Positions 1-60,844 are shown, counted from the first letter of the whole stretch. The stretch is DNA of 60,844 nucleotides, filler included, from Diploschistes diacapsis (GCA_023645945.1; 6 parts of 6 records of this genome joined end to end with filler, not necessarily neighbours in it); one strand, 5' to 3'. The notes: generated by a model from the letters alone, not told the origin. A program made the numbers and translations.

Positions 1-542
1 TTTTTTTTTTTTTTTTTTGTTTTTTGTGTTTATCGGCATCTCACCGTTACTTCGCGCACGCTTTGACCATTAAAGAACTCGGGAAAATCTGCACGGCGTT
101 CTTGGTCTGGGGGCGTTGCGGGTTGGCTTTGTAAATGGTTACCTATTGTGTTTTTAGGAGGGGGGAGAGAATGGATAATTGCTCGCAGTGGCCATATTCG
201 ATTGGGATACGCGCCCATGTCCTTAGAACAGGATGTAGGAGGAACAGTTGTGGACTTGAAGAATATGGTTGGCCATGGCGTGCGCGCTATCCTTGTTGAT
301 AGATCTACGTCGAGTTTGGTTGGAATGAACGCTCAATTGCTGTGCCTCGCTTTCGGAATAGGCACATGGGAGAGCTAATCGGATACAGCAGAGGCTTCAA
401 CAATGTGTTATGACTGCAACGTAGCTTGGGTGTTCATGATCTGCTTTTGAGGCTGGCTATTCTACATTATGCCGGCAGTCTAGTTCAAGGACCTAGAACT
501 CTAGAGCCATCGCGCATCTGGATGTTTTCACCCCGCTCGTTA

Positions 543-3500
543 TCAGATCAAATCGTCTTCAGCTTCTGGAAACTCGACAACATCCTCCTCTGCCTCTTCT
601 TGCGCATCGTAAAACTCCTCGTAGCACAGCTCTTCCTCCGCTTCTTCGGTTTGATCCTCTCCACACCATTCTCTAGTAGCTTTGGGATCGTGCTCAAATA
701 CCGTCTCCTCGCAGCGGTCATGCTTTTGAAAGAAAGGGTGATTCTCGGCAAGTGGCTTGCCCTGACAGAGGTACCCCATCGGAGTATGTAGGAAATCTTG
801 CCCTTTCCGACGAATGGCAAGCCAGTCGTGAAGGAAGTTCAGTGGGTTCTTGGGGAAGCTCGTCTTTTGAGCAACTGCCCCACCTAGCTTGCCATCGGAA
901 CCGTTGATCGAGTGGGAGCCCTCCTGGTCCTTCTCGGTCTGGCCATGCTCGATCGTGCCCGATGTTTGATCGCCTGGCGTCTCCAAGCCAAGGTATTCCT
1001 GTAGCTCCTGGTATTCATCGTACTCGAAAAAGAGTCTACCTGCGAACAAACCAAGCTCGAGCATTAGCCACTTTGGAGCGTTCCAATCCTTGGGAAGACT
1101 TGGAACAGCATAGTAGTCCAGTCGATTGAAGGTTAACATCTTCCTAGTCACTGGAGCCGCATATGTAAGCAGGTGAGCAAGATGTACATCGGCACGGGCC
1201 ACTATCGGCATTATAAGCTCGGCTTCCTCAGGAGTAACGACCAAAGCTGCCTGATAGCTTGAGCTCCAGACGATCCATTGCACGGGACGCTGTGATCAAG
1301 GTTAGCTCATGTTACTAAGTCCTAGATTCGACATACAATAAAATTGTCGTTCGGTTGACCTGTGGGGGTGCTTACGGTCCTCGAGAATTCGGTCGAGATG
1401 TACAATTTGCACGCAGCGCCAGCACTCAAGTCATATTTACGACCCAGGGCTGTGAAAGCCAAGGCCTTCATCATAGGCTCGAAACCCGTAGAACCAACTA
1501 CAAGCCTACCAGTCCGTGAAAAAACCGCCACATCTCGATGGAGCCCCCCAAAGGAAAGTGCGCTGAAATGCACGGGCTTTTGAGCCTCGCGAACAGCTTC
1601 GACCTCGTACGCAGTCTCCCGTTCTTGCTCGACCTCTTGCAGAGCGGATCCGTGTACAGCGTCACCCGTGTCTCGAAATTGCCTCTTGCGAGTAGCTAGA
1701 TCTTTCATGTATGCGATAAGTTGTTGATTTGAGAACTCAGATAGTCTTGAAACCCTGTTGCGCACTCGTGGCGAATAGAGCTGCTCTAGAGTTTGTCTTT
1801 CTAACTGTTTTAATGTCCGGAGACATTCATCCCTTTGTGATTGCATAGTAATAAACTCGGGATTGCTGACCAATGTTTGCATACGTCTGCAGAAATCAGC
1901 TCCCTGAGAGTAGTATAGGGGCTGCAACTGTTCAATGCCCATGCACGTTTGTTCCAGAAGCCATGAAATGACGTCGTGGGAATCTACCCTTCCCATCAAA
2001 GGTTTTTTGCGGAAATCTAAGATGCTTTGATGAACTTCAGGAGGCGCAATGAAAGTTATAGACTGTGTGGTAGCTAATTGGCGAAGTCTCATGGCTGCCT
2101 GAACTGTATGATCTTTAGTTTGACCCAAGCCTAGAGTTAGAGCTCCGCGTGCATCGGCAGGGAGTTTCAAATCTGTGCCTCTTGTATGCGCTTCGTCAAG
2201 ATATACAACGCAATCGAGTGGGTTTTCCGCGAAGGGTGTCGCTAGTAGAGGTACCTTTACCCCTTGGCGATAAAGAACGTAGGGCTTATTACCATCATCG
2301 AAATAGATTGCGGCAGCAGCTTTGGTATCGATAGTCAACCAACGTCTAGCCAAGGTAATGTTGTCCATCTCGAGAATCTGGGCGCCCGCGTCTATCAAAA
2401 CTCGTATGCCTTTATGCTTTAATTTTGAAAGTAGTTCATCCTCGGATAGTCGGAGCCCTGTGTTGCGTTTAGCTGCGAGTTCATACCTCCTGTTACGATC
2501 CTGAAGCAGATAGGTCAGTACTTCTGCATTCGTATGTAAGAGAGTAGGTAGGTCTTGTTGTTTGACGATTAGTGGTAGCATTGACCTGTTGTCATTTGTC
2601 CCACTAAATCCCGTAGTAAGGCATTTAGTGGGCTGAGCCCTTTTGTGGACGTGGTCTGTACTGTCGGGTGCGTTCAAAGAAGTAAAGCAAGGAATGTCCC
2701 ATCCGGAAGCGCAGAGCTTTACTTGGAATTGCTTCGCATGGCGGGGGAAAACGAAAGAATTCAAAAAATGATTGATGACCGTTGCCGAATAGCGGAAATG
2801 ACTCCAAAGCTCCTTCAATTGTACCTCATCCTCCACATTCACAGCCCTCCACTCTTTCAAGGAATTGGGGACACTACCGCACCTTTGAGCCCACCGGTCG
2901 TACTCAATCGAAGGATCATCGGACTTCAAGACGAACTCGAGGCTTTGGCGAAGCTGCTTCATGCTCAGCCCACCGTAGTAGAATGACAAACATGAGAAGA
3001 GAATAGCGACATCTGATACCCAGTTAAGCAATGATCAAACGTATCATATGAGCAGTGTAAGTTACCTGGATGACCCCATTCGGCATTCTCTGAAGGTACA
3101 CCCTTTGCGTGATCTATTGAACGATTGTTTATATCGAGCGATACTAAAACGAGTCCAGAATTTACTTACATGGTACGGCGATTGGGTCGCGCTTCGGATG
3201 AAGTCCATACTGCACATTCCACCGCTTTTTAATTGCTAGCAACAAGATTCGATGCACCAACAGCCCTCGCAACAAGTAAATCTTTTGACGAACGGCGATT
3301 TTGCCGGGGAAGCTTTTCCGAACCATTTCGACATTCTTTTCTGACACCTGTGCTTGTGAAACGAATTGCTTTATTGCAGTACGCAAAGCATCTGAGCATT
3401 CTCTCAGTGGTAATATGCCGGTGTGTCCTTTACAAATGTCCTCAGTTACTCGCGCTATGAGAGTATCCTCGGCGTCTTTGCGAAGAAAGAATATCATTGG

Positions 3501-6500
3501 AAAGCCTCCAGGTCGATCAATGATCTCCAGACTGCAAGGGAATGTATTTTGAAGGTCCCAAATGTGGGCCCCTACAAGATGCAAGATTAGTTCCGCAGTC
3601 TCCCATCGGTGCGGATGTCCGTCAACGACTGATCGAGTTCCTGAAGGATATATCAGCTGAGTACGGACAGCAAGTGCTATGTCACACTCGTCAAGAATGT
3701 CTCTTGCCACTTCATTAATCCACGCTTGAACTTTAACCATTGGTTTCGCTTCCGCTAAACGATTATCCAAGGTTCGCTGAAGGCCACCTAACTTAAAGGA
3801 TAAGATTTGCTCCGGGACAGTCAATACGACGCCACGAGCCTTCCAGACGCTTCTATGGATATCGTAATAATTTTTGATGTGCTCCGTATCGGTAGGGGTT
3901 TTCCTTGAGAATGGAATGTGCCTTGTCTCACGTCCGAGCAAACCTCCAAGTCGATCGTGGAGAAGCTGTGCAGTCTGCAATAGTAGAGACTTAGGTACAA
4001 CCACCCTCGCAAGACTTTGACCGTCTGCTAATATTACTGATACCATAGGAATGATACAGGAAGTCTTGCCTTGTCCCATGTTCATTTGCAGTACAGCGTT
4101 TGCTTGGGACACAGGTGTTATTGTTGCTAGGGCTACCTCTACCTGTGTTTTCCGAATCATAAGATCAGCCTCAATCTCTAAAAGAAGCCAATCCGGATAA
4201 TCTGAAGGGCGCCAATTCTCATGGCCTGGATTTTCCTGCTCTTCTAAGACCCTACGGGTATCGTCCCTTAATAAAGCATCTTCAATGCGACGGCCACGTT
4301 GATAAGTGGTAACAGATAAAGCATACTCGATAAGAGCTTCTTTCATATTTGTGCCAAAGGCGATCTGGGAGCTAGAACGAAGCTGTGGCAAGAGCGAAGT
4401 AGGAGTGACACAAGGCCAGAGGTCACCCAGTGTCAACCACGGCGCAAAGTGATCGGCTTCCTGTATAGCTGTGACAATTCGCAAGAAATTATGTTGGACC
4501 TGTCCCAGAGCTTTAGTGGACATGCGTCCTACACCTACCAAGTCGAAGCTGACTGACTTCTCTGTTACTCTGTTTTGTGTTGTCATAAGGGCATCAAGAC
4601 TTCGCCTTAGATCAAGCCCGTATTGCTTTCTGACATTGGAGTCTGAAGAGATGAAACGTTCCACTATGCTTTTGAGTTCCGTAGCGCTTTGTGGTATTGG
4701 AATCTTGGTGTTTTGACTCCGATATGATCCTTGACTTTGCTTCGAAATGCTGCTCGCACCTTCTAATGTACTTTGGTCAAGACAGCCCGCGAGTGCAGAT
4801 CCTCGTGTCAAATCCGGCCCGCATCTCTGCATAAGCTCTGCTAGGTTATGATTGCACGTTAACGGCTTGGTTATGGAAGCGTACAGCTCCTGACTCTCGA
4901 CCACTATTCTAGGTCTTCCTAATTGTCCGTCGAGGAAATGAAGGTCTAAGATATGTTGGACTTGCTCTATGTGCTTCGAGAGCTCCATGTTTTGGAAGCA
5001 AGATTGCCATTCTGGAATTATGGCTTCAATTGCCTGTTCAATGTCCAACTTAACTTCATGAGAAAACCCTTGTATAGTTGGCCGTACGCAAGGCCACTGC
5101 CGTAAAAGATACTGGGATAAGTCCCTGCAATCTTCTTCAACTTGCTTCATATGGGTTCGCTCGGTCAGCTCCAGCTTTCTGCGCATCTTTCCGCTCACAG
5201 GAAACAAGCTGCGCTCATCGCCGGGATATGGCGTACGGGCAGGCTTCATGACCCTTACCAGATCCTCTTCACTGAGCACTCGGTAAAGCTTGAAATCGAG
5301 ATACGAAGGCCACATTGGTGTGTCCAGGAGCGATAGATCGTGAAAAACGGCATAAGCAATTAAAACGCGTATAGCTTCCATGTTGGCATCATACCGAAAC
5401 ACGATAACGGCGAACAGAAACATTAGCGCATGCCTGTCATCAAAGCTTGATCCTCTGCAATGCTGCGCTATAGAACCCCATGATACGGCGATGTCCAAGC
5501 TCAACAGGTCACTGAGAACCACAACATCAAGTTCTTGGGCGTATCCGCCTATTGTGGGCCATTTTTGCAATATACCAGCCAGGTCTCTTGTGGTGCCAAT
5601 GGTTTCAGGCCAATCGCGAAGAGTAGATACTACTTCTAATACATTGTCGTTCCGCACGCTTGCTCCATATCTATCTCGTGCTTCATAATCTTTAGTTACG
5701 GGATCATGTTTCTCAAGACCTGCATATGGTCGTTGATATCGTCTGAACCTCTGTATGTTTCGCATGAGTAGCTTCCTGTCTCCCCCATACTCAAGTCCAG
5801 GAAGGCTGGTTTCTTCAAGTCCAAACGTGGCTAATTGCTCCGACTTTTCGCGGATAGTCTCGACGATCCGTCTAAACTCCTCATGCTGAATTGTGATTGT
5901 TAAGTCAGGATTCCATTGCGTCGTTTTCATCTCTCGAAGTCCCTTCAGGTAATACTCGAGCTTTGGAGAAAGCTTGGCGATGTGGTTCAGGATGTTGCAC
6001 GGAACTGTGGTAAGAGGCGTCCACGGCTGCGAATTCCCCATGTTCAGTATTTCTATTGCTTCCTCGGTGCCTGTTCGAGATGTCAAAGTGTCGGCGACAA
6101 CAAATGAAGTAGACGCATGCAATAAGGCTTTGAAGTAAATCAAACATGGCTCGGGAGGACTTTCGATCCGTCCAAGGATGTCATTCACAATGTAACGACA
6201 GTAGGTTCTTCCGTTGTTCACTATATGCACTATGACATGCGGTCCATTCCGTTTGTACGTCAAGTCGCCGAAGGGCATAACCACACTCCGTTGACGTGAA
6301 TTGGAGAGACTCCTGAGAACCAGCTTGCTATATAAGCCATAAAAACAACCGCAATCCTGGTTGTAGTCTATTTCCGCTTGCAGTTGCTTAGATTCCAACA
6401 AGCCTTTGTAATTAACCATGAAGAAGAGCTCCATCCGCCGAAGTTCAACTGATAATCTGTGCCGGCCTGGCTGGTAGACTGTTAAAAAATGTGAATGCTC

Positions 6501-9500
6501 CCATTGATCGAATATACGAGCGACTCGTTTGAAAAGCATCGAATGTGGATCGACAAGGCATGAATTTCGTCGATGAACGCGACGAGACTTGAGATTAAGT
6601 ATCCAATTACTCGGAATAGTTGTCCAAATGTTCGGTTTCCTCCTGATCTCGATTTCTCCAGTACGAACGTTCATCCAATGCAAGCAGTCTGAAACGAGAG
6701 GATGTGGGAGGTCGAAATCGAGATTGTTGAGTCGGTTCCCGAAGATGTTTCTCGGGATGAGCTCGAGAATGTTATTGGCGATGTAAGCCCGAATTATCAG
6801 TTTGTCGTCCCGAAAGCCAATTTGAATCTGATGTCCTTGATAAGTGACTGGCAATACCCAAGTCATAAAAGGATCTGCTGAGGGATAAATGAGCAGGTTT
6901 TGTTCTCCAAAAAGCTCACGCAGCACGTGGGATTCTCTATGCTCTGCCGGTAGCTTTCCTAGGGAATGACCGTTCAAAAGCAGGTGGCCTTCGAGTAAAT
7001 GGAAATGAACCAATTGAGGCATTGTCGAGAGATCCGGCGTCAATATCGTCCGAATCCACCAATCCTCCGTGTATGTGAATTGGGAGAAGGGCCTGGGTGA
7101 GGTATCCTTGAAGCTTTCCCAAAGGAAGTCGACCGCGAAGTAAAGACTATCAGGGCTGGCATCGAGCGAGTCGCGAAGGAGAAAACGCATCGGCCTGACC
7201 ATCTTTAGATCCGTAACGAGTGCATTCCGAAGCCGGAGGGGAAGATTAGTGGGATCGCTGTCCATGTGGTCTTGCATCGCTACTGAGCTCCGGATGAAGC
7301 ATCGAAGCGCGTCTGGGTCGAGTAATCCGGGTTTTTTTGCGTAAACCCAGAGGCACCTCCTCCCTAGAATGGCTGCCCAGAGTGCATTCCTCGAGCATCT
7401 GTGCGAAACGGTATTGTCTGTCGCCTTGCGGAGATCGACGCGCAACAACGCAAGCCACTTCAATATGATTGCTCGAGCCTTTTCCAGAATTGCAGCAGCC
7501 TTTTGCTGAAGCAATGACGACGTTGCAAGAGAATGTAGCCTTAATGTTAGATTGATAATCATTTCCATACAATTCGTTTCCCTGTAGTTCAACTTTATGC
7601 TCTCCAGTCGCTCTGAAATTCGATCGGCCAACGACGAACAAAAATACTCATCCCTGAAAATGCAGTGTATCTTCCGAAGAGGATCGCCGTCCAAGCCTGG
7701 CCCGGCCTGACTTATCAATCGAGATACCAGCGTAGACGGAGAATCCGAGCTGAAATTCAGCGAGGAAGAGCCTAACTCGACCAGAATCAGAGGCCAGCGG
7801 CAAGACCTTCCTGTATAAAGAGATTGATATGCCAAGAATTCATGAACGGTGAGACCACTCGGACACCTTGTCTGACTGGCACAAATCTCAGCAGAAGATG
7901 GACCGCTCGACCCAATAGTAAATTGGGGAGACAAATTCACGAAAGAGAACGGCGAACTCGTTTCTACCTTTATCTGACAATGATGTGCAAAAGTTGGTCT
8001 TTCTTTCTCTCTAGAGGGCCAAGATTCTGTTGCCGAATCATAATAGCCCCATTTCAAGCCGTTTGGAAGGCACACTTGCTCTATGTCAACAGGAAACGGT
8101 ACTTCCGAATGGTGAGTTTGGAGAAAGGACTTTACGTTTGAGGCCAGTGACACACGACGGTGCACAGGCCTTCTGTATGCCGTAAGCTCAGAGTAGTCTT
8201 GAAGCAGCATTTTCGGCCTGTGGCCCTCAATATGTCCTTGACGAGCGCAGGTAGCGAGGATTCTTCGAGTCACATCGCGGTATACCACGAATGCTTCAGG
8301 ACACCGCAACTCGAATATAACCGCCCGAAGCCTCGTCTCGTCAGCTGGGAGGGGACGCTCGTGGACTCTGATTCTCATGCGAGAGGCTTTACGCTGCAGG
8401 TAGCATTTCGTACATGCCCGATCATCGTGTACGCGCACTAATGGTTGACGCTCGTCGGTTGTATATGCGCAAGCACTTCCATCAACCTTCTTGATCAACT
8501 CTTCGTAGTCTCGACTCAGGTTTTGGAGCTCCACCTCTTTACGGGAGCGAGCCGTCTCTGCTTCGGCCTCTATCTGAGCTTTGAGAAGTTGGAGCTCTGG
8601 TGCAGCCTCAGATTCCAAAAAGTACCGCTCAGCGAAACAACCTACCACCGGATCAGCGAAAATTGACAAATGCAGCTTATTGCTGCATGTGCGGCGATAA
8701 TGTAGATGTGCCTCGATTTTTTTCAAACGATCCATATCCTTCCGTAAAGGCACATGCAAGATGTCGAACAATCCTTCTGGAAACCCAGGATGATAATCTT
8801 CCAGAAGTGGGAAAGCCTTCAAGGCATGCTGATCCATAGATGTCCAAAGATCCATTGCAGTCAAAATCATGACACTGCTCTGCTCAGGGTTCGCCATGTA
8901 GGATTCACCAATAGTGTCCAGATAGACATTGATCTTGTCCGCTATCCTTGTACACTCGCGCTCATCGCTCGTTTTCGGTACGGTAGATCTCCTATGAAAT
9001 TCAACGTTCAGCTCTTCTTCCAAATCCGATAGGTGGAAGTAGCGCATGGAGAATGATTTGAACTGCTTCGTCGCGGCTGTTGAGGTTTCGAAGGCAAGGA
9101 TAGCTTGCCAATGATTGGGCTTCACCTTGGAGCGATCATGCGGTGGACGGAGCAATACTTGGTTCAAGTATCCGAAACTATTTGTCAGGGTGAGCCGGAG
9201 TTCTGTGTCTTTCGCCCGTTGAGGTAAGGGAGTAATCCTCCTTAGCGAATTGCTCTTGAATTCCGTCCAAAGAGCATAAATATGAGCATTGGCCTTCTGG
9301 AGGGTGGAGTGAAACCTTGCATTCAAGTTCTCGAAAAACGTCTTGTAAATTTGATTGACATGGCCTTCCGACGATGACATTTCCGCCTCCAACTTGGCGA
9401 TTCTGCGACAGACCTTGGCTTTGAGAAAGTGGATGAGCTCGGGGCTGAGGCTATCAATTGTGTCTTCCAAAGTCCGCGTCATCAGTAGAGCAAGCAAAAC

Positions 9501-10379
9501 TTTGTAGTGAACTCTTCCGGTAGCACCTCCTAAAAGAGTGCTCAAACGTCTCTGAATACCCACGCGCAATACAAGCCACATGGGGGAGCGTCTCCAAGGT
9601 CGCTCAGCCCCATCTTTCCAGCTAGCATCATCCCTTACTCGCTTCCTCAAGAGGGGTGGAAAGGTGCGGTTCCCATTAGCTTCAAGAATGGCCACGAGCA
9701 TCTGCGTAATGATGTCCGGAGTTGCGGTGTTACGGCTCTCAAATGCGCCAGAGCCGGCCTTGCGCGTCTGCGCAGCGGACTGTTTAATAGATTCTGTGCT
9801 TGCCCGTTCAAGGAACCTGGAAAGATTCTTCTGAAAAGGGGCGTCCGCGAACTGTGCCCAAGGAACTGCTGCCGCAGAACCGGGGAAATCCCAGCGCAAG
9901 GCATTTTCGGACGCTAGGACATCGGACGAAATGGGTGAAGCCTCGAAAGTTTCGAAGACGACGTGGTCTCCAACATTGCTGCACACATGTCAATATAGCC
10001 CAAGAAGCTATCTGCTGCTGTTGGAAGTTCAACCGTACCTTTCTTGCCGATAGACGAGCAAACCAGCGTTTTGTTCAGCAACTTGTAATATCAGAATATC
10101 CTTGTTTGCAAGTTCACCAAATTCCCGAACCAAGGATCTTGATTCTAGCCTCCTGTTGACATTCAGGGCCCTACATGTTTGCAAGGAGCGGCGGAGATGA
10201 TCCCAGTGAAGGCCCAGTTGGCAAACAGTAAGCTCCTTGGCAGTATTCAAGAGGCGTTCTATGAGATTGTCTTCGATTTGAGGAAGCTGGCTATCCAAGA
10301 CGCCCGGCAACTTTCTTGGTAGTGCAACATGGTTGAATACCGCTTCCAAAAATGCGGACTCTGGCCTTGAATAGCTCAT
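543..10379 (-). CDS. Giant (~3206 aa) DUF6606/DUF3638/DUF3645-type P-loop ATPase-like protein; exons 10379-10039, 9978-3170, 3113-3066, 3012-1337, 1289-543
   Basis: Four listed ORFs plus a 48-nt exon join in frame through GT-AG introns (9621 nt). Family motifs: FNHVALPRKLP, RKRVRDD..PWRRSPMWLVLRV, QMNMGQGKT, DILDECD, RWNVQYGL..AVPYHAKGVPSENAEWGHPDV (rebuilt across two introns), GFSGTND, YLDEAHTRGTDLKLP, VQAAMRLRQL. Confidence 0.9.
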
Positions 10380-11702
10380 GTTTCTGTAGGAAGACACGAA
10401 TATAGAGAATGACAGGGTTCCGGCGAATTTAAAGTCAATGAATCCTACCTCTCAGACTTGCTGCAGAAATCATTTATCCAGTCGCAAGCTTGAACCTGAA
10501 TTGCATGGTATAAAAACCATGATAAGCACAAGATAAAAATCTCGTTCCCATGATGTTTGTATGAGCTTAGACTCTAGTGAGGATGTAAACACAGGCAATG
10601 GTAATCCGATGAAATAGCAGGTCGTGGTGAACATAAGTTACCAGCAATTGATGCATCTTGCCGAAGTCCATAGTGCAACGAAAGATGTTTCGGGCACTTA
10701 CATATTGTCGGTGAAGAGACATAGTTAACGTGCTAGAATTGAGGACAGCTTTTGTTTCTATAGTTCAAAAGGACTCAAAGAGTTGGTATGTTGCCTAGCT
10801 ACAGCATTCAAGGTACGTGGGAGAACAACTTTGATAGATCTGTAAATAAAATCCGTTTCTACCAAGGCCAAGCTTTTCAGATTTTCCGCCTAATCACGTG
10901 TTGTTGCGATCTGCGTAGTAGAAACCAGCTACCGGCCCGTCATGCCGCCGGTGTGGTGGTGGTCAATAATGTCTTGGTACCCTCCGCAATAGCTAAAACA
11001 GCCAACCTGTGTACTGAGAGTAATTGGATGGACAATACAAGTGAAGACTTAGTCTGAGGACCCTTCGCCAAGGATCGCCTGCTTCTGCTAAGATACTAAG
11101 TTGCTCCTGTTGATCCATCATGCTTTCCTAACTACCTCCGCTTTGCTCCAGTCTGACTTGATCTTCGTTATTCCTAGCTCAAGCGGCAGCAACGGCTCCT
11201 CTACCTTCCCTACTGGAGAGCGACAGACATCCTTCAATATTGTATGACTAGTCAGAGGTCTAGATACCAGCGCCCTTTGCCATTCGACTTCCCTAGGAGA
11301 TCCACTACTGTAATACAAAATCTCCACGAGATTGCGAGCCTATCTATTACCTAGTACATGTACCATAGTACTACTAGGTAGTGATCTGTGATTGCTTCGT
11401 CCTTTCTCCACCTTTGGTTGTTCCGGTACGCTCTTAACACCCACCACTTCAACCCCCTTGCTGCAACCACACTGTGATGTCGGAACTTATGAACATGACA
11501 AAGTATCATCGGACGGCCTAAAGAATTGGCTGCTGATTCCTTTTTCTTGATGCACTGAGCTCCTGTGAGCTTCTCTATCCCTTCTCTCCTGCATTTGAGA
11601 AGTTTTTAGAGTAAAGTACTAATGAGACTCCAGATTCCTTGCTGCTACCTGCTTCCCATTGATATAGCTACCTCGCAAGCATCAAGTTCCCCACTATCAG
11701 GA

Positions 11703-13082
11703 ATGGTTACTTGGACCTCTGTAGCTGCCTCGTGGGGCACCTTCGGAGGCATTGTCATTCTGGGGTGGTGGTATTATACCCGTGATGGAAAGAGACGACA
11801 GGGGAGCAGTGTCTTCAACCGCACGACAGACCGGTCGGTCCCAGAGTATACAGATCGTAGGCAATCCAGCAACAGACCAAAACAACACAAAAAGGACAAA
11901 GAGCGTGATCCAAAACCTTCGGGATTAGACTCAAGCGATGTAGCTCAAGATGAAACCATTGAAGTAGGAACAAGCAAGACTAGTGATAAGCATTTGCAGC
12001 AAAGGAAAAAAGGGGCAAAGCAGAGATATATACCGTTGGGTGAAAGTTCGGCTGTTAGCACCAGTCCTACGAAAGTTGCGTCAAACACTCAAGACAATGA
12101 AGAGGAAAGCGACGCTAGAGAGTTTGCACGCCGGATGGCAAAAGCTAAGGCCGGCACGATACTTAGCGGTCCACAAAAGACAAACCAAAGGGTCAAGACG
12201 CAGAAGCAGAGCAAAGTCAACGGCGTGCTTGGCGAATTTGGCTCCGCAGCATCCACCGAATCAGGCACTTCTTCAAACGTAGGGGCAGATGCAGATAATA
12301 ATTCGTCCCCTCTTGTATCTCCTTCTCTGCAAGCAACTACTGGCTCGGTGGATGCCTGTGGGGTTTCGGACATGCTTGAGACACCAGAGCCAGGGCCCTC
12401 CTCTCTTCGTATCACCGAGCCAACACAGCCTCAGCGGGCTTTGCAACCAAAGCAAGCAAAGAAGGTGGAACCCGTCGAGACAAAGAAGCAGCGTCAAGCA
12501 AGAGCCCGGCGCGAACGAGAGAAAGAAGCTCAGCGTGAGACCGAGGCCCAACGAAAGGTTCTAGAAGAAAAGCAACGGCGCACAGCAAGAGAGGCCGAAG
12601 GACGACCAGCCAAAAATGGAAACGGCTGGACCTATTCCAGCGGTCTCCCCGCCAATGCCTGGAGTCAAAGTAACGCTGCTGCACCCACTCCCAAGCCTAC
12701 TGTTGATGCGCCCTTGCTTGATACTGGTGAGACTAGCGGCAATGCAGAAGGTGCAAATGAAAACGCAGATTTGGCTACAGGTGTCGAGAAGAACATGAAC
12801 ATTATTCAGCCTAACTTAAACACTCCAGCTACCAATGGCTCTGGCCTCGGAAGTGCTAAGAGCATCTCGAAAGCAAGCAGCAGCAGCACATCCTCCAACC
12901 ACTGGGGAAACAATCTACCTTCGGAAGAGGAGCAGATGCGTATATTCGACGAGCAGTCCAAGGACGCTGACTGGACCACCGTTCCTACCAATAAGCGAGC
13001 TAAGCGCCATGAAGCCCCCGAGGAAAAGGAGAAAGCGCCTAATGCTCAGAAGGAGGCTCCGGACTTTGATGTCACGATCTAA
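11703..13082 (+). CDS. Hypothetical protein (~459 aa) with an N-terminal membrane anchor and a charged coiled-coil segment
   Basis: Long ORF with hydrophobic WGTFGGIVILGWWYY followed by basic residues, and a charged ETKKQRQAR..LEEKQRRTAREAEGR region. The ORF-track ATG at 11622 lies in a probable 5'UTR intron (GTGAGC 11565, ACTAAT, CAG 11633), so 11703 is the preferred start. Confidence 0.8.
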   Translation: MVTWTSVAASWGTFGGIVILGWWYYTRDGKRRQGSSVFNRTTDRSVPEYTDRRQSSNRPKQHKKDKERDPKPSGLDSSDVAQDETIEVGTSKTSDKHLQQRKKGAKQRYIPLGESSAVSTSPTKVASNTQDNEEESDAREFARRMAKAKAGTILSGPQKTNQRVKTQKQSKVNGVLGEFGSAASTESGTSSNVGADADNNSSPLVSPSLQATTGSVDACGVSDMLETPEPGPSSLRITEPTQPQRALQPKQAKKVEPVETKKQRQARARREREKEAQRETEAQRKVLEEKQRRTAREAEGRPAKNGNGWTYSSGLPANAWSQSNAAAPTPKPTVDAPLLDTGETSGNAEGANENADLATGVEKNMNIIQPNLNTPATNGSGLGSAKSISKASSSSTSSNHWGNNLPSEEEQMRIFDEQSKDADWTTVPTNKRAKRHEAPEEKEKAPNAQKEAPDFDVTI

Positions 13083-14188
13083 ATTTCTCGGCAGTTTTCT
13101 AGAATACTCCAGCTATCTGGTTTTCCTACAGAAATTCCAGGGGCACTTGAAGGGGGGTATGGGTGTTCTCATCACTTGCACTAAAGCTTTTTTACTTAGG
13201 GAGGACATGGACTCCATTGCGGGCGTGCGCCTGGAGGATATTCTCCTCGTCCATTGGGGTGAGCATTTGTTTGCCTACGGCGTCCTCACTTTACATCTAT
13301 TACCGGGGCATGTCTACATTTGGGCCTTTGTAGTGCATGTCGGATCGGGGCACTAGAGATGTTGTGACTTCTAGACGATCTCATTATCCTGCCCCTCCAC
13401 CATGTAAGACTATGAAATGCCAACGAATGCAGAGCTACGTATGAAGCAGTTTTCAGGATGCACAGGTTTGGGTTGACTATGATTGTGACCGGCTAGTATA
13501 TTTCCATCAAAACACCAACCCTTTCGCTGGAATCTAAAGGCAAAGATTTTGTTGCGCTTGTAGCAACAAGGCTATAAACTGCAATATGCTCCTGCAGATC
13601 CTGTGAAGCTACCTTGGAGAACCTGCAGATCCTAATGGGTAGCAGCCAGATTGTCTGAACCGACCTGATGCCTGTACACCATTGTTTAAAGGCGCTAGAT
13701 GTGGATGATGATCAGCCCTACAGCAGAAGCCCCAGAATGCACTCATATTTTCATCCATGTGCGGCAGGCAAAAAGACGGTCCGTTCGCACCAGCTTGAGG
13801 CCACTCTCGAGGTACTAACATCCAACTCACAGTCTGCTCTCGGTTTACCTCCTGTCTCTCTTCCCATTTTTCAAATCTGCTCGAGACTATTGTGACTTTA
13901 CAAAAGTTCTTAGAATCGCCGCGAGCGAATTCAACGAAGTCGTGGTCGTTTTCCCTTTCACCTTATAACCACGATTCAGTCTCCTCACAAGAGTGGGATT
14001 CTCTTGGCTTTCAACGTGAGCCGACTTTTCCCAGCACTGTCATATATATTACTCGTACAAGCCTCTCTCGCCTTGTTCTTTGGACTTCTTCCTAGCTTTT
14101 TGAAGTGCTGACAGCTACTACCGACCGATAGTTCCTCAGTATTTGCCCATCAACCCACCATTGCATGCGCTACATATAAACCGTCGAC

Positions 14189-15281
14189 ATGGCCCAAATT
14201 CGCGGAACCGCGGGATACAACCTCGGAAACAACCAGCAGCAGCCGCGCTTCTCTGTCGGTCCGAATTACAGCAATATGAAAGCAGAAGCTACAAACGACC
14301 CAAGCCCATTAGATGCTATCCGGCAGCAGACGAGCAAAATCGAAGATTGGTTGGACACGGTATCAGAGCCTCTGAAGCCGTACGTTGAGGATGAGATCAA
14401 GCTTGACATATGATGCTAAGAGACGCTAGATACTTACCCGCTATCGGCCGCTTTTTGATCGTCGTAACATTTCTCGAGGACGCACTGCGGATCTTGACAC
14501 AATGGACCGACCAGTTGACATATTTGCGGGATTACCGCCACTGTATGTTACCCTGGCCGGCAGTTGCCACACCATGACTGACCTACATACACAGTTCCAA
14601 CCGGTCTGAATCACCTTTTCCTTATTATCAACGTTGTCGCTATGACGGCGTGCTCCGTCATGGTCATTGCCCGTAAGCAATCTGACGCTGCTGTCGCCGG
14701 CCTCATTGGGGTCGTCGTTACACAGGCTCTTGGGTACGGTCTGATCTTCGACCTAAACTTCTTCCTTCGCAATCTCTCTGTCATGGGCGGCCTGTTGATG
14801 GTTCTGTCCGATAGCTGGGTACGCAAGCGGTTCGCGCCAGCCGGACTTCCACAGCTTGAGGAGAAGGACAGGAAAATGTATTTCCAGCTCGCTGGCCGGG
14901 TGCTGCTGATCTTCCTCTTTGTTGGTTTTGTGTTCGCTGGCGAGTGGAACGTTGGTAGGATTGCAGTCAGCGCCATTGGATTTGTTGCATGCGTGATGGT
15001 AGTCGTGGGCTTCAAGGCGAAGTTCAGCGCCGTCATGCTAGTGCTAATTCTGAGCGTGTTCAACGTTTTGGTGAATAACTTCTGGACGCTGCACGAGCAT
15101 CATCCGCACAAGGACTTCGCCAAGTACGACTTCTTCCAGATCCTGTCCATTATGTAAGTCAGCTCCCTATGATTATTTCGACTCCATCGCGCTAATAACA
15201 AATCCCAGGGGCGGTCTTCTGCTTCTTGTTAACATGGGTCCTGGCCAGTTCAGCATGGACGAGAAGAAGAAAGTCTATTAG
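14189..15281 (+). CDS. ERV29: ER cargo receptor Erv29/SURF4 (311 aa); exons 14189-14379, 14430-14542, 14595-15153, 15209-15281
   Basis: Spliced product reads [68 protein letters not shown], ending in a dilysine ER-retrieval motif; exons sum to 936 nt. Confidence 0.95.
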
Positions 15282-18200
15282 AGGCGCGCGTAATGGAATA
15301 TCAGAGCATGTTCTACTGCTGACGGGGGCTTGACCGACCAACGAAGATATGAAGAAAAGTATAAAAGGGGTGAAAGGTAAGAGACAACCAGATCGAGCAA
15401 CTTTTACACCTACTTGGGTGTTTCGAAATTTCTGAGCCAACGACTATCTGATCTCCGACGCTACATCTGTACCACATTCAGCACCTTCCCATGGCTTCAA
15501 TATACTTTTAAGCTTTTGCTTTTGGGGACTGGAAGAGTCCTTGGTATTATTGTGTTATTGCTAGTCTAGCCCAGGAGCACTGGAGAAATAGAAACGTGCC
15601 GTTCGATCCTGTCCATACTCTTGGGTATGTAGTTGTATCTGCCATATAGTTATTTGTGCTTTACGTTCAGCACATCTCTCTGCATCTGAACTGAACTCGA
15701 TCTTTCACAAGGATATAACTACTACCATGATACCCAAGAGCTGCCTTGATTTTGGATCGGTAGACGCTACAGTCCTCCACCTCATGCGCTTGTCAGACTA
15801 TCCTAAGCTGCAAGGTGATATGATATGCACAAGACACTTGACCCTGGAAATTCACGTAATTATAATTCGAATACGAAAACTCGGTAATCAACTCCACTTC
15901 CTCGACATTATATCATCAATCAAAGCAAACAAGAGCTACCACAACCATCAGTGGTATGGGCCAAAGAACATCCGTGTGTGTCCTGTCATAATACCAGGGT
16001 TCTTCTCCACTATGTTCCTCCTATTCGCTCTGATGGTAGTCATGGGTCCTTCTTTCGGCTTCACTAAGATAGGACGTTCGTACCGCAGGCACCGTTGTCA
16101 CAAAGTTACCTAGCAGAGGCACTTGCTCTTTAGCCTGCTATGGTTGTCGAGAAATGGCTGGAATATAGTGCTGTTGGTTCACACATAACCGGCTGTAAGA
16201 CCGTATGTAGGCGGTCCTACGGGACTAGTCGGTACCAATGCATTTGCAAGTGCTGAATGGGTACTTAAGCGTTGTCAGCGGTCCGGTAAGAAATAGAAAA
16301 ATCTCACTATTGGAGTCTGAGATGGGCAAATCGGTTCACAGGACAGCATGGGGATTGAGCGTCGTGAGCACTCTAAGTGACTTTGAATTCCGTAGGGCTA
16401 CAATACCGCCGCTGCGTGCCGTTGTGGAGATGAAGCCACCAAGTGCTCTGAAACAAACAGGATGAAAACCCACATTAGAGTGCAACTCCGGGTTCTTGTA
16501 CGTTGTACTCTTTCTTCTTCATCTTCATTGTATCTGTTGTTGGGGCATGTGTCGACGCTGGCCTCTCCATAAGCGCTGCTGATAAAGCTTGCCATGCTCT
16601 TCCGACTTGTTCATCATCTCTTTTCTTTTTCTAATCTTTCATATAATCCTGCTCATCTCTTTAAAACGAGGTGGAAGTAGATTCCATTCAGCGATCACTT
16701 CACGTTCGAGCTTCTCCGATAGGTTTTGAACAAGTGACAACGTTGTCCCATTTTCTATATCCAAGCTCTCCTTCGTCCATTAGCTGGTAACAGCTTCTTC
16801 ACAGCTGCCAAAATTCAAGCATCTCTTTAGAATACAAGATATGAAGGAAATGGGGCGAAGGGTAACATGTATCAAAAACGCACGCCAGCGGCACTACTTC
16901 GACACACTGATATAGGTCTTAACCTGTGGCTGAGTTGATCGGACATGGTGAAATGCACCCTGGACGCCTGACTTATTTGTCACACCATGATATTGGTATC
17001 CACCACAAGCTAAGTCACCAAGGCGCTGATCGTCGACGGGGTTCAGCATCATCTATCTCAAGTCAGTATTGACGGAATGTCTGCGGCGTTTGACTCACCT
17101 CGACTACTACTCGATCGTTCCATATCACGCCAGTTCTTTTCCCATTCTCGCAAGTATTGGCTCGTGATCGCGGTGTGATCTCTTTCCTCTCTTTCACTTC
17201 TTGTTGGCATCAGTCTGGTGTTGATCTGGTCGGCTGTTGCAATTTGTTGGTTGTTAAATCGAATGCGGGAGGCATCAAGATTCAGCTTGGGTCGCCTGGC
17301 TGCTCTTTAGAAGGGAACCTGGGGCATAGAACTCCCTTGGTATGTCCAAAGAAGGCGAATTTATACTTACGACATTTTGGACACTTTGGGTATCCTGTGG
17401 CCTTCTTCAGGCCAAAACTATATGTGATCGGACGGATTTTGAACCCGTGGAAAAGCTGCATTGATCTTGTTGCCGGGTATCTGGAGGCTTTTGAAGTCTC
17501 TCGTGGTCCTACCCAGAGCACAGAGCGCGAGGTGCAGATTGGAAGGAGCGCTTGCCCTTCGGAAAGAAGGGTTACAGCATTTGAGCTACTGTTGTTTGGT
17601 ATTATCCGCGCAACGTGCTCTGCTGCATGGCAGAATACTACTGGGCATAGTTATTTCATACCCCTGCATTCGCAACGCCGGCGCTACTAGAGTCCTACAG
17701 CCTCGTGTTACGGAACGGGCAAGCAACCTCCGCGGTACGGCTCGAATGCTTCGAGAAGATATTGGCAGTCAGTTAATGTTTACCCTCAGCAGCGTCGGCC
17801 ATGGGTACAGGCTCCCGAACTGGACGTCACAGAGTGGTAGATGTGACCGTTCTGGTTACTGACGTGACAAGCTCTACTTCTGGTAGAACCAAAATCTGAA
17901 CGGCTATTCTATCCACGCACACAGCCCCCGGTTGCTACGCTTGAGCTGTTAAAGCTAACAACTCCACTGGGTTGCATCCCCACGTGTCTCATTTAACGAC
18001 CGGGCCCTTGATGACTGTAGCCGTCTAGGGCTTTCTGGAAGAAGACGGTGTCATGAACGACCAGGTTCAGCTTTCGGACGCTCCACTAAAGCATATGCAG
18101 AACGGGTGTCCACACAGTAATTTGAAAGACTTTGTCCAGGATGGTGTGATCCAGCCTTCGAGGAGGCCCGGAAGCGTTAAGGATGCAATACCGGTAGTTT

Positions 18201-19781
18201 GGGTCTGCACCCGAGGCAGTGGTTGCATGCTACTAGAAAAGAATATAGTCGACGGCTCGCTCATGCAGGAATACAACGTATGGAAATGGAGCTCGCGGTA
18301 GAATGCTATCGGTCTGGCAGAGGCAGTCATGGATCGCAATTTCCAATCAAGGTAAAGGAGCGACGATCGTTCAAAGTTGTAGGCTGGCTCCTCTCTCTCG
18401 CACGAGCATGGGTCTATGATGATCTTCGTCTCTGGCTTGGATTGGATGCGAAATTAAGTGCAATGAACGCACTTATTTCATCTGGCTGGAGGCGAGGCCA
18501 GCGATGAAGCCATCGATCATGCAGAAGCGGCTATCTAAATTCCTAGGGGCATAACGGATCATACACTTTATCTCTAGAAAAATGCCTCAAATTACCACCC
18601 CTCGGAGCTGCTACTTGCACGAGCACGTTTTTGGCACCGCTTGCAACGTCGATGTTTCGGCAAACGAACCATCAGAATGGTGGTGTGAGGCCAAGGCGCC
18701 GAGGAGCAGATGCTGTTGATCCGAACTGGAACTTAACTGTGGTATCATGCCAGACGGTGCCCGAGAACCTGGTTTGTGGGCTCTTTGCAGCCGTTGATCA
18801 CTTGACGGGTCTCCATAAGTGCGCTTGAGCAGCGTGTTGCTGCGCAGATACCGAAACAGAAAGTATATATCCTTGTGTAAGCGGCCGACGATCCCGTACG
18901 CCAGCCAGCCCTAAAGTCATGATTCGCCGAGGTCTACATAGGACTACTCTGCTGTACGTACCGTTGGAGAAAAGTGAATGGCGGAAAGAGCGTCCAGAGT
19001 TAGCCATGAAAGGGCTAGTAATCAGGACATCCGTCTGTCTTCACCATCCCACCTGTTTAGCTGATCTACAGCACTGGCACACAATGCATAGAAGATTGCC
19101 AGGTACTGTATAAGCCCTGCATGATGGTTCAACAGCTTGAGGCAGAACTGCTCTTGGCACAGAAGCGTTCTCTTCTATACGACTTTGCATTAGTGTAGCA
19201 ACTGCTGCAACATCAAACATTTTCTATGAGTTGTCAAGTCTGCGGTACGCAGCTAGCTGTTCTTCAAAGACTGCTGCCGACGCTGCAAAGCTAACAACGA
19301 CAATGCCAATGTCGCCCTTCGTTTTGCTTGACCCATCACTTGAGTCATACACCAATACGAGTAACCGGTGGCGTCAGGCTTGCCGTTCAGTCAGCGCTTC
19401 CAAGAAGTAAGCATACACAGGACCCATGTTTGGAAGAATCAACGATTAATTGATTAATGATCTATGTCCATTGACCTGTAATCGATTATACTAATCTTCC
19501 AAGCATGGCACAGGACATTACGAAATTCAAAGCGTTTCCTGCAGCCACCTCCTGCAGATGGATGACTGATACCACCCTGCTTTCCAGGTTTGATTTTGTA
19601 ATTTTTTATCACTCAAGGCCAAAGGAGTTGGCAAAGATCGTCCAAAACCCAAGCATATATAACCTTTTCGGTCGGCTCCGCTGACGCTAGCCAGGGTTCA
19701 AACTGTTCATAGGTTTCTTGAGCAATTTCCCTTGCATTGTCACTACCCTCCACAACGTCAATTTTTGGGAAGCTATCTGCC

Positions 19782-22046
19782 ATGGCTCAACTGCTCACGA
19801 CTGCCCTTGAGAAACAAGCTCTTGAGAAACGGGGTGTGCCGGAAAAGACAGTATTGGAAAATACTACGCTTACCTACGGTCCTGATGAATTCCAGGCTCT
19901 CAAGCCAGTCTACGATAGCACTCATCGCCGATTGAGGCCCAGGCATATTCAGTTGATAGGCATTGGAGGGTCAGTGAGGCTATCTACAAGCTGAGTCCCG
20001 TTGCGTGTACCTCCTGACTGCCTTATAGTACTATTGGTACAGCCTTGTTCGTCGCTATTGGGGTATGAGCCGGGTCGGTTTTCTGAAGAACGATGGCGAG
20101 TGACACTCATCCAGGAAGGTCTTATCAATGGAGGGCCAGCGTCTCTATTCCTAGCCTTCACGATATGGTCAGTCGCTTCCACCCTTGTTCTCGCTCACAT
20201 GGGGCCTTTCAATCCGGTTAGGGGGACAATGAACGCTGTTGGCTCCACCAATCGCTCGTTTCGAGTATCTTTGCTTTCCTAATCAGGTTCCCAGGTGTTC
20301 GTTCATTCTTGCCGTTACCAATTGTAGGTTGCCTCGAAATCTCTTTCACGGAGTTCTCAGTGGTATCAGCCAGGTAATAACTTGAATATTGGCAAACTTT
20401 GGGCGATTATCAAACGAGCCGCGAGCGGCAGAACGATGCCAGTCTCGTGGCGAGCCGTGCTCTAGGGTTACGATGTCCTATCACAGCCAGCCTTCAGACA
20501 CCATTACATCAAAGTCTAGTCGAGTCGAGCTAATGGGCCCACAGGCATGGCCGAAATGGTGACTTATCTGCCTATTTCTTCGCCCTTCATCCGATTTGCG
20601 AGCAGATGGGTTGACGAGGCCTTCGGGGTGGCTGCTGGATACAACTTCTTTGTCTTCGAGGCAGCGCTTGTGCCGTTCGAAGTTACAGCATGCAACATTG
20701 TGATCAATTACTGGAGCGATGCTATTCCCGTTGGCGGGGTGATAGCTGTGGTTCTCGTTCTATATGCGTTGGTGCCCCCAAAGACCCCTCGGATGTCATG
20801 ACCAGTCTCGCGCACCTCGCTAACTTTTCCTCTGGTGAAGGTCCATCAACCTTTTCGCTGTCAAATGGTATGGCGAGTCAGAGTTCTGGCTTGCCATTGG
20901 AAAGGTGATCCTTATTGTTGGCCTAATCATTTTCACTCTCCTTGCGATGCTCGGAGCGAACCCGCTGCATGACCGTTATGGTTTCCGGTACTGGTACGAT
21001 CCGGGCTCTTTTGCCGAGTTCTACAGCACCGGAAGCCTCGGACGATTCATGGGGTTTCTAGCTTGCTTCATCCAGGCCTCTTTCACCGTTGCAGGTCCGG
21101 ACTATGTTTCGATGGCTGCTGGTGAAGCCGAGAACCCGCGGAGTGCAATGCCCAAGGCATATAACGCTGTTTTTTACCGTCTGACTGCTTTCTTCATTCT
21201 AGGTGCGCTCGCAGTGGGGATCAACGTACCGTACAACGACCAAAACCTTATCAATGCTTTTGACAATGGCCTGCCAGGCGCGGCTGCTTCTCCGTACGTT
21301 GTAGCGATGAATAGACTGAACATCCATGTCCTTCCGAATATCATCAACGCTCTCATCTTGGCCTCGGCTTTCAGCGCTGGGAATTCGTACGTATATTGTG
21401 CGTCTAGGTCTCTGTACGGGCTGGCGCTGGAGGGCAAGGCGCCCAAGCTTTTGACACGGTGCACCAGAAATGGCGTTCCAATTTACTGTGTTCTGATAGT
21501 CCTGCTCATCGCGCTGCTCAGTTTTCTGCAAGTTTCGAATGGAGCGAGCGTCGTTCTCGAATGGTTGGTGAATCTTGTGACCGCGTCGCAACTGATCAAC
21601 TTTTCCGTGATGAGCTTTACATACATACGTTTCAAGAAGGCCTGTGATGCTCAAGGCCTGTCGCGTGATTCGCTGCCGCACAAAGGCTGGCTCCAGCCAT
21701 ATGCAGCATACTACGCCCTCTGCGGCACGTTCGTTATGACATTTGTCGGGGGTTATGAGGTTTTCCTCCCGGGAAATTGGGATGTACCGACGTTTCTTTT
21801 CTCGTATACGATGATCTTCCTCTTTCCCGTCCTATTTCTTGGCTGGAAGCTGATCCGGCGCACCAAATGGGTCGAATCCCACGAAGCGGACCTGACAAAG
21901 GATCTGGAGGAGATTGAAGAGTACACGAGGTCGTTTGTCGAGCCTCCTCAGACGTGGGTTACTATGCCTCATTGGTGTGTCGTGGGCGCTAACAGACGTA
22001 CAGAAACGGCTTTTTTGGGTTCTTAGATAAGGCGTTTGGTTCCTAG
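19782..22046 (+). CDS. Amino acid permease, APC/YAT family (AGP2-like, ~560 aa); exons 19782-19969, 20029-20062, 20115-20167, 20295-20323, 20545-20767, 20841-21953, 22004-22046
   Basis: RRLRPRHIQLIGIGGTIGTALF, MAEMVTYLPISSPFIRFASRWVDEAFG, YGESEFW, AGEAENPR, GNSYVYCASRSLYGLA; exons sum to 1683 nt in frame. Confidence 0.93.
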
Positions 22047-22672
22047 CTCGAGATGAGGACATCATCCTGGTTGGTACGCGGTCAATCGAGGCAACTTAGG
22101 CAGCCATCAACAGTCCAAAGGCAACAACACCGTTCAATGCTCTTTGCGGCCACAAGTGGGGTTTGGCCTTAAAGCAGCCTGTTACTTTCCTCCATGTCCA
22201 GTTTGATGTTGCCCCGAGCTTGATCGCTTCTCGTCGGCCATTTTAATGTTGGCTAGCGTGTAGCAAGCGTATTGTGAAATATGCCAATTCAACTTGAAAT
22301 CTATTCATCGCTGTATAGTGACGAGCGTATCATCGTTCTATGTTCGTCCGGCAGCGAGCACGCACAAGCAGGTGTCATTAGTGGTAGACGCCCTCCCTTC
22401 GAAGTATGCTAGTGGACGCGGATAGAGTTCCGACATTATCAGCAAACCCAAATCTCTGTGATGGTGTCTGCGGGATTTTCAAAATTCAATCTCGTCTCCA
22501 AAGTTCGATATCCTTAGCTCCTCTTGGATGAAGGGGAAAACGCCACTCCCATTCATCCGCACCGCCACGCCAAGCCTCAAGCCGCTCACCTCACTTTCAA
22601 CCGCACAGCTCAGTTCTCTCTCCTCCCCACATATCATCTTCTAGATCAATCTCATCAACAACATCAACAAAA

Positions 22673-23359
22673 ATGTTCTCCCTCCGCCCAATCCATACCC
22701 TCCGCTACCCCCTCTCCCGCTCCCTCTCCTCCTCCTCCAAAACAACATCCCCCATACTCTCCTCCATCGTCGCGCAGCGCCCCTCCACCCTCACCTCCAC
22801 ACCATCGCCTTCCCAACTCTACCCACAATCCGCCTCCCTCCACACCACTTCGATGCTCTGTTCCGCCGCCTCTTCCTCCCACGGGGGAGAGCATGAAGAT
22901 CAATATGACCCGCCGACGGGCTGGCTGTTCGGCATTCCGCCCGGGGAGAAGTATCAGAACGAGGGCTGGGAGCGGATCTGGGTTTGGGGGTTCTGGGGCA
23001 GTCTGGGCGTGGCCGTGGTGGCGTACGCTTACAAGCCGGACAGTTCGTATGTGTTGTCTATCTCCTACTCTGTTGTGCCTTTTGTTTTGGGTTGTGGCTT
23101 GGTGGGGGAAGCCGGACTGGAGTGAAGATTGGGAGGAGAGATAGGGGGTCGGCGATGCCGATGGTTTGGGAGGTGGGGAGGGAATTTTGGAGCGATGATA
23201 GGGTTTCTCTTCTTTTGTGGTATTGTGATGGAGTTGCTGACGTGGTTTTTTTTTTGTTTTTCCGCTTCTAGGATTCAGACGTGGGCTCTTGAGGAGGCCC
23301 GAAGGCGGTTAGAAAAGGAGGGGATCCTGCCGGATCCGGAGGCTGGGAAGGAGGAGTAG
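22673..23359 (+). CDS. NADH:ubiquinone oxidoreductase ESSS subunit (NDUFB11-like, 153 aa); exons 22673-23046, 23272-23359
   Basis: Ser/Arg-rich mitochondrial presequence, then YDPPTGWLFG..EGWERIWVWGF, one TM helix and YKPDSSIQTWALEEARRRLEKEG across a GTATGT..TAG intron. Confidence 0.9.
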
Positions 23360-23855
23360 GAGGAAGAAGAAGATGCTATAAAAGAGAGTGCAACGAGAGC
23401 AAAGAGCGGATCGTCGATTTTTGCAAGGCACGCAGGAGACATATGAACGGTTGCGGAACGGGAGGGACGTCGAAGCCTTACGTGGTGGTCTACGCGTGTG
23501 GATTTCTTTACTCTTAATCCGCTGCGGATGTTCCATTGCATACGATGGCCTTGTTGTGCTATCGAGATAGAACTACTTCTTGTGCAAGAGGACAGTACGA
23601 GCGAATATCGATCGGTTGTAGTAATCTAGTTGATAGATAGCGGCCTTGTTTGAATCCACGGCACCTAGATGAATCTTTTCCCAACAAATGACTATCTCGG
23701 CCCATATTCTGTTCCAGGTTCTATTATTATCATTCCTTATTTATATAAATCGTGGACCTGTTACTCGTCATGTCATTACATACACACATATACATATACA
23801 TTATATACTCTCTCTCTCTCTCTCTCTTTCCTTCCTCTTTCCTTTCGAAGCCCTC

Positions 23856-25163
23856 TTAAAGCTCATGAGAGGCAGCAAAAGAGGACGGATATGGACTAGC
23901 AGCAACTATCTGTGCCACTCTCTCCTCCACAGCCTCTTGCTCCTTCTTACCATGTCCCGGCCCTACATCGGGAACGGCATATCCCATCGGACAGAAGCTC
24001 TGCCCTTGCTCTCCGGGCACAGGCAGGCCTTGGATCCTCCTAGTCAACGCGCCGAAGCCCCACCGATTGGCCAGCGTCGGGTGGACGTAGTAAGGCAGAG
24101 CTAGGTAATCCAGCATGAACGACCTTCCGCTCTCCGACGGTTCGGCAAATATGGTCTGATACTTCGCGAAGGAGTAGCGCGGCGGGAACAAATGCCTGAC
24201 AACGAGCCCCCGGAAATGGATAGCGCCATGAACGACATGCACCAGCCACGCCGGCGGATCAGGATACAGCATCGCGACCCTCAGCCTCTTATCCATCAGC
24301 GTGAAGACCGCCTTGCGCGCGACCCCCTTCAACGGACCCGGCACCAGCCACAGCAGCAGCGCCATCGTCTGCTCTGCCACTAGATGGTTCTTCTCGTCCG
24401 GCACCATATGCCGGCCCTCATACTCCTTCGCCCAATCGCACAGCTCCGCCAAGAACTCCAGCCCGTTCATGAACGTCCCGTCCTCGTAGCTCGTGATCAA
24501 GCCCGTGTACTCGATCCCCATCGCCTCCCCGACTGCCGCCCAGAAGACTCCCAGCGCGTTCCGCTCCACCTCACTCAGCCCCCTCCACTCCCACCGCTCG
24601 ATCCACGCCATCGGCTCCTGCGCAAACAGCGCAAGCGTGTACAGCATGTCCTCGTTCGAGATCCGGCCCTTGCGCTCATACTCCCCGTGTATGCAGTTCA
24701 TCCTCGCGACGGCCCGCGTCCACGCCTTGCTGCCGTACTCGCGCGAGACGAACTCACTGATCAGCACAACGGTGTCGGTGTAGCGCTTGCAGGACGTGGT
24801 GGGGCTGGAGAAGAGCGAGGTGGAGGCGAGCAGCGAGGAGATGCTGGGCACGCCGTAGGTGCGGAACAGCGCGAACTGCAGGCCCTTTTCGAAGGTGAAG
24901 GGGAACTCGAGCTGGCCGAGCTGGAGGAGGATGCGCTGCGCGTCGAGGCTGCGCATGTGGGCGAGGCTGGACCGGGTGGGGTAGGTGGTGCTGAGGGCGT
25001 GGGTGCGCCGGAAGCGTAGGGCGCGCACGAGGACGAGGTAGAGGAGGAGGAGGGCGGTGAGATGCTGGGTTGTTAGAAGGGAGTGGAAGTGGAGGGGCGT
25101 CCATGATGGGGTGAGGGAAAAGGTGGAAGGCGAGGTGTGGTTGCTAGACTGGGGGGAATTCAT
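23856..25163 (-). CDS. MpaB-like ER-bound oxygenase (DUF2236/Lcp-related), 435 aa, intronless
   Basis: N-terminal TM segment followed by LRFRR; EFPFTFEKGLQFALFRTYGVPSISSLL, KRYTDT, AVARMNCIH, ISNEDMLYTLALF, FWAAVGEAMGI, PYYVHPTLANRWG. Confidence 0.85.
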   Translation of the reverse strand: MNSPQSSNHTSPSTFSLTPSWTPLHFHSLLTTQHLTALLLLYLVLVRALRFRRTHALSTTYPTRSSLAHMRSLDAQRILLQLGQLEFPFTFEKGLQFALFRTYGVPSISSLLASTSLFSSPTTSCKRYTDTVVLISEFVSREYGSKAWTRAVARMNCIHGEYERKGRISNEDMLYTLALFAQEPMAWIERWEWRGLSEVERNALGVFWAAVGEAMGIEYTGLITSYEDGTFMNGLEFLAELCDWAKEYEGRHMVPDEKNHLVAEQTMALLLWLVPGPLKGVARKAVFTLMDKRLRVAMLYPDPPAWLVHVVHGAIHFRGLVVRHLFPPRYSFAKYQTIFAEPSESGRSFMLDYLALPYYVHPTLANRWGFGALTRRIQGLPVPGEQGQSFCPMGYAVPDVGPGHGKKEQEAVEERVAQIVAASPYPSSFAASHEL

Positions 25164-25783
25164 GTCAGCAGGAGGGTAGATGGAGGAATGTGAGCGAAAT
25201 TTGGTGGGAGGAGGTATCTAGCTTTTTGTTTTGTTATATGTACGTTGCAGGTGGGGTGTATCAAGGGACAAGGCTGTCCCGGATGCAATGTTTCGTCCTC
25301 AAGCTCGTCCGGCAAACAATAAGCCCCCCCAGTTGCCAAGTTCATGCTGGAAATTTCTCCCTCCGCGTCTTTCATTGCCCCTCCTCTGAAAAGCACGAAA
25401 AGTATAGCACCAGCCAGCGGTTAAAGCGAATTGAGTTTACACGATTGGTGCGGTTGCCACAGTTACAATCTCTCTTGGCGTTCGTGGACATCCTTGTATT
25501 TGGTATGGTCTCGGCTCATGCTCTAGAGGGAATTTCCAGTAAGTAGATAACTCCCTGCTCCTACTCAAAGTACGACGATACTAGATATCTTATCAGTGCA
25601 CAATTCATCTTAAGGTCACTTTTGTATTGTACCTCGTACACCAATTGGCTCCAGCGCCTCTGCGAGCGACTGTTCAAGGGTGTCCCTTCAACCGGTCGGC
25701 TTGCCAAGGAGAGGCGCACGCAAGCACATCTGGCTCACGAGACCGAGCACGAGGAGGTGGACCTTACAATAGAGAGCGCTTAG

Positions 25784-28135
25784 ATGGGGAGCGCAAGGCG
25801 GCGGACAATTGGCGACGACGATGGCAGCGTGCTATCGGTTCCAGACATTGAGAAATATGATTACCGACGCAATTCCACCGGCTCCGACGCCTCACAATAC
25901 TCGCGCGGCAACTCGAGATCACGGTCCCGGTCGAGGTCGGCGTCGCGAGTCGTCTCCTATGGCTCGGCAGACCTTATGCTTCCTCCGAGCACGCCGGTAA
26001 GATACAGGTTCAACAGACCCTTGTACCATTACCGCATACCAAATCGGACGATACGTTGGCTCTGCATTGCGCTCATGTCCACAGTCGTGCTTTTCATACT
26101 AAGCCTGATACGAATGGGAATGATGTCTACGAAAACGCTGGAAAACATCATGAATGAACGCCCACCGCCTCCTGCGCCATGGGAGAGATTTCCGTTCCTC
26201 AAAAGGTACTATGGAGGTTTGCGAACTTTGACTCCGCGCAATCTGAATGCGCCAGAATATCCGACAGACAACATCACATTTATCCAAAAGGAGGAGAAGG
26301 GGAAGCGAGCTATACCCGAGAGCACCCCCCTTGGCGTTTATTCTCAGTTCAAAGCAGAGACTCCGGGTGTTGTAGAGTGTTTCTTAGATGCGGAAGATAG
26401 GATAGGTGTACCCGATATCTTTACGTACACTGGGATTCCGCAAGGCTTTCCAGAACCGGTGATGGGTTCGTCGCATGAACTTGGGTTGTCCGATTCAATA
26501 TGTCTTGACCGATATGGAAGGTTGGGCCCCTACGGATTTGGATACAGTAGGAACAAAGGTGGCACCGGGGCCGGAGTCGAAGGCGAAAGAGAGGGAGCAG
26601 ACATTGTATGGGCGAAAGAGTCACCAATCGATTACTCGAAAATCAATTGGCACGATGCGCAGACCCGTTGTTTTGAGAAGAACAAGCACAGATTCAGCGT
26701 CAAAGATGTGGACCTTGTGGAGCCCTGGAAATCTATGCCAGCGAAGAGAGATTCAGAGAGCCTTGGAATTAACGCGGACTCAACTCCAAGCTTGGACTCG
26801 TTGTCTAGACGAACCAGAACCGCTATAGTCATCCGGACATGGTGGGACTACGATTACATTCCCGAGACAAATATGTATCTGAGGTCTTTGATCTCTGAGC
26901 TACCCCTCCTTACGGGCGGAGAGTACCAGGTCCATTTTCTAATCCATGTCAAAGATGACAATGCACCGATCTGGGCAGATCCAGACACATACAATCGTGT
27001 GCTTGAGAACGCTCTCCCTGCCGAGTTCCGTGGCATGGGAACCCTCTGGAGTGAGCGGCAGATGAATCTCATCTACGGCGGGCTGCCGGAAAGCAACTAT
27101 CGAAATCTTCCAGTACACGGTGTGTACAGAAGTACGCATATGCCGTTGCAATACTTTGCTCAAAAGCATCCCGAGTATGACTATTTCTGGAACTGGGAAA
27201 TGGACGTCCGGTATACTGGACATTGGTACATGCTGTTCGAAGCAGTGAGGAAGTGGGCCAAGAAGCAGCCACGAAAAGGTCTGTGGGAACGTAATGAGCG
27301 GTTCTACGTTCCGGAAGTCCACGGCACATGGGACGACTTCAAGCACATGGCTCGCGTGCAGTCAGAAATGCCCGACCAACCGGCCTCAAGCAAGTGGGCA
27401 AACCTCGGCCCAAACGGGGCCCAGCGACCGGACCCCAGGATCGACAAACCGATCTGGGGTCCGCTCGCGCCCGACGATGTCGGGAACTTCCACTCGGACC
27501 CCGTCCCGCCGACGACGTATGAGAAGGACCACTACGAATGGGGCATCGACGAAGAAGCCGACCTCATCACGTTCAACCCCATGTTCGACCCCGACCGCAC
27601 GGACTGGATCCTCGCAGACGACGTGACAGGCTACAATAACACCCCCGGCTTCCTCCCTCCGCGCCGCACCGCCATCATCACCGCCTCGCGCATGTCCCGC
27701 CGCCTGCTGGAGAGCATGCACAACGAGACCACATTCCACCAGCACACCATGTTCTCCGAGATGTGGCCCGCATCCTGCGCGCTGCACCACGGGCTGAAAG
27801 CGGTGTATGTGCCGCATCCGGTGTACATCGATCGCATGTGGCCCGTGCAGGATCTCGCCAAGGTCATGAACAACGGCAAGAACCACGCGGTGGGCGGCGC
27901 GCGGACGACGGTGTTCGGGGACTCGCTGCAGCATAATTTGCTCGGAGTCACGTGGCACTATAATACAGGCTTTGCGCCGAATCTGTGGAAGAGGTGGTTG
28001 GGGTACAAGGTGAATGGCGACGGGGGGGAGGAGGAGGAGATTGCGATGGAGGGGAGGATGTGCTTGCCGCCTATGCTGTTGCATCCTGTTAAGGACATGC
28101 AGTTGGTGATTGAGGGGAGGAGGGAGGGGGAGTAA
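25784..28135 (+). CDS. DUF3405-type type II membrane protein (783 aa)
   Basis: Single TM near the N-terminus; CLDRYGRLGPYG, RTAIVIRTW, LRSLISEL, YDYFWNWEMDVRYTGHWY, WGIDEEADLITFNPMFDP, SEMWPASCALHHGLKAVYVPHP, RMCLPPMLLHPVK. Confidence 0.88.
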   Translation: MGSARRRTIGDDDGSVLSVPDIEKYDYRRNSTGSDASQYSRGNSRSRSRSRSASRVVSYGSADLMLPPSTPVRYRFNRPLYHYRIPNRTIRWLCIALMSTVVLFILSLIRMGMMSTKTLENIMNERPPPPAPWERFPFLKRYYGGLRTLTPRNLNAPEYPTDNITFIQKEEKGKRAIPESTPLGVYSQFKAETPGVVECFLDAEDRIGVPDIFTYTGIPQGFPEPVMGSSHELGLSDSICLDRYGRLGPYGFGYSRNKGGTGAGVEGEREGADIVWAKESPIDYSKINWHDAQTRCFEKNKHRFSVKDVDLVEPWKSMPAKRDSESLGINADSTPSLDSLSRRTRTAIVIRTWWDYDYIPETNMYLRSLISELPLLTGGEYQVHFLIHVKDDNAPIWADPDTYNRVLENALPAEFRGMGTLWSERQMNLIYGGLPESNYRNLPVHGVYRSTHMPLQYFAQKHPEYDYFWNWEMDVRYTGHWYMLFEAVRKWAKKQPRKGLWERNERFYVPEVHGTWDDFKHMARVQSEMPDQPASSKWANLGPNGAQRPDPRIDKPIWGPLAPDDVGNFHSDPVPPTTYEKDHYEWGIDEEADLITFNPMFDPDRTDWILADDVTGYNNTPGFLPPRRTAIITASRMSRRLLESMHNETTFHQHTMFSEMWPASCALHHGLKAVYVPHPVYIDRMWPVQDLAKVMNNGKNHAVGGARTTVFGDSLQHNLLGVTWHYNTGFAPNLWKRWLGYKVNGDGGEEEEIAMEGRMCLPPMLLHPVKDMQLVIEGRREGE

Positions 28136-28581
28136 GGTACATATAGTGGAAGAGCGGGGATATTGACAGAGGGGGGGCGTTTTGGTAATGACAAGGACGA
28201 ACTGATTGCATGGTAGCATATTGACACACAACGCGTACGATTATGACGGGGGTTTTGTATATATACATTAGACGTAATGGTTTTGTTTATAGTACCTCGT
28301 CATTTTACCTGGCCAACCTCGCTGTTACTCTCGTGCAATATCCTTGATTTTTTCTTCATTCCTGTCGTCCTTCGACTGTAATCCAGATTTCCGGTATACC
28401 ATCTCTTCTTCGTGGTGCCTGGAGGCTTCTTGAATGACTCAATGACAATGATAATGATTTGCATTGTCAGCTGAAGCTGAATTACCTTGATGACGTGTGC
28501 ACAACTATTGGTTGTGAAACTCCCACTTCGGAAAGAAACCAGCCCCCAAAATATCATATGTCGGCCTTCCAAGTTCCTAAG

Positions 28582-28860
28582 TGTTGAAAGTGGATGCAAG
28601 GTTCCTCCTAATAAAAGACAAGAGCTAAAATATATTCTGTGCTAATCCTAACTAGGAAATAATTCCTAGCCTACCTAGCCAGCTTACGGAATAATTAATA
28701 ATAAGATATTATTGGAGATAATGAAGATTATAGCTAGAAATGATAAGAAATGAAAGATCATTTAAAGACACATTTCACGCTACTAGCACTAGTAATTAAT
28801 ATTAGAAAATAATCTCCGATATTTATTGGACCCATGATCCAGCATTTTATTAAGTATATT
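28582..28860. mobile_element. Degenerate LTR-like repeat, same family as 48802-49233, truncated by the gap
   Basis: Starts TGTTGAAAGTGG like 48802 and shares TCCTAACTAGG(A/G)AATAA(T)TCCTAGCCT(A/G)CCTAGCC and CACATTTCACGCTA; AT-rich. Confidence 0.7.
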
Positions 28861-28960
28861 NNNNNNNNNNNNNNNNNNNNNNNNNNNNNNNNNNNNNNNN
28901 NNNNTTAATTAATTAANNNNNNNNNNNNNNNNNNNNNNNNNNNNNNNNNNNNNNNNNNNN
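28861..28960. other. Artificial contig linker N44-TTAATTAATTAA-N44 (also at 35300-35399, 41701-41800, 48088-48187, 54474-54573)
   Basis: The same 100-nt structure occurs five times; the core gives stop codons in all six frames. Confidence 0.97.
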
Positions 28961-30444
28961 AAGTGGGAGAGTACGGGGTAGGGAGGTAAATCAACGGCCC
29001 GGCAAGGTAGAACGACTCAAGCAATAAATGATATCCGTAATTAGTTGCCGTGCTGCAGGCTCCTGTGCCAATCTGCTGTTGACAAGTTGGGGGAATGAGA
29101 GAAATGTGTGAATTGGCCTGGAACTGAACTGGTGTATCTATGATGGAATGGGGGTGGAGGCAAGGACTTTTTGGGGGAAGATCAGACAGTAACAAACGAG
29201 GTGGGAGCCCGGCTGGTTTTGTGTGGGAGGGCTCGATGCTTGCTGGCATAAGCACAAGGCGTGGTGGCATGGGTGTTACTTGGTAGGTCGGTCGGTCAGA
29301 AGAGGCGGCCTTGGGCAGGGAGGGAGTACTTAAAGGGTATCCGTTAAGTTAATTCTAATTATTGATAGATTAGTGGGAGAATGACAATGGGTGCTTCCCT
29401 ACGTGGCATTTTGTGGCAGATGGGTTTTAGTAGGGCCCGCCATGTAGTTAGTTAGGGACGGGGGGGTGTGATGATGGATGAGGGTAGGCTTGTGTGTGTG
29501 CAGGGCAGGGGAAAGGCCTGTTAGAGTTGCGATGAAAGTGTGTGGACTTAGGTAGGGACGGAGCTACTTGCTACAAGCTTTGGAGGTGTACAAAGGGACG
29601 GCCTACTTCGTACCCGCCGCTGTTTTATTACCGCTTGCCCCGGGTTGGGCATGCTTGAAACGCTCACACTTGCTATCTACACTCCCATGCTGGCTGGGGA
29701 TGGCATCAGATCCTACTGTATACCTCCTGCCTTTTGTTTCTCGGTAAGCAACAGCGCTGCTTTCTCGTAGCAACCACACTACTATACAACGACTCCAAGG
29801 TGTCTGCTTGCATCTCCAGCTCAGATGTGGCAGGCCCAGTGACAAAGGAGCCAAACAATTCACGTCATATACAGAGTAGGTAGGTACGCATGGCCAGTCA
29901 CTGTCCCAGTTCCCACCCACACACACTAGCAAGCAGTATTCTCCTGGTTTTGGCAATTCGGGTCAGTACTGGCTTCGGATTTGGGCCCGAAATTGCATAG
30001 ACGCAAAGTCAGTCGGGCGCTCCGTTTTTGACAGAAGCCGAAGTCGAAGTGGGCACAAGATCAAGCGAGGCGCGGTGTATGAGCTGGCAGCTCTGAACGT
30101 GTGATCTTCAACGTTGGACTCTGATGGGCTGGCCGTGCCATTGCAGAATTACGGTGAGAGAGGGACATATCAATGATACCATGCTCCACCGATCTATTTC
30201 CTTTTTCCCCGTTCTAGCCCCAATTTGTTTCTTACTCAGATAGTTGTATACTAGAAGTCTAGTCTAACGGAAACGGAAGCGTCTTAGTAGTGCCACTTTC
30301 CCGAGGTACTTCCCCGTCCAACTACTCTTTTGGAAGGAAGGGCTTGTATATTAAGTTGGCCGCAGAACTCGCAGGCCGAGATCGGTTAAGCAGGCAGGGT
30401 CACGCTACTTCGGGGAACAGGAATAGTGACTTTAGCTGAGTGGT

Positions 30445-30514
30445 GGTACAGGTATACAGGTACAGGTAGGTGTACAGATACAGATACAGATACAGATACA
30501 GATAACAGATACAG
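30445..30514. repeat. Imperfect (GATACA/GGTACA)n microsatellite
   Basis: GGTACAGGTATACAGGTACAGG..TACAGATACAGATACAGATACAGATACAGATA. Confidence 0.8.
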
Positions 30515-33500
30515 GTGGCTCAATGCCCCCGTTGACCGCCCAGCCAGCCAGCTCAGCTCAGCCCCCCGCTGGCCCTCCCCCAGGCTCAATTGCCTCTCTT
30601 CGAATTGCTCTCGTCAGCAATATAAGCTACATGTACTCTGTAGACTACTCTGTACTACTGGGCATGCTGCATTGATGTATGCAGCATCTACCTTAACATG
30701 GGCTGTCGATCAGATCAGATCGAATCGATGAGTCTGGGAAATTCACTTATGTGCTGCTTCAAGAAAAACAAACACACACTACACCAACGTGGAAGTATAT
30801 TCCTTCCAGACCTCGGACCATGTCCACCCTGCCTGTCTAACCCCACAGCTTTAAGCTTTATTCCTTCTCGAAGTCTTTTGCAGCAGCAGACATTCCTCGG
30901 TACAGCATGACCGCTGACTTTTCTTTGATCACCTACTTCTACCGGCTCTTCAGAACATGTTAGAATCAAGGAATCTCGCTATTTTCCTTGCTCCATGCGC
31001 AGGTACAGACAGGATAGGCTAATTCCTCGTTGGGACCTGCGTTATTAACGACCGCTACACAAATAAACGACACCTTGAAGAACAAAGATTATACTTCTAT
31101 ACCAGACCGGAAGAGGGAGCTCCCTTTCCTTCTCTGATGCTGGAAAGAGTTGAGCCGCGAGGGGCAAGTGACAGCTGACTTCATTTGATCTTCTCGACAA
31201 GCCCAACCTCCGCCCAGGCCCGATGAATCGTGGTGCGACTGAAGGATCACCATTTGTCCGTCTTCTGGATTAGTACTGGTTTCTGTTCTGCTATCATCCA
31301 CAGAGTATGGTCTGCCGTCGTGGAAGCTGGCCAGGTGAGCAGCAGCGCCAACTCTACCAGCCTCGTATGCTTTGACAGCGGGGGCTGGATCCTTTACTAG
31401 GAAGCTCAGGCCATGCGATGAAACGTAACACTTGAAATGTCAACGATAAACAGAAGGTGGTACACCGATACAACCATAATCATAATCATAATCATAATCA
31501 TACAGCCGCCGAGACAGGGCTGGCTGGCTGGCTGGCTCTACATGCACATCAAAAATGGCACAAGGGCACCTTGTGATTGTCCCTAGCTCCAGTCCCTTGC
31601 CTTGATCTCACCTTTGAGTTCGATCTTCAAATAGCTGAATTCTAGAGGCGGCGGGCGCATGCCACGTCCCGGAAACCCTAATCTGAACTTACTGATCGCT
31701 GCTCCTCGCCACCGACATCGTGGCGCTGACAGCTCACCGAGGCCATCAACAGAAGAGCAGAGCACTCCCTAGTTCATATCCTGTTGCGACAATGGCTGGA
31801 TCGTCGGGTAGCACAACTTCTTGACTTCGTATCTTTGATGCGCCGGATTCGTGGTAGAATATATGCATGATTGAGCTCGTGATCCGGAGAAGCCGAAGCT
31901 CGCTTCTTTTGCTCCCTACCGACATATCAACTATCGACTCGTGTAGCATTAGCTTTGCCATCTTAGGAGTCTGCTCTTTTCTTCGACCAAACACGTCAAA
32001 CGCTCCGGGGACGGACGGAACACACTCGCAACATGCTGAACGTCGATTCCTTCCCTCGCTCAAGCATCCTTTTCCTGCTGCGAACTGAAACTTCCCGACA
32101 GCATGTTCGATTCCGTAAGGAGAAATGGAACGCGGCATGCAGCAGCGATAGGATACGGTCGAGACTCCCCTCGCATACCTATCTGAACCGAGCGCTAACC
32201 ATTACCCTCAGAAATGACTTTTTGTTTTGCCGCTACACCATACGGGGGAGCAATCCAATCCCTCCCATGCCACCCAACCTTACCGAAGACAAGATGCCTT
32301 AGACAGAGATCGGTGAACGGTTTGGAGATGTGAGTCGAACGACCGCTTCACGCTTTACCATCCAATGCTACAAGTTGAAGTAGATGCATTCATTGTCTTA
32401 TTGTGTTGGCACATCGGAAGTCACGGTCGCGATGATGAGAAGCGAAAGCGGCCTTGGCAGACATGCTCTCCTACTGACGAATGGCAACTAGTTCAGTCGC
32501 GAAATCATATTAGATGTTCAAGGTAAGGGGCTCTGCACCGTGATGAACGTTCTTTACGCGAAACTACGACCATGCTTTCCTCCTACCTTCCCTTCTTAAG
32601 CCTTGGCCGGCAGATTGCTTCCCATTCATATTTTCCTCGCCATTGACGAACTTTGAATACTCTACCAGATTACGAAGCTGCGACTTCCCATTGCAGACTC
32701 AAGTGGCACACGCATATTTGGTAACGCCAGATGTGGGGAATGGAGCCTCTTCTGCTTTTCCCCTTTTCCAACTCGACCCCTATCCATGTTCCAAACGCAT
32801 TCCTGAATCTTACCATGGAGGAGAACCGCAGGCGACCATTTTCGAGTTGAGGCTTGACGACGTTGAAGGATTGTTGATGAATGTGCAAGAGGTGATTGGA
32901 CTGCATGCACCAATCTTACTCTATAGTAGGTCCTTCATAGCCATTTTGGGCTTATGTTGCTGCTAGTGTCCAGCGGAGCGCTGCGTGGAGCGCCCTTGCC
33001 TCGACCGACCATTGTTCTTGAACAGCAAGTGTTCCAAAGCTCCCCATCACCCACTGTAGTTTCTTGCATTCCCATCAAATCACACTTCCTTGCCCGCTCC
33101 ACGTGGGCCGGCAGCCACCCTACTAGTAGTCTCGACCCCTTGCGCCCCTGTGACGAATCCTATGGATCCTGTGTCGCGTGGAGGCAGCAGGGATCAACAA
33201 AGCGCCTTTTAATTTTACTATATTTGCACACCGCAAGAGCACGCTCAAACGATATGTTAGCATCCAGGTGGACGTGTTGTATATACTGTACTGTGCTATA
33301 ACTCATAGTTGAAGTACAAAGAAAGGCTGAGTAAGCCTCGGCTAGGGCCACGTGCTGGTACCACGCTCTTATCGCATTTCTGGCATGTCAAGAATGGGTT
33401 GCAGTAGCATTTTGCTTTGGCGAGAAAACGCTCCTTGCTGGATTGCCCGCCATGTTCACGTCAAATATTTGGGTTTTGAGGCCGCCGGTCCGCACTAATT

Positions 33501-36239
33501 AACCTACCAAATACAATCCAGGTAGGTTTATTTCTTCTTAAGACTCCGTTCATCCTTCTGACTCTGTTGTTTGAAACTTCTTGCGGGATCATGAGCTTCT
33601 TATCGAAGCGTACCCCACTTACGAGAAGGAGGATTTTCGATTCTCCTTTGGAATGGATTTTAATAATATCTCGAGATGGCCTTGACATTCACCTTCTCTA
33701 CATGGCAGCGATTCACGAAAACAGTGGTCCGATAAGTCTCTAGCCAGGAAAAGAGATCACAGGCTTTTTCCGGGGACAAGACGCCAGAGCTACTTCCGAA
33801 CCCGTTATGTTTGGAAGATCGGATCTCGACGGATCGTCGTTACCACGTGGTGTAGGGTGTACTTCTAAAAGGTGACAGGAAGATGCGTTCGAATGCCTCG
33901 TTACCCTATCCCAAAACGATATGGAACGAACTGTTGGAGCGAAAATCCCGCGTGCGTGCAAACTGGCCAAGGCCAAGTTGCTCTACTCTGAATCATCCGG
34001 ACAGGTCTGGACGGTTAGAAGTCGAGCATCCTGGAATTACAGACTGATTTTAGGCGAAAGGTGAAGAATCCCCAAGCCGAAGAATCGCAGCAGCTGGCTC
34101 AATTGTGATTACTGAGCAATGCTGTCTTTGCACTTGCTTGCTGGAGACTTCATCATATCGACTACCATCATCCAAAGGCATCTTCAAGTCAGGATTGCAT
34201 ACCCGTTCTTCCAACCTAGCTCTCGCGATTCCCAAGGATGATGAGGAGATATAGCTCTAAAGCTATAGGAGCGAGTACGACCTGTTTCCGAGGACGTGTA
34301 CGCGTCGAGAACCAAGCATCGACTTTGCTACTTTGCACACCGTCTATACCGACACACACCTTCGATCCAGCTTCCACAGACTTCGAGAGCCAGGTCTTTA
34401 AAAATGTAATATTTCAAAAGTACGATAACAGAGTTCGCAGGCGGGAGTGGTCTGCCAACGGATCGCCTGATGTGCGGAAACTCTACGACTATCTTCGCTG
34501 TCGAGCCTTGTCATGGATAGACATTTTGGGACGGTCTCCCATACCAAAATTCATCTGACCATGCTTTCCCCGTCATCAAAAGCTCGCGAACGACTGCCAG
34601 ATGCATCCGCGCCAACCATATGTAACATCGTTGAGGTCCTTGTGGGCGCGATCGACGATAATGCATCCACACACAGGTGCTCAACGCCAAAAGCAGGATG
34701 CCTCGATATTACTACAACATAGGCTGCTAGGCTGCTTCGCCGCAAGGGGAAGGGCTGGGGATGATGATTTGGTTCGGGCCGCGCCGTCGGATATTAGACA
34801 AGAACGATCGATTATGCGGCATACAGAGAGCCTGGGGGAAGTCAGCATTACGGGCTTAGAAGATCACATGGACAACGGACACGGCAGAGCGATAGCAGGC
34901 CATTGGCGCGGCAATAATGGTGCTACAGCCACAGAGAACTAGAGGATATCTCGTAGTTAGAGTATTTGTACAAAGCAAAACCTGTTATGGAGAGGCAGGA
35001 ACGGTCAGTTCACCCTTATGTTTACGGTTCAGTAAGCCAGGGGACAAACGCACAACAAGTTATCCGACAAGTTACTGCAATAAAGATGCAAAGTGAAACT
35101 GTGTTTTCTAGTTACCCGATCGAACCGTGCATCGGACGAGGTATGAAGTACCTTCCGTACCATTCTTGTCATAGAAGAATGATGGAACCCAGGATCTGTC
35201 ATCTGGGCCGTGGAGGATCTGCAGGCAAGGGGGTGGGGGGGGTTTGGTTGGTGAGGTATTACGTTGTCTCTAATCTCTAATAGGCCACAGACTTGCTGCN
35301 NNNNNNNNNNNNNNNNNNNNNNNNNNNNNNNNNNNNNNNNNNNTTAATTAATTAANNNNNNNNNNNNNNNNNNNNNNNNNNNNNNNNNNNNNNNNNNNNG
35401 AGGAAGAGGGTGTGGTTGCGGAGGTGCTGTTTGACGGGGAGGGGTGAGGAGGGGAGATGGAGGTAGGTGGGCGGCTGGGCTGGGTCAGGCCGGGCCAGGT
35501 TTAGTTGCATGGCCCATGTTGCTCTTCTTCTTTGCATAGCCGTTGCTTACTTTGCCCAACCGCACTAATCCAATCCAATCCAGGTCAGTTGCTATCGGCT
35601 TGGAAACCGGTAGGGAAACCAGCATTACACGCATCTTGGGCTGCCAAAGTATGTCAGATGAATGGTGTTAACTAACCGCCTCCTTTCCTTTTCGGAGCTT
35701 GTTCGCTAAGCACATCGGTTTACGGACCCTCCCCAACCTTGGTGCATGTCTCCTGTTCTTCCAAATGCTCACTTCCCCTTGCTGAATTTTTTTAACGCGG
35801 TGCACCAGCAGTCCAAGCTTTCCCATGTTTATTTTGAGAGCTATTTTCTTTGCTTTGGCTCTCCTCTTGCGCTTCGTCAGATACTTGTGCTCTGCAAATG
35901 AGCCTTCTCCGGCTTTGAGCCGCGGATATTGCATCTAGCATCCGTGTCTTCCACCACATGGCCAGCAGCCACTTTTCGCCGTCTTGAAGCTAAGATAACA
36001 CGCAGTGCACTTTTCCTTCCTCGATCACCTCAGCTCCCCCTTCCTACAGGACTTCAAAGGCAACCACCGATCAGACACCTACCAATCCCTATCCTGTATG
36101 TCTGCGTGAAAGGGAAGAAAATCCTATATCCTAGAAACCAACTTAGCACCTCAGCACCGAAAAAAACGAATATAATATTGTAAAAGCCATCGATTCAAGC
36201 ACTGCAGCAACGTTAGGCTAGGGCTCTGAATAAGCGTCA

Positions 36240-37420
36240 TTACCACGGATGTCTCTCCCCGTCCCAGCGCCAGAAGCTGCCCGTGTCGCCGTGGCAGAGG
36301 CGGGTAATGACCAGGATCATGTTGCGAATGGACTCTTGCGGGGAGATGACGCCTTCGATTTCCCAAGTCGTGTCGATTTTGGCCATGTCGCTGTGATTGG
36401 ACGAAGGGTTAGTATGGTGACGGGTGGCGAGCCTGGATGCTGTGCGGAGGGGAGAATCGGTGTGGTGAAAAGACTAGGGCAATGTTGTGGAGTATGAACT
36501 CACGTGCTAACCTCTCCGGGGTGCATGGCGATGATGGTGGTTGGAGAGTTTGCTCTCTTGAGCTCTTCGCTCATGTGCTGTTGATGAGTAAGCTGAAGAT
36601 GCTCTTCGATTGTATGATACAGACGTCTAGGACGGCCGATGCTCGAACGTTGAACTAAAGGATTAAGAAACCATCCCGGCTCTTGAACACCAGAGGAAAG
36701 ATAGAAGCACTGTGGGGCAATTAAGTTCGCGAACAACAAAGGGCTCTCACCCTCAGCGAGTGGTTGAGCGCAGCCTTGGAAGCGGCATAAGCAGCAAAGC
36801 CATCTTCGTGGGACAGGAAGTTCGTTGCAGAGGCGGAGTCGCTGGACATGAAGACCATCATGCCAATTAGAATGTTTGTTTTCATCAGCTTCTGAGCGGT
36901 GATGATTGGACCGATGCAATTGGTACGCATGTGTTGGTCAAACTTGGAGAAGCTCCTGGAGGGCATCAGCCACGATCATCCAGGGAAGCTCTGGAGGAGA
37001 ACTCGTACATGTCTGTTGCTCGCTTGGGTCCTGTTAGTACGAGGAACCTGCTTCCTGAGGCGGCTATCGAAGCTTACGTTGGGATAATGGAGCACCCCAG
37101 CATTCATGATCACATAATCCAATCTCTGCGGCGCGAAGCGAAGCCTCCTCATCTCTCTTATAAACACCTGATACGCGTGGGTGCCGAGAGTTTGCACAAG
37201 AGGCGGGACAACTTACGTCGATGGTAGCGTCGGTGGATACGTCGCAATGTATCAACTGCAGCGCGCCGAGTCGGCAAGATTGCATGAGCAGGTACAGCTG
37301 GCCAGCCTTCTCGACATCTCTGGCCGTTGCAATGACCATGTCACCGCGCTGCAGGATCTGCTGCACGAACTCCAGACCTATGCCTCGAGTGGCACCAACA
37401 ACCAGCCAGGTGTTGACCAT
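36240..37420 (-). CDS. Short-chain dehydrogenase/reductase (CsgA/C-factor-like, 245 aa); exons 37420-37217, 37167-37078, 37022-37009, 36955-36751, 36577-36504, 36390-36240
   Basis: VGATRGIG dinucleotide-binding loop, NAG motif, catalytic YAASK, MHPGEVSTDM, C-terminal GSFWRWDGERHPW; exons sum to 738 nt including a 14-nt micro-exon. Confidence 0.9.
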
Positions 37421-38117
37421 GGTGAGCTCCGGCACACTTGCAGTCTTCCGATGGTCAATCAGATAATACACGCTTCTTCGGCACAAAATGGCAATTCTCG
37501 GGTAGTAAGTTGGGTAGAAATGAAGGAGTCTCTCAGGAAATTCTTTTAAGATGATTGTGCACCATAGCTGTACGAGATGGTATTATATAGATTCCTGCTG
37601 GGGCCGTAATCTGCGGCTTGTTGGACTGAGCAAATTGGAGAAAGGAAAGTCATAACGAGAAGAAGAGATGAAATGGGATGTAGTGGGTAATAGGGTAATA
37701 CCAGAAGGCTGACAAGCGTTGAGTTGAATTTTCAACCGGCTGCAATGTCACCTGTTCGACTCGACTTGGAGCTGGAGCGAGCGTTGTAGTTAGTAGCATA
37801 TCTTTAGGTGAGATACACTGACAACAAGATCAGTAGATAGATACCTTCTGATACTAATACTAGCAGGCTGTGGGGGGGATTCAACATGCGCCCTTATCAT
37901 CTTAACCAACAGACGTAACATCTTCGAGGCTAATGGTCCTAACTCGAATGGAAACAGCCGGCTCCCGAATATCTTCGATGTGTTTCTTTGAAGTCGGAGT
38001 GGTACTTCATGAAGACAATATATTTATATCTATGTCTATATCTCTATCTCAAAGCACTTTGACTGATAGACTCCCAGACTGATATTAATATAATATTATT
38101 ATTTTCCAGTGCGTTTT

Positions 38118-38246
38118 CGGCTGATCGGAAAGGGAAGGAGAAGCGAGTTTAAGCGAGTTTAAGCGAGTTTTTCCGATGACTCAGACGACTCACGTGATGT
38201 CCGCCTCTCCGGCTCCTCCCGAAAAAGGTCTCGCTTACCATCCAAT
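38118..38246. promoter_or_regulatory. Putative regulatory module in the divergent SDR / cytochrome c intergenic region
   Basis: CGG-N5-CGG (38118-38128), TGACTCA (38177-38183), TCACGTGA (~38190-38197), CCG-N5-CCG (38201-38211), CCAAT (38241-38245). Motif matches only. Confidence 0.45.
38141..38170. repeat. Perfect 10-bp tandem repeat (AAGCGAGTTT)x3 upstream of cytochrome c
   Basis: AAGCGAGTTT AAGCGAGTTT AAGCGAGTTT is read directly. Confidence 0.85.
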
Positions 38247-38447
38247 CAACTATCGTGTATAATCAAGCAACGGGCTTTTTTTTATTACTTGTCTGTCTAT
38301 GTTGGGCCTGAGGTCATCCTATGCTCATACATACTTTCTATTTACTACTCAACTGCCACAAAATCCTGCTCCTGCTACATATTCTCTCTCGTTGATTATT
38401 TGAATTTCCTCGCACCATCTCTATAATCCTCCCTGCCTCCTGTTACC

Positions 38448-39155
38448 ATGCCCAAAAAGGAATCTTTCTCTGAAGGTACGTCTGCAGCTCAGATAACCCT
38501 GCACTTTTTCGTCTTTCGCAACTTCATCTTGCTTTTCGCTCCAAGGTTTATGGCGCAACGGTGAAATCACTCGCATTGCTTCTATGCTATCGGCAGTCTA
38601 AAGAGCGCTGTGTTTCGAAGTGTGCGACAGTTCGAGCCCGCTGCTGTCGCCACTGCAAGCCTGAGCGAAGAGAAACATGCTAACAGCGCTCCAGGTGACG
38701 ACAAGAAGGGCGCCAACCTCTTTAAGGTACACTGATCCTCTCTGCATATTTATAGGACGCCTGAGCTCATCATGAACAGACACGGTGCGCCCAGTGCCAC
38801 ACTCTAGAGGAGGGTGGAGGAAACAAGATTGGTCCCAACCTACACGGCCTCTTCGGGCGTAAGACTGGCCAGGTTGAGGGCTACTCCTATACCGACGCCA
38901 ACAAGGCCAAGGGCATAGAGTGGAAGGAAGACACTTTGGTACAATCACTGTTGCTACACTTGCCGGCATTCGATTGACGTTTTGTTAGTTCGAGTACCTC
39001 GAGAACCCCAAAAAATACATTCCCGGCACAAAGATGGCGTTCGGCGGTTTGAAGAAGGCCAAGGACCGGAACGACTTGATCACGTATGGAATGCACTCAA
39101 TCTCACACGACGCTGCTGATGCCTCTCTAGCCACTTGAGAAATGCCACCAAGTAA
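38448..39155 (+). CDS. CYC1: Cytochrome c (112 aa); exons 38448-38475, 38695-38726, 38780-38938, 38989-39083, 39131-39155
   Basis: Missed by the ORF track. Spliced: [112 protein letters not shown], with CxxCH heme motif and axial Met. Confidence 0.98.
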
Positions 39156-40085
39156 AAAAAACCTCCTAAAGTTTCGATAATTCCGCTCAGACGCCTTGGT
39201 CGCATCTGCGATCTTTTCTTTTCCCGTGTACTTGTACGATCCGATAGACTTGGTTCAGAAGCATGTCGGTAATGCATGAGGACCCAGGCATGGTTTGGAG
39301 GGCACGGTCTGTGCACCCATTAGACAGCGAGGCGCGTTGAGGTCTTCAACTTGTGTATTTATTCAGCGAAATACATAATATCTCTGCTCACAGTCGAAGC
39401 TGCTACTCTGACAATATTACAGTATGCTTAACAATAATTCTGCCACGGTCGTGATAGCGATGTAGGACATAAAGCCAGCATTCAATCTCTGCGGCACCAT
39501 AGAGTAGCACCAGAGTAACGCACAGTGACCCCGAGGCTACCATACTTTTGCGGCTAACAAATAGAATCGCTCGTCACGAAGGTGCAATGTGGAAGAGTGT
39601 GACATCCTGCTAGCTAGCCTTTGGCGGATATGCTTGTATCTCATGGCGAATTCTTGTTCCCATGTCCAACGTCAATTCGATACATGCCTTTACAAAACCT
39701 AATTCATTGGCTGTGATGTGCCCCATGGAAATGGCGGAGCGATTGGCCCACGTTCTTCCCCAGCCACCGGTATGTGCAGCATCTCAAACAACTCTCCAAA
39801 GTTTCATTCATCCCACTTCCATCCATCTATCTATCTGTCTTGTCAAAATATCTGTATCAATCAATATACTTTCCAATTTCATCCTTTTCACCAAAAGTGT
39901 CCAAAAGGGCTCTTCAAAACCCCATATCACTGTTGTATTCGTGGGGCCGTTGCCCGAGCACTGACTGAACCCCTCGATTCCCCTTGCATAACGTGCGAGG
40001 CCAAAACAGACCATTTTCATTGTCTCTTTATCATCCTAATCTTTATCCGCATATCCTTGGGTTGCCTTGAAATGTTTATACAGAC

Positions 40086-41700
40086 ATGACTAGCGCGACG
40101 CAGACAGAAGCCATATCCAAACTGGATCGCATGTTCGAATCGCATCCATCGCTATCGGCGTCGCTCGAGGACTTTGAGCAGAACGAGAAGAACTCCCCAA
40201 TGATCAGGTTACCGTCGCAACACTCCGGCTTCCGGGACGACAGCTCCGAGCCTGGCAACGATTCGACTTCCGAAGGTCCGTGGTCGCCGCCGGGCTGGAA
40301 GGGTGCTGGGAGCTCAAATGGCTGGTACCGGCACCAGCCATACCTGCGAGAGTCGCCGCTGGTGAAGTTCTCGAGGGCGGACTCTGGCACACACTCGCGC
40401 GATAGAGCATCGCGGAGTCCAGCGTTTGATGATGACGACCCGACGCTGCCGATGAACATCCCCTTGCCGAGGGGGTCGATGTCCCCGGAAAAGGGCTTCT
40501 CGGCCAGCCCGGCGCCAGAACAGGCTCGAATGAAGAAGGAGGCTAGCGAGCGGATCCGAAGCGAAGACACCATCAAAGAAGAAGGGGAGCCTTCGGAAGA
40601 AAAGAAGGATAACTGTACAGAACAACAGCTACCTGTTTCGACCTCTGCTAACCGGCCCAGACATCCGCTTCGCCCTCCGCGCTGAAGTCCAGCAGCGCAC
40701 CGACATCGTCGAAGCCGCAATGCAATGGATCCAGCAGCGGTACCACGCCCTGACCAAGCCGCGGCCCTCCCTCCTAACAAGCCTCGCCGTCGTCGTGCTC
40801 TCGCTCCTCTGTCTCCGCTTGCTCACCTACTCCCCCGGCGAGGCCCCCTTCCCCGACATCGTCAAGGTCGCCTCCCTCGCGCGCTCCTTCGAGCCGATGA
40901 TCTACTACAGCGAAAACGGCATCTCGCACATCGACGAGCTGCAAGAAACGGGGACCGCGGTCTGGGACCTGGGCGAGAGCATGCGCGCCGCAAACATGAC
41001 ATCCTCGCCTCTCATCGTCGCCGAGCTCGACAACCTCTCCGACTCGCTCAAGGGTCTCGCGCACGAGCTTACCGACTTCTTCGCGGCGGTGGACGGCGAC
41101 GTCGACAACATTATCTTGGTGATGGAATGGGCGAAGCGCGAGCTCGCCACACTCACCGCGACCCCTTCCTCCCCTCTCTCTTCCGCCCTGCACGGCCTGC
41201 ACGCCCTCTTCTCGGCCCTGGGCATGCTCTCGGACCCGCACGCCTCCGGCGCTGCCCCGACGACCCTCGACCTCATCCTCTCGTCGCTGATCGCGCGCAC
41301 GCCGGCCCAAAAGACGCGCCTGACGCTCGAGCGCACCTTCACGGAACTCCTGTCCACGCTGGAGGAGACCATCAACTCGGAGCTCACGCACACCTCCAGT
41401 CTCTTCGCCCTCTTCGCCAACATCGACCGCCAGTTCCTCAACCTGCAGCGCTCCACCGTGCGCGAGCTCGACACGCAGGAGCGGCTGGAGGGCGAGGTGC
41501 TCTCCAGCCTCTGGATGCGCGCCATGGGCGCCGGGCGGTCCAAGCTGCGGAAGTACGAGAAGAACAGGGTGCTGTTGCAGAGCGTGCGGGAGAAGACGGT
41601 CGCGAACAAGAATCTGCTGGTCGAGCACTCGGGGAAGCTGATGGCGCTGAAGGGGAGTCTGGAGAATTTGAGGAGGAGGCTGGTGGGGCCGCTGTTTAAG
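40086..41700 (+). CDS. Hypothetical membrane-anchored coiled-coil protein, 3' end lost in gap; exons 40086-40614, 40661->41700
   Basis: Two ORFs join via GTACAG..GCTAAC..CAG (NYIRFALRAEVQQRTD); one TM helix (LLTSLAVVVLSLLCLRLL); strong GC bias at third codon positions. Confidence 0.82.
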
Positions 41701-44700
41701 NNNNNNNNNNNNNNNNNNNNNNNNNNNNNNNNNNNNNNNNNNNNTTAATTAATTAANNNNNNNNNNNNNNNNNNNNNNNNNNNNNNNNNNNNNNNNNNNN
41801 GATATAAGTGGAAGTGGGGGTGGGGTGGGGAAGTGGAGTTGGGACAGGTTGGGTTGGGTACTTTGTCGCAGTTGTGATGTTGTATTTCCACGGCGGTTTC
41901 CCAAAGCATTGAGAGAGGTAGCTTGGCATTGGCATTGGCACATGTTTCGGAGCGCAGCGGAACACTTTTATATGAAGACAAGTGTGCGCGGTATGCATAG
42001 GAAGGTCGCAACTTGCATATATATATATTTTTTTTTCACTTCCTCCTCGCCGAAGCTTCAGCCTGCCTGGACAACACCAGCGCAGAACTAGGACTCAGCA
42101 TGCGCTCGCTCTACCCCATCGCGTTCTTGCCCGGCTTATTATATTCGCGGAACGCAATACGGAGTGGGCCTTGCTTTGCGTGCTGCTACGAAGCTTCCGC
42201 CTTCTTCGCTGCTGCTGCTGCCGCCGGAGCTTCGAGGCGGGTATCCCGTCGATTTCTGGGCCCCCGAAAACAGTAGCGTATTAGCCCCATGTTGCTGGGT
42301 ACCAGGAACACCGGTGTTCCTCATGCCCTCATAACCCCCCCCTTCCATTCCTGGAACGACTTGGTAAAAAGAAATTGTGTTACAGAATATCATCTCTGTC
42401 ACGTCGTGGCTTGTCTTTGACAAGCTATCACCCCATCATTTCTCTGAACCCTGTTTTTGACGTGAAGAGAGAGGGGGTCACGAAGCTCGTTTTTTGGGTG
42501 CTCCGGGAGCTTGCTTCTGAACGTGCCTGCCTGGGGCGAGGACCTTGCCTGGGACTTTTCCGGCATGGTCCTCGCTGGGCCCTATCTATGCAGTGGCAAC
42601 AGTCGGTTTTGCAGCGGCGTTGTGCTATCGATATCTAGCATCAAGGATTGACCTTGGCGGGGGGGATTATTCAATGTCTTGCGTGCGATCGGTTCAGCAG
42701 GGAATTCCTGCAGTATGTTCGAAGACGTATGCTAGAGCTGCATCTGTCGCCCGGACCGGACCGTATCGAGCTTGGAACTCATCCATGCAAGCGAAGGGGC
42801 AACGAGAAAAGACGCCGTACAGCCCGCGCGCGCGCGAAGGGTAGGGCCCTCAACCTAGTCCGCAGCTATCGGGAGAGCTATCCGCGTTCGAGAGCGTATT
42901 GAGACAACCATACAATGCCTCCGTACGTGCGGACAGGACCTTGGTGCATCGGATAAGGCAACGCGCAGAGGGCTTGTTAAAGCATCACAGAGTCTCTAAA
43001 CGAGCACTTGGGCGCTAGCATGAACATTGAACGTCGTAGAGCAATCTGAAGCATGCCTGATGGAATGGGTAACTGAAACGGTTATCAGGGGAACGAGCTG
43101 CAGCGGAAGATTAACGAGAGAAGTGGCCAAATGGCAGAAGCGCCCTTGTGCAGCGTATGCGGGCGCCTATGAAACACTTTTGGAACGGCGCGCGAGGGAC
43201 ATAGCATCTGGAAGTGTTGATCAAGGGGATATTTGCGCGATTCTCGACAGCGAGACCACCGCCGCCTGCTGAGAGGTTAATATGGATTGAAGCCCGAAAA
43301 TTTCCTTGTAACTTCCGTGGTGCTCTGGACCCGAAAGTACAAAATACAGGATCCAATCAAGACCTTTCAGCATATGCCCGAAGCTGTACTCCAATTCTGC
43401 TCATGATGCAGTTATGTGATATAGCTTCATGCTCGGCGAGTCAGTCTTGAATTTCGGGACACGAGTAGATATCCTCGATTTCCAAGATGAGCGCTACATA
43501 AAACCATTAGGCGCGTCTGCCGAGGATAATGGCAACAGCATTTGCTTAACAAAGACCTGAGATACTGGACAGCGTATCTGAGACTGTCAGGCTTCTAGAT
43601 GTTCGTCGTTCGATAGTCTCCCAAAGCCAAGATCAGTGCCAGTGACCCAGGTTAGATTAGTAGAAGGATAATAACGTCGGGTGATTTACTTTGTGCCTTA
43701 TGGAAATGCGGTATATGGACCATGGACCGCAATTAGGCTGAATAACTTGGTAAACCGACATGGACAAGTGCTGCCCCCACGTCTCCCAAAGATAGGTGAC
43801 AAGTACTACAACGCTGAGTGACCCATCGGCCATCAACCTTTTCACCGTGCCCATTAAGGAGTCGCTATGTTACGATAGATAGCTTGTCGGCATCCCTTTC
43901 GGTCCATTGTCAACCTACTTTTCATACTGTTCCCTTGCATATGAAACTGATAATGCCGCGTGAGATTTTTCTCTGTCCATCTTTTGCTGCTACTGTAGCA
44001 GGTTACGGAGTGTTTCGGACGAGCCTCCTCTGGAAGACCACCATAGATGGCTTCCGGATTCGCAGGCGTGCTGAGACTGCCTCGCAATGGAGGATTTTCA
44101 AATCTTGTTTCGTCATCGAACATGTCTCGCGCAAGACACTTTTGCCCGAGCTTTCCTTTGACTTGCCGTCTGATAGTATACACGTCTCTACAAGTCATGT
44201 GCAACGGCTCTTCTTGGTATCAAGTCCGAGGAGCTCTCGGTATAAAAGAAGGTTGCAGTAGTGCAAAACTGCACGCCACGAACTGTTGGCAGGCAATTAC
44301 CTGATTGGAAGGAGCAAGATAGTTAGTAATACTGGAGTTTTCTTGTTCCGGAGTAGGGCAAGTACAAAAGTTATTATATTATTATATTGTATGTGGGTTA
44401 TGAGTTAAAGAAGCTCGGAGGACTAGCTACGGAGGTGGGTGCGAGGTGCATGCGGGGGGCAATGATCAGTTTGAGGTAGTGCAGTTATATAGTATCCAGT
44501 AGCTACGCTCTTGCCCGGCCTGAACCGAATCAAATGAGTGGAGGATAGACACAGCATAGTCACAGCACTCACATAGGTATACAGAGTTAGTTGTAGTAGA
44601 CAATAATAATAATAATACTAATAATTGGCCCGTGTCGCCAGCATCCTAGTTTCCCAGTCTGCCGTCACGTGACTCATGTCAGATCCGAAGGAGCAGCGTT

Positions 44701-46322
44701 ATGGCGCAAAGAAACGCAGTTCAAACAGCTTCCGTCTTGCCATGCGCTGTGAAGCATGCTGTGCAGTAATTCCTGATTCCTAGACGCTGATGATTGTTTT
44801 CCTTGGAATGACACAGATTGCATTTGTGCAAGTATCCTGTCATCCTGTCATCCTGTTGAGGATCCCGTTCTGATTCAACACTGCCATTGGGCGACCGCCC
44901 CGGGTGTATCACGGGCTCTGACTTTTCAGGCAGGACCTGAGTGCTGCAAACACAACTTCAAAATGGCTACAGTATCAGAGCAAGGACATGTAGAGCATAT
45001 GTCCATATGTGAGGCTTTGTGGTATAAGATGCAAAGGGGTGGTGGGTGAGTGGCGTCTTGGAAAGCTATCACAAGAGCAAACAGCAAAAAACTCCTGTCG
45101 CTCCACACACCCCCTTTTCATGCCTTGTACTTCCCAATCTTCTAGTATTATTAGTAAACGGCGGTATGCGACGCACATCGAATCATGTCTCGAATTCTAG
45201 CAGTGAGCGCCGATGCGGCCGTTGATCGCAATGCCGCTTCAGCACACACTAGGCTAGATACTTTTTCCGCCTTTCCTCCTTTCCCCTTTCTCCCTCGTAA
45301 CCCCATCTCACTCTCCAATCCTTCTTCATGCACATGGGGCATCACGCCGCTCTCCTCGAGCATGCAGAGAAGGCAGAGAAGAGGCAGAAGGGGGTCCTGG
45401 TGCCCCACACGGAATCCCTAGTGTGTAGTAGTCCATCTCATCGACTGCCGCTGCCACTGCACGATAAAAGCCATCTGTAGTTGATAATGACGGGATAACT
45501 CGTCGAATCCAAGCTTGGGTGAACAATGTCTAGCGCAAGGAGCAATCGACTCTTTTGAAAGGGATTCCCGCCCGGCTAACCTACTGACTGCCTACAGCAA
45601 AGAGTGCATCATCATATGCACCCATAAAACACAGGTATCGCGCGGTAGCAGCAGCTTGTTCATCATTCCCAAGGCATTATTTATCCTTCCATGCCTCCCC
45701 TTCTATTTCCAGTGGGCTCGATGCCGTGTTCTTTATGCATTTCCCACCAGATTCGTGCTCGCATAGAGCCAACGCCTCTCTCGCCTGCCAGCTCCAGACT
45801 CGATAGCGCTGTTGGTGCCTCTCGGCTAGTCCACCAAGGGTTGCAACTCGTACATGCTACTGTATGCTAAGTTACTCCAACGCTGAAGGCCTGCGTCAGT
45901 GTTTGAGACAGTTCTCCAAATATTTGCCCCGAGCACGCTACCAAGGCCAAAGTGCAGGGCACAGAAACAACCCGTTCGCTTCTGCTGGCGTTGTAGAGTT
46001 GCACATTAAGCTCGTTCCTGGCCGTCTGTTGTAACTTTGTATCTCGGCCGTTCCTCCCGCACAACTTTCGGCCTCGCAGCTCTCACCCACTTCTCCAACC
46101 CTGCACCGCCTCATATATCCAAAGCACAACTCCCATCCAGTTTTTGGGTCACAGCAGACGAGCTTTACTCTACAAATCCAGCCAGGCCCCCCAAAGATCT
46201 TGAGCTGCATTTTGCTCCTGGATTGACGCAAACCTTCCATAATCAATGACAGATCTCTCAAACTCTACTCATTAAACTCGCCCAGTATCATATATAAGAT
46301 TCGACTACACGAAGCTACCGGC

Positions 46323-47330
46323 ATGCCTGTCCTCATGCGTCGGCGGCCCTCGCTGGACCTTCGGAGGGCCGCAAGAGCGGCCGAGGATGCCTCTCGAGGC
46401 GGTTCTGTTGCCTCTTCCTCTGAAGCTACTTACAAACACTATCTCGAGGCCGAAATGGACCTTGCAAGACAAAAGCTGTCCAACTTACCCTCTCGTCACA
46501 AGTCTCGCAGAGAGCTAAGGCTCGCAACCTCCTCGCCCGTTCTACACCAGCAGTACCAGTCCGACGAGGAACAGCCCTCTCCCACGCCGGACGACGGCGA
46601 TAACGGATCGGAATACTTGTCATGCGAAGTCAGCTCCGAGGAGGATTTCGAGACCCACTCCGAAGACGATCTGGATTTTGACGAAGACTTCGACGCTCGT
46701 ATCGCCCTGCCGGTTATCTTCGTAGCGGCCGCGGAAGCGGTTGCAATGCCCATCCGCGCAGTGGGCCGCCCGAACATGGTCAGCATTTCGACCCTCGCGC
46801 CAATGCAAAAACGCACCCTTCCAATCTCGCGCCCTGAATCCGCTTCTTTCACCATTCTCCGCAGGTTTAAGGCTCCGTTGCCGACCACCTTGCGCGGAAC
46901 TGTCTACCAGCCGGTCGAGCCGGTCAGGCCGGTAATGACCCGCAATTTCAGCACCCCAATCCAGCGCTCCGAATACAACGTTCCCTCTCACAGCTATAGC
47001 GGCTCCAGTCCGTCTTCATCTCTTTCATCTCTATCTAGCGGGCCGACGTCCGATGTGGAGGAGGCCGATTTGCTCATTCGCGAGAGCAACGAGATCCAGG
47101 ACCGCTCACGGACTCTCCTTGCGGGTACGGAATGGGATCTAGCATTGGAAAGCCAGACCCCAACCACCTACGAGGAGTACGATCCGTTTGCACTCCGACC
47201 ACCGACCCTCATCACAGCGAAACCGTATCGTTTTCCGGAGCCGGAGACGCCGGGGAAGGCGAGAGCGTGGTCGCGCTTTGCACTACGGACGAAATTCATG
47301 GCAGCGGATAGGAAAACGTCGAAATTTTGA
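46323..47330 (+). CDS. Hypothetical protein (335 aa), acidic/Ser-rich, probably largely disordered
   Basis: 1008-nt ORF with coding-like GC content and GGCATG start context; no recognised domain. Confidence 0.65.
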   Translation: MPVLMRRRPSLDLRRAARAAEDASRGGSVASSSEATYKHYLEAEMDLARQKLSNLPSRHKSRRELRLATSSPVLHQQYQSDEEQPSPTPDDGDNGSEYLSCEVSSEEDFETHSEDDLDFDEDFDARIALPVIFVAAAEAVAMPIRAVGRPNMVSISTLAPMQKRTLPISRPESASFTILRRFKAPLPTTLRGTVYQPVEPVRPVMTRNFSTPIQRSEYNVPSHSYSGSSPSSSLSSLSSGPTSDVEEADLLIRESNEIQDRSRTLLAGTEWDLALESQTPTTYEEYDPFALRPPTLITAKPYRFPEPETPGKARAWSRFALRTKFMAADRKTSKF

Positions 47331-48187
47331 AACCAACGACCGTCACGAAGCGAGGCGTTCACCGAGCAGGCTTTTCTACACATTCGTTCACGATACCACT
47401 GGAGAGGCAATAACCCACAGACTTAGGGGACCGGAATTTTTGTTTTGGCGGGAGCCGCCATAGCCCATTCGTTTCAAGGCACATAGTTTGTTTTCATGCA
47501 TGCAATCGAAACGGACCCGAATCGATTAGTTTTTTTTTTTTTCAGAGCCGCACAATCGATGCACGTCGGCTCATTTATGCTTAATCTCTATGCATTGTTA
47601 ACTGCCCACCTGCGCCCCTATCTGCCTCATATATCCTCCCCCCAAAGAAAAGCGGTCCCGCGGAGCCGCCCCTTTTTGGCATGCGGTTGGCTCCCAACAA
47701 CATGCATCGAAAGCAACAATTTAGCAACACCTCTTTACATAGGGTACCTAATGTTCAAACAACGAAGATGGTTCTCGACCCCGAGCCCAAGCGCGACCGT
47801 GGCGGGTCTATGGGGAAAACCCAACCAAACCGTCTTTAGAGCCGCTCTGCCGTGTCCCCTCCACGAACCGACCGTTTTCCAGACCTGCCCCCGGAGATAT
47901 AAAGTATTCCCGTGGTTGAAGCTTTCTATGGTTTTGCTGCACGGTCCAAACTCGGTGGCATGGAGCACACAACCTACTCTTCCGTAACCATGATTCACTC
48001 GTGCCTTACGCTGCTGGATCCATGTGCAAGTTACGTTTCGATGGGCATGAAAAGGGGGGACCCCCCCGGCCGTTGCTCCAGCCAGGCNNNNNNNNNNNNN
48101 NNNNNNNNNNNNNNNNNNNNNNNNNNNNNNNTTAATTAATTAANNNNNNNNNNNNNNNNNNNNNNNNNNNNNNNNNNNNNNNNNNNN

Positions 48188-48484
48188 TCATAATTGTAAA
48201 ATTATAAAAAAAAAATATTTAAAATTATTTCGATAAATATACGGAGACGGATAACGAAATAAAAATTTTTTTAATACGGACATTAACACGGACAGTATAT
48301 TATAATAAAAACACGGACACGGATATTATAATTAAAAATTTTAAAATATTAATATTAATACGAACACTGCACTTCCGTGAATCCACGGACACGGACACTG
48401 CGACTAAAAAATCTAAAATACTGACACTGACATTATCAGTATCCGTGTCACTGACACGGCCGTGTCAGTGTGTTATGATCTCTA
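48188..48484. mobile_element. Putative hAT-like transposon end with ACGGAC/CTGACA subterminal repeats
   Basis: Many (C)ACGGAC and CTGACA units, a 22-bp palindrome at 48449-48470, and a terminus GTGTTATGATCTCTA (reverse complement TAGAGATCATAACAC, resembling the hAT YARNG consensus); AT-rich. Confidence 0.5.
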
Positions 48485-48559
48485 TCTCTATAATGTAGAC
48501 ACGAGGTATTGATTAAGGTGGTTTTGATCTCTGTTAGAAGAGGAGTATGATACATCACG

Positions 48560-48740
48560 AAAAGTTTTTGGCGGCGAAACACCGCGAAAATCCGCAAGGT
48601 TGGCGAAACTAGCGAAACCGGCGAGGTGGGCGACAGATAATGCGTTCAAGCGACTCGTTAACTTTCGTTAAAGGTTTGGCAAAACCGGCGAAACTAACGA
48701 AACTAACGAAACTGGCGAAACTGGCGTGTTATGATCTCTA
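48560..48740. mobile_element. Second putative hAT-like end with GCGAAAC subterminal repeats
   Basis: Repeated (G)GCGAAACT/ACGAAACT units ending in the same GTGTTATGATCTCTA (48726-48740). Confidence 0.45.
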
Positions 48741-48801
48741 TTTATACAAGGTATACACGAATAGGATCAAGGTGGGTTTGGTTTCTATTAAAAAAGGAGT
48801 G

Positions 48802-49233
48802 TGTTGAAAGTGGTGGAAGTTCCTAATAGATAACTGATGACTAAGAGTGTATTCTTCAGCTAGTCCTAACTAGGGAATAATCCTAGCCTGCCTAGCCTGG
48901 TAGCTGACTATTGTTTAATGATTATATTGAAGAGGTTTTAGGTTATAACTATGAACGATGGAGGGTGAGAGGCCTTTTATAGGCACATTTCACGCTAGTG
49001 TGATTAGTAATAATCTAATCTAGAATGTTCCTTATCCTTTCAAATCATTCCATGCATTAGTAAGCCGAATATTCTAGAATATTCTAGAATATTCGATGAT
49101 ATTTAATAATCTTCGATGATGTTCTATTATGTTCTAGAATATTCTAGAACCTTTTAGAACCTTCTAGAATATTCGAACATGCTAGAAGCTTAATAAGCAA
49201 TTTGACTAACCTATTTAGGTTAGTATTCTGACA
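48802..49233 (-). mobile_element. Solo-LTR-like element (~432 bp)
   Basis: Bounded by TG..CA (TGTTGAAAG..TTCTGACA); minus strand has GCCTATAAAAGGCC followed by a pyrimidine tract; internal TTCTAGAATA repeats; related copies at 28582, 51697 and 52272. No clean TSD, and orientation is inferred from the TATA only. Confidence 0.6.
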
Positions 49234-49400
49234 AAATCTAAGTTTTTATACTAAAGGTGGCTTCTCCACCTGAGCCACCGCTAAAATTTATGACCGTCAA
49301 TATTTCGGTCGGAATAACTGCCCCCGATTTGGCTTAATGTGCATTCAAGCTTGCGGCTTTAGAATTCCACACTTGATTGGTAATAACCTGTCAGTAATTA

Positions 49401-49685
49401 ACGTGTTTCATCACTTAACGGATCACACCACAAAGCGGCTCACAATCCCTGCACCTTCGTAAAATATATTTCTTAACATTTTCACCTTTCGTACAAATAA
49501 TTTTATATGTGGTTGTGGGGCTCAAAAGCTCGCTTAAAACTATCTAGCGCATCCATATTTGTACGAAGCTAAATCTGTTCTCAACTACAACTACCCCGTT
49601 CTTCGGCCTTTAAGAAATACACTTTACGAAGGTGCAGGGATTGTGTTCCGCTTTGTGGTGTGTTCCGTTGTGTGGTGAAACACGT
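49401..49685 (+). mobile_element. MITE, 285 bp, 63-bp TIRs, TA target duplication (Fot1/pogo-like ACGT ends)
   Basis: Left TIR ACGTGTTTCATCAC..CCCTGCACCTTCGTAAA (49401-49463); imperfect reverse complement at 49623-49685; TA on both flanks. Confidence 0.88.
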
Positions 49686-49870
49686 TATGAGATGCGAGAC
49701 CGAAATACAGCGTAAATAGTACTAAGGTTGTGCTATCTTCCTCTTGTCCTCAAACGATTGCCTATCTGTGACTTATCTCCATGCTTCGACGTGCTCATCA
49801 AGGCCTGCTTTGAATGTCGAACAACTGATCATGGGCGCATATGCAGAAACCAACGATGAGAGACATGCCT

Positions 49871-51503
49871 TCATGCAGTTTGCAACCAACTTTCCGGACC
49901 ACTGCCGGTTCTTCTTCTATCTTTTTTCAAGGGAGAGAATTCTTTGAGCAATCCAGCCGGTGGACGTCCGCCTCTCGGAGCTAAAGTAATTCTGTGGGAT
50001 CCAACAAAACCTGACTTCGCCGGTCGTTCAGCTTTGTCCGCTCTGCCCTCGTCGTCCTCGAAGATCATTCTCCCTGAAGCTGGTCCAAGTATCTTTCTTT
50101 TCTTTTTGTTCAAGAAACCCATGGCTATTTCATCAATCTGTGGGTGTCCCCTCACCCCTCCTCCATTGGCTGCGGTATCCGGTTCAACGGTATATATTGG
50201 AGATAAAAGAGCAGTATCCAAGATCTCTTCCGGAACTCGATCCAGGCTTGTAGGTTTCTTGTTACCTCCTCGACTCCTCGATCTTGTAAGATTTTTCGCG
50301 TTAAAGACTGGCTTAATCCGGGGTGGCTTCATTTCCTTTTTGCCCGATGCATATTCAACAGGTGAAGATGTCACAGTCGTGCGAGAATCTTCCGAGTGTT
50401 CGGAGGCAGGCTCATCTGATGCTTGTGGAGACCTGTTAGGCGGTAGGATCGCTGTGCGATTGAGGAATGGGGTTATAGAAAAAAGTGATTTGTCACCAGG
50501 CAGCGCGGATCCACGCCTCAACTTCTTTGTGGCCGGCATGGTACCCGGTGTCCCAATTGCTGTGTCCTCCCTTACTTGTTGTATGTTTCTGTTCTTCGGA
50601 TTCTTGGCAACTTGGACCAGATTGAACGTGCTATGGTTTGCCAGGCTCGAACGACTTGTAGTCTGGACCTCCTTTAACTGCTCCCGCGTGGTCTTGAGTC
50701 TTACTCGAAGGGCATCGATCTTGGACTCTAGAAGGTTTCGTTGTGACTCAAGTTCCACTTTTAGTTTGCGCCCTTCACTTTCGTACCTTTGGCAATCCTT
50801 TCGTTCCCGTGCCAAATCCGACTGCAACAATTCTAGTTGTGATTTGAGGTGCACATGATCTGTAGATCTCTCGTGCTCTTTTGAGATGGCACGCTGAAGT
50901 GAGCGCTGTTCTGTCTCCAGCTCCACCCTAACTGTATTCAGCTCTCTTTGTAAGGATAGTTTTTCTGCCAATAGTTTTTCGCCAACCGTGCATTGTGCAC
51001 GTAAGTGTTCAACCTCTGCTTTCATAACTGACATTTCCCGTGATAAAGCAAGCTTTTCAGCAAGAATTGCTGTCGAGTCTTTGGAGACGACACGGAGAGA
51101 TCTCAGCTCTGTCTTCCGAACCGTCAGTGTCAAGTTTCCAGTAGTCGTTGGCTTAGTACCTCAAGGTTCTCAGCCTCCCGAGACTTCGAATGCAAGGTTT
51201 CTTCTAATCTTTTTGAAGTCCGCTCTTGGTCCAAAACCTTCTGCTCCGACTGCTCCACGCGGCGTCTCAGAACACTGGCGTGATTCTGTTCAGAGCACAA
51301 CTGTAGTTGAAGTTGCGAGTTCTGATCCTCGGAGAGCAAAAGCTTGACTTCCAGCGTTCTCGTCCTTTCATCCCCAAGAACTACGTCGACAAATCCCTGA
51401 ATTCTGGCATATGCTAGCTCCAGCGCGTGTAAGTCCTTCCACAGATTAGTACTTCTCCAGGTTAAGGAGGAGGAGTACTAACCAAATGAGACGTATTATG
51501 CAT
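49871..51503 (-). CDS. Coiled-coil protein with basic NLS-like C-terminus (~512 aa); exons 51503-51483, 51435-51160, 51112-49871
   Basis: Heptad-rich N-half with repeated LAEKLAL/LAEKLSL; GDKSLFSITPFLNRT, KKKRKILG, FSPLKKDRR; exons sum to 1539 nt. The first exon is less certain. Confidence 0.82.
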
Positions 51504-51757
51504 CACGATGCTAAAACTAGATACACTTTAATCAACGTTGAAGCTGGCTAAAAGTAGTTGATGTCATACAGGCAGTATCACTATACATAATATATAAAAA
51601 GCGCGATTGTTTCGGTTGCCGAAAGTAAACAAAAGCTAAACACTATAAAGTGACCGGTCAGAATGAAGGGTAGCACCGCTTTAGTAAGCGCCACGCCAGA
51701 ATACTAACCTAAATAGGTTAGTCAGATTGCTTATTAAGATTTTAATGCATTTAAATA

Positions 51758-51967
51758 ACGTGTTTCACCACTTAACGGATCACACCATAAAGCGGCTCAC
51801 CACATTATAATGTAGATGCGCTAGATAGTTTTAAGCGAGCTTTTGAGCCTTATAACCACATATAAAATTATTTGTACGAAAGGTGAAAATGTTAAGAAAT
51901 ATATTTTACGAAAGTGCAGGGATTGTGAGCCGCTTTATGATGTGATCCGTTAAGTAGTAAAACACGT
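51758..51967 (-). mobile_element. MITE, 210-bp derivative of the 49401 family
   Basis: TA|ACGTGTTTCACCAC..AAACACGT|TA; the interior is the reverse complement of 49401-~49555. Confidence 0.88.
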
Positions 51968-52019
51968 TATTCTAGAACATAATAAAATATTAATAATAAT
52001 TATCGAATATTATCCAATA

Positions 52020-52229
52020 ACGTGTTTCACTATATAACGGATTATCTCACAAAGCGGTTTATAATCCCTGCACCTTCGTAAAATATATTTCTTAACATTT
52101 TCACCTTTCGTATAAATAATTTTATGTGTGGTTGGGGGGCTTAAAAGCTCGCTTAAAACTATCTAGCGCAATTATATTATAATGTAATGAACCGCTTTGT
52201 GGGGTGATCCGTTATGTAATGGAACACGT
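52020..52229 (+). mobile_element. MITE, 210-bp derivative of the 49401 family
   Basis: TA|ACGTGTTTCACTAT..GGAACACGT|TA; same interior (CCCTGCACCTTCGTAAAATATATTTCTTAACATTTTCACC) with C>T/G>A changes. Confidence 0.88.
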
Positions 52230-52379
52230 TACCCCAGATTATTCTAGAATATTCGGTTTATTAATTAGCACAATACTAACCTAGATAGGTTCGTCAGATT
52301 GCTTATTAAGCTTTTAATATATTTAAAGGTTTTAAAAGGGTTTAAAAGGTTTTAGGAGGTTCTAAAAGGTTCTAGAATA

Positions 52380-53644
52380 AAGACAGTGGCACTAATTTTT
52401 TGCCCCCACCCAAATTTTTGAAAAACTAAATACTCACCATTCAACTTCAACACGCCATAAATGGGCCTGGGAAGCGAATTAAAACCTTATCAACGCAATA
52501 AATTAATTAGAACAGTCAAAAATGACATTCCTATTAAAAAAGCTGTAAATACCTTAGGTATTAATTACTGGACTGTACGATATATCTAACGAATGCGCGA
52601 CCGTCATTTTCTCGGATAGATCGATTAAAACCGCCTAAATCGACCACGCGAGATTGTTAACGACCAAATCGGCCGTTTATATAAATATCTTAATATTCAA
52701 CCTTTATTTTAATAGAAAGAAATTATTAATTTAAGAAACGTATCGCGAAAAATATTATAAAAAAGATTGACAGAAATCGATCTAAATTTTAAACAATATT
52801 TAACGCGTTGACGACCGTATATCAACGAAATAATCGTTTTAAACGTTATTAATATATTTTATAATATTACCGATTTTCTGAAGAATAATAAAAATTAATT
52901 TGATTTATAGACGAATATTCAATTTGTATAAGAGATAAAGAACAACGTTTCTGGGTTTAGAGACATACGGGGAAGCAATATTTATTATAACATATCGTCG
53001 AAACGGCCAATACTAGTTATACGGTGATAATATGGGTTATTATGCATCACGATGGCCGAATATTTTAGTGTTTTTGCGACGAATATTATGCTGAAAATAA
53101 ATGTCTTACGGGGGCTGGATATCTTCGATTATTACGGGATTTTTTTACCACAGTTTTACGAAGCGGGACAAAAATGCAAAGATGCATACTGCGCGCGAAA
53201 CTATTCAACTTTTAGAATAATACGGCGTATGGTGTTTGCCCCATCCTTTTCGCAGTCCTGAGCTTAATTGTATCGAACATTTTTGGTGGAGGGTGAAACG
53301 CGTGGTTTTCGAGCTTCATCCTGAGCTTAAAACAATGGTAGGGGGTATAGAAAAGATTAAAAAAGCATTAAAAGTAGCGATTAGGGATGCTTTTTTAAAT
53401 ATTTTAGGTGATAGTTCTTTCGATTTACTTCAGCGATTAGTCGATTCAATGCCGCGGCGGCTGGATGCTTGCAGACTCCCTAAAGGAGGGGTTACTAAAT
53501 ATTAAAATAAACATTAGATATCTAGCTTTCTAATGCATTAAAAACTACTTAATTATCTTTAATATTGATAAAGTTATGAGCGTTCAAAACGTAGACAAAT
53601 TTTTTGGTGGTCGGGATGGGGCAAAAACTTAGTGCCTAGTACTT
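52380..53644 (+). mobile_element. Tc1/mariner DNA transposon (~1265 bp), inactivated
   Basis: Imperfect TIRs AAGACAGTGGCACTAATTTTTTGCCCC and GGGGCAAAAACTTAGTGCCTAGTACTT; TA on both flanks; transposase remnant inside. Confidence 0.85.
52461..53505 (+). pseudogene. Tc1-family DDE transposase pseudogene
   Basis: Starts MGLGSELKPYQRNKLI; C-terminal SPELNCIEHFW (Tc1 SPDLNPIE motif) and LVDSMPRRLDAC..GGVTKY*; many internal TAA/TAG stops and strong TpA excess. Confidence 0.85.
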
Positions 53645-54069
53645 TATTTTAAAGCATAATAAAATATCATCGAAGATTATCGAATTGTAAACGATAGAAT
53701 ACGATAATGTGACAAGATGGCTTTAGCAGGGTGGATTCATGCTAGGACTAATTACTAGAGAAGAGGAGAGAGTAAGAAGGGTAAAATCCCCTTTTCAAGT
53801 ATTAGTCAGCCAAGATCCTGTATAACGTTTGTACACTTGGCGCCTTTAGCGTTTTTTTAGCTTAGTCTTATAATTATTTTTCTCCTTCCCACTTTGGTTT
53901 TTTAGAATTACCTGTATGGTCCTTTCGTTATTTATTAAGGTAGATTAAGGGGTTAACTTGACTTATATGGTTATTATCTTGATCTCCTAATATAAGTCGA
54001 GTTTGATTAATACCTTGAATCCGCGTCTTTCGCGTAAATCACGTGTTAACGTCTTGTTCTGGCTTTATA

Positions 54070-54473
54070 ACGTGTTTCACTGTCATCTGGGCCACCCCCC
54101 CATCTGGGCCACTTTTGCCAAGAAATATTTTAAATCTTTAATAACTGTTTGGCAACGTAATGGATATATTGAAGTCTAGAGGTCTTGTCCTAGGAAGTAA
54201 TCCTACTATACAGACTTTTATACCCCACGGGACTCACTAAGCCTTACTACCCACACTACACTTGATCGGTCTAATCAGGATTCCACCGGATTCTATAAAA
54301 TTTAATTAAACTAAACTGAATTGAATCTCGGTAAGTTCATCTGAACTAAACTTCCCGGGTTCTTTTAGTAAATCTCCCGAAATAAGCCGAGTTTATAATT
54401 ATATCTTCCGTCTATCTACTCAACATTTCCCTATAGACGGAACTATCTAGTAACTTATATTAACTTATTTAGA
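54070..54473. mobile_element. End of another ACGT-terminal (Fot1/pogo-like) element, truncated by the gap
   Basis: TA|ACGTGTTTCAC matches the MITE ends, followed by a different subterminal direct repeat CATCTGGGCCAC x2; AT-rich. Confidence 0.55.
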
Positions 54474-56285
54474 NNNNNNNNNNNNNNNNNNNNNNNNNNN
54501 NNNNNNNNNNNNNNNNNTTAATTAATTAANNNNNNNNNNNNNNNNNNNNNNNNNNNNNNNNNNNNNNNNNNNNTAAGCTCTAAAAAAGAGCTCTAAAATG
54601 TATGGAGAAAAGGGAGTTTCAATAATAAGAAATGTTATCACGTGACATGAGTACTAAATGACTTGAGGAAATGCACATACAAATTTATATAGGACCTAAC
54701 TTAGCGTGTATGCAGATTAATTGTCAGCCCTACGAGGTTTGTATGGACGGGGTGGGGAGCAGGTGGTGCTCCCGAATCGCCCTGAGATCGACCCATGCTC
54801 GAGACTTTGTGATCACGTGCGTGACAGTACCAACGGTCATGATTCAACATGCAAGGTTCATCCATTCATCTATTTTGAAGTTGTTCCCAGTTGCACGTCC
54901 TTGCGCCGCCTTTTCTACCGGTATCGCTCTTCCCTTAACTGCCGCACCAAGCAACCGGTACTTTCCATTAGAAAGCCGCTGACAGCACCCAGATACCCGG
55001 CGCAAACACTGAGAGCCTCTATCAACGAGACTATCCTCAGGGCCGGAGGTTATAATATTCTCGAATAGCTCCTGAGCAACGTCGTATAGGGAACTACATG
55101 CGCTTGGGCCAGCGCTGCCAGACTCGCCGGCTCCGAGACTCGTCAAGACTGTTATGATCGAAAGAAACACGACGCAGGTGGGGCAGAATCCGGGTCCGCG
55201 GAAGAGAAAGAGTTTGTGAGATTTAACGCTCTCTCGTACGATCCATAATATCCCTTGAATTCCCTGAGGTGGTTCACGACGTTGTGCAGCTACACGCGGC
55301 ATTCTTGCGTCAATGTCCTTCTTTCCGTAGTGATGGAGGATGCAAAGGCCGCGGAGATAGAGATGCCGCCCATGGCGTATTCGGGAACGTCCATCCCGAG
55401 CAGTTTTCGATGATCAGGATGAGGCGGTGGTCGGTATCTTGAGCGGGATGCATCAATATTTTGAAGTGCGTAGATAGAGAAGTCAGGAATTTTTTGGTGG
55501 GCATTGCACCGTTAAGATGCGTCGAGGAAGAATCTTCTATCCTTGAGTCGAGATGGATGGGCTCGCGTTCTGGAGTGGACGCGAGACAGAAGGTGAACAC
55601 TTGCTGTATCTTTATTGGCTCTACGATACGTGATTTCCTAGACTGTTGCCGGTCACGTCCTCCTCTACCTCGATGTCGTGGGACGATCTAAGGACCCCGA
55701 TGGCTGGATTACGCCTCGCATGCACGTGCCTGTAGCCAGATCTCTGGGTCCATCGCGAGACGTGTGACGCGACGTGCGACGTGGATCACGCAGCACCTTG
55801 GTGCGGTAAAGGTAGGGAAAGCAGAGGAGGCAGGTTGTTCTGCAAGGGGGGCGGCGCGCCGTCGGCGGATCATCGTGCGCGAAATCCGCGACCCTTGAAA
55901 GGAGGGAGCTAGAGACAATCCTGACAGGTGGTGCGGCGGGCTAGATGGGGTAGTTTGCGACGATGAGGTTGCTGTGGACAGGGTGGTGGAGTGGGTTAAG
56001 TACTGTGTGCGGTGGCAAGTGAAGTTAGCATCGCCCTTCAGTCGTTGAGAATGTGCAGGCGATATGGAAGATATAGCTTCTGGTGGTCTCTATTGAAGCA
56101 GAGTGGACAAGGTATATGAGGCTCCATTGCTGAGGTTCGTAAGCTTGTCTCAATCTTGTTGATATCGCTAATGAGTACATAGAAATACACAGCAAGCTTT
56201 CCATGCCCGTCCAATATTCTAAGCACCATAGTCCATCAGTTATCGTACATTCGTGGCATTACCCTCAACTCAGTTCTCATGTCAG

Positions 56286-57623
56286 TTACAATGAAGCTTT
56301 CGAGTCCAAGTGCGGGAAGACGTGCTGCAACTCCGATCCAGAAGCTGTTTCTTTGTCCGGTTCGGCATGCAGCTTCTTTGAATCTGTCGAACCAGTGAGA
56401 CTCCAAGCCGGCTTTTCTGAATTTGAGTCGTTACTGCTTAAGTCTTCCGCCGGCCGCACTTTACTCTTCTCCAGCTCCTTGCTCACAGCGATCCTATACT
56501 CACCTGTGAGCTTCAACGACTCGTCCACCTTCCTCGTCAGCTGCTCAATTTCCTCATTCAGCGCCTCATCCTTTTTTACCTTCGCTTTTTCTATACTCTC
56601 ATATCCCTCTCCTTCCTGATCCATCTTGTTCCACTTCTCTTTCTCCCTAATCCACCCGTCTGGGTGAAACTCCCTCCACAGCGCCTCCAACTCCTCTACC
56701 CACCCCAGCGCCTTCGCTAACCTTCGAACCCCATCATCGCACTCCCCCAACATCAAGATGTCGTCCGGGCTACTCCCGAGACCCCCCACCCTCTCCTTGT
56801 TAATCAGCACCTGCGGCACCCCCTTCCTCACCATCTCCGGCAGCATAGCGAAAGGGTGCACTTTCAACGACGTCCCCATAACAATCGCAAGGTCCGCTTC
56901 TGCCGGGATCCTCAGGCTCTCGAAAAAAGCCTGCGGCAGCGCTTCCCCAAAGAACACTATGTCAGGCTTGACCAGCCCGTTGCACTGCGGCACCGCACAG
57001 TGCGGGACCTCCCGGTCCATGACGCAGCGCCGCATCTCCGCGTCCGGAAATTCGGTCTTGCACTCGATGCAGCGCTGCCGGGCGAAACTCCCGTGCGCCT
57101 CGACGATCAGCGAGTCCGGCACGCCAGCCTCGCGTTCAAGGCAGTCGATGTTCTGCGTGAAGCATTTCAATAGTATGCCTTTGGTGTGCAACAGTCGGAT
57201 GAAGCAGTGGGCTAGCGTCGGCCGGTACTTGCCAGGGTACAGCTCGTGCGCGAGGGTGTAGAAGGGTAGCGGGTTAGAGCGGAAGAAGGAGATGTCAAAG
57301 ACGGCTTCCGGGTAAGGGAGGTTGAGCCGGGCGAGGTTTGCGTAGAGGCCGGTGCCGGGAGAGCGGAAATCCGGGATGCCGGCGGCGGTGGAGATGCCCG
57401 CGCCGACCTGGGGTGCGTTAGCGGCATTTCCCCCATCATCGAGTATTGGAATAAAAGGGGGGGGGGGGTGTTGAGTTTCCTCAGATAGATCTTCAAAGCT
57501 TACCATTAAGACGACCTTCTTCACATTCCCATCTTTAATATGGTCCGCAAGTGCATCCAACGTCCTAGCCTTCAACGTCCTCGGTGGCCCATCTGCAATC
57601 GTTTTTGATTGTTCGTTACCCAT
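56286..57623 (-). CDS. HST2: NAD-dependent deacetylase, class I sirtuin (Hst2/SIRT2-like, 413 aa); exons 57623-57504, 57407-56286
   Basis: GAGISTAAGIPDFRSPGTGLY, FTQNIDCLE, EAHGSF, Zn ligands CIEC and CAVPQC, KPDIVFFGE, GTSLKVHPFA, LINKE; intron GTAAGC..GCTAAC..CAG. Confidence 0.93.
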   Translation of the reverse strand: MGNEQSKTIADGPPRTLKARTLDALADHIKDGNVKKVVLMVSFEDLSEETQHPPPPFIPILDDGGNAANAPQVGAGISTAAGIPDFRSPGTGLYANLARLNLPYPEAVFDISFFRSNPLPFYTLAHELYPGKYRPTLAHCFIRLLHTKGILLKCFTQNIDCLEREAGVPDSLIVEAHGSFARQRCIECKTEFPDAEMRRCVMDREVPHCAVPQCNGLVKPDIVFFGEALPQAFFESLRIPAEADLAIVMGTSLKVHPFAMLPEMVRKGVPQVLINKERVGGLGSSPDDILMLGECDDGVRRLAKALGWVEELEALWREFHPDGWIREKEKWNKMDQEGEGYESIEKAKVKKDEALNEEIEQLTRKVDESLKLTGEYRIAVSKELEKSKVRPAEDLSSNDSNSEKPAWSLTGSTDSKKLHAEPDKETASGSELQHVFPHLDSKASL

Positions 57624-58276
57624 CTTGGCCCGCCGCTTGGGGCCTAGGAAGGGGTTGACGTGCCCCCCGCAACGGCGACAGCTCCGAGTCAAGCGCCTAC
57701 TTGATCCGGAAAAGAGCTCCTCTGGCTCTACCTGGATCAGGTAGTTATAGATGATGAGCGATGTATAAAGAGAGAGGGATCGCAACGGTAGCTATACAGT
57801 TATACTGGCTGAAATCTCATTAGCCGAACGCCAAGAACTGTCAAAGCTCTGGCCCTCCTTCTGCTGCTGCTTTAACAGCTTTATGGAGATGGTTCAGTAC
57901 AAGTAGATACAGAGGTACAGCGGAGCAGTATTATTGTTAACTCTCTATGTATGACTGGTAGTTGATGATGGCACTGAGTATACGATCTGAACTTGAGAGC
58001 TAGGTGTACGAAGTAGTACTCCTGTAGGCGCTTGCTAGGGCAAGACTAGCGAGAGGAACGCGCTAATTCTAATGGATAGAGCAACAGGAAGGTGCGAATA
58101 AAAGTTTGTTGACTTGGTTTGATAGGCCTGTTCTTTTACTTCTCATCCCACTGGGCAGAGTTTTTGATCGAAACTGTTTCGGGGCATGTGCACAGTAGTC
58201 TTGTACGAAGAAATGCCTAGTTATACACTAGTGAGATGGTAGACAAGCATTTCTCACAACCCTGTACTTAACAACC

Positions 58277-60844
58277 ATGAGCCTCAACGGGATTCGAAGG
58301 AAGTCAACTGTTGGAACCCTCTCCTCGCATGGAGATGACACCTCTCGGTCGGTTCAGAATGCTAGCTCGATCGCTGAGATTCGAGCTACATTGGCGCAGC
58401 TCAAAGAGCAGGAAACCAATGTCACTAGCCGCCTCAATGAACTTATATCATCACAAAGGGAACTTAGCCGCGAGCTAGGCAAGCTTGATATCATTCGGGC
58501 GCAGTTAGGTTCTCAGGCCGTTGCGACTAGATCGATCAGTAACAATATGCTCAACGATGCTGCAATTACCGCCAAGCGAATCTCAGGAGCTGTGCAGAAG
58601 CTTGATCTGGAACAAGACCGAGTCAAAGCGACACTACAGGTAGTAGAGCAAGTATCGGAGCTCAAAGCCTGCGTTCATGGTGTCGTGGGATCGATGGGTG
58701 CGCCGCAAGACTGGGAGACGGCAGCAGGATACCTTAACCGGGCGTCGAAGATCCCTAAGGAGATCGTGCAGGGCTCGTTCGCTGAGGAGATTGTTCCTTC
58801 CATTGAAGTGCCAGATCCACCGAGCGTGACGCTCGAGCATGCATCGGAGTCCTTGTGTAGCCTGTTTCTGCGCGAGTTCGAAAAGGCTACTAAAGAAGAC
58901 AACGGCGCAAAGGTGACGAGATTCTTCAAGCTCTTCCCACTCATTGGGCGATCAGATGTCGGGCTGGGAGTATATGGACGCTACGTCTGCCAAGGTGTTG
59001 CTTCCCATGCTAGAGAAAATTTGAATGCTGGCACTGGTGGCATCCAACGGAAAAATGGCTTCTTTTACGCTAATGCCCTTAGGAAGCTGTTCGAGTACGT
59101 TGCTCAGATTGTGGAGCGACACGGCGGACTAGTCGAACGCCATTATGGAGAAGGGCAGATGGTGAAGGTCATTGAGAGATTACAGATGGAAGCCGACGTT
59201 CAAGGCGGCATCGTCATTGATAGCTGGAGTGAAGAGCGCGGTATCGACAGGAAGTTGACTGACATCCGGTCTTACGCGTTCACCTTTCTTGTACAGAGCT
59301 TTCTCCCGACCCAGTCCTCGCGCAATCCAATACTGAGGTCTGGCTCTCCTGCAACCTTTGACCGCGAAACACCACAGGTAGAGGATGACAGTGTCGACAT
59401 GAAGGAGGTCGACGGATTTTTAGGGGAGATTGGGGTAATGTTGGCACGGTGGTCACTGTACACTCGCTTCATCGCCACCAAGTGTGCCGTAGGTCTTTGC
59501 TTGCTTCCCAAAGAGAAACAAATATTGACTTTGTAAGGACCCCCGGATTCCAGTAGACGAAAGCAGCCCCCTGACTATACCCACTCTTCTCTCCAACTCG
59601 GCCCTTGTGCGCAAAGTTAACGACAAACTCACTACCCCTTTTAACCAAATGTCCACTTTCTACTTTCGACGCTCCGTCGAAAAAGCCTTCCAACTCGACG
59701 AGCAGCCCCAGGATCTCACTCTCAACATGTCGAAATCCCTTACCGCCAACAGCCCCTTCATCACCTCCGCCGTCGACGACGTAATGTACATTGTCAACCA
59801 AGTCCTGCAGCGCACCCTGTCCACCTCCCAGCGTTCCGTCGTCGCCAGCGTACTGCCCACCATCTCCCGCGTTCTTTGTTCCGACTACATCGGCATGATC
59901 CAGCGCAAAATGCGCGACGAATCCTACCCCAAGCCCGCCATCCAAGGCGGCCTGCCCCCAGAGCACACAATCGTCGCTTTCCTCGTGCTCCTCAACAACC
60001 TCGACGTCTCAACCGACTACATCAAACGCATCGTCTCCTCCAAGCTCGACACAACCCTCGACAGCCCGTCCACCAACAGCACCACCGACGTCCCCACCGC
60101 GCCGCTCACCTCCCCCACAACCCCCTCCATCCTCCCGGCTCCGCCATCAAAACCCATCCTCTCGGCCTTCCCCTTCGCCCACGACGCCCCCTTCGTCGCC
60201 TCCGCCCTGCACGCCCTGCACACAACCTTCTACTCCAAAACCGCCGAGCTGCTCGCCGACGGCATCTTCGTCGTCTTCCGCAACGTGATGCGGCCGCGGC
60301 TGCGGCCCGTCATCACCGACACCTTCCGCGACATGGACTACGGGCTCTCGGCCGACGAGCTCGACGAGCTGAACCGGCTGGCGGCCGAGCACGACGAGAA
60401 CGGGCCGGAGGCGGCGGCGGCGGCCACGGCGAGCAGAGGCGGCGGCGGCGGCGGCGGCGGCGGCATGCTGCAGGCGCCGACGGACGGCGCGGGCCGTCCG
60501 CTGGCGGTCGCGGACGCGGTGCCGGCGCGCTTCCAGGCCGGCTGGGACGCGCTGACGCGCCCGCTGCGGCGCATCCTGACGGAGACCAACTGGGAGCGCC
60601 TGCTGGGCGTCGTGGCGTCGTACCTGGGCAGCGAGGTGCTGGAGAAGAGGCTGTGGGGGTACTACGGCCGGGTCAATGCGCTCGGGGCCGCGAGGCTGGA
60701 GAGGGACATGGCGGGCATCGTGGGGGTCGTGGTCAAGTCGGGCCAGAGGTATGCGCTGCGGGATGCGTTTGCGCGGTGCGCGCAGATCTGTCTGGTGGCT
60801 AATATGGAGGAGGAGGAGTGGGAGGCGGTCCGGGGGCCGGAGGG
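58277..60844 (+). CDS. COG4: Conserved oligomeric Golgi complex subunit 4, 3' incomplete; exons 58277-59488, 59538->60844
   Basis: LDLEQDRVKATL, QDWETAAGYL, VTRFFKLFPLIGR, FRRSVEKAFQLDE, TSAVDDVMYIV, FLVLLNNLDVSTDY, LGAARLERD; exon 2 is open to the window end. Confidence 0.92.

Follow-up and report, generated by a model that had tools for sequence, protein, structure and literature searches.

A predicted SecA-like ATPase motor in a giant DUF3638-family protein of Diploschistes diacapsis

The best-conserved part of the giant DUF3638 protein family is a working-looking ATP motor, most like SecA, the bacterial protein-export motor. It was analysed in one gene on a window of 60,844 nucleotides, filler included, the whole stretch of Diploschistes diacapsis DNA (GCA_023645945.1) studied here. 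The observations are probably best explained by an intact gene of this family that encodes a complete SF2 ATPase of SecA-like architecture. Its motor would move a polymer or remodel a partner, and its N-terminal head would not be a deubiquitinase (DUB).

The giant gene and its family

The gene occupies window positions 10379-543 on the minus strand and encodes a product of 3206 aa in five exons. All introns are of the GT..AG type (60, 56, 53 and 47 nt). The product aligned colinearly over all four junctions with the database proteins P0001, P0002 and P0004, at 50-52% identity over the full length. This nuclear gene of a filamentous ascomycete is intact, lies among ordinary housekeeping genes, and specifies an ordinary member, ~3,200 residues long, of the giant DUF6606-DUF3638-DUF3645 family. 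Its features are as follows.

543..10379, minus strand: whole coding region of the giant gene (splice model with a single open frame)
10379-10039, 9978-3170, 3113-3066, 3012-1337 and 1289-543 (stop included), minus strand: the exons (splice model)
9270..10379, minus strand: N-terminal head, residues 1-350, DUF6606 (Pfam DUF6606 match, homologue model, conservation)
4350..9269, minus strand: middle region, residues 351-1990, less conserved (conservation profile)
3642..4118, minus strand: first part of RecA1, residues 2068-2226, with motifs I (GQGKT, 4088-4062), Ia (VVPKSLLLQT, 4013-3978) and II (DECD, 3701-3681) and the extension VRTQLIYPSG (3680-3639) (DUF3638 match, homologue model mapped on the window protein, column conservation)
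2723..3641, minus strand: insert domain, residues 2227-2496, about 270 residues (secondary structure of the homologue model)
3200-2993, minus strand: DUF3645 motif inside the insert, residues 2374-2406, split by two introns
2510..2722, minus strand: last part of RecA1, with motif III, TTGFSGTND (2617-2591) (homologue model and its mapping, column conservation)
2006..2509, minus strand: RecA2, residues 2568-2735, with IDAGA (2395-2381) and motifs V (LDEAHTRGTDLKL, 2200-2162) and VI (QAAMRLRQL, 2101-2075) (homologue model and its mapping, column conservation)
1586..1981, minus strand: long helix, residues 2744-2785 (1981-1856), and helical region to residue 2875 (helix 742-783 of the homologue model)
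714..1507, minus strand: C-terminal alpha/beta domain, residues about 2902-3150 (homologue model, pLDDT about 90 over much of the domain)

In the window protein DUF3638 (PF12340) was matched at 4e-90 (298-301 bits against a cut-off of 31). DUF6606 (PF20255) was also above its cut-off of 27, on two exons (1.2e-16 and 8.4e-55; 61 and 186 bits). P0001 (record name Geoglossum simile, 3198 aa) has the same three Pfam families, PF20255, PF12340 and PF12359, in the same order and is of the same length class; giant proteins of this type have all motor motifs in common with the window protein, with no difference of substance. The searches returned 1277 relatives at E<=1e-5 and 2754 clusters of 50% identity at E<=1e-3. 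For the motor, no database identity exceeded 63%, and the D. diacapsis copy is therefore absent from the collection searched. Nine giant-virus DUF3638 proteins share the whole motor-plus-tail architecture (E 1e-29 to 6e-14); four Hokovirus proteins appear in the same comparison. No functional study of the DUF6606-DUF3638-DUF3645 family was found in the literature.

Computed sequence properties gave no clear membrane segment in the giant protein. A Pfam scan of the middle region (residues 351-1990) found no family match; a C617-H631-C636-C639 cluster in it (window 8477-8394) is visible in the family consensus. The C-terminal alpha/beta domain is acidic (pI 4.63), and a protein atlas search with it gave no usable match.

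Motifs and structure of the motor

A preliminary description of the sequence had reported five SecA-like motifs in canonical order, with a long DUF3645-bearing insert between motifs II and III. All five strings were recovered in that order and in a single reading direction.

4088-4062, minus strand: motif I, QMNMGQGKT, residue 2078
3701-3681, minus strand: motif II, DILDECD, residue 2207
2617-2594, minus strand: motif III, TTGFSGTN, residue 2532
2191-2162, minus strand: motif V, AHTRGTDLKL, residue 2674
2101-2075, minus strand: motif VI, QAAMRLRQL, residue 2704

The span 2076-4094 is the interval from motif I to motif VI and includes two introns and a 48-nt micro-exon, which carries the DUF3645 core (YHAKGVPSENAEWGHP). 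Conservation was assessed column by column in an alignment of 184 homologues of 37-66% identity. Walker A K2085 is kept in 181 of the 184, and Walker B D2210, E2211 and D2213 are each present in all of them. Every catalytic column is kept in 178-184 of the homologues. The check proposed at the outset, conservation of motifs III, V and VI, came out in favor: G-F-S-G-T of motif III is found in 182-183, R2677, G2678 and D2680 of motif V in 182, Q2704 of motif VI in 183, and R2708 and R2710 in 178, the remainder being gaps. Judged from this alignment, conservation of the five motifs is far above chance. The hallmarks of SF2 proteins, from Walker A and Walker B (DExD) through motifs III and V to the motif VI arginines, thus occur in order. 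The motor region is predicted to be a catalytically complete two-RecA ATPase of SF2 type (K2085, DECD, GFSGT, RGTD, R2708/R2710).

The reported insert is real: the spacing between motifs II and III is 318 residues, and in the homologue model this stretch forms a separate, mostly helical domain. DUF3645 (PF12359) was matched in all 25 relatives scanned, and in the spliced product the motif, AVPYHAKGVPSENAEWGHPDVAI, is the same or almost the same as in P0001, P0002 and P0004. Three of its columns stand out: K2387 (180/184), E2395 (183/184) and H2398 (183/184). The insert also holds one of the two 50-residue windows that rank highest in the conservation profile.

Since introns split the motor in the window itself, structure comparison used the AlphaFold model of a homologue, P0199 (45% identical over 1148 residues; pLDDT 83.1, pTM 0.72). 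SecA (PDB 1tf2, 2fsf, 1m6n, 5eul and 4uaq) was the nearest solved structure in three PDB searches. Foldseek placed SecA or SecA2 at ranks 1-13 (E 1e-6 to 2.7e-5), and a second look with VIA-align gave only SecA at ranks 1-17 (Z 16.6-18.2, rmsd 4.1-6.0, 403-555 residues aligned). In an unbiased search of 48,161 chains, SecA (17.9), SecA2 (17.6) and a SecA motor (15.5) ranked 1-3, followed by FANCM (14.9). All matches among the best 50 of each PDB search were SF2 proteins, which points to two tandem RecA-like domains, as seen through a 45%-identical homologue. The RecA1/RecA2 pair and the SecA best match that had been expected were both found, and neither a non-SecA best match nor loss of motifs III, V and VI was seen.

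The SecA alignments cover residues 1 to about 825-863 of the P0199 model, and the longest (518-555 residues) are to SecY-bound SecA structures. Motor-only SecA constructs gave Z 14.9-15.5 over 344-351 residues in VIA-align. Full-length SecA exceeds them by 2.5-3 Z units, and therefore the region after RecA2 adds to the match; the long helix and the following helical region lie in the span reached by the SecA alignments (to SecA chain residues 757-812). Closed, RNA-bound DEAD-box helicases gave Z 16.3-15 over about 340 residues in the same comparison. The lead of SecA over them in the model is modest, about 2 Z units (18.2 vs 16.3): SecA is the nearest solved structure to the modelled motor, with DEAD-box helicases almost as close.

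The domains follow one another as in SecA: helices at the N-terminus come first, then RecA1, interrupted between motifs II and III by a large insert, then RecA2 and, beyond it, a long helix and a helical region. The 42-residue helix that comes after RecA2 in the homologue model corresponds by placement to the SecA scaffold helix. The insert lies at the position of the SecA preprotein-binding domain, a likeness of position and not of fold; unlike that of SecA, it is mostly helical, about 270 residues long and carries DUF3645. Also unlike SecA, the motor forms one part (residues about 2000-2900) of a soluble eukaryotic protein of 3206 aa, and whereas SecA works with the SecYEG channel and binds signal peptides, the sequence of the window protein holds no pointer to a SecYEG-type partner.

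Comparison at the sequence level was less favorable to SecA. Searches of PDB sequences with single sequences and with family profiles returned no SF2 protein, SecA included, at E<=10. No SecA model of Pfam matched the window pieces at E<=10, and SecA_DEAD (PF07517) matched none of 25 relatives at E<=1. The generic DEAD model was matched below threshold in 12 of the 25 (best 25.6 bits against a cut-off of 26; best E 1.2e-5), ResIII in 4 and Helicase_C in none; DEAD or ResIII together with Helicase_C above the curated cut-offs, the Pfam pattern of SF2, was found neither in the window pieces nor in these relatives. With hhalign the whole motor gave PriA 9.1%, SecA 2.6% (28-sequence profile), DEAD 1.6%, Mfd 1.5% and UvrB 1.3%. 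RecA1 gave PriA 30.7%, DEAD 9.8%, Mfd 4.6% and SecA 1.8%; PriA and DEAD thus rank above SecA, every probability being low (<=31%). In a block scan the best-scoring SecA site was the true motif for 5 of 8 motif blocks, and no single block scored above shuffled controls.

The flavor of the motifs is nearer to E. coli SecA than to RhlE (M..G[EQ]GKT, T.LI..SG after motif II, G.[TS]GT.D, RGTD, R.R). The resemblance of the motif strings holds against the actual E. coli SecA sequence (e.g. NQLRGRSGRQG). Motifs Ia (VVPK..L.QT) and Ib (PE..LSF), as they stand in the sequence, seem to resemble helicase motifs no less than those of SecA. The pI of the motor (family median 6.88, window protein 8.79) falls between those of SecA (5.5) and DEAD-box proteins (9.55) and decides nothing between the two. 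Of the proposal that the protein is SecA-related, the architecture and the structural ranks stand, but sequence comparison does not bear it out. SecA ranks first by structure and is not favored by sequence; the motor is therefore built like SecA and is not a member of the SecA family.

The N-terminal head

The fold of the head was tested on a model (residues 1-350) of the homologue P0264, 49% identical. The model matched the Legionella proteins LegA15/AnkD and AnkH (PDB 7kj6, 7xql, 7ew8 and 6mca; Z 15.5, 15.4, 14.4 and 12.4; 250-264 residues aligned), by name LegA15 at 15.5, AnkD at 14.4 and AnkH at 12.4. The next match, unrelated, had Z 9.2. On this model the head is predicted to share the LegA15/AnkH-type fold of the non-ankyrin domain; LegA15 and AnkH have ankyrin repeats, whereas the DUF6606 protein has none.

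Published work names Q356, C361 and K367 of LegA15 (PMC9757750) and H243, D258 and C324 of AnkH (PMC6712400) as functional residues. Although C361 and C324 are key residues in those papers, no Cys is invariant in 141 fungal heads. Invariant head residues include H17, Q103, N104, E126, E194 and R196. Of the 141 heads, 116 have Ala directly after the invariant Q103-N104, 14 have Cys and 6 have Ser, and 137 have Pro at position 201; the residues in the window protein are Ala105 and Pro201. Spacing and secondary structure, taken alone, suggest that Q103/N104, E123/E126 and E194/R196/P201 may occupy the pocket positions. As far as its sequence indicates, a role in binding or in non-thiol catalysis is likelier for the head than one as a deubiquitinase.

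Function of the motor and competing explanations

In the preferred reading, that of a polymer-moving or partner-remodelling SF2 ATPase, binding and hydrolysis of ATP at the RecA1/RecA2 interface would open and close the two lobes. This movement would displace the highly conserved insert, with its DUF3645 motif, against RecA2 and the long helix, and the motor might thereby grip or move an extended polymer or remodel a bound partner. By analogy with SecA the substrate could be a polypeptide, a suggestion made tentatively, nucleic acid being about equally likely.

A credible but less probable explanation is an SF2 helicase or translocase that depends on nucleic acid and belongs to the DEAD-box-like branch; the likeness would then arise from SecA itself being a DEAD-like motor with added helices. 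The two-RecA core superposes on eIF4A (9avr), DbpA (7pli) and Dbp5 (3fht), with RNA-bound structures about 2 Z units from SecA, and the sole sequence-level matches are the weak Pfam ones to generic DEAD and ResIII. The preference of RecA1 for PriA and DEAD over SecA in profile-profile comparison agrees with this, as do the basic RecA lobes of the window protein (pI 8.9-9.5). However, SecA headed each of the three structure searches, its alignments being longer by 60-200 residues, and Helicase_C matched none of the 25 relatives. DEAD-box RNA helicases lack the 318-residue insert. Motifs III, V and VI are of SecA form and not SAT, ARGxD and HRxGRxGR, and the Pfam scan of all parts gave no known nucleic-acid-binding accessory domain. 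Rather improbable is an ATP-dependent switch or scaffold in a giant protein of conflict or immunity type, which would change conformation without translocating a polymer. It would suit a large family with many copies per genome, such as the Hokovirus proteins and the at least six distinct 90% clusters of Fusarium lateritium among the top 120 matches. A DUF3638/DUF3645 gene is also listed among strain-specific genes of Aspergillus oryzae in PMC6237848, and the sole solved relatives of the head are Legionella effectors. Against it, all translocase-type motifs are kept, both motif VI arginines included, and the neighbors of the gene are housekeeping genes.

Many relatives bear the UniRef name 'ubiquitinyl hydrolase 1', and activity as a deubiquitinase would accord with the head fold, the AnkH domain having been likened to the clan CE protease XopD in PMC6712400. 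The same paper gives protease activity of AnkH as undetected in vitro, and LegA15 is reported to be a GTPase instead in PMC9757750. The Pfam scan of the window protein found no protease or DUB domain, and the two candidate sites hold Ala105 and Pro201. The label is unsupported here because no Cys is invariant in the 141 fungal heads. A deubiquitinase is thus very improbable, and the doubt initially raised about the label was reasonable, even with a fold related to protease-like domains.

A bolder proposal, which we regard as a long shot, makes the DUF3638 family an offshoot, in eukaryotes and giant viruses, of a SecA-like motor, one acting on proteins and not on nucleic acids. A clamp of insert and long helix would grip and move an extended polypeptide or strip a partner from a complex. 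It would be coupled to a LegA15/AnkH-type head in which the thiol has been exchanged for another conserved polar pocket. If true, a protein-acting DUF3638 motor would provide the first case of a SecA-type motor that moves proteins outside bacterial and organellar secretion. The job of this giant family can now be tested through its SecA-like motor.

Gene model and motor motifs

The span 2076-4094 falls within a gene of the DUF6606-DUF3638-DUF3645 family on the minus strand (window 10379-543), modelled from open frames and GT..AG junctions. Four introns of 60, 56, 53 and 47 nt separate five exons, and the spliced product is 3206 aa, to which residue numbers refer.

Exons of the giant gene (open frames and GT..AG junctions)
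10379-10039, minus, first exon
9978-3170, minus, second exon
3113-3066, minus, third exon (micro-exon)
3012-1337, minus, fourth exon
1289-543, minus, fifth exon

The splice model is predicted from the sequence. It is colinear with the three nearest full-length relatives over all junctions, at 50-52% identity. The 48-nt micro-exon, bordered by the 56- and 53-nt introns, codes for the core of the DUF3645 motif, YHAKGVPSENAEWGHP; a gene caller overlooking it would break the motor. Pfam placed DUF6606 at the N-terminus and DUF3638 over the motif I-II region.

All five motor strings that the preliminary description had reported in order were recovered, at residues 2078, 2207, 2532, 2674 and 2704. 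Among 184 motor-covering homologues with 37-66% identity, the catalytic columns are each kept in 178-184 sequences, and K2387, E2395, H2398 and D2400 of DUF3645 in 180-183. The conservation profile identified the motor as the best-conserved part of the whole protein, with maxima at DUF3645 and motifs V-VI. A chance origin of the motif set is excluded, and DUF3645 is the most conserved non-catalytic motif.

A D-E-A-H string (LDEAHTRGTD; window 2162-2200, residues 2671-2683) precedes motif V and mimics a DEAH Walker B box, its E being kept in 166/184 homologues and its H in 180/184. Because of this string, the block scan described below matched the motif V profile to motif II in RapA and DinG. 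In the middle region, otherwise unassigned (window 8394-8477 minus, residues 615-642), C617, H631, C636 and C639 form a Cys-x13-His-x4-Cys-x2-Cys cluster, also seen in the family consensus, that could be a small zinc-binding knuckle.

The neighbours of the giant gene are ordinary fungal genes.

Neighbouring genes in the window
20839-22026, strand not given, amino-acid permease
25784-28135, strand not given, DUF3405 protein
56286-57791, strand not given, Sir2-family deacetylase
58235-60842, strand not given, COG4

The COG4 gene is split across two frames. An AT-rich stretch at 48001-54000 (GC 0.34-0.38 for bins 48001-50000 and 52001-54000, about 0.45-0.59 elsewhere) may consist of degraded repeats, and an ORF pair at 49860-51160 has no Pfam match.

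Comparison of the motor with SecA

Because the window's own motor is split by introns, a homologue was folded as a stand-in: P0199, a database relative of 1187 aa that corresponds to the last 1150 residues of the giant protein (45% identity over 1148 residues). The model, built on a 43-sequence alignment, reached a pLDDT of 83.1 and a pTM of 0.72. It is composed, in order, of N-terminal helices, RecA1, an insert, RecA2, a 42-residue helix, further helices and a C-terminal alpha/beta domain. The insert, of about 270 mostly helical residues, is flanked by the strand that follows motif II and the one that precedes motif III.

Structure searches with the P0199 model
Foldseek against the PDB: SecA at ranks 1-13, E 1e-6 to 2.7e-5; best non-SecA matches LGP2/MDA5, DinG, RapA and Dicer, near 1e-4
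VIA-align, second look: SecA at ranks 1-17, Z 16.6-18.2, rmsd 4.1-6.0, 403-555 residues aligned; best non-SecA match eIF4A, Z 16.3, 344 aligned
VIA-align, 48,161 chains: SecA 17.9, 17.6 and 15.5; best non-SecA match FANCM, 14.9

In the second look, motor-only SecA constructs scored lower (Z 14.9-15.5, 344-351 residues aligned), so part of the SecA advantage is owed to the region after RecA2. The longest alignments, of 518-555 residues, were to SecY-bound SecA. The C-terminal 248 residues found no usable match in the protein atlas.

Set side by side with E. coli SecA and RhlE, the giant protein carries the SecA form in motifs I, III, V and VI and in the extension of motif II. The block scan placed SecA's top site on the true motif in 5/8 blocks, more than in four other E. 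coli SF2 proteins; in this motif-block PSSM scan no single block rose above shuffled controls.

Sequence statistics did not follow the structural ranking. Single-sequence searches with either motor half against the PDB sequences returned chance matches only and no SF2 protein, and a 70-sequence full-length family profile likewise matched no SF2 protein, two designed helical proteins being its only hits at E<=10. Pfam reported generic DEAD (below threshold) in 12 of 25 shorter family members, ResIII in 4 and UvrD in 2; SecA_DEAD and Helicase_C were each found in 0/25. When the motor alignment was compared by hhalign with single E. coli SecA, UvrB, RhlE, DinG and RapA sequences, none exceeded 3%. 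Family profiles drawn from 31 bacterial genomes gave scores that are weak throughout, and SecA is not favoured.

hhalign probability (%) against family profiles
SecA (28 sequences): whole motor 2.6, RecA1 alone 1.8
DEAD-box (19 sequences): whole motor 1.6, RecA1 alone 9.8
UvrB (23 sequences): whole motor 1.3, RecA1 alone 0.3
Mfd (23 sequences): whole motor 1.5, RecA1 alone 4.6
PriA (23 sequences): whole motor 9.1, RecA1 alone 30.7

Structure and motif flavour point to SecA; the sequence statistics do not. The SecA-related reading of the preliminary description is partly supported: in architecture the motor resembles SecA, and it does not belong to the SecA family.

The N-terminal head

The head (residues 1-350, DUF6606) was modelled on P0264, a homologue of 596 aa and 49% identity, with a pLDDT of 85.9. 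Its strong PDB matches were only four entries, all from two Legionella effectors.

PDB matches of the P0264 head model
LegA15 (7kj6): Z 15.5
LegA15 with GTP analogue (7xql): Z 15.4
AnkD (7ew8): Z 14.4
AnkH (6mca): Z 12.4

These alignments cover 250-264 residues over model residues 1-350, and the next match, at 9.2, is unrelated. The study of AnkH calls its domain cysteine-protease-like, akin to XopD, with a triad H243-D258-C324, and states that no protease activity was detected in vitro (PMC6712400). LegA15 is described in a later study as an atypical GTPase dependent on C361 and K367 (PMC9757750).

No Cys is invariant in 141 fungal heads, which leaves a thiol-dependent deubiquitinase reading unsupported for the giant protein. 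Residues kept in all or nearly all heads include H17, Q103, N104, E123, E126, S128, E194, R196, K226, D230, W242 and R244. At position 105, 116/141 heads have Ala, 14 have Cys and 6 have Ser; at position 201, 137/141 have Pro and 4 have Cys. On the evidence of position and secondary structure, the conserved clusters appear to be spaced like the pocket residues of LegA15. A LegA15/AnkH-like head without the thiol is a warning against automatic naming as 'ubiquitinyl hydrolase'.

Family distribution and predicted activity

The family is very large and already catalogued, under DUF names, and the giant gene is an ordinary representative of it. In the 90%-identity collection 1277 proteins match at E<=1e-5, with a best identity of 63%, and in the 50%-identity collection 2754 clusters match at E<=1e-3. 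The organism-named hits among the best 120 of the 1277 matches, 84 in number, are all ascomycetes. The DUF3638 family is present in fungi and giant viruses: nine giant-virus proteins in BFVD, from Harvfovirus, Hyperionvirus, Fadolivirus, Hokovirus (four), Yasminevirus and one environmental Megaviridae sample, share the motor-plus-tail architecture (E 1e-29 to 6e-14). When viral contigs were scanned by pattern, 20 matches came up, of which 0 were confirmed. DUF3638 proteins are also reported in microsporidia (PMC5423893) and Tetrahymena (PMC12615304).

Among database relatives, P0165 joins DUF6606 directly to the DUF3638 end and is without motifs I and III by pattern, and an aspartic protease, DNA methylase or HET domain is present in P0010, P0045 and P0083, which exceed the usual length by 500-750 residues. 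All four have the look of faulty gene models.

Across prokaryote genomes, the scan turned up two loci only, on two contigs of one metagenomic bin.

DUF3638 loci in a bin whose title names a Deltaproteobacteria MAG
L004:3001-6533, strand not given, DUF3638 gene
L005:3001-7008, strand not given, DUF3638 gene

These genes share 53% and 41% identity with a fungal relative and are broken into frame-shifting ORFs, in a pattern as from short introns. GC stands at 0.51 and 0.475 in the two, vs 0.44-0.45 at the SecA and DEAD loci of the same bin. A reading as bacterial homologues was rejected on these grounds, and the two loci are probably fungal contamination.

The motor is predicted to be an active ATPase, and probably is one. 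The preliminary description had favoured a polypeptide as its substrate, to which we give less than even odds; a nucleic acid substrate is about equally likely, and a non-translocating switch is less probable than either. The isoelectric point was uninformative as a substrate clue. Literature searches for DUF3638 and DUF3645 yielded, in the text accessible, passing mentions and no functional study, and a search combining 'SecA-like' with 'superfamily 2' found no paper. With a complete SecA-like ATP motor as its best-conserved part, the family gains concrete experimental handles.
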